A stretch of DNA of 64,000 nucleotides from an uncultured Eubacteriales bacterium. Lineage in GTDB: Bacteria > Bacillota > Clostridia > Oscillospirales > CAG-272. The position numbers and the translations under genes are program-made. The stretch spans positions 10,267 through 74,266 of the forward strand of contig CAKSVM010000003.1 of NCBI GenBank assembly GCA_934503195.1, given 5' to 3'. Of the stretch, positions 1 to 64,000 are shown piece by piece. Position 1 is the first letter of the stretch. The number at the start of each line of letters is the position of its first letter. The notes under the pieces were generated by a model. That model did no database searches, had not been told where the DNA came from, and saw nothing but the letters and a program-made list of their open reading frames with translations.

Positions 1-174
1 GAGCGAATTTGCCGCCTTCACACGGTCGAAAAAGTTCTTTACGTCGGTAGTATGACGCGTCGACGGAGCCATCAGGGCGAAATCAATATGTCCGATTCCG
101 GGAATTTGCACTATGTCGAGTAACAGCGTCTTGCAGAAGACCTTGCTTCCCGCGCCGATCATTGCGATTTTCAT
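1..174 (-). CDS. Glycoside hydrolase family 4-like enzyme, N-terminal 58 codons only (gene runs off the left edge)
   Basis: Hand translation from ATG at 174: MKIAMIGAGSKVFCKTLLLDIVQIPGIGHIDFALM..., the IGAGS-x-F Rossmann start typical of GH4 (AglA/MelA/LplD-like). AAGGAGA RBS 6 nt upstream. Absent from the ORF track because truncated. Confidence 0.55.
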   Translation of the reverse strand, partial: MKIAMIGAGSKVFCKTLLLDIVQIPGIGHIDFALMAPSTRHTTDVKNFFDRVKAANSL

Positions 175-199
175 GAAAAATCTCCTTGTTTTTTCTTAT

Positions 200-228
200 A
201 TTATACCCTAAAATCCGCGGTTTGTCAA
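200..228 (-). promoter_or_regulatory. Sigma-A-type promoter of the GH4-like gene
   Basis: Minus strand: TTGACA (223-228), 17 nt, TATAAT (200-205). Confidence 0.65.
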
Positions 229-237
229 GTGAAAACG

Positions 238-267
238 CAAAAAAGGACGTCCGAAGACGTCCTTTTT
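238..267 (-). terminator. Intrinsic terminator after ispH-S1
   Basis: GGACGTC-cgaa-GACGTCC stem flanked by A and T runs. Confidence 0.7.
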
Positions 268-279
268 CTGAAATTTCAA

Positions 280-2256
280 TTATTCAGCGTCGTCCTGAGC
301 GGCTCTCTCCTGATCGAGGAGGAGTGCCTTGATCGAAAGGCTGATCTTGTGAGCGTCGTTGTCGATCTTGGTGATCTTTGCGTCAACAACATCGCCGATC
401 TTGAGCGCGTCAGAGGGCTTTGCGAGCTTCTCACGCGAGATCTGGGAGACGTGGATAAGTCCGTCAGCACCCGGAACAACCTCAGCGAACGCGCCGAAGT
501 CCATGAGGGACACGATCTTGACGGTCGCGGTGTCGCCCTCGGCGTACTTCTCGGTGAAGATCTTCCAGGGATCCATATCCGGAGTCTTGTAGGTGAGCGA
601 AATTCTCTTCGCTTCCTTGTCAACTGCCTTTACGGTGACGGTGATGACATCGCCGACCTTGACAACCTCGGACGGATGCTTGATGCGCTTCCACGAAAGC
701 TCGGAGGTGTGAACCATTCCGTCAACGCCGCCGAGATCGACGAACGCGCCGTAGGAAGTGAGGCTCTTGACCTCGCCGGTGTACTGCTGTCCGACCTCGA
801 CCTGAGCCCAGAAAGCTTCCTTGCGGGCCTTGTTAGCCTCGCGCTCGATCGAACGGATCGAAGCGACAACGCGCTTCTTCTGCTCGTTGAAGTCGATGAT
901 CTTGACCTGCTTTACCTGACCCTGAAGCTCGTGGAGATCAGCGTCCTTGGGAAGACCCGACTGCGAAGCGGGGATGAAGACGCGTACGCCGTTCGAAAGG
1001 CCGATGACTCCGCCCTTGACGACGTCGATGATCTTGACCTCGATCGGCTCGCCGTTGTTTGCGGCGTCAACGACAGCCTGCCAGTTCTTGGCGACGTCGA
1101 TGCGCTTCTTGGAGAGCTGCGCGACGCCCTCGGCGTCGTTTACCTTGACGACAACAGCCTCGATCGCGTCGCCGGGCTTGTAAGCGTCGGTGAGCTTGAC
1201 CGAAGGATCGTCGGTGAGTTCGGAATATGTAATGATTCCGGTGAATTTCGCGCCGATGTCGACGTGGATTTCGTTGTCGGAAACCGAGGTGACAACTCCG
1301 GTCACGCGGTCGCCGTTGTTGATCGGACGAAGAGACTCGTCGATCATTTCTTCAAAAGTTTTTTCTGTGTTCTCGCTCATAATATAGTGAACCTCCTGAA
1401 TAATTTCGCCCGGCGTTGACGCGCCCGCGGCGATTCCCACCTTCATATGGGGTTTAACATACTCGAGCGGAATGGAGGAAGCATCTTCAATCAAGAAAGT
1501 CAGCTTACAATTCTGTTCACATATGGAAAAGAGCTTTCGTGTGTTCGAACTGTCTTTTCCGCCGATAACCAACATCATATCCATTTTTCGGGATAGCTTC
1601 AAGACTTCATTCTGCCTATTTTCTGTTACACTGCATATTGTATCATAAATTTTTGAATTTGTACAGACCTTTTTGAAAACTTTTTGCGATGAAAGCCATT
1701 CTTTTACGTTTTGCGTAGTCTGAGCGACAAGAACGGCATCTTTTTTGTGCGTTTTTTCAGCCTCAAAAGCCGCCAGAAGCTCGTCCGAGGTCGGTTTCGC
1801 GATCGTTTTTCCGTTAGCGTAGCTAATTATCCCCTCGACCTCTGGGTGTGAGGGGTCGCCGAGGATGCAGAAAAGCGTGTCGGGCATCGTCTCACAGGCG
1901 GCGATCCGCTGGATCCGCGACACGTGCGGGCAGGTGCAGTCGACGATTTCGAGGAAGGAATTCGCTTTCTTCATCGAATCAAGCTTTTCGGACAGCTCCT
2001 TCGTGATGCCGTGCGCGCGGGTGCAGATGATCGTCGGCGTCGCCTCGCCGGTTGTTTCCATAATCATATCGAGGTCGGACTCGCCGACGATCCGGACGCC
2101 TTTTTCCTCGAGCGACGCTATGTAGGACGGGTTGTGAATCAGCTTTCCGAGCGTGAAGACGCGTTTTCCGGTCGAAATCGCGCGTTCGACTGCGTCGACG
2201 GCGTTCTTTACGCCGAAGCAGAAGCCCGCGAGCTTCGCTACGAAAATCTCAGCCAT
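280..2256 (-). CDS. ispH: 4-hydroxy-3-methylbut-2-enyl diphosphate reductase (IspH/LytB) fused to ribosomal protein S1 repeats
   Basis: 658 aa. N-terminal half has LytB motifs (AGFCFGVKNAV, three-Cys pattern). C-terminal half has four S1/OB repeats (GxVxxxxxxGAFVDLGGVDG-type). Overlaps plsC by 8 nt. Confidence 0.9.
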   Translation of the reverse strand: MAEIFVAKLAGFCFGVKNAVDAVERAISTGKRVFTLGKLIHNPSYIASLEEKGVRIVGESDLDMIMETTGEATPTIICTRAHGITKELSEKLDSMKKANSFLEIVDCTCPHVSRIQRIAACETMPDTLFCILGDPSHPEVEGIISYANGKTIAKPTSDELLAAFEAEKTHKKDAVLVAQTTQNVKEWLSSQKVFKKVCTNSKIYDTICSVTENRQNEVLKLSRKMDMMLVIGGKDSSNTRKLFSICEQNCKLTFLIEDASSIPLEYVKPHMKVGIAAGASTPGEIIQEVHYIMSENTEKTFEEMIDESLRPINNGDRVTGVVTSVSDNEIHVDIGAKFTGIITYSELTDDPSVKLTDAYKPGDAIEAVVVKVNDAEGVAQLSKKRIDVAKNWQAVVDAANNGEPIEVKIIDVVKGGVIGLSNGVRVFIPASQSGLPKDADLHELQGQVKQVKIIDFNEQKKRVVASIRSIEREANKARKEAFWAQVEVGQQYTGEVKSLTSYGAFVDLGGVDGMVHTSELSWKRIKHPSEVVKVGDVITVTVKAVDKEAKRISLTYKTPDMDPWKIFTEKYAEGDTATVKIVSLMDFGAFAEVVPGADGLIHVSQISREKLAKPSDALKIGDVVDAKITKIDNDAHKISLSIKALLLDQERAAQDDAE

Positions 2257-2902
2257 CCGATTTTTCCCCGCCGGACGGCAGCGCGCCCGCGTTTTTAATC
2301 GAAATTATGTCGTCGAAAATCAGCTTCGCGCCGCGCTCGTACTCGGCGGATCCGCCCTTTTCGAAGCCGAACGAATCGTAGGAAATCGGCTTTCCGATGT
2401 GGATCGTGATCGGCCGGAAGAGCCGCACGCGTGAATTTTTCGTCTCGATGTACATCGGCAGAACCGGAACCTTGGCGTGCCAGACGGCCATCGCCGCGCC
2501 GCCCTTGACGTTGTCGCGCGTCGATTCAAGCTCGCGCCCGGCAAAGCGGTGTCCCTGCGGGAACATCCCGACGACCTCGCCCGATTCGAGCAGATTTATA
2601 GACTTTTTGATCGATCCGGCCGAATTTCCCTTTCGGTCGACCGGGAACGCGCCGAGTGCCGTGATCAGCTTTCCGAGCAATGGAATGGAAAATAGTTCTT
2701 TTTTTGCCATAAAACGTATCTGCCGCTTCGTCGCGACGGCCATCACGATTACGTCAAAGAACGAAATATGATTCGCGCAGGCGAGATAACCGCCCTCCAT
2801 CGGCTCGTTTTCCGCACCGACGACCTTGATGCGGAAGGCTTTTTTAATGAATCCGGCGAGATGCTTATACACGCGTTCATACAAATTTAACTTTTTCTTC
2901 AT
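2249..2902 (-). CDS. plsC: 1-acyl-sn-glycerol-3-phosphate acyltransferase
   Basis: 217 aa with the HxxxxD acyltransferase motif (ANHISFFD) and a FPQG-type block (MFPQGHR). 4-nt overlap with cmk. Confidence 0.85.
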   Translation of the reverse strand: MKKKLNLYERVYKHLAGFIKKAFRIKVVGAENEPMEGGYLACANHISFFDVIVMAVATKRQIRFMAKKELFSIPLLGKLITALGAFPVDRKGNSAGSIKKSINLLESGEVVGMFPQGHRFAGRELESTRDNVKGGAAMAVWHAKVPVLPMYIETKNSRVRLFRPITIHIGKPISYDSFGFEKGGSAEYERGAKLIFDDIISIKNAGALPSGGEKSDG

Positions 2903-3561
2903 TTCGCGCGCTCCGAAATGATCGCGAGGGCCTTTTCGACCGTCTCGTCGAAATCTCCGGTGTTGTCAAGCTCGATCGCGTCGTCGGCCTTGACGGCGGG
3001 CGCGACCTCGCGGGTCCGGTCGGCCTTGTCGCGCGCCTCAAGATCGGCCAGAACGGCCTCGAAAGTAGTGTCGATGCCCTTTTCAAGCAGCTCGCGGAGC
3101 CGGCGTCTCGCGCGCTCCTCGGGCTTCACGGTGACGAAGAATTTCACGTCGGCGTCGGGCAGAATGACCGTTCCGATGTCGCGGCCGTCCATGATGACCG
3201 GATTTTTCCGCGCGAAATCCCGCTGAGTCTCAAGCAGAAATTCGCGCACCTCCGGGATCGCCGAGACCTTCGACGCGTACATCGACATCTCGGGCGTGCG
3301 TATCTCGTCGCCGACTCTCGATTTGTCGAGATAGACGACCTGTTTTCCGTCTTCAAGCTCGACATTGACCGAAATCGACTTCAGAAGCTCAGCGACCTTC
3401 TCGCGGTCGGCCGGGTCGATTCCGGCTCTTTTCACCGCGAAGCCGACCGTGCGGTAGAGCGCGCCGGTGTCAAGATACGTGATTCCGAGTCGTTTTGCGA
3501 TCTCCTTCGCGAGCGTGGACTTCCCCGCCCCGCTCGGCCCGTCAAGCGCGATTTTCAGCAT
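2899..3561 (-). CDS. cmk: Cytidylate kinase
   Basis: IALDGPSGAGKST P-loop followed by YLDTGALYR. Start moved to the ATG at 3561 (MLKIALDG), which has an AAAGGGG RBS; the track ORF extends to 3579. Confidence 0.9.
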   Translation of the reverse strand: MLKIALDGPSGAGKSTLAKEIAKRLGITYLDTGALYRTVGFAVKRAGIDPADREKVAELLKSISVNVELEDGKQVVYLDKSRVGDEIRTPEMSMYASKVSAIPEVREFLLETQRDFARKNPVIMDGRDIGTVILPDADVKFFVTVKPEERARRRLRELLEKGIDTTFEAVLADLEARDKADRTREVAPAVKADDAIELDNTGDFDETVEKALAIISERAK

Positions 3562-3621
3562 AAGAATTACCCCTTTCAACCGTCCTTCCGGAAAAAGACG
3601 GCATGACCGAATTGTACAAAT

Positions 3622-4884
3622 TTAATTGTCGGATTCCGTGTCCCCTGACATGACCGCGGACAAAGCCGCGAGGTGCGCCGTCGAGAACGCGATCTGCAAA
3701 TTGAACCCGCCCGTGTAGGCGTCGACGTCGATTATCTCGCCCGCGAAATATAGATTTTTCACGAGCTTCGACTCCATCGTCTTCGGCGAGATTTCCTTGA
3801 CCGAAACGCCGCCTGAAGTGACAATCGCCTCGTCGATCGGACGGAATTTCGTCGCGGTCAGCGTAAGTCCCTTGAGGACGGAAATCAGCCTGTGACGTTC
3901 ATCTTTCGTGATCACGTTGACCTTTTTCCGCTCGTCGATTCCCGAGAGTCTGACAACGACCGGAATGAGCTTCGACGGAAGCAGATCACCGAGCGAATTC
4001 ACGAAATCCTTATTCGAATATTTGGAAAAATCCAACTGGACGCGCCTGTCGAGCGTCTGAAAATCCAGCGCGGGTTTGAGGTCAATCGATAGCCTGTAGC
4101 GCATTCCCGGAAGCTTTTTCATGTGGCTCGACGCCGACAGAACAAGCGGCCCGGAAAGTCCGAAATGTGTAAATAAAAGCTCGCCCTGTTCCTCAAAAAC
4201 CTCACGTCCCGCCTGATCCGAAACAGTCAGCGTGACGTTCTTCAGCGAAAGCCCCATAAGCTCCTTCACAAAGCCCTCGGCACACTCAACCGGAACGAGC
4301 GCGGGCTTCGGCGCAACGATCGTGTGACCGGCCTCCGCCGCCATTCTGTAACCGTCACCGGTCGACCCGGTGAGCGGATAAGACGCCCCTCCGGTCGCGA
4401 GGATCACATGACCAAAATCGACTTTTCCCGCATCGGTCTCAACGCCTTTTATCATCTTTTTCCCGTCCGGATCCTCTTCAATAATCAGATGCTTCGCGTC
4501 GGCGTGAAGAATTTTCACGCCGAGCCGATCAATGCTCCGCTTCAGCGCGCCGCAGATATCGGCCGCCCGATCCGACTCCGGAAAGACGCGGTTTCCGCGC
4601 TCGGTTTTGAGCGGAACGCCGCGGTTCTCAAAGAAATCCATCACGTCCCGCGGCCCGAACGCGTTCAGAGCCGTGTACATGAACCGCGGATTTGTAGGAA
4701 TGTTAGAAATATGCGTATTTATGTCGCTGTTATTTGTGACATTGCAACGACCTTTTCCGGTGATCAGAAGCTTCCGCCCCGGACGGTCGCTGTGTTCGAT
4801 AAGTGTCACATCAGCCCCGGCCTCAGCGGCCGTAATCGCGGCCATCATCCCGGCCGCGCCCGCGCCGACGATTCCGATTTTCAT
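3622..4884 (-). CDS. HI0933/YhiN (BaiN-like) family NAD(P)/FAD-dependent flavoprotein
   Basis: 420 aa. GAGAAGMMAA dinucleotide fold, then the TGKGRCNVTN motif characteristic of the HI0933 family. Confidence 0.8.
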   Translation of the reverse strand: MKIGIVGAGAAGMMAAITAAEAGADVTLIEHSDRPGRKLLITGKGRCNVTNNSDINTHISNIPTNPRFMYTALNAFGPRDVMDFFENRGVPLKTERGNRVFPESDRAADICGALKRSIDRLGVKILHADAKHLIIEEDPDGKKMIKGVETDAGKVDFGHVILATGGASYPLTGSTGDGYRMAAEAGHTIVAPKPALVPVECAEGFVKELMGLSLKNVTLTVSDQAGREVFEEQGELLFTHFGLSGPLVLSASSHMKKLPGMRYRLSIDLKPALDFQTLDRRVQLDFSKYSNKDFVNSLGDLLPSKLIPVVVRLSGIDERKKVNVITKDERHRLISVLKGLTLTATKFRPIDEAIVTSGGVSVKEISPKTMESKLVKNLYFAGEIIDVDAYTGGFNLQIAFSTAHLAALSAVMSGDTESDN

Positions 4885-5783
4885 CGCGCACCGTCCTCAT
4901 TTTTCGAGTCGTGCGACTTGTCGTAAACGTCGTACTCATCCCAGATTTGTTCAAGTTTGCTAAAAGTTTCGGAGACTTCGTCCTGCTTTTTGCGTCCGAT
5001 TGCCACAATCAGCGCGTTGATGATCGAAAGCGGCGCGACGAGCGAGTCGACGAACGACGCCATGTCGCTCTTCGCGAGGAGCGTATCGTCGGCCAGCGCG
5101 GCAATCGGCGAGGCCGGGCTGTCGGTGATCGAAACGACGTGCGCCGACTGCTTTTTCGCGTATTCAAGCGCGTTGATAATCCGCTTCGAGTAGCGCGGGA
5201 AGCTGATTCCGATGATCACGTCGCCCTTCGAAATCCGCAGAATCTGCTCGAAAATCTCTGATCCGGAGGTCGTCCGGACGAGCCGGACGTGCGGGAAAAT
5301 CAGGCTTAAATAATGGTACATGAAGCTTGCGAGCGACGACGACGAGCGCATTCCGATGATGTAAATCATCTTCGCGCCGATCATCGCGTCGACGGCCGAG
5401 TCGAAGCTCTTCCGGTCGATCTCCTCAAGCGTTCTTTTGATTTTGTCGATGTCCGAACAGAGGACTTTTTCGAGCAGATCCGAGTCGCCGATGCGGTCGT
5501 TTGTGATCTCGATGCGCTGAAGCGCGGTGAGCTTCGTCCGGATCAGCTCCTGAAGCGAATGCTGAAGCTCCGGATAGCCGTCAAAACCGAGTTCAATCGC
5601 GAATCTTACAACCGTAGATTCCGAAACTCCGGCGAGATTTCCGAGCTTCGCGGCGGTCATGTAGGCCGCCTTGTCGTAGTGTTCGAGCATGAAAGCCGCG
5701 ATGTGCCGCTGCCCCTTCGAAAAAGTCGGGAGCTTCTGTTCGATGGTATTCAAAAGGTCGTTTTGCTTGTATTCATTATTCAT
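4881..5783 (-). CDS. MurR/RpiR family transcriptional regulator (HTH_6 + SIS domain)
   Basis: 300 aa. N-terminal HTH (AAKLGNLAGVSESTVVRFAIELGFDGY) and C-terminal SIS sugar-phosphate-binding domain (IYIIGMRSSSSLA). 4-nt overlap with the downstream flavoprotein gene. Confidence 0.85.
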   Translation of the reverse strand: MNNEYKQNDLLNTIEQKLPTFSKGQRHIAAFMLEHYDKAAYMTAAKLGNLAGVSESTVVRFAIELGFDGYPELQHSLQELIRTKLTALQRIEITNDRIGDSDLLEKVLCSDIDKIKRTLEEIDRKSFDSAVDAMIGAKMIYIIGMRSSSSLASFMYHYLSLIFPHVRLVRTTSGSEIFEQILRISKGDVIIGISFPRYSKRIINALEYAKKQSAHVVSITDSPASPIAALADDTLLAKSDMASFVDSLVAPLSIINALIVAIGRKKQDEVSETFSKLEQIWDEYDVYDKSHDSKNEDGAR

Positions 5784-5842
5784 AAATCGTGAGCGAAGTC
5801 ATACGGCGACGCCGCTCCTCCTAAAAATATTTGTCCGTTTTG

Positions 5843-5961
5843 TGCAACTTTTGGACTGTTTTCTATGGATTGTGCAACGTATGTTGCGCTATAATCAATT
5901 CCGTAACAAGCATTTTGCAACATAGGTTGCGAAACCGGCTTATTTCACAACGCAAGTTGCA
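5843..5961. repeat. Cluster A of the TGCAAC-N4-GTTGCA palindrome (3 copies plus a half-site)
   Basis: 5873-5888 TGCAACGTATGTTGCG; 5916-5931 TGCAACATAGGTTGCG; 5946-5961 CACAACGCAAGTTGCA; half-site 5843-5848. Confidence 0.8.
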
Positions 5962-5966
5962 AAATA

Positions 5967-7235
5967 TCATTTCACGCCGATATCGTGGCGGTAGTGCATA
6001 TCCTTGAAATGTACGTGTCCGATCGCCTCGTAAGCGCGTTTTATCGCCGCGTCGAGGTTGTCGCCCTTCGCGGTGACGCCAAGAACGCGTCCGCCGGAAG
6101 TCAATAATTTCCCGTCAGAAAGCGTGGTTCCGGCGTGATAGACGACGCAGTCGGGCTGATCCTTGAACCAGTCAAGTCCGGTGATCTCATAGCCTTTTTG
6201 GTACTTCACGGGGTATCCGCCCGACGCCGCGACGACGCAGACGCAGGCGTTGTCCTCCCACTCGATGTCAATTTCGTCGAGCTTTTCGTCGATGACCGCG
6301 TTTATGATATCGATGAAATCAGTCTTGAGTCTCGGCAGGACGACCTGCGTTTCAGGGTCGCCGAAGCGCGAATTGTACTCGATGACCTTAGGTCCGTTTT
6401 GTGTAATCATCAGGCCGAAATAGATAACGCCTTTGAAGGGTCTTCCCTCGCGCGACATGGCCGCGATCGTCGGCTTGAAGATCGTTTCCATGCAGAGCGC
6501 GGCGATTTCGGGGCTGTAAATCCGGCTCGGCGAGAAGGTTCCCATGCCGCCGGTATTCGGGCCTTTATCGTTGTCGAACGCGCGCTTGTGATCCTGCGCG
6601 GAGACCATCGGCTTGACGGTTTTTCCGTCGGTGAACGCGAGAACCGAAACCTCGGGTCCGGTCAGGAATTCCTCGATGACGACGCGGTTTCCGGCGTCTC
6701 CGAAGACCTTGTCGTCCATGATTTCGTGAACTCCGGCCTCGGCATCGGCGAGATTTTCGGCGATTATGACGCCCTTTCCGAGTGCGAGTCCCTCGGCTTT
6801 GATTACGGTCGGGAAAGAATTCTGTTTCTTTATATAATTTATAGCTTCGGCGGAATTGTCAAAAACCTCATACCCAGCAGTCGGAATTCCGTACTTTTTC
6901 ATAAGATTTTTCGAAAAAACCTTACTTCCCTCGATGATCGCGGCGTTCTGACGCGGGCCGAACGCGCGGATTCCCTCGGCCTCAAGATGGTCGACCATGC
7001 CGAGCATCAGCGGGTCGTCGGGCGCGACGAAGACGAGATCGGCGTGAAGTTCCTTCGCCGCCTTGACGATTCCATCGACATCCGTTGCTTTGATCGGCAG
7101 ATTTTCGCAGATTTCGGCCGTTCCGCCGTTGCCGGGCGCGCACCAGAGCTTGCCGCAGTTCGGGCTTTCGGCGAGCTTCGCGGCGATCGCGTGTTCGCGT
7201 CCGCCGCCGCCGACGATGAGAATATTCTGTTTCAT
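5967..7235 (-). CDS. purD: Phosphoribosylamine-glycine ligase
   Basis: ILIVGGGGREHA start and ATP-grasp body. ATG at 7235 sits 7 nt after GGAGG and 2 nt after the asd stop. Confidence 0.92.
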   Translation of the reverse strand: MKQNILIVGGGGREHAIAAKLAESPNCGKLWCAPGNGGTAEICENLPIKATDVDGIVKAAKELHADLVFVAPDDPLMLGMVDHLEAEGIRAFGPRQNAAIIEGSKVFSKNLMKKYGIPTAGYEVFDNSAEAINYIKKQNSFPTVIKAEGLALGKGVIIAENLADAEAGVHEIMDDKVFGDAGNRVVIEEFLTGPEVSVLAFTDGKTVKPMVSAQDHKRAFDNDKGPNTGGMGTFSPSRIYSPEIAALCMETIFKPTIAAMSREGRPFKGVIYFGLMITQNGPKVIEYNSRFGDPETQVVLPRLKTDFIDIINAVIDEKLDEIDIEWEDNACVCVVAASGGYPVKYQKGYEITGLDWFKDQPDCVVYHAGTTLSDGKLLTSGGRVLGVTAKGDNLDAAIKRAYEAIGHVHFKDMHYRHDIGVK

Positions 7236-7237
7236 AA

Positions 7238-8326
7238 TCAAACCTCCGCAGTGAGATAGCCCTCACGATAAAGAAGTTCAGCAATTTCTACAGCTCCGCC
7301 AGCCGCTCCGCGCAGAGTGTTGTGTGAAAGGCCAACAAATTTGTAGTCAAACAGCGAGTCCTCGCGGAGTCTTCCGAGCGAAATCGCCATTCCGCCCTCA
7401 AGATCGCGGTCAAGCCGGGTCTGCGGACGGTTGTCCTCCTCAAAATAGTGGATGAACTGCTTCGGAGCGTGCGGAAGTCCGAGTTCCTGCGGCTTGCCCG
7501 AATAATTCGCCCAAGCTTCGAGGATCTCATCTTTCGTCGGTTTTTCGGCGAAATCCACAAATACAGCCGCGGTGTGTCCGTCAGAAACCGGCACTCTGAT
7601 GCACTGAGTCGTGATCAGCGGCGCGTCAGCCTTTACAATTTCGCCGTTTTCAACGTGTCCCCAGATCTTCAGCGGCTCTTTTTCGGACTTTTCCTCCTCG
7701 CCGCCGATGTACGGGATGACGTTGTCGATCATTTCCGGCCACTCGCGGAAGGTCTTTCCGGCACCCGAAATTGCCTGATAGGTCGTCGCGACGACGCGGG
7801 TCGGCTTCCATTTGAGGAGCGGCGTCAGCGCGGGGACGTAGGACTGAATCGAGCAGTTTGGCTTGACGGCGACAAAGCCGCGCTTTGTGCCGAGCCGTTT
7901 ACGCTGCGAATCGATGACCGCGAGGTGCGAATCGTTGATCTCGGGAATCACCATCGGGACGTCGGGCGTCCAGCGATTGGCCGAGTTGTTCGAAACGACC
8001 GGAATTTCGGCCTTCGCGTAAGCCTCTTCGAGAGCCTTGATTTCGTCTTTTTTCATGTCAACCGCACAAAAAACGAAGTCGACAAGCGGCTTGATTTCGT
8101 CTATTTTCGACGAATCCATGACGATCATGTCCCTGACCGACTCAGGCATCGGGGTCTGGAGCTTCCAGCGGCCGCCGAGAGCCTCCTCGTAAGTTTTCCC
8201 TGCCGAGCGCGGCGACGCGACGAGCGCGGTGATCTCAAAATAGGGGTGATCCTGAAGCAGGGTGATGAATCTCTGCCCGACCATACCGGTTGCGCCGACT
8301 ATTCCGGCGCGGAGCTTGTTCTGCAT
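7238..8326 (-). CDS. asd: Aspartate-semialdehyde dehydrogenase
   Basis: GIVGATGMVGQRF NAD fold and active-site NCSIQ. Start set at the ATG at 8326 (GGAGGA RBS), because the predicted promoter -10 (8360-8365) places the first ATGs of the track ORF at or before the TSS. Confidence 0.9.
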   Translation of the reverse strand: MQNKLRAGIVGATGMVGQRFITLLQDHPYFEITALVASPRSAGKTYEEALGGRWKLQTPMPESVRDMIVMDSSKIDEIKPLVDFVFCAVDMKKDEIKALEEAYAKAEIPVVSNNSANRWTPDVPMVIPEINDSHLAVIDSQRKRLGTKRGFVAVKPNCSIQSYVPALTPLLKWKPTRVVATTYQAISGAGKTFREWPEMIDNVIPYIGGEEEKSEKEPLKIWGHVENGEIVKADAPLITTQCIRVPVSDGHTAAVFVDFAEKPTKDEILEAWANYSGKPQELGLPHAPKQFIHYFEEDNRPQTRLDRDLEGGMAISLGRLREDSLFDYKFVGLSHNTLRGAAGGAVEIAELLYREGYLTAEV

Positions 8327-8359
8327 GATGGTATCCTCCAGTAATTTTTTCATCATTAT

Positions 8360-8388
8360 ATTATAGCAGTTTTTTTGGCGGATGTCAA
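8360..8388 (-). promoter_or_regulatory. Promoter of the asd-purD operon
   Basis: Minus strand: TTGACA (8383-8388), 17 nt, TATAAT (8360-8365). Confidence 0.65.
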
Positions 8389-8475
8389 CTGGTTTGATGT
8401 AAATATTTTGCTCGCGGAGGCGCAGTTTTTTGCGGTTTTACCGCGTTTTTTCGTACACATTTCCATAATTGTCCA

Positions 8476-8504
8476 TTGACATCGCGCCAAAAATGTGGTA
8501 TACT
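8476..8504 (+). promoter_or_regulatory. Promoter of the hydrolase gene at 8532
   Basis: TTGACA (8476-8481), 17 nt, TGgTATACT (-10 at 8499-8504). Confidence 0.65.
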
Positions 8505-8531
8505 AAAAGAAAAAGCAATGGAGAACGTGAA

Positions 8532-9425
8532 ATGTCAGCACAAAAAACGATAGATCTTCAGGAACGCAATGTCAAAATCCGCTCACCTGAAAGCCCGCGC
8601 GCCGTTGTCCAGATCGCGCACGGAATGGAGGAGCATCAGGATCGTTATAAAGTTTTCGTAGACTACCTATTAACAAAAAATCTCGCCGTCGTCACAGCTG
8701 ATATGCGCGGACACGGAGCGAAAACACCCAAGGAGGACCTCGGCTGGTTCGCCGACCGCGATGGCTGGAAGCTGCTGATTGAGGATCAGCTGAAGATCCG
8801 CGAATATATCGCAAAGGAATTTCCCAGCCTTCCGGTCTACCTCGTCGCGCACTCGATGGGCAGCATAATCTCGCGCGTCGTTTTGCAGAAAAACTCGTCG
8901 CTTTACGACAAAGTCGTCCTCACCGGATACCCGAATTATCAGGCCGCGGCGGGATTCGGCGTGTTTTTAGCAAATATCTGCCAGACTTTTGCGGGCTCGC
9001 GCGGACGTTCAAAGCTGCTGAACAAGCTCTCAACCGGAGTCTTCAATCGCTCGATCGAGTCGCCCGAAACCGACTTCGACTGGATCAGCTACGACCGCGA
9101 AAACATAACGAAATTCGTCGAAGATCCGCTCTGCGGCTTCGGATTCACAGTCTCGGCGATGCGCGATCTCTTCACGCTGGTCGATTATATGCACGACACA
9201 TCGAGATGTGAATATGTGAATTCTGAACTTCCGTTTCTCCTGCTCTCGGGCGAGGATGACCCGTGTACCGGTGGGGAAGCAGGTCGAAACGACTCAATCG
9301 AAACGCTGAAAATGTCAGGATTTGCTCAGATTTCGGTCAAAACCTACCCGAAAATGCGGCACGAAATTCTCAATGAAGCCGAGAAAAAAATTGTGTTTTC
9401 TGATATTTCAGATTTTTTCGCCTGA
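8532..9425 (+). CDS. Alpha/beta hydrolase (lysophospholipase / monoacylglycerol lipase-like)
   Basis: HGMEEH oxyanion region and nucleophile elbow AHSMGS. Start at the ATG at 8532, preceded by GGAG. Confidence 0.75.
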   Translation: MSAQKTIDLQERNVKIRSPESPRAVVQIAHGMEEHQDRYKVFVDYLLTKNLAVVTADMRGHGAKTPKEDLGWFADRDGWKLLIEDQLKIREYIAKEFPSLPVYLVAHSMGSIISRVVLQKNSSLYDKVVLTGYPNYQAAAGFGVFLANICQTFAGSRGRSKLLNKLSTGVFNRSIESPETDFDWISYDRENITKFVEDPLCGFGFTVSAMRDLFTLVDYMHDTSRCEYVNSELPFLLLSGEDDPCTGGEAGRNDSIETLKMSGFAQISVKTYPKMRHEILNEAEKKIVFSDISDFFA

Positions 9426-9439
9426 AATAAACAGAATTC

Positions 9440-9482
9440 CCGCGCGGATACGCCCACCAAAAGGCCTCTTCGCGCGGTTTTT
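9440..9482 (+). terminator. Putative terminator after the hydrolase gene
   Basis: CCGCGCG / CGCGCGG stem with a large loop, followed by TTTTT. Confidence 0.45.
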
Positions 9483-9619
9483 GTAATTTGCAAATATTCG
9501 CTTTGCGGATATAAGTAATTTCTATGAACTGCTCATGAGAAATAATCGTCGTTTCATTCATTAGTTATTTTGCTGTCCGATTTCAAATCCATATCGCAAA
9601 AGATCGTCTGTTTTGCCCA

Positions 9620-9648
9620 TTGCATTTTCTCGTACGACGTGATATAAT
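9620..9648 (+). promoter_or_regulatory. Promoter of the hydrolase gene at 9713
   Basis: TTGCAT, 17 nt, TGaTATAAT (-10 at 9643-9648). Confidence 0.55.
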
Positions 9649-9712
9649 AGTATCGGTTAGCAAGCGATAACTCGATATGAATAACCGTTCGATCGGTGAA
9701 AGGAGACGCAAA

Positions 9713-10483
9713 ATGAAAATCTATACTTTCGGTGACAAAACAAATCCCGCGCTCATGCTCCTCCCCGGCACATGGTGCCACTGGCGGACTTTTTCAGGCA
9801 TAATTCCGCTGCTCGAACGCGATTTTTACCTTTTATGCGTGTCGTACGACGGCTTTGACGAGACTGAAAAAACCGAATTCCCCACGATGCTCGAAGAAAC
9901 CTCTAAGATCGAAAACAGCATAAAGCGTCTCTGCGGCGGTCGAATTCGCGGTGCTTACGGCTGTTCGCTTGGCGGATCTTTCGTCGGATTGCTCATAGCA
10001 AGAAACAATATACATATAGATTTTGGTATTATCGGCAGTTCTGACCTTGATCAGTCGTCTCCTCTGGCGGCAAAGCTGTCGTCCGATCTGCTCGTACCGA
10101 AGATCTATCCGCTGGTTCACGACGGCAGACTGAAGTCAGAATCTCTGCAAAAAAAGCTCGACGAAAAGGCCGCGAAGTCGCCCGATTACGTCGGCGCGTT
10201 CCTGAAAATTTTCTCCGAGCCGCGTCCGTACGTAACGCTCGCAAGTTGTAGAAATCAGTATTATTCCGACCTGATAACGCCGCTTCCCGACAAAATCGAC
10301 ACGCCGGATTCCGAGATTCATGTCTTCTACGCGCTTAAAATGGGCAAAAAATACCGCGCCCGCTACCAAAAGCATTTCGCACACCCGATCATTCACGAAT
10401 TCGATCTTCAGCACGAAGAACTGCTCATTCACTACCCTCAGAAATGGTGCGAAGAAGTGCGAAATATTCTTCTCAGTAAATAG
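9713..10483 (+). CDS. Alpha/beta hydrolase fold protein
   Basis: GxSxG elbow (GCSLGGS). Start at the ATG at 9713 (MKIYTFGD), 8 nt after AGGAG. Confidence 0.6.
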   Translation: MKIYTFGDKTNPALMLLPGTWCHWRTFSGIIPLLERDFYLLCVSYDGFDETEKTEFPTMLEETSKIENSIKRLCGGRIRGAYGCSLGGSFVGLLIARNNIHIDFGIIGSSDLDQSSPLAAKLSSDLLVPKIYPLVHDGRLKSESLQKKLDEKAAKSPDYVGAFLKIFSEPRPYVTLASCRNQYYSDLITPLPDKIDTPDSEIHVFYALKMGKKYRARYQKHFAHPIIHEFDLQHEELLIHYPQKWCEEVRNILLSK

Positions 10484-10518
10484 CATTTACCACGTGAAAT
10501 TGCAATATGTAAACAGTA

Positions 10519-10551
10519 ATTCCCCGACAGTTGCCCGCCGGGGAATTTTTT
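10519..10551 (+). terminator. Intrinsic terminator after the second hydrolase gene
   Basis: ATTCCCCG / CGGGGAAT stem followed by TTTTTT. Confidence 0.6.
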
Positions 10552-10599
10552 GCCGATTTTCACCGATCTGTCAAATCGGTATTATTTTTGCGGATAATT

Positions 10600-11145
10600 T
10601 TAGTTAAAATATCTCTTGAGAAGTCCCTCAAATGCCTTGCCGTGACGTGCTTCGTCGCGTGCCATCTCGTGAACGGTGTCGTGGATAGCGTCAAGTCCGG
10701 CTTCCTTCGCGAGCTTTGCGAGGTCAACCTTGCCCTGAGTTGCGCCGTTTTCAGCCTCAACGCGCATTTCGAGGTTCTTCTTGGTCGAGTCGGTCACGAC
10801 TTCGCCGAGCAGCTCAGCGAACTTCGCGGCGTGTTCAGCCTCTTCGTAAGCGGCCTTTTCCCAGTAATTGCCAATTTCCGGATAACCTTCGCGGAAAGCG
10901 ACGCGCGCCATCGCGAGATACATGCCGACCTCGGTGCATTCGCCGTTGAAGTTCGCGCGGAGTCCGTCGATGATCTCCTGCGACGCGCCGTTCGCGACGC
11001 CGACGACGTGTTCAGCGGCCCAGAATTTCGCGGTCTCAGTCACCTTTTCGAACTTCGACGCGGGAGCCTTGCACTGCGGACATCTTTCGGGAGCCGCGTC
11101 CCCTTCGAATACGTAACCGCAGACCTTACAGATGAATTTTGCCAT
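10600..11145 (-). CDS. rbr: Reverse rubrerythrin (N-terminal rubredoxin-like CxxC...CxxC, C-terminal ferritin-like diiron domain)
   Basis: [11 protein letters not shown]...CPQCKAP, followed by ExxH diiron motifs ([17 protein letters not shown]). AGGAGG RBS before the ATG at 11145. Confidence 0.85.
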
Positions 11146-11158
11146 GATTTTCTTCCTC

Positions 11159-11596
11159 CTAAATTTTTCCAAGAATGACGTCGATTCCGATTTCGTCATC
11201 AATCGCGTCAGCGATCGTGATTCTGTCGAATTTTTCAGCCATTTCTTTGTTTACTTTTTCAAAAATAAGATGAAATGTGCAACATTTTTTGTCAAAGTTT
11301 CGCAAACATCTGTACCCATCGTTAAGGCACCGCGAAATCTCAAGCGGTCCGTCGATCGTTTCGATCACCTGCCGCATCGTAAGCTCACGCGGATCCGCCG
11401 CCAGCAGATACCCGCCCATCGCCCCTTTTTTCGAGGCCACTGTCCCGCGAAGCACCAGCTTCCGCAGAATTTTGACCGTGAATCTTTCAGGGACACAGGC
11501 CAGCTCCGAAACTTTTTTCGCGTCGAGCGTTTCATCAGCCTTCGCGAGGATCCAGACGATCCGCAGCGCGTAGTCGGCTTCCTGTGTGAGTCTCAA
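11159..11596 (-). CDS. Rrf2 family transcriptional regulator
   Basis: [13 protein letters not shown] winged-helix N-terminus. C-terminal Cys cluster ([17 protein letters not shown]) suggests an Fe-S sensor. TTG start at 11596 chosen (GGAG 8 nt upstream). 13 nt upstream of rbr. Confidence 0.8.
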
Positions 11597-11614
11597 TCTT
11601 GCCACTCCAATCTA

Positions 11615-11663
11615 TACCTTTTTGGTACACTTAAATTATACACCATTCGCGCCGATTTGTCAA
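11615..11663 (-). promoter_or_regulatory. Promoter of the rrf2-rbr operon plus a candidate operator
   Basis: Minus strand: TTGACA (11658-11663), 17 nt, TATAAT (11635-11640). The inverted repeat TACC-N5-GGTA (11615-11627) lies just downstream of the -10. Confidence 0.6.
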
Positions 11664-11705
11664 GAGCTTTTTCAAAGATTTTTGTAAATAATGAGTGAAC
11701 TGAAT

Positions 11706-11735
11706 AAGGCCGGTTTGTAAAATCAGACCGGCCTT
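11706..11735 (-). terminator. Hairpin after SBP paralog 1
   Basis: AAGGCCGGT / ACCGGCCTT 9-bp stem with a weak U-tract. Confidence 0.4.
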
Positions 11736-11740
11736 CGCGT

Positions 11741-13207
11741 TTATTTTGCTGTCAGGAAGTCAACGACACTCTCATAATAAGCCGTCATCGCGCTGAGCTG
11801 CCCCTGAATTCCGGACGCGATCGTGTTTTCGTCCTTGATCAGAGCCGGCAGCTGCATGACCCAGCCTTTGAATCCGTCGTAGAGGTAATCGAACGCGATG
11901 ACTCGCGAATCGAAGATCTCGCGCATGATCCGGATCGACTCCTCGTCGCGCGTGCCTTTCTGCTCGATCGCCACGCCGATGTAAACAGGAGTTACATTAT
12001 AATAGTAATCCGCGCTCATCGCCTCGACCAGCGCGCCGACCATATCGGCGTTCCGGACGGTCTTCGGGATCAGCATGACCGACGCGCCGCCGTCAACCAT
12101 CGTGTAGTACTCGGTCTGGTCGGCGTCGTATTTCGGCAGCGGGAGGACGCCGAACTCATCCGAAAGATTTCTCATGTTGAAATCCGGGCTGACGAGATCG
12201 TTCGCCTGCATCGCCTCGAAAATGACCTTTCCGTTTGTAAAACGCTCCATGCGATACTTGCGCTTCGACTCCGCGGGCTGAAGCGCGCCGTCGCTCGAAA
12301 CGAAAAGTTTGGATAGTTTCGATAAAATATCAATCGTTTTCTCGGAATTTATGTAGGTGTTGACCTTAAGATCCTTGTCGACCTCGACGATTTTGCCGTC
12401 CATTCCGGCCACAAATGACGCGAGCATACAAGCGTCGGTGCTGCCGTAGATGCCGTAAAAATCGTTGTCGTCGCGGTTCCCGTCGCCGTTGAGGTCGCGA
12501 TAGACGTCCGAAGACAGCTTGTAGAGCTGGTCAATCGTCCAAGTTCCGTCTTCTACCATTTTGTAGAGGTCGGGAAAATCGGCAATTTCGCCGGCTTTGG
12601 TTTTGTTGTAAACAATCATCCACGTCTGTTTATGATATGTCATTGACAGCTCGCTTTCAATCATGTAAAGCTTGTCGCCGACCGTCGCGTCGTTGATCGA
12701 CTTGACGTACCACGGATTTTCAAAGTTTACGTACGGAACTTCTTGCCAATCCATATAAATTCCCTGCTGCGCGTCCGAGCCGGATTTGAACATTTGACCA
12801 AAAACGAGGTCATATTCGTCGCTGTCGCTCATGACCGCCTTCATGACAGCCTTCGAAAGCTCGCCGTACACAATCAGCGTCGTAGGTACGATTTTGACAT
12901 CAAATCTGTCCTCAGCCTTGCGCGCGCTGTCCCAGACCGCGTCGTTCACGACGTCGCCGTCGCTCTCCTCAAGTCCGAGCGGATTTATGTTCGAGTTCTG
13001 TTCGATCGTCCGGAACTCTTGACCGTCAAACTTTACATCCGGAACCTTGTCGGTCAGCTTTTCAGTGCTTGTTTCTGTGGTTTCTGACGTATTTTCGACC
13101 TGATTTGTCGTTTCTGTTGGCAATTCTGCCGTATCGCCGCACGACACCGCCGAAAACGCCATCAGCAGAGCCAGCATGAACGCGGCTTTCCTTGAAATAT
13201 TTCGCAT
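11741..13207 (-). CDS. Extracellular solute-binding-type lipoprotein, paralog 1 (LplA-like family)
   Basis: Signal peptide with lipobox (AFSAVSC|GD). Shared family blocks: DEYDL, ENPWY, DLNGDGNRD, FGVLPLPKYD..QTEYYT. Confidence 0.8.
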   Translation of the reverse strand: MRNISRKAAFMLALLMAFSAVSCGDTAELPTETTNQVENTSETTETSTEKLTDKVPDVKFDGQEFRTIEQNSNINPLGLEESDGDVVNDAVWDSARKAEDRFDVKIVPTTLIVYGELSKAVMKAVMSDSDEYDLVFGQMFKSGSDAQQGIYMDWQEVPYVNFENPWYVKSINDATVGDKLYMIESELSMTYHKQTWMIVYNKTKAGEIADFPDLYKMVEDGTWTIDQLYKLSSDVYRDLNGDGNRDDNDFYGIYGSTDACMLASFVAGMDGKIVEVDKDLKVNTYINSEKTIDILSKLSKLFVSSDGALQPAESKRKYRMERFTNGKVIFEAMQANDLVSPDFNMRNLSDEFGVLPLPKYDADQTEYYTMVDGGASVMLIPKTVRNADMVGALVEAMSADYYYNVTPVYIGVAIEQKGTRDEESIRIMREIFDSRVIAFDYLYDGFKGWVMQLPALIKDENTIASGIQGQLSAMTAYYESVVDFLTAK

Positions 13208-13247
13208 ATAACTTCCTCCCCGGCACTACAGCCGTTTTTATGATTCA

Positions 13248-13276
13248 ATTATATCATACAGAATGCCATTTGTCTA
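13248..13276 (-). promoter_or_regulatory. Promoter of SBP paralog 1
   Basis: Minus strand: TAGACA, 17 nt, TGaTATAAT. Confidence 0.55.
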
Positions 13277-13328
13277 TCAGATATGTGTCGTTTTTCGCCA
13301 AATATGTTGATTTTGTGATCTGGTACGC

Positions 13329-13357
13329 TTGACTTTCGGAGCATTTTGTGATATAAT
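13329..13357 (+). promoter_or_regulatory. Promoter of AraC no. 1
   Basis: TTGACT, 17 nt, TGaTATAAT. Confidence 0.6.
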
Positions 13358-13388
13358 AAATGTGAAATATTTCTAAACGGAGGACAAA

Positions 13389-14243
13389 ATGCTCTTCAGA
13401 CACTTAATAACGCCGGATCTTTCTATTGAATACGCGAACTCTTTCGAGGCCTGCGGCGCACCGAATCACTATCCGCATACGCATAATTTCTGCGAATTGT
13501 ACATATTTATCACCGGAAAATGCAGCTATATGGTGGAAAGCGGCATATTCGATCTGGTTCCCGGCACTGTTATTTTCACCCGACCGGGCGAGCTTCACAG
13601 CGTAAAAATACTCGAATCATGCTCCTATTCGCGCATATTTTACCAGTTCCGCCCCGACTTTCTGAAGCTTCCGAAAATGAAATTCCTGCGTTGTTTCTAC
13701 AATCGTCCATTCGGAGAAAAGAACGCGCTTGTGCTTTCAAAGGAGCAGACCGAGCAGTATATTTCACGTGTAGAGCAGACAAAAAACCGCTTCGAATCGC
13801 ATTGCATCGACGCGAGTTCCTACGCACTGGCGGATTTTTTGTGCAATCTGTCTCTTATTAACGAATCTTTTGATAAAATTTCGGCAATTGATCTGCCAGA
13901 TCGGTGCAGTCAGATTGTCAGCAACGCGCTTTCGTATATTAACTCTCATCTTGTAGAGATCAAGACGACCGACGATGTCGCGCAGGCCCTTTTCGTTTCG
14001 CGGGAGTATCTTTCGCGCCGGTTCACGAAGGAAATGGGCCTAACGCTGAACCGTTACATCGCGAAAAAACGCGTCGCGGCCGCACAATCGCTTCTGGTTT
14101 CAGGCGCGAGCGCGACCGACGCGGCTCTTCAAAGCGGATTTGAAAATTATTCTTATTTTATTCAGATTTTTAAGCGTGAAACCGAGCTGACGCCGCAGGA
14201 ATGGAAACGATTACCACAAGCACAGGTCACATATTTGATATAA
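13389..14243 (+). CDS. AraC/XylS family regulator (N-terminal cupin, C-terminal double HTH), no. 1
   Basis: HTHNFCELYIF cupin and a C-terminal AraC HTH (YLSRRFTKEMGLTLNRYI...GFENYSYFIQIFKRETELTPQEW). Confidence 0.85.
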   Translation: MLFRHLITPDLSIEYANSFEACGAPNHYPHTHNFCELYIFITGKCSYMVESGIFDLVPGTVIFTRPGELHSVKILESCSYSRIFYQFRPDFLKLPKMKFLRCFYNRPFGEKNALVLSKEQTEQYISRVEQTKNRFESHCIDASSYALADFLCNLSLINESFDKISAIDLPDRCSQIVSNALSYINSHLVEIKTTDDVAQALFVSREYLSRRFTKEMGLTLNRYIAKKRVAAAQSLLVSGASATDAALQSGFENYSYFIQIFKRETELTPQEWKRLPQAQVTYLI

Positions 14244-14300
14244 TGTCACATTTCATGTTACAATTAACCCAGCGTAATATTTTTCCTCACATAGACTCGA

Positions 14301-14332
14301 AAAAAAAGCCCCGCTTTTGCGGAGCTTTTTTT
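14301..14332. terminator. Bidirectional terminator between AraC no. 1 and SBP paralog 2
   Basis: A8-GCCCCGC-tttt-GCGGAGC-T7. Confidence 0.65.
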
Positions 14333-14347
14333 GAGAATATTTTACAT

Positions 14348-15799
14348 TCAGTTCAACTTTCCAACAAACTCTTCAGCCGCGGCCTTCGCGGAATCGCTCA
14401 GAGATGCAATCAGCGACGCCATCGAACCGCTTTCGCCCCTCGCCGCCGCATCATTCAACGACGAATAGAGCTTTCCGAAGTCGTAAATGTAGCCGACGTC
14501 ATAAATTACGTTTTCGCGCGCGAGGCTGATCATCTCGAACGACTCAGGGTCGCGCGTGTATTTCGACTCAAGGCAGATGTTGTAGTAGGCGTTGTTGATG
14601 TCGCCACTGGCCTCGGCGAGAGCTTCGAGGACAAATCCCGTCTCGTCGAGGTGCGAATTCGTCGCCGGAACCGCGATCGCCTCGAATGTTTTGTACAATG
14701 TAGAGTAGTAATTTTCCTGCGATTCATCGAGCTTTGGCATCGGAAGCATACCGAAATCGGCCGTGACGTCGCGATAAAGCCGACGGAGCTGCGAAAGAAT
14801 CAGATTCTGGAAAAGTACCTGCTTGTTCGACACAAGTCCAGTAATTACGCTGACTTGATCCGCGCCGTACTGAATCCATTCAAGACTGTAGCGCGACTGA
14901 TCGAGAAGCTCTCCGAGTATGTCAAAAACGTAGTATGCTTTGGTCAGATCCGAGTTCATAATCGGCACGTCATTTTTGTCCTTCGTGAAGATTTGCTGGC
15001 CGACCGCGAGCATATGCGGCGCAAGACAGTTGTTCGAAGCCCAAAGGAATCCGACCGTGTCGTCCTTCGTGATCTTTCCGTCGCCGTCAAGATCATTCGC
15101 CACCTGCTTCACGTACTTTCGAAGCAAATCATACGTCCATCGGCCTTCTTCTACGGCTGTATACAGGTTTTCGATGCCTAAATCGGCCGCGAAATCGCTG
15201 TTATAGAGCATCATCAGCAGCACATCGTCGTCAGAAACCATGATGTCGCCGACCGCGAAATAGTTTTTACCGCCAAGTGACGTCGCCGAATTGAAGTTCT
15301 GATCCCAATAATTTTTCGAAAGATTGAGATTTCCAAGCGTGTTCAGATCGGCAAAAATCTCGGTTCCGACCTTTTCCGCCGCCCGGTCATAGTACGGAAG
15401 AGCGATGTCATACTCGTCGTCACCGGCCGTAACCGACTTCTCAACCGCCGCTAGAACGTCGGTTACATAGAGCTTTTCTATGTTAAATTCATACTTAGCA
15501 AACAGTCGAACATTACGGTTATAGAACGCATCGTTCAGCACATCTCCGTCAGCCTCGTCGGGCGCAATCGTGTCCATCGAGGTCGTGACACCGCCTGGAT
15601 CGCGGTGGAGAACACGTAGCGTGAATCCGTCGAGCTTCTTGTCGGGGAGGTCGGATTTGTCGCGGCCCGACGTTGTTTCGGTCGATTCGACCGGATCCGT
15701 TGACGCCGGAGTCGTCTCATCCGGCGCGGAATTTTCTCCTCCGCACGAAACCGCGAGCATCGAAATAAGGAGCAAAATCGCTGAAAATCTCTTTTTCAT
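14348..15799 (-). CDS. Extracellular solute-binding-type lipoprotein, paralog 2
   Basis: Lipobox MLAVSC|GG. Blocks DEYDI, DLDGDGKITKDD, FGMLPMPKLDESQENYYS, KYTRDPES. 18 nt downstream of the GH42-like gene. Confidence 0.8.
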   Translation of the reverse strand: MKKRFSAILLLISMLAVSCGGENSAPDETTPASTDPVESTETTSGRDKSDLPDKKLDGFTLRVLHRDPGGVTTSMDTIAPDEADGDVLNDAFYNRNVRLFAKYEFNIEKLYVTDVLAAVEKSVTAGDDEYDIALPYYDRAAEKVGTEIFADLNTLGNLNLSKNYWDQNFNSATSLGGKNYFAVGDIMVSDDDVLLMMLYNSDFAADLGIENLYTAVEEGRWTYDLLRKYVKQVANDLDGDGKITKDDTVGFLWASNNCLAPHMLAVGQQIFTKDKNDVPIMNSDLTKAYYVFDILGELLDQSRYSLEWIQYGADQVSVITGLVSNKQVLFQNLILSQLRRLYRDVTADFGMLPMPKLDESQENYYSTLYKTFEAIAVPATNSHLDETGFVLEALAEASGDINNAYYNICLESKYTRDPESFEMISLARENVIYDVGYIYDFGKLYSSLNDAAARGESGSMASLIASLSDSAKAAAEEFVGKLN

Positions 15800-15817
15800 G
15801 TTTAATTCCTTCCTTAA

Positions 15818-17776
15818 TTATATGTTTGTTTTTCTGAACATCATCGTGCGGCCTTTTTCGGCGTGATAGCGGAGCTTTCCGCCGACACACTCGTACTCTT
15901 CGCCGCTCCAGACCTCGACATATTTTCCATCTTCTGGCATATTCAGCTCGCAATTTTCGCGAAGCGTCGTGTAGCTGCACACAAAATCCGAGGCGGCGGC
16001 GAGTCCGCCGCCGTTTTCATCGTAGATGAAGACGCCAGCGTCGCGCGCGATGTCGCGCCAGAGCCGACACGGGAGGCCGAGCGCGGCGTAAATGTTAGCT
16101 CCGGACTTCGCGACGGCGACATTTCCGTCTTTGTAGAACGCGATCGGCTCGCCGCCTTCGACGCGGAACATCGGCTCAATCGCCTTCGTAAAGCCGAATT
16201 CGACGTCGTCATAAACCGCGCGCGGGTCGTCGGAACTGTACTTTTCGACACTCATGCCGACGAGCTTTGAAATCCGCGAAAAGTCAAAATGTCCATCTCC
16301 GTCGACGACGTCCGGCGCGTAAAGCCAGACCTTCGTTCCCGATTTTTTCCCGATAGCATCGCGTATTTCGGGCTCAATGTCGATCGAGTTGAGGAAGACA
16401 TATAGCTTGTAATCGCGCTCGATTTTTCCAAAATCGTTGAGGTTGAAATAATCATACGGTGCTCCGCAGCGATGCAGCTCATGCATATTTCGCCGCACAA
16501 GATTGGTGCAGAGCCTCGTCCCTTCCTTTATACAATTAAATGACATCGGATCGACGAATACGGCGATTTCCGATACGGAATGCCGCTCACCCTTGGACAT
16601 TTCGCTGAAAATCTTCATCTCGTACGTGAGTTCGGCCTCGTATTCCGGCGCGTTGTAATAGCCGCCGAAAAAGTCGAACCACCAGAACGCTGACTGTTTC
16701 GCGAGCGTGTTCGCCATCTCGCGGCGGAAAACTTCGCGGAATTCGTAAAAATTCTGATAACAATTCTTTAACATCACGCCGTTTTCGAGCGGAAACGCCG
16801 CGAGTTCGGTCCGATGATCGTCCTCGTGCAGGTAAAGTTTTCCATTCAACCTGATCGAATCGACCGCGTACTGGTACGAGCTGACGCCGTCGAGGTCGCG
16901 GCAATGCCCGTACGCCGTCGGGGAGTAGAGCATATCGATGTCGGGCGACCGCCAGACCTTTTCATATGCGTTCGTGTTCCAATAGTTCTGATAATCAAGT
17001 ATCACATAGCCGAAAAAGAGACCTAAAAGCTTCTCGTGCTTCAGAATTTCCTGCGCCGCCGCCGCGAATTCGCAGGCCAGATCGGCCGTCGCGTTGCACG
17101 CGAGTTCAAGATACCTGTACTCATCCGACGCCTTTTCGCGCAGCGACGACTCGCCAGCCTCCATAGACGCGATCGTCGGAGCGGGCACGTTCGGCTTTCC
17201 GATGATTTTTCTCCAGTTTTCGGTCAGTACATTGTGCGATCTGTCATATTTTGCTTCGTAAAGCGACATATCAAACCACTCATTTGAGCATCCGGCCGCG
17301 ATGCTGTAGCCGAAAATCCGATCGCCGTACTTTTCCTCCGCATACGAAATCAAAGCCTTCAGATAGTCCGACGCCGAGCGCACGTATTCCTCGTCGAGCG
17401 CGGCCTCGGTGACGTGATGATAGCTGTCCGGCTCGTGCCCGGGATGCGATTTTGCCCACCATTCGGGCGTGTCGAGATGAATCATGACATTGAAATACGC
17501 GTCGGGCGCGAAGCGGCGGAACATCTCAAACTGCCGGTCAAACGCCGCGAAATCGTAGATCCCGTCGCCCTTCCAGACGCCGCCGAACAGCGAATACGGC
17601 GACCCGTTCGTGCAGAGCGACCCCGAAACGAGCATCTGGCAGAGCCTGACGCCCGCGCGGGTCATCAGCGAAATGTTGTCAGGCTTCGGGCGGAACGAGC
17701 GAAAAGCCGCCGGAACGAGCTTTTCACCATTGATTTCGATGAACGGAATGCCGTTTTCATAAATTATTTTTACCAT
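15818..17776 (-). CDS. Clan GH-A TIM-barrel glycoside hydrolase, GH42-like architecture
   Basis: 652 aa. CSNEWF (NEW acid/base-type motif) in an N-terminal barrel, followed by a middle domain and a C-terminal beta-domain as in GH42 beta-galactosidases. No signal peptide. Confidence 0.5.
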   Translation of the reverse strand: MVKIIYENGIPFIEINGEKLVPAAFRSFRPKPDNISLMTRAGVRLCQMLVSGSLCTNGSPYSLFGGVWKGDGIYDFAAFDRQFEMFRRFAPDAYFNVMIHLDTPEWWAKSHPGHEPDSYHHVTEAALDEEYVRSASDYLKALISYAEEKYGDRIFGYSIAAGCSNEWFDMSLYEAKYDRSHNVLTENWRKIIGKPNVPAPTIASMEAGESSLREKASDEYRYLELACNATADLACEFAAAAQEILKHEKLLGLFFGYVILDYQNYWNTNAYEKVWRSPDIDMLYSPTAYGHCRDLDGVSSYQYAVDSIRLNGKLYLHEDDHRTELAAFPLENGVMLKNCYQNFYEFREVFRREMANTLAKQSAFWWFDFFGGYYNAPEYEAELTYEMKIFSEMSKGERHSVSEIAVFVDPMSFNCIKEGTRLCTNLVRRNMHELHRCGAPYDYFNLNDFGKIERDYKLYVFLNSIDIEPEIRDAIGKKSGTKVWLYAPDVVDGDGHFDFSRISKLVGMSVEKYSSDDPRAVYDDVEFGFTKAIEPMFRVEGGEPIAFYKDGNVAVAKSGANIYAALGLPCRLWRDIARDAGVFIYDENGGGLAAASDFVCSYTTLRENCELNMPEDGKYVEVWSGEEYECVGGKLRYHAEKGRTMMFRKTNI

Positions 17777-17807
17777 AACGTGTTTTCCTCCAGAACTCTT
17801 TTTATCA

Positions 17808-17836
17808 ATTATACCACCGCGTTCAGAAAAAGTAAA
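17808..17836 (-). promoter_or_regulatory. Promoter of the GH42-like / SBP paralog 2 operon
   Basis: Minus strand: TTTACT, 17 nt, TGgTATAAT. Confidence 0.5.
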
Positions 17837-17878
17837 TAAAAAATTTACGCCAAAAGATATAAAAATTACGCCTGTTTA

Positions 17879-17887
17879 TGCTATAAT
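17879..17887 (+). promoter_or_regulatory. Extended -10 promoter element of AraC no. 2
   Basis: TGcTATAAT with a weak -35. Confidence 0.45.
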
Positions 17888-17913
17888 TCATCTGTACGAA
17901 GGAGGAATCGAAA

Positions 17914-18750
17914 ATGAATTACGTTCATATGCTCGGCAATCTCGATGCGATTGTCGACGAAGACAGCTCTCATCGTCCCTTTTATATCAATGAAATCGGG
18001 CATTCTTCCCCGTCCGCCGGATCCGAATACCACAACATCCTCTCGTCCGTCTACGCGATTCACTTCGTCGTCGCCGGACGCGGAACATATAATTTTCAGA
18101 ACATCGACAACACGAAGGGATTCCTCATCGTCCCCGCCGAGCCGTATCATTTCGTCTTCGACAAAACCGACCCGTGGGAACATTACTGGATCGGCCTGCG
18201 CGGCCGCCTAGCGGGATCCACACTCGCCGAGCTTGGGATGCCAACGAAAAATCACGTTTTCGACTGCGATTGGTTTGACGAATTCATCCCCGAATTCCGG
18301 CGGATGATCTTCAAAAATCACGGCCGCAGCGACCCGCGCCTGCTGATGCTGAGCTTATTTTACCGCGTAATGGCGGCCTATTCGGGTCAGAAAACGACGC
18401 GCGCGGCCGAAAATCGTCCCGACCGCTACGCGATCGCCGCGAAACGCTTCATCGAAACCTCCTACGCCGACGATCTGAGCGTCGCCGACATCGCGCGCTA
18501 CGTCAGCGTTTCGCCGAAATATCTGGAAAAGCTTTTTCGTCAGAAATTCGGCGTCGCACCGAAGACATACATAGCCGAAACGCGCATCCGCGCCGCGAAG
18601 CTTCTGCTCGAATCAACCGAGCTTTCGGTGACCGAAATCGCGCATTCGGTCGGTTTTTCCGAACAGACCTACTTCTCAAACGTCTTCCGCGGGAGCGTCG
18701 GACTCTCGCCGTCGGCCTACCGGAAGGCCAGAAATGTAAATATTATGTAA
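17914..18750 (+). CDS. AraC/XylS family regulator, no. 2
   Basis: Cupin-like N-terminus and a C-terminal AraC HTH (YLEKLFRQKFGVAPKTYI...GFSEQTYFSNVFRGSVGLSPSAYR). GGAGG RBS. Confidence 0.85.
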   Translation: MNYVHMLGNLDAIVDEDSSHRPFYINEIGHSSPSAGSEYHNILSSVYAIHFVVAGRGTYNFQNIDNTKGFLIVPAEPYHFVFDKTDPWEHYWIGLRGRLAGSTLAELGMPTKNHVFDCDWFDEFIPEFRRMIFKNHGRSDPRLLMLSLFYRVMAAYSGQKTTRAAENRPDRYAIAAKRFIETSYADDLSVADIARYVSVSPKYLEKLFRQKFGVAPKTYIAETRIRAAKLLLESTELSVTEIAHSVGFSEQTYFSNVFRGSVGLSPSAYRKARNVNIM

Positions 18751-18765
18751 ATTTGTTCTATCCTC

Positions 18766-18794
18766 TTGACGCGGAGACCAATCTGCGCTATAAT
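18766..18794 (+). promoter_or_regulatory. Promoter of yhaM
   Basis: TTGACG, 17 nt, TATAAT. Confidence 0.6.
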
Positions 18795-18823
18795 ATAGGG
18801 AAGAAAAATTTCAGGAGTACAAA

Positions 18824-19783
18824 ATGCTTTATAATGTGTTAATAGAAGATTTAACAAATGGCAATGAAATCGAGGGCTTCTATCTGCTAAAGGACGCCGT
18901 GATCAAGACTTCGGCATCCGGAAAATCCTTTCTCGCCGGAACGATCTCTGACATGAGCGGCTCGATTGATATTAAGGTCTGGGATTATTCCGGCCCGATC
19001 GGCGCGGATCAGACCTTCAACGGAAAAGTAATCAAAATCCGCGGCACTGTTTCGGAATTCAAGGGGAATCTTCAGGTGATTGTGACCAATATTCGTCTTG
19101 CCGCGTCGACCGATACATACGATCTGACAAAACTTGTCCAGACCGCGCCGATCGACCGCGATAAACGAATTGAAGAAGTCGTTTCGTTCATCGACTCAAT
19201 TACCGATCCCGACTACAAAAAGCTCGCCTCTACGATTTTTGAACGTCATCGTGAGCAGTTCACATCGGTTCCGGCCGCGAAATCGATGCACCACAGCTTC
19301 ATTTCGGGACTTTTGATGCACACGTCGAATATGCTCCGCGCCGCCGATTTCCTCGCCGACCTATACTACGAGGTCATCGACCGCAGCCTTCTGATGGCCG
19401 GAACGCTCCTCCACGACGTCGCGAAGATCTACGAGTTCAGTTTTTCTGATCTTGGACTCGTAAAGGACTATTCTACAAAAGGCCAACTTCTTGGTCATCT
19501 CGTTATGGGCGCGAACGAAGTCGCTGAAACCGCCAAAGAACTTGAAATTCCGGAGGAAAAATCGGTGCTTTTGCAGCATTTGCTGCTCTCGCACCACGGC
19601 GAACCCGAATTCGGCGCGGCAGTCAGACCGATGTGCGCCGAGGCTGAGTTGCTCTCATACATCGACAACATCGACTCGCGAATGGAAATCTACGCCGAAA
19701 ATCTCCCTGACGTCCCGGTCGGTGGATTCAGCCAGCGGATCATCGCGCTCGACAAAAAGATACATAACCACGGGCTATCGTAA
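18824..19783 (+). CDS. yhaM: 3'-5' exoribonuclease YhaM (OB-fold + HD domain)
   Basis: N-terminal OB-fold (GKVIKIRGTVSEFKGNLQV) and HD domain (LLMHT...LLHDVAKI...LSHHG). Confidence 0.85.
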   Translation: MLYNVLIEDLTNGNEIEGFYLLKDAVIKTSASGKSFLAGTISDMSGSIDIKVWDYSGPIGADQTFNGKVIKIRGTVSEFKGNLQVIVTNIRLAASTDTYDLTKLVQTAPIDRDKRIEEVVSFIDSITDPDYKKLASTIFERHREQFTSVPAAKSMHHSFISGLLMHTSNMLRAADFLADLYYEVIDRSLLMAGTLLHDVAKIYEFSFSDLGLVKDYSTKGQLLGHLVMGANEVAETAKELEIPEEKSVLLQHLLLSHHGEPEFGAAVRPMCAEAELLSYIDNIDSRMEIYAENLPDVPVGGFSQRIIALDKKIHNHGLS

Positions 19784-19784
19784 C

Positions 19785-19814
19785 AAAAAATCCTCTCGAA
19801 AGAGAGGATTTTTT
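19785..19814. terminator. Bidirectional terminator between yhaM and the GH38-like gene
   Basis: A6-TCCTCTC-gaaa-GAGAGGA-T6. Confidence 0.75.
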
Positions 19815-19831
19815 GTTGATTTAAGAGATTT

Positions 19832-21706
19832 TTACTTCAGAATGAATCTGAAACGCGCGTCCTCGTCGTACCAGAACGGGAAATTCGTGTTCCACTGGTT
19901 GTCGTAGAGGCAGAATCTGAGGTCGTCGCCCTCGCGCGGAAGGCGGTTCGGGTAGTTCCAGAGTCCGCCGCCGAAGGTCAGGAGCGCGCAGTCGAGCGAT
20001 TCGATTTCAAGCCCGCCGACCCGCGCGCCGTAATCGGTTCCGTGGAAAACGCGTCCGCCGTTCCGCACGACGTCGCGCGGATCGACCCAGATTCCGAGCT
20101 TCCGCACTGAAATTTCGCCTTCGCCGCCGTCAAAATTCAGCCACATTCCCTCGGGAATCCGCGACGCCGGCTTGTCGTACCACGCGAAATCAGCGGCGAG
20201 CGAATCGCCCAGAGGCGTCAGTTTCAGCGTAAAGCGCGCCGGACAGCCGTATTTTTCGTGCAGCTCCGGCTCCGGAGACATATGGCAGACGACCGATTCA
20301 CCAAGTCTGTAAAGCTTATCGACGTGAATTCCCGTCAATATGTGCGGATTTGGCGATTCGTCAAGGCCGAGTTTTGTAAAATCGTCATAACCCCACTGAA
20401 TTTTCTGGCGGAAATACTGCTCGCCAAACCGCATCGTGTCGGCGTGACTGAAGACCTCATATTCGAAGCGGAAGAGCCGCCGCCATATTTCGCAGATCGG
20501 CGAACCATGCTTTCCGAGACCGATGACCGCGCCGTCGTTGCCAATCGTCAGCCGGAAATCGCCGAGTCCGAAGGGCTTTCCGACCTCGATCCGGTTGACC
20601 GTCACGGGCGGAAGCGTCGATTTCCACTCCTTCGTCAGATTCGACGCGCGGACGTCGAAGTCGGCGTCGAGCTGCGAAGCTGCCGCGTTTATGTAGTCGC
20701 GCTGCTCGCGCCACGAAAGCTCGCACTTGTCGTATTTTCCGCTCTTTCTCGCGAGTTCGAAATCCTCGCGGCGATAATTTCCGTCATCATTTATGTATTT
20801 TTTTCCGCAAAGCCCGCAGGTATGCTCGGCGACCTTGAGAAGCTCGGAATAGACAATTTCGCGCTGACTCTTCGGAAGCTCAGCCGCGTATCTGAGCATC
20901 GCGCGGTAGGCCATCTGCTTTCGCGGATCGGCTTGATATCCATGCGCCCAGCTGTCGCCGATTTCACTGTCAATCACGGGCAGCGCGGGATTTGCTTTCA
21001 ACAGAATCTCCGCGACCTCGTTGAGATTCGTCGAACGGATCTTCGCTCCCGGATATTTCGCGTGAAGATCGTCATAAAACGCCTTGATATCCTCAGGCGT
21101 CTGCGGGCCGAGATTGTCTCCGGTCATCGCGAAACATAGTATTTTATCGGTTCCGGGGAGCTCGGTTATGCCGCCGTAGCTCTTGTCGTAGATTACGATT
21201 ATGTCGCTGTCTCCGCACCGCCATCTGAAAATCGGCGGCACATCCGGGAGTGCGCTGACGCCGTTGACGCCGATGTGGACGAGCTTTACCCCTGCCTTCG
21301 CAAGGAGCGGAACCGCCGCTTTTGTGAATCCCGGGACGTCGGTCGACTTCGCGGCGATTGTTTTCTTTCCGAACCGTTCGTCGAGTTTTTTCGAAATGCT
21401 CAGCCCGTACTCGTAGAGCGGCGCGTCGGCCATTTCGACGTGCATCGTGAAGGGCAGCGCGTGCCACGCGATCAGCCCGTCGGCGATCGCTTTTTCCATC
21501 CGCGCGGCGTCCGGCGACTTTTCGAGGAAGCGCGCGATCAGCCATGATCCGGTAGTCCAGACAAAATTTTCCTCCTCATCGCGCATTTCTTCGGCGAGAT
21601 CGAGCGCGTGCGGGATGAATTCCTCCATGTAACGCCGCTCTACAACTGACGCGAAATCGGTATAACCGAGGTCAAGGTGGGTTTTGAAGATTACAAGAAT
21701 TTCCAT
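19832..21706 (-). CDS. GH38-N-terminal-like (DUF5054-type) putative glycoside hydrolase
   Basis: 624 aa starting MEILVIFKTHLDLGYTD, the metal-binding H-x-D start seen in GH38-like/DUF5054 proteins. Family assignment is from memory. Confidence 0.45.
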   Translation of the reverse strand: MEILVIFKTHLDLGYTDFASVVERRYMEEFIPHALDLAEEMRDEEENFVWTTGSWLIARFLEKSPDAARMEKAIADGLIAWHALPFTMHVEMADAPLYEYGLSISKKLDERFGKKTIAAKSTDVPGFTKAAVPLLAKAGVKLVHIGVNGVSALPDVPPIFRWRCGDSDIIVIYDKSYGGITELPGTDKILCFAMTGDNLGPQTPEDIKAFYDDLHAKYPGAKIRSTNLNEVAEILLKANPALPVIDSEIGDSWAHGYQADPRKQMAYRAMLRYAAELPKSQREIVYSELLKVAEHTCGLCGKKYINDDGNYRREDFELARKSGKYDKCELSWREQRDYINAAASQLDADFDVRASNLTKEWKSTLPPVTVNRIEVGKPFGLGDFRLTIGNDGAVIGLGKHGSPICEIWRRLFRFEYEVFSHADTMRFGEQYFRQKIQWGYDDFTKLGLDESPNPHILTGIHVDKLYRLGESVVCHMSPEPELHEKYGCPARFTLKLTPLGDSLAADFAWYDKPASRIPEGMWLNFDGGEGEISVRKLGIWVDPRDVVRNGGRVFHGTDYGARVGGLEIESLDCALLTFGGGLWNYPNRLPREGDDLRFCLYDNQWNTNFPFWYDEDARFRFILK

Positions 21707-21734
21707 TTATAACTCCTTTTTATTCGTTTTCTTC

Positions 21735-21763
21735 ATTATATCATATCGCGCCGGAATTTGCAA
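21735..21763 (-). promoter_or_regulatory. Promoter of the GH38-like gene
   Basis: Minus strand: TTGCAA, 17 nt, TGaTATAAT. Confidence 0.6.
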
Positions 21764-21844
21764 TGAACTTTTCGAATTTTTCGCTGTAATAATCGAATTT
21801 CCGTGAAAATTTTACAATAGGTTCACAATTTGAATCATATGATA

Positions 21845-21853
21845 TGCTATAAT
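21845..21853 (+). promoter_or_regulatory. Extended -10 promoter element of the MscS gene
   Basis: TGcTATAAT; no good -35. Confidence 0.45.
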
Positions 21854-21883
21854 GGAGTCATTAAATTATCAGGAGATGTTATT

Positions 21884-22711
21884 TTGGACTGGGAAAAGGT
21901 ACTTCAGGAAATTATCAATTGGCTTACGACCGCGGGCGTAAAAGCCGTCATCGCGCTCATTCTGCTCGTGATTTCGTTCAAAATCATCAATACGGTCGCG
22001 AAAAAAGTCGAAAAAGCCTGTGAAAAACGCTGTGCCACGAACTCGAAATTTGACAAAACCCTCACCCGCACGCTCGGAAACGTAACGAAGATCGGCCTCA
22101 AAATCGTCGTCTGCGCGGCGATCGTCGGCTACCTCGGACTCGACACGAGCGGAATCACCGCGCTCATCGCGTCGCTCGGCGTCGGCGTCGGCCTCGCGGT
22201 CAACGGAACGATGTCAAACCTCGCCGGCGGCGTGCTTCTACTCTTCACGCGCCCCTTCAAGGACGACGATTTCATCGAGGCCTGCGGTTATTCAGGAACT
22301 GTAGAGGACATTTTCATCTGCAACACGAAGATCATCACGCCCGATAACAAGGTAGTTTACATACCGAACGGCAAACTTTCGACGAGCGAAGTCGTAAACT
22401 ATTCCGAAAAGCCGATAAGACGAGTCGATCTCACTTTCTCGGTCTCGTATTCGACTGATTTCGAAGCGGCAAAATCGGTCATTCTCCAGCTCTGCGACAA
22501 GCATGACCTCGTGCTGAAGGATCCCGCGCCGACAATCCGCGTCAGCGCGCATTCGGCAAGCAGCATCGACATCGTCACGCGCGCTTGGTGCAACAACGCC
22601 GATTATTGGACGGTCTATTTCGACCTTCTCGAAGCCGTCAAGAAGGCCTTCGACAAAGCCGGCATCGAAATTCCCTTCAATCAGCTCGACGTACACGTCA
22701 AGAACGACTGA
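21884..22711 (+). CDS. MscS-family mechanosensitive channel
   Basis: Three N-terminal TM helices, then the MscS beta-domain (GTVEDIFICNTKIITPDNKVVYIPNG). TTG start at 21884 chosen because the TGcTATAAT -10 (21845-21853) lies inside the track ORF and AGGAG sits 8 nt upstream. Confidence 0.8.
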   Translation: MDWEKVLQEIINWLTTAGVKAVIALILLVISFKIINTVAKKVEKACEKRCATNSKFDKTLTRTLGNVTKIGLKIVVCAAIVGYLGLDTSGITALIASLGVGVGLAVNGTMSNLAGGVLLLFTRPFKDDDFIEACGYSGTVEDIFICNTKIITPDNKVVYIPNGKLSTSEVVNYSEKPIRRVDLTFSVSYSTDFEAAKSVILQLCDKHDLVLKDPAPTIRVSAHSASSIDIVTRAWCNNADYWTVYFDLLEAVKKAFDKAGIEIPFNQLDVHVKND

Positions 22712-22728
22712 AATTTCATTTGAATATA

Positions 22729-22757
22729 CAAAAATCCCGCAATTTGCGGGATTTTTG
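22729..22757. terminator. Bidirectional terminator between MscS and the NTase-fold gene
   Basis: A5-TCCCGC-aattt-GCGGGA-T5. Confidence 0.7.
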
Positions 22758-22761
22758 TTGT

Positions 22762-23964
22762 CTATTTTATTATTCCGTAAACCTTCATCAGAGCCTTGCG
22801 CTTTTTCGCCACCGACAAGCTTTCGGACGCCGAACTGTTCTTCGTCCGAAGCTCGGCCGCGTACGAGATCAGACGATGTGCCCAGCCAACCGGAAGCAGA
22901 ATCGGATACGCCTTCACATAGCGATATTTCCCTGACATATATTCAAAGTTTGGGAATAAACTTTTTACAATTCCGGGGTTTTCGCCCGTCCGCTCAGCGC
23001 GAACCGCCGTCAGCACCGCCGTCGACGAATGCAGACGCGAAAGCGAATCCGCACCGTAAACGCCGCCCTCGAACATATCATCGAGCATCGGCAGTTCGTC
23101 GGCTTCGTCAACCATTTTCTGCCATACGCGCGGCAGATCGAATTCAAATCCGAGCCTTGTCGTCGCGATTCTGAACTGCGCCGCCGCGAACTTGTCCGCG
23201 CGAACCGACGAAAGCTGACTTAAGAGCAGTTCCCAGTCGATTTCGGCCGCGTATTCCCGCCCCCAGAACGCGATGTCGCAGGTCTGGCGGATTCCGACTC
23301 CGCAGTAAAGAAAATGCTTGAACGAATGAAGTATTAAATAAAGCATATGCTCATGCGCCGGCAACGAGAAAATTCCGCCGATTTCGCGGCGTTTTTTGTG
23401 AATATCCACAAAAAATCTGTTAAAATCCTCGGGCGCGCCTTCGCTCGAATCGAAAAGCGAGCGGTGAAGTTCGACATAAAGGAACTCATTTTTGTAGGTC
23501 ATCTCGTCCGCGACCTCGTTTTCGGGAATTTCCCCGGCGAGTCCGGCCTCGACAAGCACCGAACGGCATTCGGCAAGCTCGTCGTCCGAGACGAAAATAT
23601 CGTCGTCCGCGCTCACGCGATGATCCGGCATCGGATACAAACGACTGCAAAGCCGCCCCTTCACGACGAGCGGATGCAGATTTTTTTCGCGAAATTTCGC
23701 GTAAAGCCGCTCAAAATCGACGCTTTTCGCAGTCTGACGGACGACTGCCGCGATAGTTCGCTTCTTCAAATATTCAAATAACGCCTTTTCCGCGATCAGC
23801 GACTCGTTTTTCCGGACCGACTCAAAGATTATCGGCAGCAAAAGCTGGCTGTCGGCGAGCGAAAAAATCGCTTTCCACTCCTCGACGGAGAATTTTTCCG
23901 TGTATTCGCCGCCGTGCAGCGCATATTGTAAAATATTTATGAACGTCTCATCTGTGCGAGTCAT
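22762..23964 (-). CDS. Uncharacterised nucleotidyltransferase-fold protein (NTP_transf_5-like)
   Basis: 400 aa. Pattern VVKG...SADDDIFV (G-x / D-x-D of the pol-beta NTase fold). Own promoter and terminator, with no partner gene. Confidence 0.45.
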   Translation of the reverse strand: MTRTDETFINILQYALHGGEYTEKFSVEEWKAIFSLADSQLLLPIIFESVRKNESLIAEKALFEYLKKRTIAAVVRQTAKSVDFERLYAKFREKNLHPLVVKGRLCSRLYPMPDHRVSADDDIFVSDDELAECRSVLVEAGLAGEIPENEVADEMTYKNEFLYVELHRSLFDSSEGAPEDFNRFFVDIHKKRREIGGIFSLPAHEHMLYLILHSFKHFLYCGVGIRQTCDIAFWGREYAAEIDWELLLSQLSSVRADKFAAAQFRIATTRLGFEFDLPRVWQKMVDEADELPMLDDMFEGGVYGADSLSRLHSSTAVLTAVRAERTGENPGIVKSLFPNFEYMSGKYRYVKAYPILLPVGWAHRLISYAAELRTKNSSASESLSVAKKRKALMKVYGIIK

Positions 23965-23993
23965 GTGCGTCCCCCCTTACAAAAACTACTTTT

Positions 23994-24022
23994 ATTATAA
24001 CATATTTGTCGCGGGAATGCAA
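23994..24022 (-). promoter_or_regulatory. Promoter of the NTase-fold gene
   Basis: Minus strand: TTGCAT, 17 nt, TGtTATAAT. Confidence 0.55.
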
Positions 24023-24044
24023 GACTTTCAGAGAAAAAAATAAG

Positions 24045-24848
24045 TCAATCGGATTTTTTCGCCCTCAGACGCTCTCCCGAAGGCGGTTCTCCGAACCTTT
24101 TCTTGTACATTTTGGAAAAATTCGCCACATCAGTGTACCCGGTCAGCTCTGCCGCGCGCGCTACATTGAAGCCGGAACGCAGAAACCGCCTAGCGTTGTC
24201 CAGTTTTACATTGGTAATATATTCCTTCACGCTGCAACCGTTTTCGCTCTTAAAAACCTCGACGAGATAATGGCGGTCGATGTGCAGTGCCTCGGCGAGC
24301 TGCTCGACCGAAATTTTACGATAGTAGTACTGATTTATGTAATTCCGCGCCCGCTCGGCGTACTCGCGCCCCTTCGGCATCCTCGAAATGCTCCGCCGCT
24401 TCGACCAGAGCGATGAAAGCAGCAGAAACGCCTTTCCGGCCAGAAATTCCTCGCGGCCGATCGAAAATTCGCGGCAATCGAGCATCGTTGTGAAGAGATT
24501 AGGATCGTCGATCGGCACAACGTCTCCGAATTCGCCGAATCGCGCCGCGAGTTCGCCCGTCATACCTATCCAGATGTAGTACCACGGGTCGTCGACGTCG
24601 GCGATGTACTCGGTTTCCTCGCCCGGGCGGATCACGAAACAGTTCCCGGCGGCGATTTCGTACTTCCCGCGCGGGCATTCGTAGGTACCCTTCCCCGAAA
24701 AAACGTAGTGGATCAGCCAGCAATTTCGCACGCGCTTTGTAGAAATATGCCCCGGCAGGCAGGCTTCGTCGCCGCACCTGACCGGATTCAGGTCGCGGAA
24801 TCCGCGGTCAGCGAGCGGAATCTCGCGCGTTACAATTGTCACGTCCAT
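24045..24848 (-). CDS. AraC/XylS family regulator, no. 3
   Basis: Cupin N-terminus and AraC HTH (GCSVKEYITNVKLDNARRFL...GYTDVANFSKMYKKRFGEPP). Confidence 0.85.
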   Translation of the reverse strand: MDVTIVTREIPLADRGFRDLNPVRCGDEACLPGHISTKRVRNCWLIHYVFSGKGTYECPRGKYEIAAGNCFVIRPGEETEYIADVDDPWYYIWIGMTGELAARFGEFGDVVPIDDPNLFTTMLDCREFSIGREEFLAGKAFLLLSSLWSKRRSISRMPKGREYAERARNYINQYYYRKISVEQLAEALHIDRHYLVEVFKSENGCSVKEYITNVKLDNARRFLRSGFNVARAAELTGYTDVANFSKMYKKRFGEPPSGERLRAKKSD

Positions 24849-24869
24849 ATTCTCACCTTCTTTACTTAC

Positions 24870-24878
24870 ATTATACCA
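24870..24878 (-). promoter_or_regulatory. Extended -10 element of AraC no. 3
   Basis: Minus strand: TGgTATAAT. Confidence 0.45.
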
Positions 24879-24899
24879 TAAAAAGCTTACATTTTGCTA

Positions 24900-24928
24900 T
24901 TGACATTTCGCACAAATCGTGATATAAT
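24900..24928 (+). promoter_or_regulatory. Promoter of SBP paralog 3
   Basis: TTGACA, 17 nt, TGaTATAAT. Confidence 0.65.
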
Positions 24929-24985
24929 AATCAAGTAAGATTCTCCGCTGCATCAAAATTTCACAAAAAGGAACAGGTTAAAGAA

Positions 24986-26422
24986 ATGAAACGCACAACT
25001 TCCACAGCACTTCTCCTCTTGTTCGCGCTCCTCGCTTCCTCCTGCGGCACGCCCGAAAATCAGCCTCCTGCCGAAACTTCCGGCGATCAGACGTCGACCG
25101 ACACACCCGAAATCGCCGAATCGCTCGGTCTCCCGTCCGATTTGAACTACGGTGACGCCGAATTCACCTTTCTTACCCGCGATCCCGCCAAAATGACATG
25201 GGTCTACCCGCAGCTCGACGTCGAAACCTCGACCGGAGACGTCCTGAACGACGCGATTTATTCGCGAAACCGCCGCGTCGAAGAGCTTCTGAAGGTCAAA
25301 ATCAGCGGCGTCGAGGACGACGCCTATGAAACGACCGTCAAAAACATGATTCTCGCCGGAGACGACACGTACGACATCATTCAGTTGAACGACCGCGACG
25401 GCTTGTCGTTCGCACAGGAGGGATTGGTTTATTCAATAAGCGATCTGAAATACGTCGATCTCGACAAGCCGTGGTGGAGTCAAACGCTGAATTCCGCGCT
25501 TTCGATCGGAAACAAACAGTATTTTGCGTACGGCGACTACAATCTGACGACCTACGATTACACGCACGTGCTGGTTTTTAACAAAGACGTCGCTGAAAAG
25601 TATTCACTCGGTAATATTTACGACACAGTTTTTGAAGGCAAGTGGACCTTCGATACATATGCCGAGCTTTCGAAAAAGACGACGCATGACCTCAACGGCG
25701 ACAGCAAAATGGATGAAAATGACATTTACGGGCTTATTTCACAGCCGAAACACGTCCTTCCCTGCTTCTGGATCGGCGCGGGAGTCGAATCCGTCGCGAA
25801 AAATTCAGACGACATCCCGGTTTTTGACCTCGACAAGAACGAAAAGTTCCGGAGTGTCATCGAAAAAATCTTCGGAATCACGTGGGACGACGGCAGTTGG
25901 TGCAACGTCGAAGGTATGTCGACCGCGCTGTTCGAGTCCGGCCACTCGCTCTTCATGGACACGAGCTTCAATCTCGTTTCGAGACTGCGCGACATGGATT
26001 CCGACTTCGGAATCATCCCCTACCCGAAGTTCGACGAGTCGCAAACAAACTACTATTCGCGCGTCGAGGGCGGAATGGTGACGATTATTCCCAAAACAAA
26101 CGATAAACTCGACATGACCGGAGCCGTTCTTGAGGCTCTCGCGTACGAATCGCGTCAGCTCGTGATCCCGGCCTACTACGACATCGCGCTGAAGGGCAAG
26201 TACGCGCGCGACCCCGAGTCGATCGAGATGCTCGACCTGATCTTCGCCGGGCGAATCTACGACCTCGGCGACACGTATTGGTGTGCGGTTCTGCGCGACG
26301 GAATCTTTCAGGATATGTTCAAAACGAACAACCGCGATTATTCGTCAATCGTCGCAGGCGTGAAGCCGAAGATCGAAAGCGAGATTCAGAAGACGGTCGA
26401 GGCCTTCGCCGCGCTCAAATAA
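24986..26422 (+). CDS. Extracellular solute-binding-type lipoprotein, paralog 3
   Basis: Lipobox LLASSC|GT. Blocks DTYDI, DKPWW, DLNGDSKMDEND, FGIIPYPKFDESQTNYYS, KYARDPES. Confidence 0.8.
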   Translation: MKRTTSTALLLLFALLASSCGTPENQPPAETSGDQTSTDTPEIAESLGLPSDLNYGDAEFTFLTRDPAKMTWVYPQLDVETSTGDVLNDAIYSRNRRVEELLKVKISGVEDDAYETTVKNMILAGDDTYDIIQLNDRDGLSFAQEGLVYSISDLKYVDLDKPWWSQTLNSALSIGNKQYFAYGDYNLTTYDYTHVLVFNKDVAEKYSLGNIYDTVFEGKWTFDTYAELSKKTTHDLNGDSKMDENDIYGLISQPKHVLPCFWIGAGVESVAKNSDDIPVFDLDKNEKFRSVIEKIFGITWDDGSWCNVEGMSTALFESGHSLFMDTSFNLVSRLRDMDSDFGIIPYPKFDESQTNYYSRVEGGMVTIIPKTNDKLDMTGAVLEALAYESRQLVIPAYYDIALKGKYARDPESIEMLDLIFAGRIYDLGDTYWCAVLRDGIFQDMFKTNNRDYSSIVAGVKPKIESEIQKTVEAFAALK

Positions 26423-26437
26423 TTTCGTATACAGTTA

Positions 26438-26468
26438 CAAAAAAACGCCGCGTAAAGCGGCGTTTTTG
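26438..26468. terminator. Bidirectional terminator between SBP paralog 3 and AraC no. 4
   Basis: A7-CGCCGC-gtaaa-GCGGCG-T5. Confidence 0.7.
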
Positions 26469-27347
26469 TCATTTCATCCGATTTTCATCCAGCATATCGC
26501 GCGTCAGCTTGCGGAACTGACCGGGCGTGACGCCGCACGAATTCTTGAAGCACTTGATAAAATAGCTCGTGTCGGGGATGCCGATTTCAAGTCCGACCTC
26601 AGTGACCGAAAGTCCGCGGCGGTCGAGCAGCAGATTTTCGGCGAGATTGAGCTTGCAGCGCAGGATAAGCTCGTTCGGGGTACAGCCGAGTTCGGCGCGG
26701 AGCTTGTGGCAGAGAAGGCTGTGGCTGATATGCAAAAAATCTGCAATCGCGTAGGGCGAAATGTCCTCGGAGATATGATCCTCGATGCAGCTCTGCACCG
26801 CCGCGAGGAACTCCGAGACGTTCTGATTCTTTTCGCGGTTGTAGAGGCGGTAGATCATGTCGTGTATGCGGAGGATGGAGGCGCGCGCCAAAAGCTCCGA
26901 TTCTGACGTTGTATAGTACTCAAAAAGCCGCTCGAACTCACTTTTTATCTCCGGAAGCAGCTCATCATCCGAAAACAGACAGCGTTTCGGGTCAATTTCG
27001 CCGTCAAACGTCGTCAGAAAGCGTATGTTACGCATCGTCAGTCCCGGCTGATAGATGATTGAGGTCGGATATCTGAGAACATATGTCACATATTTTCCCG
27101 AAAATTCGCTGACAGTTCCGTGTAAAGTGTGCGGTGGAACCACAAGAACCATTCCCGGTTCGGTCACAAGACGCTTTCCGTTTATCTGATAAGCTCTGTG
27201 ATTTTCGACCTGATACGCGATTTCAAACGAGTCGTGCCAATGATCGTCCACCACGTCAAGTTCAAGCGGCATACATTGGCGGTCAATCATATAATCATGC
27301 TTATCCTTATGAACGAAATGTCCTATAAAGCTTGATTTTTCATACAT
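26469..27347 (-). CDS. AraC/XylS family regulator, no. 4
   Basis: Cupin (PPHTLHG) and AraC HTH (LCHKLRAELGCTPNELI...GIPDTSYFIKCFKNSCGVTPGQFR). Confidence 0.85.
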   Translation of the reverse strand: MYEKSSFIGHFVHKDKHDYMIDRQCMPLELDVVDDHWHDSFEIAYQVENHRAYQINGKRLVTEPGMVLVVPPHTLHGTVSEFSGKYVTYVLRYPTSIIYQPGLTMRNIRFLTTFDGEIDPKRCLFSDDELLPEIKSEFERLFEYYTTSESELLARASILRIHDMIYRLYNREKNQNVSEFLAAVQSCIEDHISEDISPYAIADFLHISHSLLCHKLRAELGCTPNELILRCKLNLAENLLLDRRGLSVTEVGLEIGIPDTSYFIKCFKNSCGVTPGQFRKLTRDMLDENRMK

Positions 27348-27389
27348 ACGTAATTTTCCTTCAGATTTGTCGCATTTTCAAACATATAT

Positions 27390-27422
27390 ATTATAGCACA
27401 TTCGAGCAAAAAATGCTATAAT
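27390..27422. promoter_or_regulatory. Back-to-back extended -10 elements of AraC no. 4 (minus) and SBP paralog 4 (plus)
   Basis: Minus strand TGcTATAAT (27390-27398) and plus strand TGcTATAAT (27414-27422). Confidence 0.5.
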
Positions 27423-27456
27423 ATTTTTACAAAATTTACAATTCTGGAGGAAAACC

Positions 27457-28935
27457 ATGAAGAAAAAACTCGCGTTTATCGCGGCTCTGCTGGCCGCGGC
27501 ACAACTTTTCGCGTGCGGAAGCGAAGGGACGGCCGAAAATACGTCCGACCCCGTCTCAACGACGACCACGGAGGCGGGCGGTGAAACACGTCTTTCGACT
27601 CTGCCCGAAAATCTGAATTTCGACAAGACCGAAGTCAAGATTCTCTACTGGCTCGGACAGGGCGAATGTGCTTATGAACAAACCGGAGATATTGTCGACG
27701 ACGCGCTCTACAATCGGAACATAGCGGTCGAGGACCGCCTTGGCGTAAAAATTACGGATATTGAGCGCGCTTTCACTTGGGACACCCGCGCGGAGTACAT
27801 CGACGTAATCCGGCAGAGCGTAATGGCCGGAGACGACTCTTTCGATATCGTCAGCGGCCACTACTATGTGATGCCTATGCTGATTCCCGACGGCGTTCTG
27901 CTTCCGCTCAACGAGACGAAATACATCAACTTCGAAAACCCATGGTGGGTTCATGGACTTGTCGAAGAGACCGCGATCGGCGGAAAAGTCTATCTGGCGT
28001 CGGGCGAAATTTCGATTTCCAACATCAAAGAGCTGAGCTGTTTCTTCTACAACAAGCGACTTGTTGAGGAATACTCGATCGAAGATCCCTACAAGCTCGT
28101 CGATTCCGGCGAATGGACGCTTGACAAGCTGATAAAGCTAACCTCTGACATCTATTCCGACCTCGACAACGACGGAAAAAAGTCGATCAACGACCTCTAC
28201 GGATGCTATTTCTACAACGATAACGCAATCTACCCGATGCTGACCGGAGCCGGGATCCAGCTGACAACGCTCAACAAGGACGGCTATCCCGAGCTGACCT
28301 TCGGAACCGAAAAGATGATTGAAGTGATGGACAAGCTCTCGGATTTCATACAAAACGCTGAAGGCTCACTTCTCCCCGGCTATGTTTCCGGATTTGGTAC
28401 AGGCGGCGCAGGCGGAATCGACATTAAAAACGCCTTCGCGAACGGACTCGGAGTGTTCACAACCGGACTTGTTCGCGACGCGGCAAACATTTATAACGCT
28501 ATGAAAGACGATTTCGGTGTCCTCCCAACCCCGAAATACGACGAAAATCAGGAGAAATACCTGACACTCCTCAACGAAAACTGCACACCGTTCGGAATCA
28601 CCGCCACAGCGAAGAATCTCGACGCGGTTTCGGCGGCTATGGAAGCTCTCTGCGAGGAAAATCACTACACAGTGTCGCCCGTGTACTTTGAAACCGCGCT
28701 GAAGGTCAAGTATTCACGCGACGACGAATCCGCAAAGATGTTTGACCTTATCCGCGAGTCGGCGACCTACGATTTTGGGCGTCTTTACGGCGGCGCGGCC
28801 GGAGTTTCGCTCAGCATCGATATAAAAGGCGCGGTAAAAAATGATACAAGCTGGGCTTCGACTTACGCGTCGAAGAAAGACGCCGCCAAAGCCGCGATCG
28901 ACAGCTTCATCGAAAGTGTGAAAAGCCTCGGTTAA
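27457..28935 (+). CDS. Extracellular solute-binding-type lipoprotein, paralog 4
   Basis: Lipobox QLFAC|GS. Blocks DSFDI, ENPWW, DLDNDGKKSINDLYG, FGVLPTPKYDENQEKY, YFETALKVKYSRDDES. Confidence 0.8.
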   Translation: MKKKLAFIAALLAAAQLFACGSEGTAENTSDPVSTTTTEAGGETRLSTLPENLNFDKTEVKILYWLGQGECAYEQTGDIVDDALYNRNIAVEDRLGVKITDIERAFTWDTRAEYIDVIRQSVMAGDDSFDIVSGHYYVMPMLIPDGVLLPLNETKYINFENPWWVHGLVEETAIGGKVYLASGEISISNIKELSCFFYNKRLVEEYSIEDPYKLVDSGEWTLDKLIKLTSDIYSDLDNDGKKSINDLYGCYFYNDNAIYPMLTGAGIQLTTLNKDGYPELTFGTEKMIEVMDKLSDFIQNAEGSLLPGYVSGFGTGGAGGIDIKNAFANGLGVFTTGLVRDAANIYNAMKDDFGVLPTPKYDENQEKYLTLLNENCTPFGITATAKNLDAVSAAMEALCEENHYTVSPVYFETALKVKYSRDDESAKMFDLIRESATYDFGRLYGGAAGVSLSIDIKGAVKNDTSWASTYASKKDAAKAAIDSFIESVKSLG

Positions 28936-28960
28936 TCACATATCCGGATTCAAAACCGAT

Positions 28961-28989
28961 AAAAAATCCGCCTTGCGGCGGATTTTTTT
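28961..28989. terminator. Bidirectional terminator between SBP paralogs 4 and 5
   Basis: A6-TCCGCC-ttgc-GGCGGA-T7. Confidence 0.75.
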
Positions 28990-28998
28990 GTTGTGTTT

Positions 28999-30456
28999 TC
29001 AGTCCAGTTCCTTGAGCTTTTCAAGCGTAGTATCAAGCTTCGTCTGCGAAGTCGGCTCCCACGAGGCCATGAACGAAGCCCAGTTCGAGTCGAGCGTCGC
29101 GACTTTTCCCTTGAACGTGTTCTGCGGGTCGCCGATCGCCATCGTGAACGAGGTCGCGAAGCTGAACGTGACCGACGATTTGATCAGATCGAACATCTGC
29201 GAAGTCTCGTCGTCGCGCGAATACTTGACCTTCAGCGCGGTCTCGAAGTAGGCCGGCGAAACGGTTCGGTAACTTTCGGACGCGAAGCATTCGAGAACGG
29301 CCGCCGACATCTGCGCGTCGTTCGCCGTCTTCGGGATGCAGAAGCTCGAATAGGTCGCGCGCGCCGTCGTGCGATACTCTTCCTGCGCATCGTCGTACTT
29401 CGGGAAGGGGATCACACCGTAATCAAACGCGCTGATATCGCGGTAGGTCGTGGTGTCCTTGAATTCTCCGGTGCAGAAAAGCACGCGGCCCTCCTTGAAC
29501 GCGGTGTCGAAGGCCTCTTCATCCTTCTTTCCGGTGATAAACGAATTGTTGTCCTTGAAGAGCGACACGAGTTTCTGCTCCGCGTCGACGACTTTTTCGG
29601 AACTGAATATATATTTTGACGGATATCCGTCCGCGTCGCGCTGTAAAATCGGCAGATTGAACGAATCGAGGAAGCCGTAGAGCTGGTTGAAGCTTCCGGT
29701 CGCGAATCCGAACTGATCCTTCGCGGACTTCAGACCGTCGCCGTCGAGATCAGAATAGACGTCCTTAGTAAGTTCGACGACCTTATCAATCGTCCATTTT
29801 CCGCTGTAATCGGCGCAAAGTTTCTTGTTGTAGAACACGCACATCATGCCATTGATCAGTCCGAGCGACGCGTCGCCCGACGCGAACCAGAGCTTCCCGT
29901 CGACCGCAAGTTCGTCGAGCAGGCCGTTCGACCACCATGGCTTCTCAAAATCAAGGTAATCGAGCGTGCTGAGGTTGGTCAGAAGTCCGTCGAGCGTCAG
30001 CGTCGCGAGCTGATTCGACAGCACCGCGCAGAGATCGTACGCGCCGTCAGACGCCATGACGCTCTGCTTGATCGCGCCGTTGAAGGTGTCGCGGTCGCCC
30101 CACTCGCCGGGCATCGTGATGTAATTCAGCTTGACGCCGATTCGCTCTTCGATTTTAGAATTTCGTTTCACGAGCGCGTCGTCGACAATGTCTCCGGTCT
30201 GCTCATCGACGAAGAATTCGGTCGGAGCGACCTTTTCGCGGACGAGAATGTTAAAAGTTTTGCCGCCGAAATTTGTGTCGGCCGGGATCGAATCGAGCAA
30301 AAATCCGTTGGCGTCGTGCGTGTTGTCGATCGGCTCGGCGGTCGTTTCGCCCGAAGGCGTCGTTGTCGTTGAGCCGCCCTGACTCGGCGAATCGCCGCAG
30401 GCGGCCAGCGAAGCGAGCATTGAGACGAGGATGAGGGTTGAAATGAGTCTTTTCAT
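28999..30456 (-). CDS. Extracellular solute-binding-type lipoprotein, paralog 5
   Basis: Start at the ATG at 30456 (MKRLISTLILVSMLASLAAC|GD) with a GAAGGA RBS. Blocks GAYDL, EKPWW, DLDGDGLKSAKD, YGVIPFPKYDDAQEEY, YFETALKVKYSRDDE. Confidence 0.8.
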   Translation of the reverse strand: MKRLISTLILVSMLASLAACGDSPSQGGSTTTTPSGETTAEPIDNTHDANGFLLDSIPADTNFGGKTFNILVREKVAPTEFFVDEQTGDIVDDALVKRNSKIEERIGVKLNYITMPGEWGDRDTFNGAIKQSVMASDGAYDLCAVLSNQLATLTLDGLLTNLSTLDYLDFEKPWWSNGLLDELAVDGKLWFASGDASLGLINGMMCVFYNKKLCADYSGKWTIDKVVELTKDVYSDLDGDGLKSAKDQFGFATGSFNQLYGFLDSFNLPILQRDADGYPSKYIFSSEKVVDAEQKLVSLFKDNNSFITGKKDEEAFDTAFKEGRVLFCTGEFKDTTTYRDISAFDYGVIPFPKYDDAQEEYRTTARATYSSFCIPKTANDAQMSAAVLECFASESYRTVSPAYFETALKVKYSRDDETSQMFDLIKSSVTFSFATSFTMAIGDPQNTFKGKVATLDSNWASFMASWEPTSQTKLDTTLEKLKELD

Positions 30457-30515
30457 GATTTTTCCTTCTATAATCAAAGCATTTTCGCGGAGCGAATGTC
30501 AGTAATGCTGTATCA

Positions 30516-30544
30516 ATTATAGCATAAAAATCAAGATATGTCAA
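30516..30544 (-). promoter_or_regulatory. Promoter of SBP paralog 5
   Basis: Minus strand: TTGACA, 17 nt, TGcTATAAT. Confidence 0.65.
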
Positions 30545-30616
30545 TAGCTTTTTGAGAAATCAAGCAATTTTTGAGTGGGTGATTGCATAAATCGAGCAAT
30601 ACATTTGTAAAAACTG

Positions 30617-31822
30617 TTACGAAAGCTTCAGCCTTTTTGCCGCATAGATGTAGAACAGCATACAGCTCGAATACCATTCGGACGACGGCGACGGCGCGCC
30701 CGAAATCGGGTCAAGCTCCTGACCGAACTTCATCTCGTCGAAGCATTTTGTCCAAGCTTCGACCCACATTTTGCAGATGTAATCGAAGTCTTCTGAATAA
30801 CCAAAATCATCCATCCAGCGCGTGCAGCGAAGGTCAATAAGTCCCTCGGTGAAGTAGCCCCAGCAGTTTCTTTCAGCGTGTCCAGCCGTAGAGGGATCGC
30901 AGACCGCCATCGACGGGAATGGATACTTTGTCCAGAATTCATCCGGATTTTTAAGATGCTTATTGTAGATTTTGTTGATCATATCGGCATCCTCAGCCGG
31001 ATCAAGCACCTTTTCGAGGAAGAGATGCAGGATTGTCGACGAAAGGAATTTGCGCTTGTTCCCCGCTCTGTCGACGTCGTAAAAGAACGCGTCATCGGGG
31101 TCATAACAATACCGAAACAGTCTTTCCTTCACGTCTTTGGCACGCGCGAGATACTTGGATTCCGTGTTAAAAAGTCCAAGTTTATTCGCCATTTTCGCAA
31201 TCGCGATTTCGGTCACGTAGAGATTGCAGTTCATGTCGACCGCGAGAATCGGCGTGATCCCGTCGTCGTCGGGCAGAACCGCCGCGTCGTCGCACTTGTT
31301 TCCGGGATGCGCCATGCCCGAGAGCCGCCCGCTGTTGTCGTGTCCGGTGTCAAAGCCGACGAACATTTCGACGAGTCCGCGCCCGGTGGTCATCCGGTTC
31401 GCGCGGAGCCAGCCTTCCCACTTCACCGACGCGTCGAACGCTTTGTGAAGCAATTTTTCATCTTTCGCCATTTCCGCGACTTCAAAGCAGAGCGCAGCGA
31501 ACGATACGCATTCCTGAATCTGCGAGTAACCGACCGGATTTTTACAGTTCTTCGCCTTGGCCGTGTCGAGGACAAAGCAAGGAAGCTGTCCTTCCGGAGT
31601 CTGCTTGTCGATGAAAAGTTCGATCGTATTTATCGCGATGCTGAGATATTCAGGGTACATTTTAGCGTAAAATACCGAATCGTAGACGTGTTCAAGCCAG
31701 ATTCCCGGATAAGTGGTCGAGATGAGAAAGAGCGGCTTATCCATTCCTTCGAAGCAGGCGATGTGCTGCGTTCTGATCCGCTCCTCCGCCGCCGCGGCGA
31801 GTTCCTTTATCGTATGTTCCAT
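30617..31822 (-). CDS. (alpha/alpha)6-barrel glycoside hydrolase, GH63/MGH1-like
   Basis: 401 aa. GFDTGHDNSGR matches the G-x-DNS catalytic-loop block of GH63/trehalase-like six-hairpin enzymes. No signal peptide. Confidence 0.5.
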   Translation of the reverse strand: MEHTIKELAAAAEERIRTQHIACFEGMDKPLFLISTTYPGIWLEHVYDSVFYAKMYPEYLSIAINTIELFIDKQTPEGQLPCFVLDTAKAKNCKNPVGYSQIQECVSFAALCFEVAEMAKDEKLLHKAFDASVKWEGWLRANRMTTGRGLVEMFVGFDTGHDNSGRLSGMAHPGNKCDDAAVLPDDDGITPILAVDMNCNLYVTEIAIAKMANKLGLFNTESKYLARAKDVKERLFRYCYDPDDAFFYDVDRAGNKRKFLSSTILHLFLEKVLDPAEDADMINKIYNKHLKNPDEFWTKYPFPSMAVCDPSTAGHAERNCWGYFTEGLIDLRCTRWMDDFGYSEDFDYICKMWVEAWTKCFDEMKFGQELDPISGAPSPSSEWYSSCMLFYIYAAKRLKLS

Positions 31823-31907
31823 TAGTGTAATTTCCTTTCACTTTTACGCTTGTTTTAATACTTCGATCATTATTATCATGCGCGCGTCAAGCGTTTCTTT
31901 ACAATAT

Positions 31908-31936
31908 ATTATAGCATATCCATGCGCAAATTGCAA
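31908..31936 (-). promoter_or_regulatory. Promoter of the GH63-like gene
   Basis: Minus strand: TTGCAA, 17 nt, TGcTATAAT. Confidence 0.55.
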
Positions 31937-31957
31937 TAGATTTCGCAAAAATTATTT

Positions 31958-32017
31958 TGCAACATATATTTTGCAACTTGCGTTGTATTATTTCTTCATT
32001 TTGCAACGTACGTTGCG
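31958..32017. repeat. Cluster B of the palindrome (2 copies plus a half-site)
   Basis: 31972-31987 TGCAACTTGCGTTGTA; 32002-32017 TGCAACGTACGTTGCG; half-site 31958-31963. Confidence 0.8.
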
Positions 32018-32059
32018 AATTGAAGATAAACATTTTGTCGATTTTTTTGGCAAAACCTC

Positions 32060-32088
32060 TTGAAATTATCCGAAATTTGTGCTATAAT
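32060..32088 (+). promoter_or_regulatory. Promoter of yfhO
   Basis: TTGAAA, 17 nt, TGcTATAAT. Confidence 0.6.
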
Positions 32089-32117
32089 AGATGTATAATA
32101 TCCTCGGAGGATTTCAC

Positions 32118-34709
32118 ATGAATTCAGCAAAAATGCCGCAAAAACGGCTGAAAGCTTTGCAAAACAGCCCATTTTTCTTCCCGGCGTCATCATTTCTTAT
32201 AACTTTTTGCGCGCTGACAATAGTTTTTGCGCTGATCGGAATCACGCCGTTCGGCGACCGATCGTTTCTTGTGAGCGATATGTACTCGCAGTACTCAGCC
32301 TTTCTGAGCCATTTCAGGCGGACATTTTCTGAAGGTGGGAGCCTGATCTGGAGCAGTGAAATGTCGCTCGGCGGCGGCACTTTTGGCCTGTGGTCTTATT
32401 ATTTGTTCAGTCCGTTGAATTTTCTGACGCTTCTCTTCCCAAAAGAAAGCATATCGACGGCAATCAGTCTGATAATCGCCTTAAAGCTCGCCTTCTCGGC
32501 AGCGACCGCGTCGATATTTTTCAGAAAAAGAACGCTCGCCCCGACTTTGACAATCGCGTTTTCGGCGTCATGGGCGATGAGCGGATACGCGACAATTTTC
32601 TCATTTAACATTATGTGGCTCGACGGGATGATTTTCCTTCCGCTGATACTCCACGGAATCGAAAAAATCGTCGAAAAAAAGCGCGATTTTCTATATATTT
32701 TCGCGCTGGCTGCCGCGATAATCACGAATTATTACATCGGCTTCATGATATCCGTTTTCTGCTGTCTCTGGTTCGCGGTTCTACTTTTGGAAAGCGAGTC
32801 AACGGCGTCTGAAAATGTCCGAAAAATATGTCATTTTGTAATGTCTTCGCTCCTCGCGGGCGGCATTTCGGGAGTCGTAATCGTGCCTGTTGCGTTCTCG
32901 TTACGAGGTGGAAAAGCTCAGCCGCCAAAATTGACCGATTATCTTCCGGTTATCTTCCTGATCCTCACCGCTGTGATCGCGATCGCGTCATTTTATTGTG
33001 TCTTTTTATATAAAAATTCAAGCAAGATTTTCCGAGGAATTCTCGCAGCCGTCGGTGCCATTTCACTCGGAGCAAATATCGTTCTGCTTGCCGTTCTTGG
33101 CGCAAAGTTTGATTCCACGCTGATTTCAATGCTCTTTATCAGCTCCGAACACGGCAGTGACCTTCCCGGCGGGCCGCCGATGATCTACTGCGGCGTTGGC
33201 GCGACAATTCTCGCAATTGCTTCTTTTTATAAAAACAGCTTGCCGATAAAGAGAAAATTTTCACTCGGCATCCTGCTCTTTTCGCTTATAATTTCAACGA
33301 TTGTTCCGTCACTGAACCTGATATGGCACGCTTTCAACGCGCCTACTTGGTTTCTCTATCGCTACTCGTTTCTGATAATTTTCATCATTCTCACACTTGC
33401 CGCAGAATCCAGAAATCCGCATGACAGCTGGATTTTTGCCGGGTTCACAATGTCAGCTCTGGCCGCGTTCTCGCTTGGAGACAAAAACCGCTTCACGCTT
33501 TTGTTTGTCATAGTAAATGTCGTGTTGATCGCCCTTTACACGCTGATAATCCGCTCAAAAATATATGTCATTTTATCACTATGTATTTTTCTAGAAAGCA
33601 CGTGTTCTACTTATGTAACCATACACCGTGTGACGAACATCTGGACGTCCGATTCGTACTCATCCAAGCTGAAAAGCTTCATTGCCGAGACTTCCGATGT
33701 TGTAGTATCGATAAAGAAATCAGACCCGGATTTCTATAGAATCGAAAATCAGAATCCCCGCACGCTGAACGACGCGATACTCATCGGATACAACGGAATT
33801 TCGCATTACTCGTCGGCATTTTCGACAAAAACGATCAATTATCTAATCTCACTTGGATTTTCCGGTTCAAATGCGTCGGCAAATTACAACGGTGGGACCT
33901 CAACCGCGGCCGATTCGCTTCTTGGAATAAAATATATTCTCAAAAATTCGGACAAAAATTCCAGTGTCGAAATTTATAAAAATGAAACCGCGCTCGGTGT
34001 GGCTGTATTCGCGCTTGGCGATCTGCCATACGACCTCAGCGGCGACCCATTTGAGCAGCTCGAAGCAACCTATTCTGCCCTGTGCGGGCGCGATATGGGG
34101 ATATTTGACGAAATCTCTACATCAATCGAATCTGATGATTATCACCAGCGTATCACGTTCGAACTCAATGCCGATGAGACATTATGTATGTGGGTCGAAA
34201 TTCCTGTATTTCAATCTGCGAACTATTCACTGAACGGCAGTGAGCCAAAGCCATTTCTCGACATGACAACGCACAAACTTATGAAGATTAGTTGTCGCAA
34301 GGGTACAAATATTATTGATATCGCATCGGAATATAAGCTAAATATAACAGATATCAGGATATGTCGCGAGAATATTTCAAAGCTCGAAGAAGCGAAAAGT
34401 CTGCTAAAGAGTGCGGAAATTTCGATCGAAGGTTCAAAAATCCGGATTCGGAATCCCAAAAAAATTGACGGAACGCTGTTTATTTCGATTCCATTTGACG
34501 GCGCGTTCAAGATAGTTGCCGACGGTAACGATGTCATCGCGCGCGAGGTTTTCGGTGGACTGATCGCGCTCGAAACAAACGGCGCGACAGAAATCGTAAT
34601 GCAGTACAAACTTCCGGGCTTAAAGCTCGGAGCCGCGCTGACCGGTCTCAGTCTCGCCGTGATTCTAATATTATGGAGTGCCGAAAAGTATAAAAAAATA
34701 CAAATTTAA
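32118..34709 (+). CDS. yfhO: YfhO family polytopic membrane glycosyltransferase-like protein
   Basis: About 860 aa with more than 12 TM helices and an N-terminal GITPFGDRSFLVSDMYSQY block typical of YfhO. Large C-terminal extracytoplasmic domain. ATG at 32118 follows GGAGG. Confidence 0.8.
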   Translation: MNSAKMPQKRLKALQNSPFFFPASSFLITFCALTIVFALIGITPFGDRSFLVSDMYSQYSAFLSHFRRTFSEGGSLIWSSEMSLGGGTFGLWSYYLFSPLNFLTLLFPKESISTAISLIIALKLAFSAATASIFFRKRTLAPTLTIAFSASWAMSGYATIFSFNIMWLDGMIFLPLILHGIEKIVEKKRDFLYIFALAAAIITNYYIGFMISVFCCLWFAVLLLESESTASENVRKICHFVMSSLLAGGISGVVIVPVAFSLRGGKAQPPKLTDYLPVIFLILTAVIAIASFYCVFLYKNSSKIFRGILAAVGAISLGANIVLLAVLGAKFDSTLISMLFISSEHGSDLPGGPPMIYCGVGATILAIASFYKNSLPIKRKFSLGILLFSLIISTIVPSLNLIWHAFNAPTWFLYRYSFLIIFIILTLAAESRNPHDSWIFAGFTMSALAAFSLGDKNRFTLLFVIVNVVLIALYTLIIRSKIYVILSLCIFLESTCSTYVTIHRVTNIWTSDSYSSKLKSFIAETSDVVVSIKKSDPDFYRIENQNPRTLNDAILIGYNGISHYSSAFSTKTINYLISLGFSGSNASANYNGGTSTAADSLLGIKYILKNSDKNSSVEIYKNETALGVAVFALGDLPYDLSGDPFEQLEATYSALCGRDMGIFDEISTSIESDDYHQRITFELNADETLCMWVEIPVFQSANYSLNGSEPKPFLDMTTHKLMKISCRKGTNIIDIASEYKLNITDIRICRENISKLEEAKSLLKSAEISIEGSKIRIRNPKKIDGTLFISIPFDGAFKIVADGNDVIAREVFGGLIALETNGATEIVMQYKLPGLKLGAALTGLSLAVILILWSAEKYKKIQI

Positions 34710-34744
34710 CGTCATATCTTTCGGAGTAAATTGTGTCAAAAGTA

Positions 34745-34773
34745 TTGCATTTTTCGAGATAATGTGCTATAAT
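34745..34773 (+). promoter_or_regulatory. Promoter of AraC no. 5
   Basis: TTGCAT, 17 nt, TGcTATAAT. Confidence 0.55.
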
Positions 34774-34791
34774 ATATGCGGAGGTGTTGTT

Positions 34792-35568
34792 ATGAGCGAT
34801 TTTATTTTGGATGAGCCTTTTTGTATAAAACGGTTCATTTATTCCGTAAACGGCAGTGTGAAAGCTGGCACGCAGAGCGACATTCCGGCGCGCGATTATG
34901 ACTCATTTGTCCTGATTCGCAAGGGAACTTGCAGTTACGAATTTGAACACAAAAAGTTCAAAGCCTGCCCGGGCGACATAGTGTTTCTGGCAAAGAAATT
35001 GCCGTACAAAATTCTCGTCGGCGAGGAGAAATATGAGTTCATCTATTGCGACTTTGAATTCTTCGAAGACGGTAGAACAATGCCAAAAAGCGATGTTTTC
35101 ACCCCGAAAATCCCAGTAGACAGCCTGTTTGAAGATATGTTTATCAACTTCCGCAAATGTATTTTTTACACTTCACTAATTAAGCTCTACGAGATCCTGC
35201 AAATCATCGTTGATTCGCAGGAAAAACCAGTCACCACATCAAAAAGTCGTGAAAATGTTACAAAAGCGTTGGAGTATATCAACGAAAATATCAACAATCC
35301 AACATTGAGTGTGGCGATGCTCTGTGCCAACACGGACATGAGCGAAACTTATTTCAGGCGGCAGTTCAAGGAACTTGTCGGCATAACACCGCTCGAATAC
35401 ATCACAAAAAAGCGGATCGAACTCGCAAAATACTACCTGAACTCCCCTTTTCTCACGATCGAAGAGTGTGCAACGCTGTGCGGCTTCTCTACGGCGCAGT
35501 ATTTCTCGCGGGTTTTCTATATGGAGACCGGGAAAAAGCCATTGCAGTACAGACGTCTCGAAGATTAG
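34792..35568 (+). CDS. AraC/XylS family regulator, no. 5
   Basis: Start at the ATG at 34792 (GGAGG RBS); the track ORF start lies upstream of the promoter -10. C-terminal HTH (YFRRQFKELVGITPLEYI...GFSTAQYFSRVFYMETGKKP). Confidence 0.8.
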   Translation: MSDFILDEPFCIKRFIYSVNGSVKAGTQSDIPARDYDSFVLIRKGTCSYEFEHKKFKACPGDIVFLAKKLPYKILVGEEKYEFIYCDFEFFEDGRTMPKSDVFTPKIPVDSLFEDMFINFRKCIFYTSLIKLYEILQIIVDSQEKPVTTSKSRENVTKALEYINENINNPTLSVAMLCANTDMSETYFRRQFKELVGITPLEYITKKRIELAKYYLNSPFLTIEECATLCGFSTAQYFSRVFYMETGKKPLQYRRLED

Positions 35569-36059
35569 TCACGATTCCGCAATCCTTGGTCAATAAATAG
35601 TGCGACAAGTCCGCAAAAAAGTCCGGTCACAGCACCAGAAATCACAAGAATCGGCAGATAGGCAAAAATTGCCATGCTTCTCATAACGACCGAGGCTGTT
35701 AAAATTTGTCCGATATTGTGAATGATTGCAGATATTATGCTTGTAATCCACATTTTATCGCGTTTTATCACATTTTTGACGAGAATACTTACAATCAGAC
35801 TCAATGTGGAACCTACGAGGCTGTAAATAAATGTCAGCGGCGAACCGCAGAAAATTGTTCCAAGTGTGATTCGAACCACCGTGATCAGCGCGACTTCAAT
35901 CGGCGCGAATGAATAAACTGCGCAGACGGTTATGATGTTCGCGAGTCCAAGCTTTACGCCGGGTATTGGAACTAAGTTCGGAATCCTCGTCTCAACGACG
36001 AATAAAGAGAGTGAAATTGTCGCAAAAAGCGACAATTTCACCATTTTTTTAGTTTTCAA
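35565..36059 (-). CDS. Gx transporter family protein (heptaprenyl diphosphate synthase component I-like membrane protein)
   Basis: 164 aa, 5 TM helices. N-terminal LFVVETRIPNLVPIPGVKLGLANI block characteristic of this family. 11-nt overlap with the upstream gene. Confidence 0.7.
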   Translation of the reverse strand: MKTKKMVKLSLFATISLSLFVVETRIPNLVPIPGVKLGLANIITVCAVYSFAPIEVALITVVRITLGTIFCGSPLTFIYSLVGSTLSLIVSILVKNVIKRDKMWITSIISAIIHNIGQILTASVVMRSMAIFAYLPILVISGAVTGLFCGLVALFIDQGLRNRD

Positions 36060-36417
36060 CTGTCTTCTCCGTGAAACTTATTATCAATTTATGTGGCAGG
36101 CAAACAATTGGTATAAGCTCGCTCTTAAGCTCACCCATGCTTATGCAGATTTTGTCTGGGCAGTCAGATTCGATAATCGATATTTTGCTATCCTGAATTT
36201 TTATAGTGTTTTTGCCCAATTCATTTTCAATAGTGAATATTCTGTCCGCCGATTTTTCGAGATCTATAAGTTCAACTAGTTTGCCGTCACTCGTAATTTT
36301 GACCATTTGCCCGGTCGGTGCCGACGATTTTATCAAGATGATCGTTGTGCATATTGCACATAGCACAAGGATAGCGAGCAAGATCAAAAGAGCTTTCCGT
36401 TTCAGAAGCTTAGTCAC
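36049..36417 (-). CDS. NusG domain II-containing membrane-anchored protein (DUF1312)
   Basis: 122 aa with an N-terminal TM anchor and a C-terminal DCPDKICISMG...IVCLPHKL motif typical of NusG_II proteins. 8-nt overlap with apbE. Confidence 0.7.
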   Translation of the reverse strand: MTKLLKRKALLILLAILVLCAICTTIILIKSSAPTGQMVKITSDGKLVELIDLEKSADRIFTIENELGKNTIKIQDSKISIIESDCPDKICISMGELKSELIPIVCLPHKLIISFTEKTVEN

Positions 36418-37441
36418 GGCCGATCACCTCGATTGAAAGCCCACTTTTGTTTGTACAATATGACGATATCCCTTCGGTTATATATATTTTTTCTTCATCA
36501 GTGACGTAAATCATCTCAATATCATCTAGCGTTTTCCAGAATTCGATCGCTTTTTCGGGCCTCATAACAAACAACGCCGTCGATAACGCGTCACATTCAA
36601 AGCCATTTTTACCAATTACTGTCATTGAAACAATTCCGTTATCGGCTGGATACCCGGTTTTGCTATCGATTATGTGGCAATATCGTTTTCCATCAGCTTC
36701 GAAATAACGCTCATAATTTCCCGAAGTAATCACCGCCGTGTCTTCGATTTCAACCACAAGTAGATTTTTGTCGGTTTCGAATGGATTTTTCACCGCGACA
36801 CGCCATTTTTTCCCGTCAGGCCGCTTTCCGATCGTCTGAACATTGCCGCCGAGATTTATTACCGCCGATGTAACGCCATTTTCTCGGAGCAATTTGCAGA
36901 TTTTATCGCTTGTATAGCCCTTGGCAACCGCGCCGAGATCAAGTTTCATCCCTTCGTCAAGTTGCACAATATTGCCATCAATTTTTATTTGTACATAATC
37001 AACAAATCTCAACGTCTTACCAATTTCAGAGCTTTCCGGAACGCGATAGTTGCCGTTTGTAAATCCCCACAGCGAAACCACCGGATACACGCTGATATCT
37101 AACGCACCATTGGTTGTTTTGCACATATTTTTCGCCAATTCAATAAGCTCGACAGTATCAGCATCTGCTTCGACTTTACCCTCAGCGTTCAATTTCGCAA
37201 TATCGCTGTCCGGTCTCGTCACCGAAAACAGTGAATCCAGCCGAGTTATTTCGCCCTCAACATCCGCGAGAAGCTCGTCATCCGCGCCTTTTGCCTTTAT
37301 CGACATAAACGTATCCATCGCAAATATGTCAATTTCATTCATTTTTGATGTATAAAATTCACAGGACGTTGTACAAATCAATGTGAATAACATCAAGCAA
37401 CCGACCGTCAGAAATCTTCTGGCTCGTTTTCCAAAATTCAA
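36410..37441 (-). CDS. apbE: FAD:protein FMN transferase (ApbE family) lipoprotein
   Basis: ALDISVYPVVSLWGF and LDLGAVAKGYTSD ApbE blocks. TTG start at 37441 (AGGAG 8 nt upstream) gives a signal peptide with lipobox (LICTTSC); the track ORF extends to 37528. Confidence 0.8.
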   Translation of the reverse strand: MNFGKRARRFLTVGCLMLFTLICTTSCEFYTSKMNEIDIFAMDTFMSIKAKGADDELLADVEGEITRLDSLFSVTRPDSDIAKLNAEGKVEADADTVELIELAKNMCKTTNGALDISVYPVVSLWGFTNGNYRVPESSEIGKTLRFVDYVQIKIDGNIVQLDEGMKLDLGAVAKGYTSDKICKLLRENGVTSAVINLGGNVQTIGKRPDGKKWRVAVKNPFETDKNLLVVEIEDTAVITSGNYERYFEADGKRYCHIIDSKTGYPADNGIVSMTVIGKNGFECDALSTALFVMRPEKAIEFWKTLDDIEMIYVTDEEKIYITEGISSYCTNKSGLSIEVIGRD

Positions 37442-37487
37442 AATTTCACTCCTGATCTTCCGTTCGGCATAATAAGCCGCCGAAAAT

Positions 37488-37536
37488 TGCAAAACGTATG
37501 TTGCAGAATCGCATGAATTCCGCAACATACGTTGTA
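37488..37536. repeat. Cluster C of the palindrome (2 copies)
   Basis: 37488-37505 TGCAAAACGTATGTTGCA (2-nt insertion); 37521-37536 CGCAACATACGTTGTA. Confidence 0.75.
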
Positions 37537-37539
37537 TAA

Positions 37540-38634
37540 TTATTTTTTATCCGTCCCGGTAAGCGCGGCTAGCTGTGAAAGTATGTCGCCCTGTCCCGAA
37601 AGCGTGATATTTCCGACCTGATCGCAGATTTTTCCGAGATATTCAAGCTCCTTCAGGCGATAAAGCGTTTTGTTTTCGTCCATGAGCTTGGCCGTGTTGA
37701 GCAGCGATCTGGTCGACGCGACTTCCTCGCGGCGCGTGATCACATTCGCCTGCGCGCGCTTTTCGGCGATCAAAACCGTGTTCATAATGTCGCGGATTTC
37801 ACCGGGAAGGATGATGTCCTTGACGCCGGAACCGGTGATTTCAACGAAAAGTCCGGCGGCCTTCTCCTTGAGTTTTTTTTCAATAACGTCAGAAAATTCC
37901 TGCTTGTTTTCAAGAATTTCGTCGAGAGTGTGCGAGCCGACATAGTCGCGCATCGCGAGCTGAGCCGATGTGTAGAGCTGGTTCACATAATCGCCGGCCT
38001 CGATGATCCGGTCAAAATCGACCACTTTGTCAAAGAAAACATAGCTGATTCGCAGACCGATTTTGTCAGATGTCAACAATTCTTGTCCAGAAATCGTGCG
38101 CATCGTTGGTGTGATATTGACAAAATCGCAGGTCACGCGCGCTGAATCGTTCCAGAAGAAATAACGTCCGGGTTCGAGTTTTCCGACAAATTTTCCATCA
38201 TAATAGAGCAGTCCGCGTTGAATCGCGTTGACCACAAATTCGCTGAAATATTCGCACGGAATCTGGTTTATCACCTTGAGCGCGTCGCCCGAAATGCGCG
38301 GCTCGGAAAGATCAATTATCTTGAACTTGTGCGCTCCGACCTTGAAATACGCATAATTTCCGGCACGCAGAACGCTGTCAAAATTGCCGTTGAGATAGTG
38401 CAGCGCGAGGCAGCCGTCCGGAACGGTGAGCGTGTTGACCGCGTCCGCAATCTCTTTTTTCGAAATCAAAATGTCGTACGGGCAGTGTGTGGAAACGAGC
38501 GGAGCGTTCAAACGGACAGCTTCGATTTCTGCCGAGCCGAAAGCAAGGTAGCTTCCGGGCATAAGAAGTCCATCGAATTTGCCGTTTTTGAAACGTAATC
38601 CGCGTTCGTTTTCGTTGATAATCACAGTTTTCAT
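37540..38634 (-). CDS. SPFH/Band-7 (slipin-like) protein without a TM anchor
   Basis: 364 aa. Two N-terminal ERG-x-GK-x-PG-Y modules (ERGLRFKNGKFDGLLMPGSY; QRGLLYYDGKFVGKLEPGRY), then an SPFH core and a coiled-coil tail (IAEKRAQANVITRREEVAS). GGGAGG RBS. Confidence 0.7.
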   Translation of the reverse strand: MKTVIINENERGLRFKNGKFDGLLMPGSYLAFGSAEIEAVRLNAPLVSTHCPYDILISKKEIADAVNTLTVPDGCLALHYLNGNFDSVLRAGNYAYFKVGAHKFKIIDLSEPRISGDALKVINQIPCEYFSEFVVNAIQRGLLYYDGKFVGKLEPGRYFFWNDSARVTCDFVNITPTMRTISGQELLTSDKIGLRISYVFFDKVVDFDRIIEAGDYVNQLYTSAQLAMRDYVGSHTLDEILENKQEFSDVIEKKLKEKAAGLFVEITGSGVKDIILPGEIRDIMNTVLIAEKRAQANVITRREEVASTRSLLNTAKLMDENKTLYRLKELEYLGKICDQVGNITLSGQGDILSQLAALTGTDKK

Positions 38635-38736
38635 CTATATAAACCTCCCTTTGGAAGAAAATTTCGAACGGATTTCCCTGCAAGAAAAGCGCGGCATGAG
38701 AATTGAGCGGCAGTATCGCCATGACGGACTCCGGCG

Positions 38737-38765
38737 AAAACGGCGAAAGCCGAAGCTTTACGCCG
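38737..38765 (-). terminator. Intrinsic terminator / attenuator 103 nt upstream of the SPFH start codon
   Basis: Minus strand: CGGCG-U-AAAGC-UUCG-GCUUU-CGCCG followed by UUUU. Confidence 0.6.
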
Positions 38766-39057
38766 TCCCCATCGCTGGTCAGGGTTCGCCGCCGCGGTAT
38801 CCTTCCCGTGCAAAGCACAGTTTTGCTGAGGCCGAAGCCACGCGGGAAATCCGACGCTGCGGTCGACTCTTTCGAATCGTCCAAATAAATCCATGTGCAG
38901 TCAAACTGCAAGCCAAACCACTGGCCATGCCGTTTTACAAAAGAAAAACCAGCATGGGCGGGATTCGAACCCGCGAAGTGTAACCGCCATCGACGCAATA
39001 CAGCAACGCCTGTTGCGGAATCGCGCGGCCTCTGAGAAGCGACGCGCCGACGATTAC
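38737..39057 (-). ncRNA. Candidate ~320-nt structured leader / ncRNA of unknown class (predicted TSS ~39057 to the intrinsic terminator at 38737-38765)
   Basis: No credible ORF. Consensus promoter at 39064-39092. GC-rich hairpins include two UUCG tetraloops, a tRNA-type T-arm (38958-38974) and a terminal stem plus U-tract. See findings. Confidence 0.45.
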
Positions 39058-39281
39058 GTTAAAATTATACCATAACTCCCACTTTCTTTCAAGTACTTAC
39101 GCGATTTTGTTAGAATATTGTTATGATCTGAGATTCGTTTGGCTATTGTGCAACGTGCGTTGTGCTATAGCTCATTTCATTGCAACATACGTTGCAATAT
39201 GTTACTAATTATCACGCTTAATTTTGCTTTTAAGTCTCCATGAAAAGTGGACAAAATTCCGATAGTGCAACACCAGTTGCG
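39002..39281. repeat. Cluster D of the palindrome (4 copies)
   Basis: 39002-39017 AGCAACGCCTGTTGCG (inside the candidate RNA); 39149-39164 TGCAACGTGCGTTGTG; 39181-39196 TGCAACATACGTTGCA; 39266-39281 TGCAACACCAGTTGCG. Confidence 0.8.
39064..39092 (-). promoter_or_regulatory. Promoter driving the candidate structured RNA / SPFH gene
   Basis: Minus strand: TTGAAA (39087-39092), 17 nt, TGgTATAAT (-10 at 39064-39069). Confidence 0.65.
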
Positions 39282-39282
39282 T

Positions 39283-39309
39283 AAAAAGCCGTCCTCACGG
39301 ACGGCTTTT
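39283..39309 (-). terminator. Intrinsic terminator after SBP paralog 6
   Basis: AGCCGTCC-tcac-GGACGGCT with T/A runs on both sides. Confidence 0.7.
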
Positions 39310-39321
39310 CGTATGGAATTT

Positions 39322-40779
39322 TTACTTCTTCATATCCTCAAATTGCTGGGCGATGTACTTGACCCGCTCTTCCTGCTCCGACTGAATCGACGCCGCGTAG
39401 GACGCAACATCGGTACTCGGATTGTTGACCGCGAATAGCTTATAGAGCATATTATTGTACGAGCTGTTAAAATTCCCATACATATATGTGAACGATAGAA
39501 TGACATTTTCGTTGATTATGTCAATCATATTCGCGTCATCCGTCTGGTCAGCGTAGCGAACCTTCAGTGCCTGTTCGAAATACGCCGGAAAAACCTGACG
39601 GTATCCTTCGGCCGAAAGAGCCTCGACAATCAGTCCGGTCGTGTCAAGATGCGAATCGGCCGTGATCGGAATCGCCAGCGGACGGTCGGTACAGCCGCCG
39701 AAATACTGCGTCTGATTTTCGTCAAGCTTGGGCATCGGCAGGATTCCATAGCTGATATTCGTCTGACTGTACGTATTTATCGCGTCGCTCATCTGCCCGT
39801 ATGTGAATATTGCACGATTTTCAGCGAATGCTGTAGTCGCGCCGCCGTTTTCCTCAAACACGCGTCCGCCCTCACCAAAGAACAGAGCGTAGAATTTCTC
39901 AACAATTGTCTGATATTTGTCGAGGTCAATCTTGTAGACAAGCTGGTCGTTTTCCTTCTGATAAGGTTCGATATTGAACGGTTCAAGGACGCAATAATAA
40001 TAGTTCGGATTCACAATTCCGTACTGATCCTCGTCGCCCTGTTTGCCGTCGCCATTCAAATCCTTACACCCTTGCTTCGTGATCGCGCCGAGCGCGTCGA
40101 GCGTCCAGTTTCCGTCGTAAACCGACTGGTACGGATACTCGATTTTCAGGTCGTCGAGCATCGATTTGTTGAAGAACAGCACACGCGTGTCCGACATATT
40201 ATTGTACGAAAGCGAGTTGGAGAAAAGATACATCGCGCCGTTGAAGGTCAGGCTCTCGACAGTGTACTTCGGCCACCACGGTTTGTTAAAATTAACATAG
40301 TTCACATCATACATATTGACGAACATCCCCTGAAGTGAGAGATTCGCCATCGTGATGTCGTGCGCCGAAACTATGTCAAATGTGTCGTCCCCCGCCAGAA
40401 TTGACTGCGCGATAACACTGCCCTCCTCTGACGTCGACGTCGTTCCGCCGACCGTCGAGCCGCCCGCGAGAACGATTTTGCAGCCGAAACGATCCTCGAC
40501 GGTTTTACATTTGTTGTACACCGCGTCGTTGACGAGCGAGCCGTTCTGTTCGTCGACGTAAATCGCCGCGAAACGGCTGTCGCCGAAGCCGAGAATGCGG
40601 AATTCGTAGCCTTCGAGATCCGATTCGGGCAGATCGTCCGGAATCCCGGTTTCGGCGGGTTCGGTCGTTCCGGCATCGGCCGGAGGAGTCGTCACCTTCG
40701 GATCGTCCGAGGCTTCGCCGCAGGCCGCGAGCTGTGTCAGAATCAAAGCGCAGAGAAAAATGCTGATTTTGCGTTTCAT
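39322..40779 (-). CDS. Extracellular solute-binding-type lipoprotein, paralog 6
   Basis: Lipobox QLAAC|GE. Blocks DTFDI, NKPWW, DLNGDGKQGDED, YGILPMPKLDENQTQY, YFEQALKVRYAD. Confidence 0.8.
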   Translation of the reverse strand: MKRKISIFLCALILTQLAACGEASDDPKVTTPPADAGTTEPAETGIPDDLPESDLEGYEFRILGFGDSRFAAIYVDEQNGSLVNDAVYNKCKTVEDRFGCKIVLAGGSTVGGTTSTSEEGSVIAQSILAGDDTFDIVSAHDITMANLSLQGMFVNMYDVNYVNFNKPWWPKYTVESLTFNGAMYLFSNSLSYNNMSDTRVLFFNKSMLDDLKIEYPYQSVYDGNWTLDALGAITKQGCKDLNGDGKQGDEDQYGIVNPNYYYCVLEPFNIEPYQKENDQLVYKIDLDKYQTIVEKFYALFFGEGGRVFEENGGATTAFAENRAIFTYGQMSDAINTYSQTNISYGILPMPKLDENQTQYFGGCTDRPLAIPITADSHLDTTGLIVEALSAEGYRQVFPAYFEQALKVRYADQTDDANMIDIINENVILSFTYMYGNFNSSYNNMLYKLFAVNNPSTDVASYAASIQSEQEERVKYIAQQFEDMKK

Positions 40780-40844
40780 ATTTGCCTCCTTGAGTTTGTC
40801 AATTATGCCGACAATTCACATTGCGTTCGCAATGCTATGAGACT

Positions 40845-40873
40845 ATTTTAACATATGATTCACGCAAAGTCAA
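40845..40873 (-). promoter_or_regulatory. Promoter of SBP paralog 6
   Basis: Minus strand: TTGACT, 17 nt, TAAAAT. Confidence 0.5.
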
Positions 40874-40912
40874 TGGTAAAATGGAAGCTAAATACGTCAG
40901 AATGTAAGTTTT

Positions 40913-41536
40913 TTATTTGACCGCGACGATCACGCGATAATCGTCCTTCGGCGCGGGATAGACCGTGACCGACGCGAATCCGGCCGCTTTCAGGAGCTTC
41001 ACCTCGTTCTCGGGCGTCAGTGGCGTGTCGATATGTGCCATCATTTCGGGCGAATTGTTCCAGTATCCAAGCCACTCGTCCTGCTCGGCCTGCGTTTCGG
41101 CGATTTTGTCGGAATTCACAAAGGTTCCCGCGTTATTCAGAGAATCAAACACCATTTTATACATTTTTAACTTGTTCTCCTCGTCCCAATGATGGAGCGC
41201 GGAGGTCGAGATCACCGCATCGTAGCCGCTTCCGAAATCGGTATTGAAGAAGTCCCCGGCGATCGTTTTGACGTTTGGAAAATGCGCGTTCAAAATATCA
41301 AGCATCTGCTCCGAAATGTCGATCGCCGTTACCTCTACATCGGGAAAACGCTCGAACAATGCGCGCAGTTCAAGCCCTGTTCCGGCTCCTAAATCGAGTA
41401 CCGATTTTGTACAATCCGAAAGATACTGAATCATCGCGTTTTTCGTGTCGAGAAAGGCCGCGTGAACGTCGTCGTAGCCGTCCGCTTTGCGGTCGAAGAA
41501 GGCTTTCATGTTGTCATTTCGATCTTTGATATTCAT
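40913..41536 (-). CDS. Class I SAM-dependent methyltransferase
   Basis: VLDLGAGTGLE motif I and AIDISEQML motif II. Confidence 0.75.
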   Translation of the reverse strand: MNIKDRNDNMKAFFDRKADGYDDVHAAFLDTKNAMIQYLSDCTKSVLDLGAGTGLELRALFERFPDVEVTAIDISEQMLDILNAHFPNVKTIAGDFFNTDFGSGYDAVISTSALHHWDEENKLKMYKMVFDSLNNAGTFVNSDKIAETQAEQDEWLGYWNNSPEMMAHIDTPLTPENEVKLLKAAGFASVTVYPAPKDDYRVIVAVK

Positions 41537-41551
41537 AAGTCCGATTCTCCT

Positions 41552-42505
41552 TTAACAAATCCGGTTTATTCCGCCCTCGCCAGCGGCGTAACTTGCGAGC
41601 GAACGGTCGATCACGTCCAGAAGTCTCTCGCGCGCGGCTTTCGAAGCCCATGCGATATGAGGCGTGATTATACAGTTGGGAGCTGACAAAAGCGGATTTT
41701 CGGGCAGCGCAGGCTCGACCGAAAGAACGTCAAGCGCGGCCGCGGATACCCTCCCCGATTTAAGCGCGCCGGCGACGTCGGATTCGTTCAGAACCGCGCC
41801 GCGCGAGGTGTTGATAAGCTTCACTCCGTGTTTGGTTTTCGATATGAATTCAGCGTTCACCATGCCGCGTGTTTTGTCGTTCAGCGGGCAGTGAAAAGAG
41901 ATCACGTCAGCGCGCGAAAGCAGTTCGTCAAGGCCGACATATTTCACGGTTTCCGTGTCGGAATGTACATTTGGAGTCCACGCTAGAACCTCCATTCCGA
42001 GCGCGTTTGCGATCGCCGCGACGCGCTTTCCGATGCTCCCGCATCCGATCAGTCCTAGCACGCTTCCGGCGAGCTCGGAGTACCTCACAAAGTCGTATCT
42101 GTAGCCCGGAATTCCCGTCCATTTTCCCTCTTTTACAATGTTCGAAATTCCGTCGAGATCCGAGTAGAGCGAAATAAGGAACTGGATCGTCAGCTGCGCC
42201 ACCGACGCCGCCGAATAATCGGGGATGTTCACGACCTTCACCCCGCGCTTTTCGCAGGCTCCGACGTCGATCATGTCGTACCCCGTGCCGAGCGCGGAGA
42301 CGTATTTTATCGTCGGGCAGGCGTCGAGAAGCGCGGCCGTGATCTTCGCGCGGTTCGTGAAAACAACCTCGGCGTTTTCGCACTTTTCGGCGCAATCGGC
42401 GTCCGGCGTTTTGTCGTAAACGAAAACCTCGCCGTACTTTTCGAGAAACTTCCACGAAAGGTCGCCCGGATTCACCGCGAAGCCGTCAAGGACAACAATC
42501 TTCAT
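41552..42505 (-). CDS. D-isomer-specific 2-hydroxyacid dehydrogenase (glycerate/hydroxypyruvate reductase-like)
   Basis: GLIGCGSIGKRVA NAD fold, catalytic R/E/H context (NTSRGAVLNE...ITPHIAWAS). Confidence 0.8.
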   Translation of the reverse strand: MKIVVLDGFAVNPGDLSWKFLEKYGEVFVYDKTPDADCAEKCENAEVVFTNRAKITAALLDACPTIKYVSALGTGYDMIDVGACEKRGVKVVNIPDYSAASVAQLTIQFLISLYSDLDGISNIVKEGKWTGIPGYRYDFVRYSELAGSVLGLIGCGSIGKRVAAIANALGMEVLAWTPNVHSDTETVKYVGLDELLSRADVISFHCPLNDKTRGMVNAEFISKTKHGVKLINTSRGAVLNESDVAGALKSGRVSAAALDVLSVEPALPENPLLSAPNCIITPHIAWASKAARERLLDVIDRSLASYAAGEGGINRIC

Positions 42506-42557
42506 ATTTTTCTCTCCATAAATAATTTTTCGGGCGGTCAGCCCGCCCCGCCCGTTA

Positions 42558-42586
42558 ATTATACCATATTTTTAACGGAATTGCAA
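42558..42586 (-). promoter_or_regulatory. Promoter of the 2-hydroxyacid dehydrogenase / methyltransferase pair
   Basis: Minus strand: TTGCAA, 17 nt, TGgTATAAT. A 7-bp GC hairpin lies in the 5' UTR (about 42529-42552). Confidence 0.55.
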
Positions 42587-42617
42587 TACTTTTATCGTTT
42601 TTTTCTCAGGCTTCCGA

Positions 42618-42668
42618 TTGCCATCATCGCGAACAAATCCATATACTGGAAATGAGCGGATCCGCTCA
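42618..42668 (+). promoter_or_regulatory. Putative feoAB promoter and palindromic operator
   Basis: TTGCCA, 18 nt, TATACT (42642-47). A perfect 16-bp palindrome, TGAGCGGATCCGCTCA (42653-42668), follows just downstream. Confidence 0.5.
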
Positions 42669-42696
42669 ATCCATCGAAAGGATGATTTTCCATAAA

Positions 42697-42969
42697 ATGT
42701 CATTTCTCTCTGACCTCACCCCGGGTGAGACCGCTTATATAGAAAAAAGCCACGCCGCCGACCGACGTCTGACCGAGCTTGGAATCGTCTCGGGAACCCA
42801 CGTCGAGTGCGTCGCGAAGGCACCTTTCGGCGACGCGAAAGCCTATCTGATCCGCGGAGCCGTCATCGCGCTGCGCCGTTCGGACGCGCTTGAAATCGAA
42901 GTCAGCCGGACGAAACGAACCTTCGCCGCGCGTGCGCCGATCGGCGCGAAGGAACGCTCATGGGGCTGA
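42697..42969 (+). CDS. feoA: FeoA-domain protein
   Basis: SH3-like FeoA pattern (LTELGIVSGTHVECVAKAPFGDAKAYLIRGAVIALRRSDA). The start is uncertain: 42697 or 42682. Confidence 0.75.
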   Translation: MSFLSDLTPGETAYIEKSHAADRRLTELGIVSGTHVECVAKAPFGDAKAYLIRGAVIALRRSDALEIEVSRTKRTFAARAPIGAKERSWG

Positions 42970-44906
42970 CACGGCAAAAACAGAACTCAAAGAAAGCCGC
43001 CTCTGACGGGCATCTCATCGCCCTCGCCGGAAATCCGAACGTCGGCAAGAGCAGCCTTTTCAACACACTGACCGGCTCGGATCAGCACACCGGAAACTGG
43101 ACGGGAAAGACGGTCAGCGCGGCCGCCGGGACCGTCCGAAAGAAGTTCGACAAATCGAAAGAAAAGCTGACGCTCGTCGATCTCCCCGGCACATATTCGC
43201 TCGCCGACGGTTCGCCCGAGGAACGCGAGGCGCGCGATTTCATAAAAAGCGGACGCGCCGAGGTGACCGTCGCGGTCTGCGACGCCTGCTGTCTCGAACG
43301 CGGTCTGATCCTCGTCCTGAAGCTCCTAGAGCTGACGCCGAGGGTCGTAGTCTGCCTGAATCTTATTGACGAGGCGCGGCGGAAAGGCATCAGCGTCGAC
43401 ACGGACGCCCTGTCGTCCGAGCTTCACGTTCCGGTGGTCGCGACGAGCGCGGCGACTGGTGAAGGGCTCCCCGGACTCGTCCGCGCGATTCACTCGCAAA
43501 AACTTCTCAAAAAGGAAGATTTTATTCCCTTCCGCTATCCCGAAAAAACCGAGGAAAAAATCGTCGGAATAGCCAAATCCGCGCCCGAAGGGGAAAACGC
43601 CCGTCTCTACGCGCTCGAACGTCTCCGTGACGATCCCGACGTCGTCTCGCGCCCGGTCATCGTCGCCGAGGGGATCGCCGCGTCCTGCGCCGTGAAATCC
43701 GGCTCGGGCTACTCCGAAACCGACCGCAGAATCGACCGGATCGTCATGTCGCGCCCCGGCTCGATAATCCTCGGAATCCTTTTACTATGCGGCGTTTTCT
43801 GGCTGACGGCGGTCGGCGCGAACTACCCTTCCGAGCTTTTGCAGAGGTTCTTCGATTTTCTCATCGGACCGATCCGGAGTCTCCTCGGCTTCCTGCCCGG
43901 AAAGCTCAATTCGGCGATTGTCGACGGGATGCTCGCGACGCTTTTCAAGGTCGTTTCGGTGATGCTGCCGCCGATGGCGATCTTCTTCCCGCTCTTTACG
44001 CTTCTGGAGGATTCGGGACTTTTCGCGCGGATCGCCTTCAACTCGGACGGCGTGATGAGCCGCTGCTCGGCCTGCTCAAAGCAGCCGCTGACAATGGCGA
44101 TGGGACTCGGCTGCAACGCCGCCGGAGTCGTCGGATGCCGGATTATCGAGTCGAAAAAGGAGCGTCTGATCGCGATTCTCACGAACAATCTGATGCCCTG
44201 CAACGGGCGGTTTCCGATCCTGATCGCGATGTCGCTGATGATCGGCCGCGAGGCGGGAATCCCCGGAACGCTCGCGGCGGCCGGGATAATGACGCTCTCG
44301 GTTCTCGCCGCGGTCGGCGCGACGCTGATTCTGTCGAAAATCCTCGGAAAAGTGATTCCAGGCGAAAACTCGACTCTCCGGCTCGAACTCCCGCCCTACC
44401 GGAAGCCGCGGATCGGTCAGGTGCTGATCCGCTCGATCCTCGACCGGACGATCTTCGTCCTCGGGCGCGCGGCGGCAGTCGCGGCTCCGGCCGGACTCGT
44501 GATCTGGATTCTCTCGAACGCGTCGGTCGGCGGCTCGACGCTGATCTCGATCGCGGCGGAATTTCTCGACGCGCCGGGAAAACTCATCGGCGTCGACGGC
44601 GCGGTGATCTGCGGACTTCTGCTCGGCTTCCCGGCGAACGAAATCGTTCTGCCGCTGATTCTGATGATCTACACCTCGACAAATGTATTCCCCGATCAGA
44701 GCGGACTTTCCGAGCTGCTGATCGCGAACGGCTGGACGGTTTCTACCTGCGTGAAGCTGATGATCCTGACGATCTTCCGCTACCCATGCTCGACGACGCT
44801 TCTGACAATAAAAAAAGAAGCGGGCAGCCGCGCCGCGCTTGCCTCGGCGGTGATCCCGACAGCGATCGGAATCATTGTCTGCGCACTTATCACAATATTT
44901 GTATGA
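42960..44906 (+). CDS. feoB: Ferrous iron transporter FeoB
   Basis: G-protein domain (IALAGNPNVGKSSLFNTLTG, DLPGTYSL) followed by a polytopic membrane domain. Overlaps the feoA end. Confidence 0.92.
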   Translation: MGLTRQKQNSKKAASDGHLIALAGNPNVGKSSLFNTLTGSDQHTGNWTGKTVSAAAGTVRKKFDKSKEKLTLVDLPGTYSLADGSPEEREARDFIKSGRAEVTVAVCDACCLERGLILVLKLLELTPRVVVCLNLIDEARRKGISVDTDALSSELHVPVVATSAATGEGLPGLVRAIHSQKLLKKEDFIPFRYPEKTEEKIVGIAKSAPEGENARLYALERLRDDPDVVSRPVIVAEGIAASCAVKSGSGYSETDRRIDRIVMSRPGSIILGILLLCGVFWLTAVGANYPSELLQRFFDFLIGPIRSLLGFLPGKLNSAIVDGMLATLFKVVSVMLPPMAIFFPLFTLLEDSGLFARIAFNSDGVMSRCSACSKQPLTMAMGLGCNAAGVVGCRIIESKKERLIAILTNNLMPCNGRFPILIAMSLMIGREAGIPGTLAAAGIMTLSVLAAVGATLILSKILGKVIPGENSTLRLELPPYRKPRIGQVLIRSILDRTIFVLGRAAAVAAPAGLVIWILSNASVGGSTLISIAAEFLDAPGKLIGVDGAVICGLLLGFPANEIVLPLILMIYTSTNVFPDQSGLSELLIANGWTVSTCVKLMILTIFRYPCSTTLLTIKKEAGSRAALASAVIPTAIGIIVCALITIFV

Positions 44907-44913
44907 CAAAAAC

Positions 44914-44945
44914 GGGCTGTCGCCAAAGTAAAGACAGCCCATTTT
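44914..44945 (+). terminator. Terminator after feoB
   Basis: GGGCTGTC / GACAGCCC stem followed by ATTTT. Confidence 0.55.
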
Positions 44946-44949
44946 CATC

Positions 44950-44974
44950 AACGCCTCTTCGTGAACGCCTCTTC
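44950..44974. repeat. Tandem 11-nt direct repeat
   Basis: AACGCCTCTTC at 44950-44960 and 44964-44974 (14-nt period). Confidence 0.8.
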
Positions 44975-45076
44975 CCGCTTTTTTCTCCATCCGGAACCCG
45001 GAAACGCAAGCCGACAGAGGAGGCGCGAGTGCGGGGGATAAATAAAAGCATAACGTGAGCAAACCGCGCGATGTAC

Positions 45077-45180
45077 GCCAGCGGGGGCTCCCCGCCCGAC
45101 GGAGGAGACGCGGACGCGGGGGAAAACTGAAGAATCCGTATAAACACCCGCCGCGTTGTTTGCCAGCGGGGGCTCCCCGC
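45077..45180. repeat. Two copies of a 19-nt GC-rich hairpin repeat
   Basis: GCCAGCGGGGGCTCCCCGC at 45077-45095 and 45162-45180. Each folds as GCGGGG-gct-CCCCGC. The second copy abuts the regulator's stop codon. Confidence 0.8.
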
Positions 45181-45825
45181 TTAGAGTTCCTCCAGCCTGT
45201 ACCCGAGTCCGCGCACGGCCGTGATCGAGATCCCGGTGCGCTTCGGGCTGAGCTTTTGCTTGAGCCTTGAAACCGTCAGCCAGAGGACGTTTGAGTCGGC
45301 CGCCGGGAGTCCGGCCGCTTTGACCAGCTCCTCGCGCGAGACGGTCGCGTCGGGGCGAGACGCCAGACAAAACAGAATCGCGAACTCGCGCCTTGTCAGC
45401 TGGATTTTCTCTCTTCCGATCGTCGCTTCGCAGGTCACGGCGTCGAGCTTGAGCCGCCCGAGCGATAATCCGTCCTCGATCGACCGCGCGCTCCTTGTCT
45501 TCGCGTCGACTCTCGCTAAAAGCTCGACCGGCGGACAGTCGGGCGGAACCGAATCGTCGCCGACCGAAAGCCCTTCGAGTATGTCGGGCACCGAATGACT
45601 CCTTGCGATCACGATTATCGGTATGTCCGAGGTCTTTCTGAAATTCTCGCAGAACGGCACAAAATTCCCGAAAAACCGCGCCGAGATAATCAGAAGCCCG
45701 GCTTTCAGACGCGTGGTGTCGTCGATTCCGACCCGCTCGACCTCGTATCTGCCCGAAAGCGCGTTCGCAATCGTTCCGATCTCGTTCTCGCCGACAAGCG
45801 CGAGGATTTTTCTCTCGGCTCTCAT
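45181..45825 (-). CDS. OmpR/PhoB-type winged-helix regulator with a degenerate (pseudo-)receiver domain
   Basis: C-terminal trans_reg_C (LTRREFAILFCLASRPDATVSREELV...AVRGLGYRLEE). The N-terminal receiver fold lacks the acidic pair (LALVGENE) and the phospho-Asp (LLIISARFF). Its start is 1 nt after the upstream stop. Confidence 0.75.
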   Translation of the reverse strand: MRAERKILALVGENEIGTIANALSGRYEVERVGIDDTTRLKAGLLIISARFFGNFVPFCENFRKTSDIPIIVIARSHSVPDILEGLSVGDDSVPPDCPPVELLARVDAKTRSARSIEDGLSLGRLKLDAVTCEATIGREKIQLTRREFAILFCLASRPDATVSREELVKAAGLPAADSNVLWLTVSRLKQKLSPKRTGISITAVRGLGYRLEEL

Positions 45826-45826
45826 T

Positions 45827-47083
45827 CTAGTACCTCAGACTTACGCGGCTCTTTGAGATCCGCACGCCGCCGTCGATTCCGGGCGTCGACGAGACGAGAT
45901 AGTTGATTCCCTTCGTCGTGATCCCGGCCTCGTTCGTCGGTCCGATCGTGATGCTTCTTATCGACCCGCGGATCAGATTTTCGTCGCGGTAGACCGTGTA
46001 GGGAATCGGAATGTTTCCCTTGCACCTGATGTTTATCGCCGTCCGGTCAACCGGCATATAGATAAGGCGGTATTCGTTCTCGGCCGCCATCGAGTTCGAT
46101 TTCAGGAAAAGCCCCGCGTACATCAGATGAGCCGCGACGACGCGGTCGGTCTGAAGCGGCGTGAGTCCGAAGCGTTTCGCGTCGCGGACGATGCTGTCGG
46201 TCATCCCGTCAAGCTCCTCGCAGGGGCGGTCGCAGGGCTTGTAGCAGACCGAGCCGCCGACCATGCAGTCGGCTCCGGTCCGGTATTCGCCGAGCGAATT
46301 CCGGTAGAAAAGCCCGATAGAATCAAATCCGATGTTGAATCCGCATTTGTTCGTGTAACCGCTCCAGAGCGTGAGGTTGTCCTGATCCTTCGAGAAGGAA
46401 ATTATGAAGGTGTCGCGGTTCATCTCCGAGACGACGCGGCCGAGCGGATCGTCGGTGTGCGGCGAATAGCTGTCCGACTCAAGCGCGCGGACAATTGAGC
46501 CGCGGACGCTGTCGTAGCGTTTTGACGAGAGGAAATTCGTGATGTAACGCCTCTCCTCGGTGTCGTTGAGAAAGTCGCACTGCGTCGCCCAGAGTTCGCC
46601 GCTCCTTATTATGTTCACAACAGCCGTAAGCGCGGTGTAATGGTAGATCTCACCTACATACGGCTCGACGAAATCGCCGATATATGGCGAGTCGCGGAGA
46701 AGCGTCTCGGTCGAGTCGGAATTCTTCACGGCGTCAAAATACCTCTCGCGCGAATATTCCTTTCCTCTGGCCACGATCGACTGGTCGAGCTGGCAGTCGG
46801 TGTGAAGATCGGCGAAAATCGCCGCCAGTCTCGGATCCGAACGCCTCGAACATAACCCTTCCATCCGCCTTATCACCGCCTCGTCGCAGGCGAAGAGCGA
46901 GAGATTGAAGAGCGCGCGCATATACTGAAGATCGATCTCGGGCGAGTCGGAATCGTCCGAGATTTTGCGGAGCTTTTCGCAGATCTCGCGAAGCGCGTTC
47001 TGATCCGAGAGCCGCGCCGAACTCTCGCAGAGTGCTTTCGCCGCGGCGAAAGCGTCGACATTCATGTCAGCCAGAGTAATCAC
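45827..47083 (-). CDS. DUF2971 family protein
   Basis: 418 aa. IYHYTALTAVVNIIRSGELWATQCDFLNDTEE matches the DUF2971 signature as I remember it (YHYTs...lw.s....lND..E). The start codon is uncertain (GTG 47083 / CTG 47074 / ATG 47065). Confidence 0.6.
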   Translation of the reverse strand: MITLADMNVDAFAAAKALCESSARLSDQNALREICEKLRKISDDSDSPEIDLQYMRALFNLSLFACDEAVIRRMEGLCSRRSDPRLAAIFADLHTDCQLDQSIVARGKEYSRERYFDAVKNSDSTETLLRDSPYIGDFVEPYVGEIYHYTALTAVVNIIRSGELWATQCDFLNDTEERRYITNFLSSKRYDSVRGSIVRALESDSYSPHTDDPLGRVVSEMNRDTFIISFSKDQDNLTLWSGYTNKCGFNIGFDSIGLFYRNSLGEYRTGADCMVGGSVCYKPCDRPCEELDGMTDSIVRDAKRFGLTPLQTDRVVAAHLMYAGLFLKSNSMAAENEYRLIYMPVDRTAINIRCKGNIPIPYTVYRDENLIRGSIRSITIGPTNEAGITTKGINYLVSSTPGIDGGVRISKSRVSLRY

Positions 47084-47113
47084 CTCCGAAAAAAATCTCT
47101 CTATAATAATACT

Positions 47114-47142
47114 ATTATATCAGATTCCGCGCGGTTTGTCAA
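47114..47142 (-). promoter_or_regulatory. Promoter of the DUF2971 / pseudo-receiver regulator operon
   Basis: Minus strand: TTGACA, 17 nt, TGaTATAAT. Confidence 0.65.
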
Positions 47143-47164
47143 GAGCGGGAAAAAGTAAAAATAT

Positions 47165-47182
47165 CCTGTCAAAAATGACAGG
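47165..47182. promoter_or_regulatory. Perfect 7-bp inverted repeat between the divergent DUF2971 and giant-gene promoters
   Basis: CCTGTCA-aaaa-TGACAGG. Confidence 0.5.
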
Positions 47183-47205
47183 TTCGCGAAGATGGCGGAA
47201 AGATA

Positions 47206-47214
47206 TGGTATAAT
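47206..47214 (+). promoter_or_regulatory. Extended -10 promoter element of the giant surface-protein gene
   Basis: TGgTATAAT with a poor -35, which suggests activator dependence. Confidence 0.5.
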
Positions 47215-47269
47215 AGATGATGTAAACTCCCAGTAATATTGGGATTATGTAAACTACCGGAGGTTTAAT

Positions 47270-47344
47270 ATGAACAAACGAATCTTGAGTTCACTACTCG
47301 TATTCGCGATGCTCATCTCCGCGATGCCGATCCAGACTCTCGCC
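47270..47344 (+). other. Sec signal peptide of the giant protein
   Basis: MNKRILSSLLVFAMLISAMPIQTLA|YF: basic n-region, hydrophobic core and an A-x-A-like cleavage site. Confidence 0.7.
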
Positions 47345-50300
47345 TACTTCAGATACAAGGACGACGAGATCTTAAAGCATGCGGAAAGCTCGCTGGAGAT
47401 CCCGCTGAAGGACTCTGACGGAAAAGTTTCGACACTCAATTATGACGCCACGTGGGATGAAATCTACCCCTTCGGCGCGTTCGTCTTCGGAAACTTCGAG
47501 GCGGCGATAAACGAGGGCGCGTCTGACGGAAGCCAGACCGTCACGATCCCCGTCTACCGTCTCGGCGGCACGAAGGGCCGCGCCGAAGTCACCGTGAGAT
47601 TTGACCCCGCCGCGACGAAAACGGCCGCGGACGCCGACTCATATTCCTACGCCCTCTCGGGACGCGACGACATTACGATAGAATACGAAAATCCCCAGCC
47701 GATCGCGAAATATCAGCCGCTCGGAAAGGCACACGTATACGCCGGCTGCGGGATCCTCGATAAGGATGTGACCGACGACGAGGGTGAAGCGTTCGCCACG
47801 ATCTTCTCGCTTGACAACGTCAAGGCCGACTCGTTCAAATGGCAGTTCACCGAAATCGAGATTAATATGTCCGGAAACGACGATATTAAGGTCATCACCG
47901 ACTGGACAGATCTCGCCGACGCGCTGACCTCCGAAATCACGGTTAACAACACCGATATCGTCTATGATATAAACAAATCGGACGGCGTATATAAGATGCG
48001 CGACTTCCGCTGTGTCTACACGGTCGATGGCAAGACCTATTGCTCCGACACGTGGTATTTCGGCGAAAGGTATGTCGAGGAGGAAGAGGAAGTCCTCCCC
48101 GAAATGCCCGAAAAGACACCCGACGCGGAGGATCCGACCTATTCGACGCTTGAGATTGAGGAGGAATTCGGCTCGGCCGCGTTCACGCTCGTCTTCGCCG
48201 AGGATGAGTGGGTCAAGAACATCATCATCACCGCGAAGGATGACGAGATCGGCGAGCTTCCCGAACTCGGACTCTTCACGCTCTACGAAAACAACGGCGG
48301 AGCTATCTATCACGCCGCCTCCACCTTCACGCTTCTTGTGAACGACGACGATCCGCTCGGCGAGTCGGCGGTCGGATTTGAGACCGCGTCAATAGAGGCC
48401 GATCAGGACGCCGGAAGCGTCTCGGTAAAAATCGTCCGCACCGGAGACAATTCCTACCCGGTGAGCGTTGAATACTCGACCTCCGATCTCGACGCGGCGG
48501 CCGGAAAGCAGTACTCCCCCGTCTCGGGAACCCTGATGTTCGCCGGAGACATCAACGAGGCGACGGTCACAATTCCACTCATCAAGGAATCGGCGCGCGA
48601 GGATATCCTCTCGTTCGAGCTGACCCTCTCGGATCTCAAGGGCGGAAAAGGCTCGGCCGCGATTTCGTCCGGATCGATCCGGATCGACCTCACAAGCTCG
48701 GGCAGATCGCAGGGAATCACCGAGGGAACCAACCTCGCCACGATAATCGCCGGATCCGCCGGAGAGGACGTCTCGGGTAACGTCTTGACCGGAGACCCGC
48801 TCATCCCCGAGGCCGGAACCCACGACGGAATCCAGACCTCGTCCGACGATTCCCCCTCGCCCGCGAAATACAACGACAACAAGATCGTCACCCGCTCGCA
48901 CACCTATGAAAAGGGACTGATCTTCAGCCGCTCGGATTACAGCGACAGCACAAAATACTGGCGCGACTACGAGCTCGTCGTCGGCGCGGTCGGCGGAGAA
49001 TACGCCGCCCCGATGTCGCTCTTCACGGTATTCAAGGCACCGGCCTTCACCGAGAACAGCGGCGGTTATTCCGGAACCAAGGCGAACTTCTCGGCGACTC
49101 AGAGTTCGATCCTCCTCCAGCACAACCACAACACCGGCTTCACGTCGCTGGAAATCGCAAACGCCTCGCTCCTCTTCTCAGACATAAGCTGGAGATTCAG
49201 CTGGCCGACGATCGGCGTGGCTCAGGCAGGCCGCAAGGAGAAGGATTACCTCTATGTCATGCCCTTCGCGATGGTCTCCTACCCCAGTGCCACGAATCCG
49301 AACGGAGGCGTGAAGGACTGGAACGGCAACGCCGCGAATTTCTTCTCCGCGAAGACCCGCGACACCTCGTGGAGCGGAAGCGACAGCTTGGCGATGATCT
49401 ACGGACGCGGACTCGGCTTCTCGTTCGGACTCTCGCTCAACAAGAACGGCGGCCAGTACCCCACATGGCAGGAGAGCAGCAAGGGCCTTTCGGATAACGA
49501 TACCAAGAGCGGAACGAACGGAAGCTCGAAGGTCACGCTCGACAATCTCACCCTCAAGCGCAGATATTTCGGAAATTCTACGCTCGGCTTCACGATCCAC
49601 ACCGCCAACGACAAGGACATCGGAAATCCCGGCGATTACGCGATCTTTGACGAGGACTCGACCGTCTATCAGAGCATCCGCCCCGAGGTCACGATCGTCC
49701 CGAACGCGGGCGGCGTCACTTCAGGCGGACAGCTCTATGTCGGCTCGAAGCTCAAGGTCGATTTCAAGAACCTCGCCGACTACATAATCCCGCAGGACGG
49801 CTACATCACCGACTATATCTACCTCACAGACAACCACGGAGCGGTCTGCAAGCCGCAGATCGAACGCGCGAGCGACTCGACCTACTACGTCACCCTCCTC
49901 TGGAGCGGCATGAACGAGACCTCGCTCTCAAGCGACAGATCCTATACGCTCAACGTCGTCATGGAACGCCGTCAGGAGATCTTTATTGACGTCGGCCCCT
50001 CGGTCGTCGGAAACGACAATGGCGCGATTTCGACCGCGTGGGATAAGTTCCTCTTCGAGGGCGAGGGCGGAAGCATCAATCTGAGATACGCAAAGTTCGG
50101 TTACAACACGACAACGACCAGATCCGACAGCCCCAAGCATTTCAAACAGAGTTCCGGCACCGCGACCTATAATTACGACCTCGTCGGAAACACCACGGCA
50201 AGCCGTTCCCTGAAGCTCTCGCGCAACTCCGGAAAAGACTCCACGTTCAGCAATCTTCAATATATAAACCTCGGTCAGGACCCTGACGACGTGATCCTCT

Positions 50301-53300
50301 TCAACGGCCGCTCGTATAAGGGCAACGAGAACATCTACCTCACTCAGGCCGACCTCGCGCAGTCGAAGCTCGTCTTCTATTTCTACGACTCGACCTGTCT
50401 CTCGAACCAGACCGATATGTCGATAACGATCTCCGACACCTATCTCTACTTCGACGTCAACGGAAACGGCGTCATTGACGGATATTTCGACGAGGAAACC
50501 GGATACTTCGTCCTCGACAAGGACGAGAACGGAAACGAAATCGACCTCAATCTCGGCATAATCTCGGGAAGCTTCGACGAAAAGACCTTCCAGCCGATCG
50601 TCGACAAGGACGGCGGCGTGCATCAGTATTTCTTCAAGGTTATCTACAAGACCTCGCCGCGCTCGCTGAAAGCCCCGGTCGGAGCGTCTGACACCGACAC
50701 GCTCAGAATCCTTCCCTTCTTCGCCTCGACCGTCACCGACGGCGGACGCTATTCGACGCTGACAAAGGAACAGCTCTCCTATCGCTACGTCGCCGCGGGC
50801 TATATGCGTACCGACAAGAACGGAACCGCCTACTACGATTCCTCCGACGGACACCCGATGTACGGTGAGGCCGCGACGAAGACCTCAATGATCGACATTC
50901 CGCTCGGCGGCGACGTCAGCCCCGTCTACAAGGAATACGACAAAACCCAGAACAAATGGCTTTGGCACTGGACCCCGAACTTCTGGGGACAGCTACTCTT
51001 CCCGTATGAAAATCCCGCTCCGATCTCGCACGATATGAACATGACCGGAGAAGCGGTCGCGATCGCCGGCGAGGAACCCACGTGGGATATCGTCGAGAAA
51101 AAGCGCGTCCAGAAGCTCAGCCCGGACGGCGCGGCGAGAGTCAACGGATATCTCGGCTCGCTCACCGGAAACAACACCTTCGGACTCGCCGTGACCGAGG
51201 AACCCTATGTCACCGAAAACGGCACGCGCGTCAAGAAAAAGCTCTCGTCGCTCGACGATATCGCGCATGACAGCCTCGCTCTGGGTGAGGTCAGCGCGAT
51301 CCCGAACGCCGATTATCTCACGCTCTCGAACGGCTCGGGCGATGCCGGAGATTCCGAGGGTGACGCGGCCGGAGCGGGTTCGATGCCCGAATTCGAGGCC
51401 GACCTCGGAATCTCGCTCCCCTCGACCGAATTCGGTCTCTCGGATTACGCGAAGATTATAATGGACGGCAACTCGGTCGGCTTCTCGATCGGAATCCCGC
51501 TCCTCAAGATGGAAAAGGAATTCCCCGGCGACAACAGCAACGCACAGCAGGGTCAGACAACTCCGACTCCCGGCGATCAGACCCAGCCGAACCCCGGTCA
51601 GGGCGGTCAGGGTTCGACGAATCCCCCGGCCTCCGGCTCGACCACTCCCGGACAGACCACAACCGCTCCGGCGACCCCCGCCACCGGAAACCCCAATCAG
51701 AACAGCGGCGGCGCGTCGGGTGCGACCCCGTCAACTCCCGGCACGACTCAGAATCCCACTCCTCCGTCCTCGACGACCGGATCGTGGACTCCCGCGCGTC
51801 CGAACGTGCCAACAACCACCGCTCCGAACTCCGGAACCCCCGCTTCCTCCGGCGGACAGTCGGGAAATCAGGGCGGACAGTCGGGACAGTCCGGAAATAA
51901 CGGAAGCCGCACCGGCGGAAGTGCTTCAGCTTCTCCCTCCTCCACCTCCACTGAACCCGCGACCACGTCTCTCAGCAAGTCCTTCAAGGACGCGAACGAG
52001 TCGATGGAAATGCTGAGGAAATTCGTCTCGACAAGAGGACAGAGCCTCAGCGAGGAACTCACGAAACAGCGCAACGAGGCAAAGGGCATGGGCGGCGTAA
52101 AGTCGAAGAAGGCCGAGGCTTCCTTCTCGGTCGCGCTCGTCATCATGTTCGAGTACAACCCGCTCGACAACGGATACTACTTCAAGACCGCGACAGTCGC
52201 GGCGGCGGTGTCCTTCGAGTTCACGCTCCAGTACCGCTTCACCTTCTTCCCGCTCCTTTACATCTACTTAAAGACCGGATTCGAGATCAAAATCTCGACC
52301 GGACTCGGCGTTGACCGCGTCGGCGTAGAGGGCAATGACGCGAAGGCGGTAAGCGCGTCGGCCTTCTCGGGCGTCGGACTTGAAGTCAAGGAAATCGGCG
52401 AGACCAAGCTCAAAAAAGGTCAGGCCTACATACTCGACACGACGCTCTCGACAAACAGCGAAAACAAAGTCACCGGACTCCACCTTTATATGGATGGAAG
52501 CTTCTATATGGAGGTTCTCGAGGGCGAAGGCGCCGACACCGAAGCCTCTCTCGCCCAAAAGGTTGACAGCTACGTAAAGGATCCGAAAGCATACAAGGAA
52601 GCTAACGGGGACGATTATTTCAGCTCCGGACGACTCAAATCGAACGGCGAGGATCCCGTCGAGGTCTACTTCAAGAAGCACGACGGACGCGTCATCGTCA
52701 TACTCACCGCGCTTGAGGAAGAGGCGCGAATCACCTCGGCCAAGGAAGTCACCGGCGCGAAGAGCGTCGTCTACTGGCAGGGAATCAAGATCGAACCGTC
52801 CGGCTTCATCGAGGTCGGCGCGGGAATCGGAATCGACCTCCTTAAGTTCGAGCTTTATCTCAAAGCGACGCTCGGACTCGGATTCAGCTTCGGCGCGTAC
52901 AATACCGATAAACAGGCATATGAGCCGGCGTCGTTTGACAGCTTCGCGCTCAGCGCGGCGATCGGATTCAGAGTGACGGTTCTCTTCTTCAACTACTCGA
53001 TGGATCTCCTCGGCTACTACCTCACGTACAATAAGGGCGAGGGCTGGACAAGCCAGTTCGCCGCGCTCAACGGCGCGGTCCCGCTGAACGGATCGAGAAG
53101 CGGAGCGTCCGATTCGTCCTATGTCCATGTCACCGGACCCGAAAACAACTGGTACGACGTCAGGGTCGACGGCGAAACCCCGATGACCCGCGCGTATGAC
53201 CCGACCGACAAGAACGCCCGCTTCCAGATCTCGGGCTACGGCACGAGCGGAGACGGATTCAGACTCATAGACGGTCTCTCCTCCGGATACACCTACAAGG

Positions 53301-56300
53301 TCTTCACGGTAAACGGCGACAGCTATCTTCTCTACACAAGGCCGAAAGCGGACGCGACGGGCGTCGACATCCCAGAGCTTGTGCTGAGTAAGGTCGTTGT
53401 CACCGGAGACAGCCAGACCAGACTCGTGAACCCGCTTGACAAGGACGAAACCGCGCTCGTCGTCGACGGCGACGGAACCGGAGATCTCGACTTCACCGCG
53501 GCGGTAAACGGCTCGACCGTCACCGTCACATGGGTAAGCTACAAGACCGCGGCAGGAGAATCCACGACCGACGTCGGAACCGCGTCGAAGAACACGGTCA
53601 TAAAGACCGCTACGCTTGACCTCTCGGAAGACACGACCGCGACCGGATTCGAAAACAAGACCGTGATCTCGGCGGCCAATAATCTCTTCACCTTCCTCCC
53701 GAGCCAGACCAAAAACGCGTCTGTCTGGGCGGAGACCGTCTCGACGGCAAATGTCGAGACTATGAAGACAAACCTCAACAAGTATCTCACCTCGGTAAAC
53801 AACCTCGTCGACGCGGAAAATGAGAAAGTCACCGACATAACGAAAGCCGACGGAACCAATCCCGCGAACGCCACCGCGATTTACAGATGGAACTATCAGA
53901 CCGCGCTCGACGAACTCTACGGCGACGGCTCAAAGCTTGTTCTCCGCTATGACGGCACGATCTACGATTACGCGAAGCTCTTGAATGACGAACGCGTCGA
54001 AAACATCGAAACGCACGAGACCGACGACGCGGTGATCATCGCCTTCACGACCTCCACGTCGACCTACATCGATAATGAAGGAAACGCCGCCGAGATCGGC
54101 GAGACCACCGATCTTGCGAATGTCAAGCGTCTCTATCTCATGAAGTTCAACAAGACCACAAAGTCGTTTGAGACTCCGAAGCTTCTCCGCACCGTGATCG
54201 ACTTTGACAAATGCACCTCGTCGAATATAAACCCGAAGGCGAACTCCGGAATCACTCCCGCGAAGTTCAAGGACGGCGTATATTCGCTCAGTGCGCTCGA
54301 AACCGAGTCGGTTGACCCGTACATCTCGAATCTCAGATTCACCGACGCGAAGTTCACGATTAACGCGTCCGAAACTCTCTTCACCTTCGAGATGAACGGC
54401 AACACCTACGTCATCACTGAGGAAGACACCGCGAATATCCTCGCCGGAAGCTCCGCGAAAGTCACACCGATCTTCGCGAAGGGCGTCGCCGACACCGGAA
54501 CAGACGTCGTTATCGGCTCCGACAACGAGGGCAACCTCGCGATCGTCTACTCCGCTCCGGTCTCCGGAACGACCAACAACGCGCTCTTCATCGCGTGGTG
54601 GGACGTAAACGTGAACGGCTGGGGCAGCCCGAACATCCTCGCGATGAATCATCTTCAGGTGAAGGAAGACGCCGAAAAGTATCACCTAAGCGACGAGCAG
54701 ATCGAAAAGGCCTACCTCGGCGAACGCACCGGAAACGAAGAGTACGACGCGCATATCGAGTCCCTCGCGTCAGATTCCACCGCAAAGGGCGATTACGATC
54801 AGTTCACCTTCTCAAACCTCAACATGACCCTTATCAAGGTTCCGGTCGAGGTCGACGGTGCCACCACCGAGAAGGATCAGCTCATCGTCTTCTCCGAGGG
54901 CATTTATCAGAGACTTGCGGGCGGATCGTTCGAAGTGAACGGAACAACTCAGGAAACCATCATCCCGCTCGCCGCGTCCTCGCCCGAGGCTGCCGAGCTG
55001 AACAGATCGAAGACCGGATTCTACGCGGTATCATTCGGCGCGGGCAAGCAGGGCGTCGGACTCACGAGCCTTTCGTTCATCGACAACCGCTTCACCGCCG
55101 GAACGAAGCTCTCGGGTAAGCTCGGCTTCACCAACACCGGAACGATCGCGATCAGAGCGAGCGACGGCAACCCCGCGACCGTCACTCTCAAAGCGACAAA
55201 ACAAAGCGGCGAGATTCAGAACATAGCCGTCTGGAAACTCACCGAAAATATCCGCTCGGGCGAAAATGTTTTACTCGACTTCACGATGAACACTCCGCTC
55301 ACAAGCGATCTTCCGAACGGCACGATCTTCACCGCTACAATCGCGGAGGATAAGGATTACATTGAGAAGTCTGGCGGAACCGCGCTCAATGTGACGACTC
55401 CCGCGCTCCTCACGGTCGCCGACAAGCCCGAACTCGGAATCGAGTCGCTCACGGTCGAGCCGGTAAGAGCGGACGAAAACGTCACGACAGAAGTCGAATT
55501 CGTCATCTCGAACCGCGGAAGCAAGTCGGCCGAAAACGTCTACGTCCAGTTCTCCTACGAGTCGGGACACGACAAAAACGGCGCGCCGGTCTACTCTCCG
55601 CTCGACATCAGTAAGAACACCCTCAAGGTTGGAGAACAGCAGCAGATCCCGAGTCTCACCCGCTCGGTGACCGGAAACGACTTCGGAAACGGAATCATCC
55701 ACCTCGGATTACTCGACCCGGCTTACCAGCGCACGGTCTCCGGAACGATTGACATACCGAAATCGGCGTTTGCCGACGACTCGCTGAAGCTCCATGTCGA
55801 GGTCTTCTCCGAAACCAGCGACGTGTCGTACATCGAAGACTTCTACAAATCGACCCACTCCGACGAGTACTCCTCGATCAACAACGTCCGCACGCTTTCG
55901 GTAAATCACAAGACCTTCTTCTCGGCTCCCGAAAAGATCACGATCGCGCTCGGAAACACTCTGAAACTCCCGATCTCCTTCATGACGACCGCCATGACCT
56001 CCGACATAACCGTCCGCGAGATCACCGACGGCACCGAAAACTGGACTCGAAAGCTCGGAATCCTCTACTATGACAGCGCGACGCAGTGCGTCGTCGCCGC
56101 TCCGAACGAAACCGGAAGCGGAATCATTCAGCTTCAGGACAGCAAGACGAACACCTTCTACGCGATCGCGTTCAGAGCGACCGAACTCGGCTCGGGAATC
56201 AACATCTTCAGGGATGACGAGAGCTTCGAGTTCGCCGGCGACTGGAGCTTCGTCGAAGACAGCATGGGCTGGGCAGGCGAGGAAAACGCCGAGTTCGTCC

Positions 56301-58903
56301 CGCCGATGAACAACGATCTCGTCAAGGCGAACGACGGCGCGTCGGTAAGCTTCAGAACGCTCGCTGACACGATTAAGCTCCGATTTGTCGGAAAGGTGAC
56401 GATCAACTCGGATCTCCCCGGATTCACCGCGGTCACGGCCGATTCGTCCGAACTGCGCGCGGTCGGAAAGTATCCGCTCGTCGTCGACTTCAATAACCCC
56501 GACGGCAAGACCCACAACGTGACGATCACCGTCACCAAGGGAACCGAACTCGACCGCTACGAGGCGACCTACGGCGAATACGTCGATCCGACTCCTCCCG
56601 TCTCCGGAGAGCCTGAGATCATATGGAGCCGCAGCTTCCCCGAAACCGCGTCGATTGAGGTGAAGGAAGGCGAAACTCCCGAAAAGGTTGAACTCATTGC
56701 CTATGTCAGCGACGACAACGGAATTCTCGACGTCGGACTGAGATCCGATTCGGGCAAAGCGGTCATCGGAACCATCGCGAAGGTCTCCGAAAAGCTCTGG
56801 CTCGTCCCCGTGACTGTCTCGGGCAACGGATCCTTCACCCTCACCGCGAAGAATCTCTCGGGCGTCGATTCAAAGTCGAACGTCAACGCCTACTGGTACA
56901 ACGAAACCGTCACCACCGGCGCGAAGTCGACCGCTCCGGATTTCGGCCCGGATAACGTCTCCTTCGTGAAGTCGAACGGAAAACCGATCACCGAAATTCT
57001 CCCGAGAAGCGAGAAAGCCTTTATAAATGTCGATTACAAGCTCAAGGAAGGCGAAAAGCTCACTGTCAACGGCACGGAAATGACCGGAACCCGCTATGAG
57101 GTCACGGCGAACGGATTCTACACCGTCCGCGTCACCGCTGAGGACGGCACATGGAGTCAGGTGGTCATGTACATGGATAAGCTCGAAAACGGCGACATCA
57201 TGGCCTCCGCGTCGGTCGATCCGAAGAAAAAGCTCATCACGGTCACGGTCGACGCGAAGCGTCCCGACGACATCTCGGTCACCGCGTCCGGACCCGACGG
57301 AAAAGTAACCTTCACGAAGACCTCCGACGGAATCTACACCTACAGCTACAAGAAGAGCGGCGATTACACGATCACAATCACCGACAAAATGGCGACCGAA
57401 ACCCTTAAGGTCACGATCCCGAAGACGGTCGAAAAGCTCGAAGTCATCACCGCTCTGAAGACAACCTACAGCATGGGCGATCCCTTTGACATCACCGGAC
57501 TCACTCTTAAGGCGACCTACTCCGACGAAAGCGAGGTCACTCTCGACGACACGTCGAAGATGAAAGTCAAGGGCTTCGACTCCTCGAAGAAGCAGACGCT
57601 GAGCCTTTCGATAAGCTATGAGGCGATTGACGCGGCGGCGACGCTTGAAGTCACGATCCTCTTCGCCGGAAAGGTCACTCTCCTTGACGTGAACGACGAC
57701 GCTTACGGCGAAGGATTCTACACCGAGGGCAAGACGGTAAGTGTCTTCCCCGGCACGCGCGACGGCTACGCGTTCGTCGGCTGGTCGACCGAAAATCTCA
57801 AACTCAGCGACAACATGGCTTCCTCCTTCACGATGCCCGACAACTCTAAGCTCGACGAGTCCGAGATAATCCTCGTGGCAAACTGGAAGAAGCTCTCGAC
57901 CGTCACTATCATAAACGGCGCGAAGAACGCTTCCGGAGCTGGTATCTACAAGGAAGGCGACGAAGTGACGATCTGGGCGGGCAAGGACAGCCGGACCTTC
58001 CTCCTCTGGAGATCGAATGACATTGAGATTCCCGAGGGAACCGGCGATCGGTTCACCTTCACGATGCCGAAGCACAACGTCACCTTCACCGCGGTCTGGC
58101 TCGGACTCCTCCCGAGTCTCCGCACGGTCAGATTCGAGACGAACGGCGGAAGCACGATCCGCGACCTCTCCGCGCACGACGGACAGAAGATCGACCTCTC
58201 GTTCTACGTCCCGACAAAGGAAGGCTATGAGTTCACCGGATGGTTCACCGACAGCTCGCTCACAAACAGGATCGAAACCCTCACGGTAAAGGGCGACATT
58301 GTCCTCTTCGCGGGCTGGAAGCAGACCGGATCTGAGCCGGTCGAGCCGATCACCCTTCCCTTTGACGACGTTAAGCCGGGCGACTGGTTCTATGACGACG
58401 TTTACTACGTCTACGTCAAGGGCATGATGAACGGAACGAGCGCGACAACCTTCTCGCCTGAGCTTGAAACCTCGCGCGCGATGATCGTCACGATCCTCCA
58501 TCGTCTCGAGGGCAGACCCGAGCCGGAAGGCGGATCGACCTTCACCGACGTCGAGTCTGGCAGCTGGTACGAAAAGGCGGTCACATGGGCGGCCGAAAAC
58601 GGAATCGTCAACGGCTACGGCGAAGGAATCTTCGGCCCGTCCGACCCCGTAACCCGCGAGCAGCTCGCCGCGATCCTTTACCGCTACTCGAACTTCAAGG
58701 GAATCGACACGACGGTTGAGGCCGAGGAAATTCTGAAGAACTTCACCGACGCGCACGAGATCAGCTCCTACGCGCTTGACCCGATGAAGTGGGCGGTTGA
58801 CCGCGGACTTATAAACGGAATGACGACGACCACGCTCGCTCCGACCTCCACCGCGCTCCGCAGTCAGGCGGCCGCGATCTTCCACAGATTCTGCGAGAAC
58901 TGA
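47270..58903 (+). CDS. Giant (3,877 aa) secreted, SLH-anchored multidomain cell-surface protein
   Basis: A single uninterrupted ORF with a GGAGG RBS. Signal peptide, Calx-beta-like, CARDB-like and Ig-like domains, Listeria-Bacteroides repeats and three C-terminal SLH repeats. Confidence 0.9.
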   Translation: MNKRILSSLLVFAMLISAMPIQTLAYFRYKDDEILKHAESSLEIPLKDSDGKVSTLNYDATWDEIYPFGAFVFGNFEAAINEGASDGSQTVTIPVYRLGGTKGRAEVTVRFDPAATKTAADADSYSYALSGRDDITIEYENPQPIAKYQPLGKAHVYAGCGILDKDVTDDEGEAFATIFSLDNVKADSFKWQFTEIEINMSGNDDIKVITDWTDLADALTSEITVNNTDIVYDINKSDGVYKMRDFRCVYTVDGKTYCSDTWYFGERYVEEEEEVLPEMPEKTPDAEDPTYSTLEIEEEFGSAAFTLVFAEDEWVKNIIITAKDDEIGELPELGLFTLYENNGGAIYHAASTFTLLVNDDDPLGESAVGFETASIEADQDAGSVSVKIVRTGDNSYPVSVEYSTSDLDAAAGKQYSPVSGTLMFAGDINEATVTIPLIKESAREDILSFELTLSDLKGGKGSAAISSGSIRIDLTSSGRSQGITEGTNLATIIAGSAGEDVSGNVLTGDPLIPEAGTHDGIQTSSDDSPSPAKYNDNKIVTRSHTYEKGLIFSRSDYSDSTKYWRDYELVVGAVGGEYAAPMSLFTVFKAPAFTENSGGYSGTKANFSATQSSILLQHNHNTGFTSLEIANASLLFSDISWRFSWPTIGVAQAGRKEKDYLYVMPFAMVSYPSATNPNGGVKDWNGNAANFFSAKTRDTSWSGSDSLAMIYGRGLGFSFGLSLNKNGGQYPTWQESSKGLSDNDTKSGTNGSSKVTLDNLTLKRRYFGNSTLGFTIHTANDKDIGNPGDYAIFDEDSTVYQSIRPEVTIVPNAGGVTSGGQLYVGSKLKVDFKNLADYIIPQDGYITDYIYLTDNHGAVCKPQIERASDSTYYVTLLWSGMNETSLSSDRSYTLNVVMERRQEIFIDVGPSVVGNDNGAISTAWDKFLFEGEGGSINLRYAKFGYNTTTTRSDSPKHFKQSSGTATYNYDLVGNTTASRSLKLSRNSGKDSTFSNLQYINLGQDPDDVILFNGRSYKGNENIYLTQADLAQSKLVFYFYDSTCLSNQTDMSITISDTYLYFDVNGNGVIDGYFDEETGYFVLDKDENGNEIDLNLGIISGSFDEKTFQPIVDKDGGVHQYFFKVIYKTSPRSLKAPVGASDTDTLRILPFFASTVTDGGRYSTLTKEQLSYRYVAAGYMRTDKNGTAYYDSSDGHPMYGEAATKTSMIDIPLGGDVSPVYKEYDKTQNKWLWHWTPNFWGQLLFPYENPAPISHDMNMTGEAVAIAGEEPTWDIVEKKRVQKLSPDGAARVNGYLGSLTGNNTFGLAVTEEPYVTENGTRVKKKLSSLDDIAHDSLALGEVSAIPNADYLTLSNGSGDAGDSEGDAAGAGSMPEFEADLGISLPSTEFGLSDYAKIIMDGNSVGFSIGIPLLKMEKEFPGDNSNAQQGQTTPTPGDQTQPNPGQGGQGSTNPPASGSTTPGQTTTAPATPATGNPNQNSGGASGATPSTPGTTQNPTPPSSTTGSWTPARPNVPTTTAPNSGTPASSGGQSGNQGGQSGQSGNNGSRTGGSASASPSSTSTEPATTSLSKSFKDANESMEMLRKFVSTRGQSLSEELTKQRNEAKGMGGVKSKKAEASFSVALVIMFEYNPLDNGYYFKTATVAAAVSFEFTLQYRFTFFPLLYIYLKTGFEIKISTGLGVDRVGVEGNDAKAVSASAFSGVGLEVKEIGETKLKKGQAYILDTTLSTNSENKVTGLHLYMDGSFYMEVLEGEGADTEASLAQKVDSYVKDPKAYKEANGDDYFSSGRLKSNGEDPVEVYFKKHDGRVIVILTALEEEARITSAKEVTGAKSVVYWQGIKIEPSGFIEVGAGIGIDLLKFELYLKATLGLGFSFGAYNTDKQAYEPASFDSFALSAAIGFRVTVLFFNYSMDLLGYYLTYNKGEGWTSQFAALNGAVPLNGSRSGASDSSYVHVTGPENNWYDVRVDGETPMTRAYDPTDKNARFQISGYGTSGDGFRLIDGLSSGYTYKVFTVNGDSYLLYTRPKADATGVDIPELVLSKVVVTGDSQTRLVNPLDKDETALVVDGDGTGDLDFTAAVNGSTVTVTWVSYKTAAGESTTDVGTASKNTVIKTATLDLSEDTTATGFENKTVISAANNLFTFLPSQTKNASVWAETVSTANVETMKTNLNKYLTSVNNLVDAENEKVTDITKADGTNPANATAIYRWNYQTALDELYGDGSKLVLRYDGTIYDYAKLLNDERVENIETHETDDAVIIAFTTSTSTYIDNEGNAAEIGETTDLANVKRLYLMKFNKTTKSFETPKLLRTVIDFDKCTSSNINPKANSGITPAKFKDGVYSLSALETESVDPYISNLRFTDAKFTINASETLFTFEMNGNTYVITEEDTANILAGSSAKVTPIFAKGVADTGTDVVIGSDNEGNLAIVYSAPVSGTTNNALFIAWWDVNVNGWGSPNILAMNHLQVKEDAEKYHLSDEQIEKAYLGERTGNEEYDAHIESLASDSTAKGDYDQFTFSNLNMTLIKVPVEVDGATTEKDQLIVFSEGIYQRLAGGSFEVNGTTQETIIPLAASSPEAAELNRSKTGFYAVSFGAGKQGVGLTSLSFIDNRFTAGTKLSGKLGFTNTGTIAIRASDGNPATVTLKATKQSGEIQNIAVWKLTENIRSGENVLLDFTMNTPLTSDLPNGTIFTATIAEDKDYIEKSGGTALNVTTPALLTVADKPELGIESLTVEPVRADENVTTEVEFVISNRGSKSAENVYVQFSYESGHDKNGAPVYSPLDISKNTLKVGEQQQIPSLTRSVTGNDFGNGIIHLGLLDPAYQRTVSGTIDIPKSAFADDSLKLHVEVFSETSDVSYIEDFYKSTHSDEYSSINNVRTLSVNHKTFFSAPEKITIALGNTLKLPISFMTTAMTSDITVREITDGTENWTRKLGILYYDSATQCVVAAPNETGSGIIQLQDSKTNTFYAIAFRATELGSGINIFRDDESFEFAGDWSFVEDSMGWAGEENAEFVPPMNNDLVKANDGASVSFRTLADTIKLRFVGKVTINSDLPGFTAVTADSSELRAVGKYPLVVDFNNPDGKTHNVTITVTKGTELDRYEATYGEYVDPTPPVSGEPEIIWSRSFPETASIEVKEGETPEKVELIAYVSDDNGILDVGLRSDSGKAVIGTIAKVSEKLWLVPVTVSGNGSFTLTAKNLSGVDSKSNVNAYWYNETVTTGAKSTAPDFGPDNVSFVKSNGKPITEILPRSEKAFINVDYKLKEGEKLTVNGTEMTGTRYEVTANGFYTVRVTAEDGTWSQVVMYMDKLENGDIMASASVDPKKKLITVTVDAKRPDDISVTASGPDGKVTFTKTSDGIYTYSYKKSGDYTITITDKMATETLKVTIPKTVEKLEVITALKTTYSMGDPFDITGLTLKATYSDESEVTLDDTSKMKVKGFDSSKKQTLSLSISYEAIDAAATLEVTILFAGKVTLLDVNDDAYGEGFYTEGKTVSVFPGTRDGYAFVGWSTENLKLSDNMASSFTMPDNSKLDESEIILVANWKKLSTVTIINGAKNASGAGIYKEGDEVTIWAGKDSRTFLLWRSNDIEIPEGTGDRFTFTMPKHNVTFTAVWLGLLPSLRTVRFETNGGSTIRDLSAHDGQKIDLSFYVPTKEGYEFTGWFTDSSLTNRIETLTVKGDIVLFAGWKQTGSEPVEPITLPFDDVKPGDWFYDDVYYVYVKGMMNGTSATTFSPELETSRAMIVTILHRLEGRPEPEGGSTFTDVESGSWYEKAVTWAAENGIVNGYGEGIFGPSDPVTREQLAAILYRYSNFKGIDTTVEAEEILKNFTDAHEISSYALDPMKWAVDRGLINGMTTTTLAPTSTALRSQAAAIFHRFCEN
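48362..48646 (+). other. Calx-beta-like domain
   Basis: ESAVGFETASIEADQDAGSVSVKIVRTGDNSYPVSVEYSTSD..GTLMFAGDINEATVTIPLI. A weaker copy lies near aa 69-113. Confidence 0.6.
51527..51969 (+). other. Low-complexity P/T/G/Q/S/N-rich linker (~148 aa)
   Basis: GDNSNAQQGQTTPTPGDQTQPNPGQGGQGSTNPPASGSTTPGQTTTAPATPATGNP...SSTSTEPATTS. Confidence 0.9.
52118..53056 (+). other. Amphipathic beta-hairpin-rich, Gly/aromatic-rich module of unknown fold
   Basis: Alternating hydrophobic/polar runs: FEFTLQYRFTF, LYIYLKTGFEIKISTGLG, FELYLKATLGLGFSFGAY, AIGFRVTVLFFNYSMDLLGYYLTYN. Confidence 0.4.
55427..55700 (+). other. CARDB-like domain
   Basis: PELGIESLTVEPVRADENVTTEVEFVISNRGSKSAENVYVQFSYE. A second, similar segment lies just upstream (LTSLSFIDNRFTAGTKLSGKLGFTNTGTIAI). 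Confidence 0.5.
57427..57660 (+). other. Bacterial Ig-like (Big_3-type) domain
   Basis: VEKLEVITALKTTYSMGDPFDITGLTLKATYSDESEVTLDDTSKMKVKGFDSSKKQTLSLSISYE. Confidence 0.55.
57667..58320 (+). other. Three Listeria-Bacteroides (Flg_new) repeats
   Basis: GYAFVGWSTE...LVANWK; TFLLWRSND...FTAVW; GYEFTGWFTDSSL...LFAGWK. Confidence 0.7.
58361..58900 (+). other. Three S-layer homology (SLH) repeats
   Basis: FDDVKPGDWFYDDVYYVYVKGMMNGTS..; FTDVESGSWYEKAVTWAAENGIVNGYG..TREQLAAILYRY; FTDAHEISSYALDPMKWAVDRGLINGM. Confidence 0.85.
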
Positions 58904-59064
58904 CACAAAAGCCCGCCCGGAACATTCCGGACAGAGGTGCTGCCGTGAAAACGGCAGCACCGAAAAAGCGAAACCCGATACCCGCAAGGGGTTGGCATGA
59001 CATAAAGATCGAAAAAATTTCCGGATATCGAGAAAAAAGGAAGGCCGAATGACCTTCCGTGGCT

Positions 59065-59093
59065 CCCCGGCGCGTTTGGCGCCGGGGGTTTTT
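59065..59093 (+). terminator. Intrinsic terminator ending the giant-gene transcript (after a ~190-nt 3' UTR with two further hairpins at 58936-58961 and 59038-59058)
   Basis: CCCCGGCGC-gtttg-GCGCCGGGG followed by GTTTTT. Confidence 0.7.
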
Positions 59094-59098
59094 GTATC

Positions 59099-60535
59099 TC
59101 AGTTTTCCTTAAACAGCGCGTAAAGCTCGTCGAGACGGTAAACTCTCGAAGCGAGATCCGACGCGAGATTCGGATCGTTATTATTGACGTGAGTACGTAT
59201 AAGCGTGTTGACCGAGCCGCACCAGTCGCCGAAGACAAACGCGATATCAAACGACGCTCCGCCGACAAGTATGTCAACCATCTCAGCCGTTTTTTCGTCG
59301 GCCGAATATTTCTGCTTGAGCGCGATATCGTAGTAGACCGGATAGACCTTCTCATAGGTTTCGCGGCAGAGTGCCTCGGTGACGAACCCGATGAAATCGT
59401 CGTCTTTTGCCGTCACCGGGATTCCCCAGACCGTGTACTGGTCGCGGATGAGCGTATGATACTCCTCCTGCTTCTCGTCCCACTTCGGCATCGGGAGGAT
59501 TCCGTACTCGTCCTTCATCGAGCGGTAGAGATCGAACGCCGACATAAGTGTCGAGGTCGCGAAGACCGAATGCCCCTCCGAGAAGATCACGTCTCCGTAG
59601 TGCGAAACCGTCGTGTTCGTCTTCTCGAAATTCTTCACGCCCTCATTGCCGTAGTATAGTGTGAGCAGCTTTTCAAGGATCGACGCCGTCTTTTCGGTGT
59701 TGACCTCGATCTTTATCCCGTCCTTTGTCCTTGAGGTCAGCTTCTGATCAAACGCAAAGACCCAGAAGTCGGGTGTGCTGTCCATCATGCAGGTGAGGCC
59801 GTAGCGGTCTTCGATCGTCTGTTTTCCGTCGCTGTCAAGGTCGACGTACATTTCCTTGACGAGATTCGCGAAGCAGTCGATCGTCCACCTTCCATCCATT
59901 ACCGTCTTGTAAAGGCTGGCTGAGTCGAGTCCGTAATCGGCGGCGAGCTTCACGTTCCAGAACATCCCATAGGCCGACTGCATCGCGCTCAGCGAAAGCG
60001 CGCCGGTCAGAGTGTACAGTTTGTTGTTTATCGTGAGGCTGTCATTGATCGTCTGATTCCACCACTCACCGCCGAGATCGAGATTCGGGATGTCGATCCA
60101 GTTCCGGTAAATTCTGTTCGAAATTGCCTGATTCGACGAGTAGGCGAAATGCCCGACGAGATCATAAACGTCGTCGCCAGCGAGAACGAGCTTCACGATC
60201 GGCTGATAGAAGTTGTACTTATTCACCGAGTCCTCGACAAGCGAGACAATTCTGAAGCCGTACTTCTCCTCGAGCCGCAGATTCCGGTCATAAACCGCGT
60301 CGCTCGCGACGTCTCCGGTCGCCTCGTCGGCGTAAATCTGGTAGCGGTAGTCGGGCGACGTGACGACGCGGAGTTCCTTTCCGTCGAAATTCCGTGCGGG
60401 AAGCTCGTTTGAGGTCGTCTCAACCCCGGCTGTGGTTCCACCTCCGTCGGTCGTCGTCTCCGGGACTCCTGACTCGCCGCAGGAGGTCAGAGCCGCCAGA
60501 AAAAGTGTCAGCGCAATGATTCTTTTTGTTTTCAT
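59099..60535 (-). CDS. Extracellular solute-binding-type lipoprotein, paralog 7
   Basis: Start at the ATG at 60535 (MKTKRIIALTLFLAALTSC|GE) with an AAGGAGA RBS; the track ORF extends 63 codons upstream across the promoter. Blocks DVYDL, GGEWW, DLDSDGKQTIED, YGILPMPKWDEKQEEY. Confidence 0.8.
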   Translation of the reverse strand: MKTKRIIALTLFLAALTSCGESGVPETTTDGGGTTAGVETTSNELPARNFDGKELRVVTSPDYRYQIYADEATGDVASDAVYDRNLRLEEKYGFRIVSLVEDSVNKYNFYQPIVKLVLAGDDVYDLVGHFAYSSNQAISNRIYRNWIDIPNLDLGGEWWNQTINDSLTINNKLYTLTGALSLSAMQSAYGMFWNVKLAADYGLDSASLYKTVMDGRWTIDCFANLVKEMYVDLDSDGKQTIEDRYGLTCMMDSTPDFWVFAFDQKLTSRTKDGIKIEVNTEKTASILEKLLTLYYGNEGVKNFEKTNTTVSHYGDVIFSEGHSVFATSTLMSAFDLYRSMKDEYGILPMPKWDEKQEEYHTLIRDQYTVWGIPVTAKDDDFIGFVTEALCRETYEKVYPVYYDIALKQKYSADEKTAEMVDILVGGASFDIAFVFGDWCGSVNTLIRTHVNNNDPNLASDLASRVYRLDELYALFKEN

Positions 60536-60556
60536 TTCATTCTCTCCTTGAAATTT

Positions 60557-60585
60557 ATGATAACCCATTATAACCCGCCGGAATG
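60557..60585 (-). promoter_or_regulatory. Promoter of SBP paralog 7
   Basis: Minus strand: TTGACA, 17 nt, TATAAT. Confidence 0.65.
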
Positions 60586-60852
60586 GATTTGTCAAGCCAA
60601 ATGAACCGCGCCGTGATAGATTCATGACGGATTTCGTAAAACACCCCCCCTGTTTGCGTGAATCCGCGCAGGAAAAGTCGGATACGGTAAAATTTCCTTT
60701 TTCTGACTCTATCCGCAAAGCCACGCGCCGGATCTACGAGAAAGCGGCGTTTTTTTTGACGGCATAGATTTCAAAAGTTCAAGTAAAATTTGTCAAAAGT
60801 GTAAAAATAGTTGATTTTCGCCCGGAAAAATAAAAAAATAAGCAGAAATCGC

Positions 60853-60881
60853 TTGAAATTGTCCGCGAGATGTGCTATAAT
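60853..60881 (+). promoter_or_regulatory. Promoter of the hypothetical gene at 60915
   Basis: TTGAAA, 17 nt, TGcTATAAT. Confidence 0.6.
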
Positions 60882-60914
60882 AATGTCGTAAGCACATTTG
60901 TGAGGAGATTAAAA

Positions 60915-61841
60915 ATGGGATACTACCGTGAATTTGTAAAATCGGGCGTCGATCTTTCGTCATTCGGACTTAACAAAAGCAATATAAAATCCGGATTTTT
61001 CTGCACTCCGCGCGGCGCGGCCATCATCGGGGATGGAAACCGCGGCGGAATTCACTACTGTTTCGTCCGTGAATTCGGCGAAAAGGTTTTCGCGGTAAGC
61101 CCCGAAAACGAGCCGGGTAACTACGTTCATATAATCGCGCGGAATTTCAAGGATTTTCTCAGACTCCTTCTTGCCGTCGGAAACGCCGACACGCTTGAGG
61201 CCGTCTGGCACGTGAGCCGCGAGGAATTCGACGGGCTTGTGAAACGCCCCGAGGAATTCGCGAAGATCTCGCTCCGTTCGATCGGGATCACACCGATGGA
61301 GATGCCCTATGAATATGTCAGAATCGTTCAGGAAGAATTCGACATCCGCAGAATAAAATATCAGGCCGGCTGTCCGCTCCCCGACTACGACGAAAAGAGC
61401 GTCGCGAACTGGCAGGTCTACTTCGGCCGCGGCTTCGGCGAGGCGGGCGGACGCTCAAAGCCCTGCCTTGAAACCCGGGTCGACAAGAGCTTCGATTTTC
61501 TCGGCGGGACGTGGCGGATCCTGTCGGTCTACGCCTGCGCCGGCGGAGTGATGCTCGATATGCTCGAACCGCTCACAAATGAAAAGCTCAGCTACTCGCC
61601 GTCGATCGTCGCAAACGGAAAAAGCCTCACGCCGAGCCGCGACGACAACGTCCGCCTTGAGGGAAGCCACAAGGATATCGGCGCGAAAAGCGCGTCCGAG
61701 CACTATCATATTCCCTACGGCTGCGGTCAGACCGTGCGCAGGTGGTGCTTCCCGTGGCCGAGACGCCGCCATCCCGATCTCCGCTCGATGACCGCGACCT
61801 TCAACGCCGGAGACGACTCGACAGTCATCGAAATCGTCTGA
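60915..61841 (+). CDS. Hypothetical cytoplasmic protein (N-terminal region faintly SUKH/SMI1-KNR4-like)
   Basis: Start at the ATG at 60915 (GAGGAG RBS). IHYCFVREFGEKVFAVSPENEPGNYVHIIARNFKDFLRLLLA resembles the C-terminal block of SMI1/KNR4-type domains; no other motif recognised. Confidence 0.5.
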   Translation: MGYYREFVKSGVDLSSFGLNKSNIKSGFFCTPRGAAIIGDGNRGGIHYCFVREFGEKVFAVSPENEPGNYVHIIARNFKDFLRLLLAVGNADTLEAVWHVSREEFDGLVKRPEEFAKISLRSIGITPMEMPYEYVRIVQEEFDIRRIKYQAGCPLPDYDEKSVANWQVYFGRGFGEAGGRSKPCLETRVDKSFDFLGGTWRILSVYACAGGVMLDMLEPLTNEKLSYSPSIVANGKSLTPSRDDNVRLEGSHKDIGAKSASEHYHIPYGCGQTVRRWCFPWPRRRHPDLRSMTATFNAGDDSTVIEIV

Positions 61842-61914
61842 GTCTGTGAAAAGCGTACAAACCCGGATGTCGGAAAAGCGTCGAAATTTGTCAGCGGAAA
61901 TTCGCGTTTTCCTC

Positions 61915-61943
61915 TTGACAAACCGGCGGACACGTGCTATAAT
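61915..61943 (+). promoter_or_regulatory. Promoter of the T-box leader
   Basis: TTGACA, 17 nt, TGcTATAAT. Confidence 0.7.
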
Positions 61944-61949
61944 ATAATC

Positions 61950-62245
61950 AGTATAAGACAAAACCGCTGAAGCGGAGATCAAACCGTCATGGACGCGATA
62001 CAGAGAGTGTTGATGCTGAGATAACACATGAAATGTCGGACGGCAAATGGACCGCCAAGGGCTTTGGGGAAAGGCTTTTTGCCGAGTATCCGGGACGTGA
62101 TTCTGCGTAAAGGAAAAGATATGTGAAGGCATATCGCAAAGTGTACGGCCTCATCACCGTAAAATAAGGTGGCACCGCAGGTTTATAACCTGTCCTTATG
62201 AATTTCCCTTTTCGGGATTATTCTGAAGGACAGGTTTTGTTTTAT
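61950..62245 (+). promoter_or_regulatory. T-box riboswitch leader, specifier read as UGG (Trp)
   Basis: AG-bay AGAGAG (62002-62007). Specifier loop CAAAUGGA between helices GACGG and CCGC (UGG at 62048-62050, followed by A). T-box core GGTGGCACCGC (62168-62178). Terminator stems at 62187-62197 and 62226-62236, plus a U-tract. Confidence 0.8.
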
Positions 62246-62304
62246 ACGCGCACTGCCGTTTGCACAGCGGCGGCGCGAAAATGAATGTGCGGAAAGGTAA
62301 AAAA

Positions 62305-63282
62305 ATGAAAACCATTAAACGTCTTATCTCCGTAATCCTCGTACTCGCCCTCGCCGCTCTCTCGGCACTCTCGATCGTCTCCTGCGGCGACTCCGGAAAA
62401 GTCAAGATCGCGATCGTCCAGCCGATGGATCACACTTCGCTCAATCAGATCCGCGACAAGATCATCTCGACACTCGAGGAACTCGGCTACACCTCCGACA
62501 AGGCCGTCATCATCCAGAAGAACGCCTCGAACGACGCTTCCCTCCTCCCCTCGATCTACGACAGCCTGATCTCGGACGGCGTTGACGTCATCATCCCGAT
62601 CGGAACCGGAACGGCTCAGGTCGCGGCCTCCAAGACGACTTCGATCCCGATCGTCTTCGCGGCGGTCTCGGATCCGGTCATGGCCGGACTCGTCGAATCG
62701 TTTGACAAGACCGACAAGAACATCACCGGCGTCTCCGATTACATCGCGGTCGAGGATATCTTCGGACTCGCAAAGGAACTCACCCCGGACGCAAAGACCT
62801 TCGGACTCGTCTACAACGCCAGCGAAATCAACTCGACCGTCAAGATTGAACGCGCCAAGGCTTACTGCGAAGCGAACGGACTCAAATATAAGGAAGCGAC
62901 CGTGACCTCCACCGCCGACATTCAGCAGGCCGTCGCCTCGATCGCGGCAGACGTCGACGCCTTCTTCACCCCCGACGACAACACGGTCGCGTCTGGCATG
63001 AACGTCTACGCCGGATTCCAGAAGGAATACAACGCGCCGATCTACTGCGGAGCCGACTCGATGGTAAAGGATGGCGGATTCGCGACCTACGGCATCGACT
63101 ATGACATCCTCGCGACTCAGGTAGCCCAGATGACCGACCGCATCCTCAAGGGCGGCAAGATTTCCGACAACCCCGTCGAGCAGGTCGCAAATCCCGCTAA
63201 GCTCATCAACAAGTCGGTCGCCGACGACCTCGGAATCAAGATCTCCGACTCGGTTCTCGCCACCTATACCGTAATCGGCTGA
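62305..63282 (+). CDS. ABC transporter substrate-binding lipoprotein (ABC_sub_bind / BMP-like family)
   Basis: Start at the ATG at 62305. Lipobox LSIVSC|GD. Periplasmic-binding fold blocks (KIAIVQPMDHTSLNQ, IIPIGTGTAQ, FTPDDNTVASG). Confidence 0.8.
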   Translation: MKTIKRLISVILVLALAALSALSIVSCGDSGKVKIAIVQPMDHTSLNQIRDKIISTLEELGYTSDKAVIIQKNASNDASLLPSIYDSLISDGVDVIIPIGTGTAQVAASKTTSIPIVFAAVSDPVMAGLVESFDKTDKNITGVSDYIAVEDIFGLAKELTPDAKTFGLVYNASEINSTVKIERAKAYCEANGLKYKEATVTSTADIQQAVASIAADVDAFFTPDDNTVASGMNVYAGFQKEYNAPIYCGADSMVKDGGFATYGIDYDILATQVAQMTDRILKGGKISDNPVEQVANPAKLINKSVADDLGIKISDSVLATYTVIG

Positions 63283-63359
63283 CAGAAAAAAACAACAAAA
63301 GGCAGACGCGGATCCGCGTCTGCCTTCAACCCATATTATTCTGAAAGGACATACGCATC

Positions 63360-64000
63360 ATGTCACACCTGATCTTCGGCGCGATACAGCTCGGACTGAT
63401 CTACGCCCTCATGGCGATGGGAAACTATGTCTCATTCCGGATCCTGAATATTCCCGACCTCACGGTCGACGGTTCGTTCGCGCTCGGAATGGCCGTCTCG
63501 GTAATGGTCTCGGCGACCGGACATTCCTTCCTCGCGCTGATTCTCGCGATAATCGCCGGAGCCGCCGCCGGAATCGTCACCGGACTTCTCCAGACAAAAG
63601 TCGGAATCAACCCGATCCTCGCCGGAATCCTCACGATGACCGCGCTCTATTCGGTCAACCTCTTCATCATGGGCGGAAAGGCGAATCAGTCGCTCTTCGA
63701 TAAGCCGACCATCTTCAAGACTGTCCGTAATCTCTTCCCCGAAGGCGCGCTCGCCGAGAATATCTCAAAAACGCTCGTCGTTCTCGTCGTCGTCGTGATC
63801 GTCGCGGCAATTCTCGCGGTCTTCTTCAAGACAAGAACCGGAATGGCGATCCGCGCCACCGGAGACAACGAGGAAATGGTCCGCGCGTCGTCGATCAACG
63901 CCGATTTCACGAAATGCGTCGGATTCGCGATCGCCAACGCCTGCATCGCGCTCGCGGGCGGAATCGTCTGCCAGTACAACCAGTCGGCCGACACCGGATA
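63360..64000 (+). CDS. ABC transporter permease (LivH/BPD_transp_2-like), 5' part; runs off the right edge
   Basis: Hand translation from the ATG at 63360: MSHLIFGAIQLGLIYALMAMGNYVSFRILNIPDLTVDGSFALG... Open to the window end, with multiple TM helices. Confidence 0.75.
   Translation, partial: MSHLIFGAIQLGLIYALMAMGNYVSFRILNIPDLTVDGSFALGMAVSVMVSATGHSFLALILAIIAGAAAGIVTGLLQTKVGINPILAGILTMTALYSVNLFIMGGKANQSLFDKPTIFKTVRNLFPEGALAENISKTLVVLVVVVIVAAILAVFFKTRTGMAIRATGDNEEMVRASSINADFTKCVGFAIANACIALAGGIVCQYNQSADTG

Follow-up and report, generated by a model that had tools for sequence, protein, structure and literature searches.

A conserved structured RNA of roughly 415 bases with tRNA-like features, a probable leader of an SPFH gene

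The gap upstream of the SPFH gene studied here measures 687 nt (38635-39321) and is, as the preliminary description of this DNA had stated, the largest gene-free stretch of the window, i.e., of the whole 64-kb stretch of DNA that was analysed; the runner-up measures 418 nt. The question raised by this locus is what such a gap encodes and how it is related to the gene that follows it. The preliminary description proposed an ornate structured RNA that is non-coding, has its own promoter and is connected with the SPFH gene, and our results agree with it on these points. The gap encodes a genuine, strongly conserved, promoter-driven, non-coding structured RNA of roughly 415 bases, and in more than 100 loci a Band-7/SPFH gene of the same orientation follows it directly. 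The features of the locus are collected in Table 1.

Table 1. Features of the locus (positions in the window)
Feature	Position	Strand	Remarks
SPFH/Band-7 ('slipin') gene, 364 aa	37540..38634	-	Pfam Band_7, E = 5e-26
Hairpin pairing with the Shine-Dalgarno sequence, CUUCC with GGAGG	38644..38657	-	10 nt 5' of the SPFH start codon
3' domain, long irregular rod	38668..38854	-	closing helix 38854-38844 with 38678-38668
GCCGC box	38691-38695	-	beside the GGAUACCG/CUCAAU internal loop
Hairpin GGCGUAAAGC-UUCG-GCUUUCGCC, then GUUUU	38737..38765	-	apical expansion of the conserved GCCARAG...YUUUCCGC hairpin
Invariant GGAUACCG box	38795..38802	-	internal loop opposite CUCAAU (38702-38707)
GAAA-loop hairpin	38861..38882	-	within the variable linker region
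Short hairpin UGCAGU-UUG-ACUGCA	38896..38910	-	in the place of the tRNA anticodon stem; 3-nt loop
D-arm-like hairpin CCAG-UGGU-UUGG	38913..38924	-	GG in loop invariant
Acceptor-stem-like hairpin, 7 bp CCAUGCU/GGCAUGG, loop-closed	38925..38957	-	adjoins the T-arm directly
tRNA-type T-arm	38958..38974	-	5-bp stem GCGGG/CCCGC, 7-nt loop UUCGAAU
5' domain, three-way junction P1+P2+P3	38980..39057	-	RNAalifold on 7 relatives and pair counts
Sigma-70-type promoter	39064..39092	-	TTGAAA-17-TGgTATAAT; 11/12 positions match, extended -10 TG present

Promoter, extent and coding potential of the transcript

The promoter, earlier called near-perfect, deserves the name by its match to the consensus (Table 1), and its TTG and TATAAT did not vary in any of the relatives of the clade alignment (9/9). 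Transcription is predicted to start at about 39058, and helix P1 opens at 39057. The RNA spans 39058-38644 of the minus strand, with the SPFH start codon at 38634; its conserved structure extends to about 38668, after which comes a hairpin in which the ribosome-binding site is paired, and conservation carries on to the Shine-Dalgarno sequence. The earlier estimate of ~320 nt has accordingly to be raised to about 390-415 nt. The dense self-complementarity that had been noticed is reflected in the folding of the region, which beats that of shuffled versions (z = -3.0). No second promoter was found between the hairpin at 38737-38765 and the SPFH gene, as had been stated before.

The open reading frames of the gap had been dismissed as implausible shadows, and rightly so: they are not conserved, have no Pfam match, and even the closest relative, locus L161, whose SPFH protein is 84% identical, has the frame interrupted. 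A coding region could be seen in an 87-codon ORF (38894-38631), whose stop overlaps the SPFH start (ATGA) in a manner reminiscent of translational coupling. But the peptide matches in the closest relative are scattered over three different frames, L161 has no stop-free frame that reaches the SPFH start, and this GC-rich sequence yields long stop-free stretches in every frame. The coding reading was rejected, and its probability is negligible.

The preliminary description left two alternatives, a cis-acting leader of the SPFH gene or an independent non-coding RNA capped by a terminator. In the second case a small RNA of ~320 nt would run from ~39057 to a terminator at 38737-38765 and SPFH would be expressed separately, for which the strong upstream promoter and the GC-rich UUCG-loop hairpin followed by GUUUU could be cited. 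The stem and the U4 indeed exist, but the tract consists of four U only and the terminator scan makes no call; the closest relative keeps a covarying hairpin at this site without the U-tract, no promoter was found between the hairpin and SPFH, and 68 relatives share no terminator at any one position. Model R2, a covariance model built from distant relatives, aligns the hairpin as a 46-nt insertion where 10 nt are expected, and the covarying partner strands of the helix that carries it (38729-38680) are located 3' of it. The supposed terminator is thus a lineage-specific apical expansion of a conserved helix, and an independent small RNA is very unlikely. Because covarying strands and conserved structure continue beyond the hairpin and no conserved terminator precedes the SPFH frame, the RNA is best read as a leader of about 415 nt that is continuous into that frame. 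It is taken as a leader and not as a separate gene since a conserved terminator, a second promoter and a conserved ORF are all absent, the start codon lies at a fixed distance, and conservation reaches the Shine-Dalgarno sequence. No terminator/antiterminator pair was found for this leader. The leader is thus the alternative to be preferred; the independent RNA is opposed by the covarying strands 3' of its supposed end.

Architecture of the RNA

The 5' domain is a three-way junction in which P1 pairs 39057-39049 with 38988-38980, P2 pairs 39047-39037 with 39031-39023 and P3 pairs 39020-39010 with 39001-38989; among 7 relatives, compensatory changes were seen in 3/9, 5/9 and 7/10 pairs, respectively. 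A GCAAC-N4-GUUGC hairpin proposed earlier (39002-39017) was not recovered as conserved pairing, and the partner of CGCAA is UUGCG further downstream, inside P3, in all seven clade sequences. This domain is confined to the clade of the window and has no 7-nt anticodon-like loop. Other family members possess a 5' domain of the form GGUGC-NNN...N'N'N'-GUAUGCC together with an anticodon-like arm, and the two kinds of 5' domain may be non-homologous.

The central module begins with the T-arm, earlier described as perfect and confirmed as such. It falls within the match of model R1, a second covariance model, and its stem is paired in 99.7% of the cells of alignment A3, with CG/UA/AU and GC/AU exchanges. 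The acceptor-like hairpin covaries in 7/7 pairs across 66 distinct sequences, and 5/7 pairs are compensatory inside the clade of the window. The D-arm-like stem covaries as well (CCA/UGG, CCAA/UUGG, CCC/GGG, CCU/AGG), and the GG of its loop is predicted to contact the T-loop, which would give a tRNA 'elbow'. The short hairpin that follows is different in each clade member of the alignment, and most other family members have GCCG-GAAA-CGGC at this position. This order, i.e., 5-bp T-arm, capped 7-bp acceptor-like stem, D-arm-like hairpin and short stem, suggests a tRNA mimic in circular permutation, of which the T-arm is one element; both the permuted fold and the contact of T-loop and D-loop are deduced from the order of the helices, the lengths of the stems and the bases that do not vary.

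A decayed tRNA or tmRNA gene, or the tRNA-derived half of the integrase attachment site of a mobile element, might leave similar traces. The perfect T-arm is of this kind, as is the only Rfam match to the gap at E<=10, a local match of the tmRNA model (model positions 346-363) to the T-arm. Pseudo-tRNAs are also called at the same place in relatives: ARAGORN reports an odd 80-nt 'tRNA-Lys' with its anticodon at position 39 in 5 of them, which we regard as two neighbouring hairpins parsed wrongly, and the tRNA model is the only one to reach the Rfam gathering score in 20 relatives, with one call (41 bits, locus L044). The window itself, on the other hand, is negative: ARAGORN, whose scan covers permuted tmRNA, found no tRNA or tmRNA, and no Rfam family reached the gathering score in the whole window. 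Of the tRNA cloverleaf the RNA has only the T-arm, the 7-bp acceptor-like stem and the D-like hairpin, their order being permuted, and a loop caps the acceptor-like stem, which is thus not formed by the paired 5' and 3' ends as in a tRNA or tmRNA. A normal cloverleaf with the upstream GYGUAUGCC as 5' acceptor strand was considered and rejected: the sequence that follows the T-arm is free to vary and has its pairing partner downstream, not upstream, with covariation, and GYGUAUGCC is invariant and hence cannot be its covarying partner. The position before SPFH is fixed in more than 100 loci while other neighbours differ, and an attachment-site remnant was rejected on synteny. The decayed-gene explanation is highly improbable.

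Other known RNAs fared no better. The covariance-model check that had been suggested matched no known family, and the exclusion of T-box, tmRNA, RNase P and SRP RNA, made by eye, stands; the RNA is absent from Rfam. ROOL, GOLLD or raiA had been raised as possibilities, and no similarity to them was found by Rfam in the window and 20 relatives. OLE, HEARO, T-box and further large RNAs and riboswitches of Rfam 15 gave no relevant match at E<=10, and the literature searched for SPFH with a riboswitch, or for a tRNA-like RNA of Clostridia, yielded nothing relevant.

Between the tRNA-like module and the rod lies a variable linker; at the position of its GAAA-loop hairpin L161 has CGUCC-GAAA-GGACG, and the length varies in further relatives. 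The rod includes a UUCG hairpin (38828-38841) and nested helices that pair 38826-38774 with 38729-38680, and helices 7-15 contain 29 pairs with compensatory change. The GGC-UUCG-GCC hairpin of the preliminary description is contained in a conserved helix (38841-38837 with 38832-38828; 3/5 pairs compensatory). The CCCG...CGGG 'three-way junction' at 38805-38846 is absent from the consensus, and its strands pair long-range with 38702-38668. The columns of the GGAUACCG box are invariant in alignment A5, and neither consensus structure has any pairing in the loop. Helix 16, the anti-SD hairpin at the 3' end, is paired in 85.7% of cells (7 relatives); it is clear only in the clade of the window and not evident in most other family members. 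As to the overall support, which comes from structures derived from, or fitted to, the very alignments in which they were tested, alignment A3 has 93.4% of cells paired vs 70.8% when shuffled and at most 45% with partners slid, with 210 vs 61 compensatory cells, and alignment A1 (97 pairs) has 89.6% paired vs 78.1% shuffled, with changes on both sides in 54 pairs vs 31.

Distribution of the family and its linkage to SPFH

A search upstream of SPFH orthologues, which the preliminary description had recommended, retrieved the conserved RNA with covarying helices. SPFH relatives at E<=1e-60 number more than 4,000. Among 80 orthologue loci, GGTTCGAATCC (at most 2 mismatches) was present in about 70, located 240-470 nt upstream of the gene, and GGATACCG (at most 1 mismatch) in 53, located 121-145 nt 5' of the start codon; the same count and spacing hold for the GGAUACCG box with at most 1 mismatch. 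In the reverse test a DNA pattern built from the RNA alone matched 66 loci, 65 of them new, and SPFH follows downstream in the same orientation in 50/65, with another 9 ending at the edge of the fetched locus. Six pattern matches outside Firmicutes have neither SPFH nor the acceptor-like hairpin and are chance matches. The family is common in gut and rumen Clostridia, with well over 100 loci, and neighbouring genes are otherwise unconserved around the RNA-SPFH pairs. Closer relatives were obtained by protein search and contig look-ups; a metagenome scan for them gave none above 52% identity over full length.

In 52 of 80 more distant loci, RtcB is located 3' of SPFH and WYL/WCX proteins 5' of the RNA, so that the order in most Clostridia is WYL regulators, RNA, SPFH and RtcB. 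Models R1 and R2 were built from RtcB-linked relatives only, with the clade of the window left out, and each has a single match in the window: R1 at 38911-38977(-) with 51.6 bits and E 3.7e-15, the sole significant match in 64 kb, and R2 at 38643-38823(-) over the full model length with 45.1 bits and E 2.5e-9. The RNA of the window is therefore a homologue of the one that most relatives carry between their WYL genes and SPFH-RtcB. The anticodon-like loops of the RtcB-linked relatives are mostly CU-GUC-AA, CU-GUA-AA, CU-GUU-AA and CU-UUU-AA, which are those of the tRNAs that colicin E5-type and PrrC-type toxins attack.

The locus of the window is simpler. No RtcB homologue was found by tblastn in its 64 kb, the loci of the closest relatives are likewise without RtcB, and no WYL gene lies within the 64 kb; an ApbE gene is located 3' of SPFH here and in the closest relatives. 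PADLOC assigned neither SPFH nor the 485-aa protein encoded upstream to a defence system. With no RtcB, no WYL and no anticodon-like arm, the version of the window is a reduced, stand-alone variant, and because RtcB and WYL are missing a role in RNA repair is an extrapolation for this RNA.

The AF2 model of the SPFH protein (mean pLDDT 80.8, pTM 0.53) shows three N-terminal beta repeats, the SPFH domain and a long helix, and no N-terminal membrane anchor is predicted in it. Foldseek retrieved stomatin, HflK/C and erlin, and the longest alignments (407-437 columns) were to major vault protein. A cytosolic protein resembling major vault protein is suggested by this one AF2 model and by the Foldseek alignment lengths.

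Proposed role and relation to known systems

One explanation is a purely cis-regulatory, riboswitch-like or T-box-like sensor, which would switch SPFH translation by the anti-SD hairpin and play no role in trans; its ligand might be a small molecule, one related to tRNA, or a protein, for example SPFH. The fixed spacing between the GGAUACCG box and the start codon, the invariant internal loop GGAUACC/CUYAAG, set like a binding pocket between covarying helices, and the conserved CUUCC/GGAGG hairpin at the ribosome-binding site would suit such a sensor, and the competition between local hairpins (GCAAA..UUUGC) and long-range pairings hints at alternative folds. However, an RNA of about 415 nt that includes a complete tRNA-shaped module exceeds by far any known riboswitch aptamer plus platform, a terminator/antiterminator pair is absent, and most other family members have no evident anti-SD hairpin. 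The RNA is moreover linked to one protein family only, with RtcB and WYL, as in the Y RNA-Rsr-RtcB arrangement, where the RNA is a partner of the protein. We consider a pure sensor rather unlikely.

The reading that we prefer, and hold to be somewhat probable, is a module of a conserved RNA and a cytosolic SPFH protein, in which the RNA would be the cis-made partner of the protein, a tRNA-shaped scaffold or bait, and its fold would gate SPFH translation. The strong sigma-70 promoter would start the RNA near 39058, and the transcript would pass into the SPFH frame without a conserved terminator. The leader would consist of the clade-specific 5' three-way junction, the permuted tRNA mimic and the long 3' rod; the T-arm is predicted to stack on the capped 7-bp acceptor-like stem while the D-like GG docks on the T-loop, and the rod with its invariant GGAUACC/CUCAAU internal loop would end just 5' of the hairpin that pairs with the ribosome-binding site. 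Made in cis with the SPFH protein, the RNA could act as its cognate partner, and its tRNA-shaped surface may scaffold or bait tRNA-recognising factors in an oligomeric assembly of SPFH resembling major vault protein. The leader fold may gate SPFH translation through the anti-SD hairpin. A vague association of an RNA with SPFH is thereby turned into testable hypotheses, namely binding by the SPFH oligomer, RNA cleavage or ligation, and translation gating.

A bolder version, which we regard as doubtful, is a vault-like ribonucleoprotein. SPFH would be a miniature major vault protein (beta repeats, an SPFH 'shoulder' and a long cap-like helix) that assembles with or around its own 400-nt leader, and the permuted tRNA mimic would bait or sense tRNA-directed enzymes, which in the RtcB-linked relatives would be anticodon nucleases. 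If so, the window shows the RNA-SPFH pair working as a unit without RtcB. As compared to the vault, the likeness, which is no more than an analogy, lies in the N-terminal beta repeats, the SPFH-like domain, the long helix and the longest Foldseek alignments, and in the pairing of a dedicated small structured RNA with a cage-forming protein. Major vault protein has nine repeats vs three in the SPFH protein and a cage is known for the vault only, while vault RNAs are polymerase III products of ~100 nt and are not tRNA mimics.

Other tRNA mimics for comparison are the tRNA-like domain of tmRNA, viral 3' tRNA-like structures and the permuted tRNA genes of Cyanidioschyzon merolae. The RNA of the window has exactly the tRNA/tmRNA consensus sequence in its T-arm, and its helices are ordered as in a circularly permuted cloverleaf. 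It differs in having no free acceptor end, CCA or tag ORF and no sign of aminoacylation or processing, and ARAGORN was negative. T-box leaders are likewise long structured 5' leaders of Firmicutes concerned with tRNA, but they bind tRNA and do not resemble it, and the leader described here has no specifier, T-box sequence, terminator/antiterminator or Rfam T-box match at E<=10. YrlA with Rsr (Ro60), in rsr-yrlBA-rtcBA operons, also places a tRNA-like domain, held by a T-loop/D-loop contact, beside a partner protein and RtcB, and YrlA has been proposed as a cofactor or tether. Its partner, however, is a TROVE ring and not SPFH, it has no sequence or Rfam similarity to the RNA of the window, and it is an RNA of ~100 nt between genes, whereas the latter is a long leader that extends up to the ribosome-binding site.

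The closest known system is b7a-tRNA (band 7-associated tRNA). It was predicted for RtcB RNA-repair operons by Burroughs and Aravind in 2016 (Nucleic Acids Res), as related in a secondary description (bioRxiv 10.1101/312249) where it adjoins Band-7 and RtcB; this comparative-genomics prediction of a 'tRNA-like molecule' is the only prior mention found in the literature. The Pseudomonas rtc locus also contains an SPFH gene (PMC13086221). From the secondary description and the locus architecture, we judge the RNA of the window to be a divergent, stand-alone copy of b7a-tRNA, since models R1 and R2 match it and the order WYL-RNA-SPFH-RtcB is that of the b7a-tRNA system as outlined there. To our knowledge, that system has never been experimentally validated. 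In both cases a non-coding RNA with tRNA features lies beside a Band-7/SPFH gene. As compared to b7a-tRNA as summarised in that source, the RNA of the window is not called by tRNA finders, measures ~415 nt including sizeable 5' and 3' domains, and has helices in apparently permuted order, a capped acceptor stem and no 7-nt anticodon-like loop, at a locus without RtcB and WYL. No Rfam model exists for this large family, whose covariation signal is among the stronger ones obtainable by hand; two seed alignments are supplied for it. Beyond what the secondary description gives for b7a-tRNA, our analysis places the tRNA mimic, as a putatively permuted module, within a ~415-nt leader whose 5' and 3' domains are conserved, extends this leader to the ribosome-binding site, and finds that the RNA-SPFH pair persists without RtcB and without WYL regulators.

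A promoter-driven leader RNA upstream of the SPFH gene

The gap at 38635-39321 is the largest gene-free stretch of the window (687 nt; the runner-up is 418 nt), as the preliminary description had stated, and the minus-strand promoter reported there, TTGAAA-17-TGgTATAAT at 39092-39064 (-), matched 11 of 12 consensus positions and carried an extended -10 TG. The folding energy of the 336 nt downstream of this promoter was -142.5 kcal/mol (z = -3.0 versus shuffled versions). The gene downstream of the RNA encodes a Band_7/SPFH protein of 364 aa and is followed by ApbE, NusG_II and a heptaprenyl diphosphate synthase component, and the 485-aa protein upstream of the gap matched no Pfam family in a Pfam search. 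An A-rich motif, (T)AACAAAAYC, at 39095-39110 precedes the -35 hexamer by ~10 nt and is conserved in most clade members (at the equivalent position of L001, L003, L161, L162 and L164 in the clade alignment); this motif may act as an UP element or bind a regulator. Elsewhere in the window, 47270-58903 (+) is a single open frame of 3,877 codons.

An 87-codon ORF at 38631-38894 (-) has a stop codon overlapping the SPFH start codon (ATGA). It was rejected as a gene: its matches in the closest relative were scattered over three frames, and no open frame reached the SPFH start there. The frame is not conserved in relatives, and the gap is non-coding as proposed earlier. The hairpin at 38764-38742 with its GUUUU, which had been taken as the terminator of a ~320-nt RNA, is present in the window, but the terminator reading was abandoned. 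The 3'-domain covariance model R2 puts this hairpin in a 46-nt insertion (~10 nt in relatives) at the tip of a conserved GCCARAG...YUUUCCGC hairpin, and covarying strands downstream of it, at 38729-38680, pair with sequence upstream of it. The closest relative, L161, retains the covarying hairpin with the U-tract replaced by CGAUGCCC, and the terminator scan did not call the hairpin. No terminator-like site occurred at a consistent position among 68 distinct leaders, and no promoter-like site was found between the RNA and SPFH. Because neither a conserved terminator nor a second promoter was found, the conserved RNA extends to the ribosome-binding site, beyond the ~320 nt first assigned, and a leader of ~415 nt is the parsimonious reading. 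Our results show a highly structured, non-coding leader RNA that is driven by the promoter.

Linkage to SPFH and to RtcB/WYL loci

Eighty loci with SPFH relatives (44-65% identity) were fetched, nearly all from MAGs of Oscillospirales or other Clostridia. The motif GGTTCGAATCC (at most 2 mismatches) was found 240-470 nt upstream of the SPFH start codon in ~70 of them, and a second box, GGATACCG (at most 1 mismatch), 121-145 nt before it in 53; most of the window's gap was aligned to L001-L003 by nhmmer. In the reverse test, an exact DNA pattern derived solely from the RNA, GGTTCGAATCC-N15-45-CCAGYGGTTTGG, was scanned over 185,579 species genomes and matched 66 loci, 65 of which were new. A same-orientation SPFH gene lay downstream in 50 of the new loci, with a distance from pattern start to SPFH start of usually 270-370 nt and of 750-970 nt in five loci; nine are truncated at the edge of the fetched locus, and six are non-Firmicutes that have neither SPFH nor the hairpin after the T-arm and form a built-in negative control. 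These results show that the RNA co-inherits with SPFH. Comparison of the loci found no other flanking genes shared outside the closest relatives, so the conserved unit is the RNA plus SPFH. Some loci (L009, L043, L050, L167, L186, L198, L211) have the T-arm ~890-970 nt before SPFH, not ~310 nt, or a 3' region 100-170 nt longer, which points to insertions between or inside RNA domains; L011, L031 and L067 are also length variants, within the 3' part.

Clustering of all ORFs of the 80 loci gave three groups of recurring neighbours. The ~402-aa protein after SPFH in 52 loci is RtcB (Pfam, E = 1.9e-58), and the ~303-aa and ~412-aa proteins before the RNA in 49 and 48 loci are WYL/WCX-domain proteins (Pfam), so that the canonical locus is WYL-WYL / RNA / SPFH / RtcB. 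An SPFH gene embedded in a Pseudomonas rtc locus was described in a 2026 paper (PMC13086221). No RtcB or WYL homologue was found within the 64-kb window, and both were also absent at the loci of its closest relatives, L161 (SPFH 84% identical) and L162-L165, which were obtained via protein search and contig look-ups; SPFH is followed by ApbE or MatE in two of them, L163 and L164. The covariance model R1, which describes the T-arm, the hairpin and the D-like module, rests on 46 sequences with the window and its clade excluded, and R2 on 22 family members outside that clade. R1 matched 38911-38977 (-) with 51.6 bits (E = 3.7e-15), its sole significant match in the 64 kb, and R2 matched 38643-38823 (-) along its entire length of 144 positions (45.1 bits, E = 2.5e-9), the E-values being rough because both models were quickly calibrated. 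The matches show that the window's RNA is homologous to the RNA of the WYL-RNA-SPFH-RtcB loci; the window copy is a divergent variant without RtcB and WYL.

A 15-nt palindromic box, TGCAAC-N3-GTTGC(A), occurs in three copies upstream of the RNA promoter (39149-39163, 39181-39195 and 39266-39280). From their sequence, the boxes look like operator sites of a dimeric regulator, and such a putative regulator could replace the absent WYL proteins in the window's clade. Other loci carry, in the stretch from the WYL genes to the RNA promoter and ~60-110 nt before the RNA, a terminator-like hairpin followed by a near-identical AGTTCGCARCTTTTTTTCCGTGAWAAA; this region is conserved at the DNA level in distant genomes (L013, L017, L021, L030, L044, L056, L064), and such conservation is unusually strong for a terminator. 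R1 also gave weak additional matches (~25 bits) on the opposite strand, downstream of RtcB: 5077-5124 (-) in L004 and 6014-6059 (-) in L082. The L004 sequence resembles a tmRNA gene at its 3' end, with a T-arm followed by CAUCUCC, GCCA and a terminator, although ARAGORN made no call for it.

Conserved helices and likeness to tRNA

Helix covariation was found in both alignments of related loci, each of which had also served to derive or fit the structure tested on it. In the alignment of R1 matches (66 distinct sequences, 15 modelled pairs), standard pairs filled 93.4% of cells versus 70.8% in shuffles and at most 45% with partners slid, and two-sided changes occurred in 210 cells versus 61 in shuffles. 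The hairpin that follows the T-arm covaries at each of its seven pairs, and the D-like stem varies as CCA/UGG, CCAA/UUGG, CCC/GGG and CCU/AGG around a constant loop GG. For the window clade (7 distinct sequences, predicted start to ATG), RNAalifold predicted 97 pairs, 89.6% paired versus 78.1% shuffled and at most 45.5% slid, with two-sided change in 54 pairs versus 31 in shuffles. Sequence relatedness inflates the shuffle controls, so that comparison with slid partners is fairer. The GCAAC-N4-GUUGC hairpin and the CCCG...CGGG junction proposed earlier are not the conserved pairings, the former by the clade consensus, and could be alternative folds.

Features of the leader RNA in window coordinates
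Feature	Position	Strand
P1	39057-39049 with 38988-38980	-
P2	39047-39037 with 39031-39023	-
P3	39020-39010 with 39001-38989	-
T-arm, GCGGG-UUCGAAU-CCCGC, tRNA-type	38974-38958	-
Capped 7-bp stem	38957-38925	-
D-like hairpin	38924-38913	-
Short hairpin	38910-38896	-
GAAA-loop hairpin	38882-38861	-
Closing helix of 3' rod	38854-38844 with 38678-38668	-
UUCG hairpin inside 3' rod	38841-38828	-
GGAUACCG box	38802-38795	-
CUCAAU box	38707-38702	-
CUUCC/GGAGG hairpin over ribosome-binding site	38657-38644	-

The T-arm noted earlier is present, and its 5-bp stem with the 7-nt UUCGAAU loop directly abuts a loop-closed stem of 7 bp, as long as the acceptor stem of a tRNA. Downstream of it lie a D-arm-like hairpin and, in the position of the anticodon stem, a short stem. 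This helix order is that of a circularly permuted cloverleaf opened at the variable loop, and the T-loop may form an elbow contact with the GG of the D-like loop. The GYGUAUGCC box was considered as the 5' acceptor strand and rejected: the box is invariant, and the strand that should pair with it is free to vary and is paired with downstream sequence. The 41 bits of the Rfam tRNA model in L044 and the odd 'tRNA-Lys' calls of ARAGORN in five loci arise because this box is read as the acceptor strand.

In the RtcB-linked relatives (L021, L022, L025, L029, L074 and many more), the region from the GYGUAUGCC box to the main T-arm holds one or two additional arms. Two kinds of arm occur: a second T-arm-like hairpin, GRGG-UUCAAAU-CCYC, and an arm, absent from the window's RNA, with a 7-nt anticodon-like loop (CUGUCAA 10, CUUUUAA 10, CUGUAAA 9, CUUGAAA 4 and CUGUUAA 4 among 84 distinct sequences). 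Anticodon nucleases of the colicin E5 and PrrC types attack GUN and UUU anticodons, and a role of the RNA as bait or sensor in these relatives is therefore an attractive speculation.

Rfam 15 gave zero matches over the whole window at the gathering score, and the sole match in the gap at E<=10 was an 18-nt local alignment of the tmRNA model on the T-arm; ARAGORN called neither tRNA nor tmRNA in the window. [quoted passage not shown] The RNA is real and interesting, and the earlier observation stands in the main, but its reading as a terminator-capped, 320-nt and unprecedented RNA fails, the family having been predicted in 2016.

The SPFH protein and a possible partnership

The RNA is probably the cognate partner of the SPFH protein, produced in cis with it and displaying a tRNA-shaped surface, and SPFH translation would be coupled to the RNA fold through the 3' rod and the anti-SD hairpin. 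The AlphaFold2 model of the protein (mean pLDDT 80.8, pTM 0.53) has three tandem N-terminal five-strand beta repeats (residues 2-41, 66-108 and 130-173; ~45-65 residues each, within residues 1-175), then the SPFH domain and a helix of ~60 residues. Longer SPFH relatives of 496-637 aa also exist (P0008, P0009, P0028, P0057). The top-ranked Foldseek matches in the PDB were stomatin, HflK/C, erlin and prohibitin, with alignments of ~225-283 columns. Major vault protein entries (E ~4e-10 to 5e-8) aligned over 407-437 columns, so major vault protein also covers the beta repeats, and it alone aligned residues 1-175. These alignments suggest an architecture like that of major vault protein, a cage being a separate matter that the likeness does not prove. 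Unlike classical stomatins, the window's SPFH protein has tandem beta repeats and no N-terminal membrane hairpin or anchor in the AlphaFold2 model.
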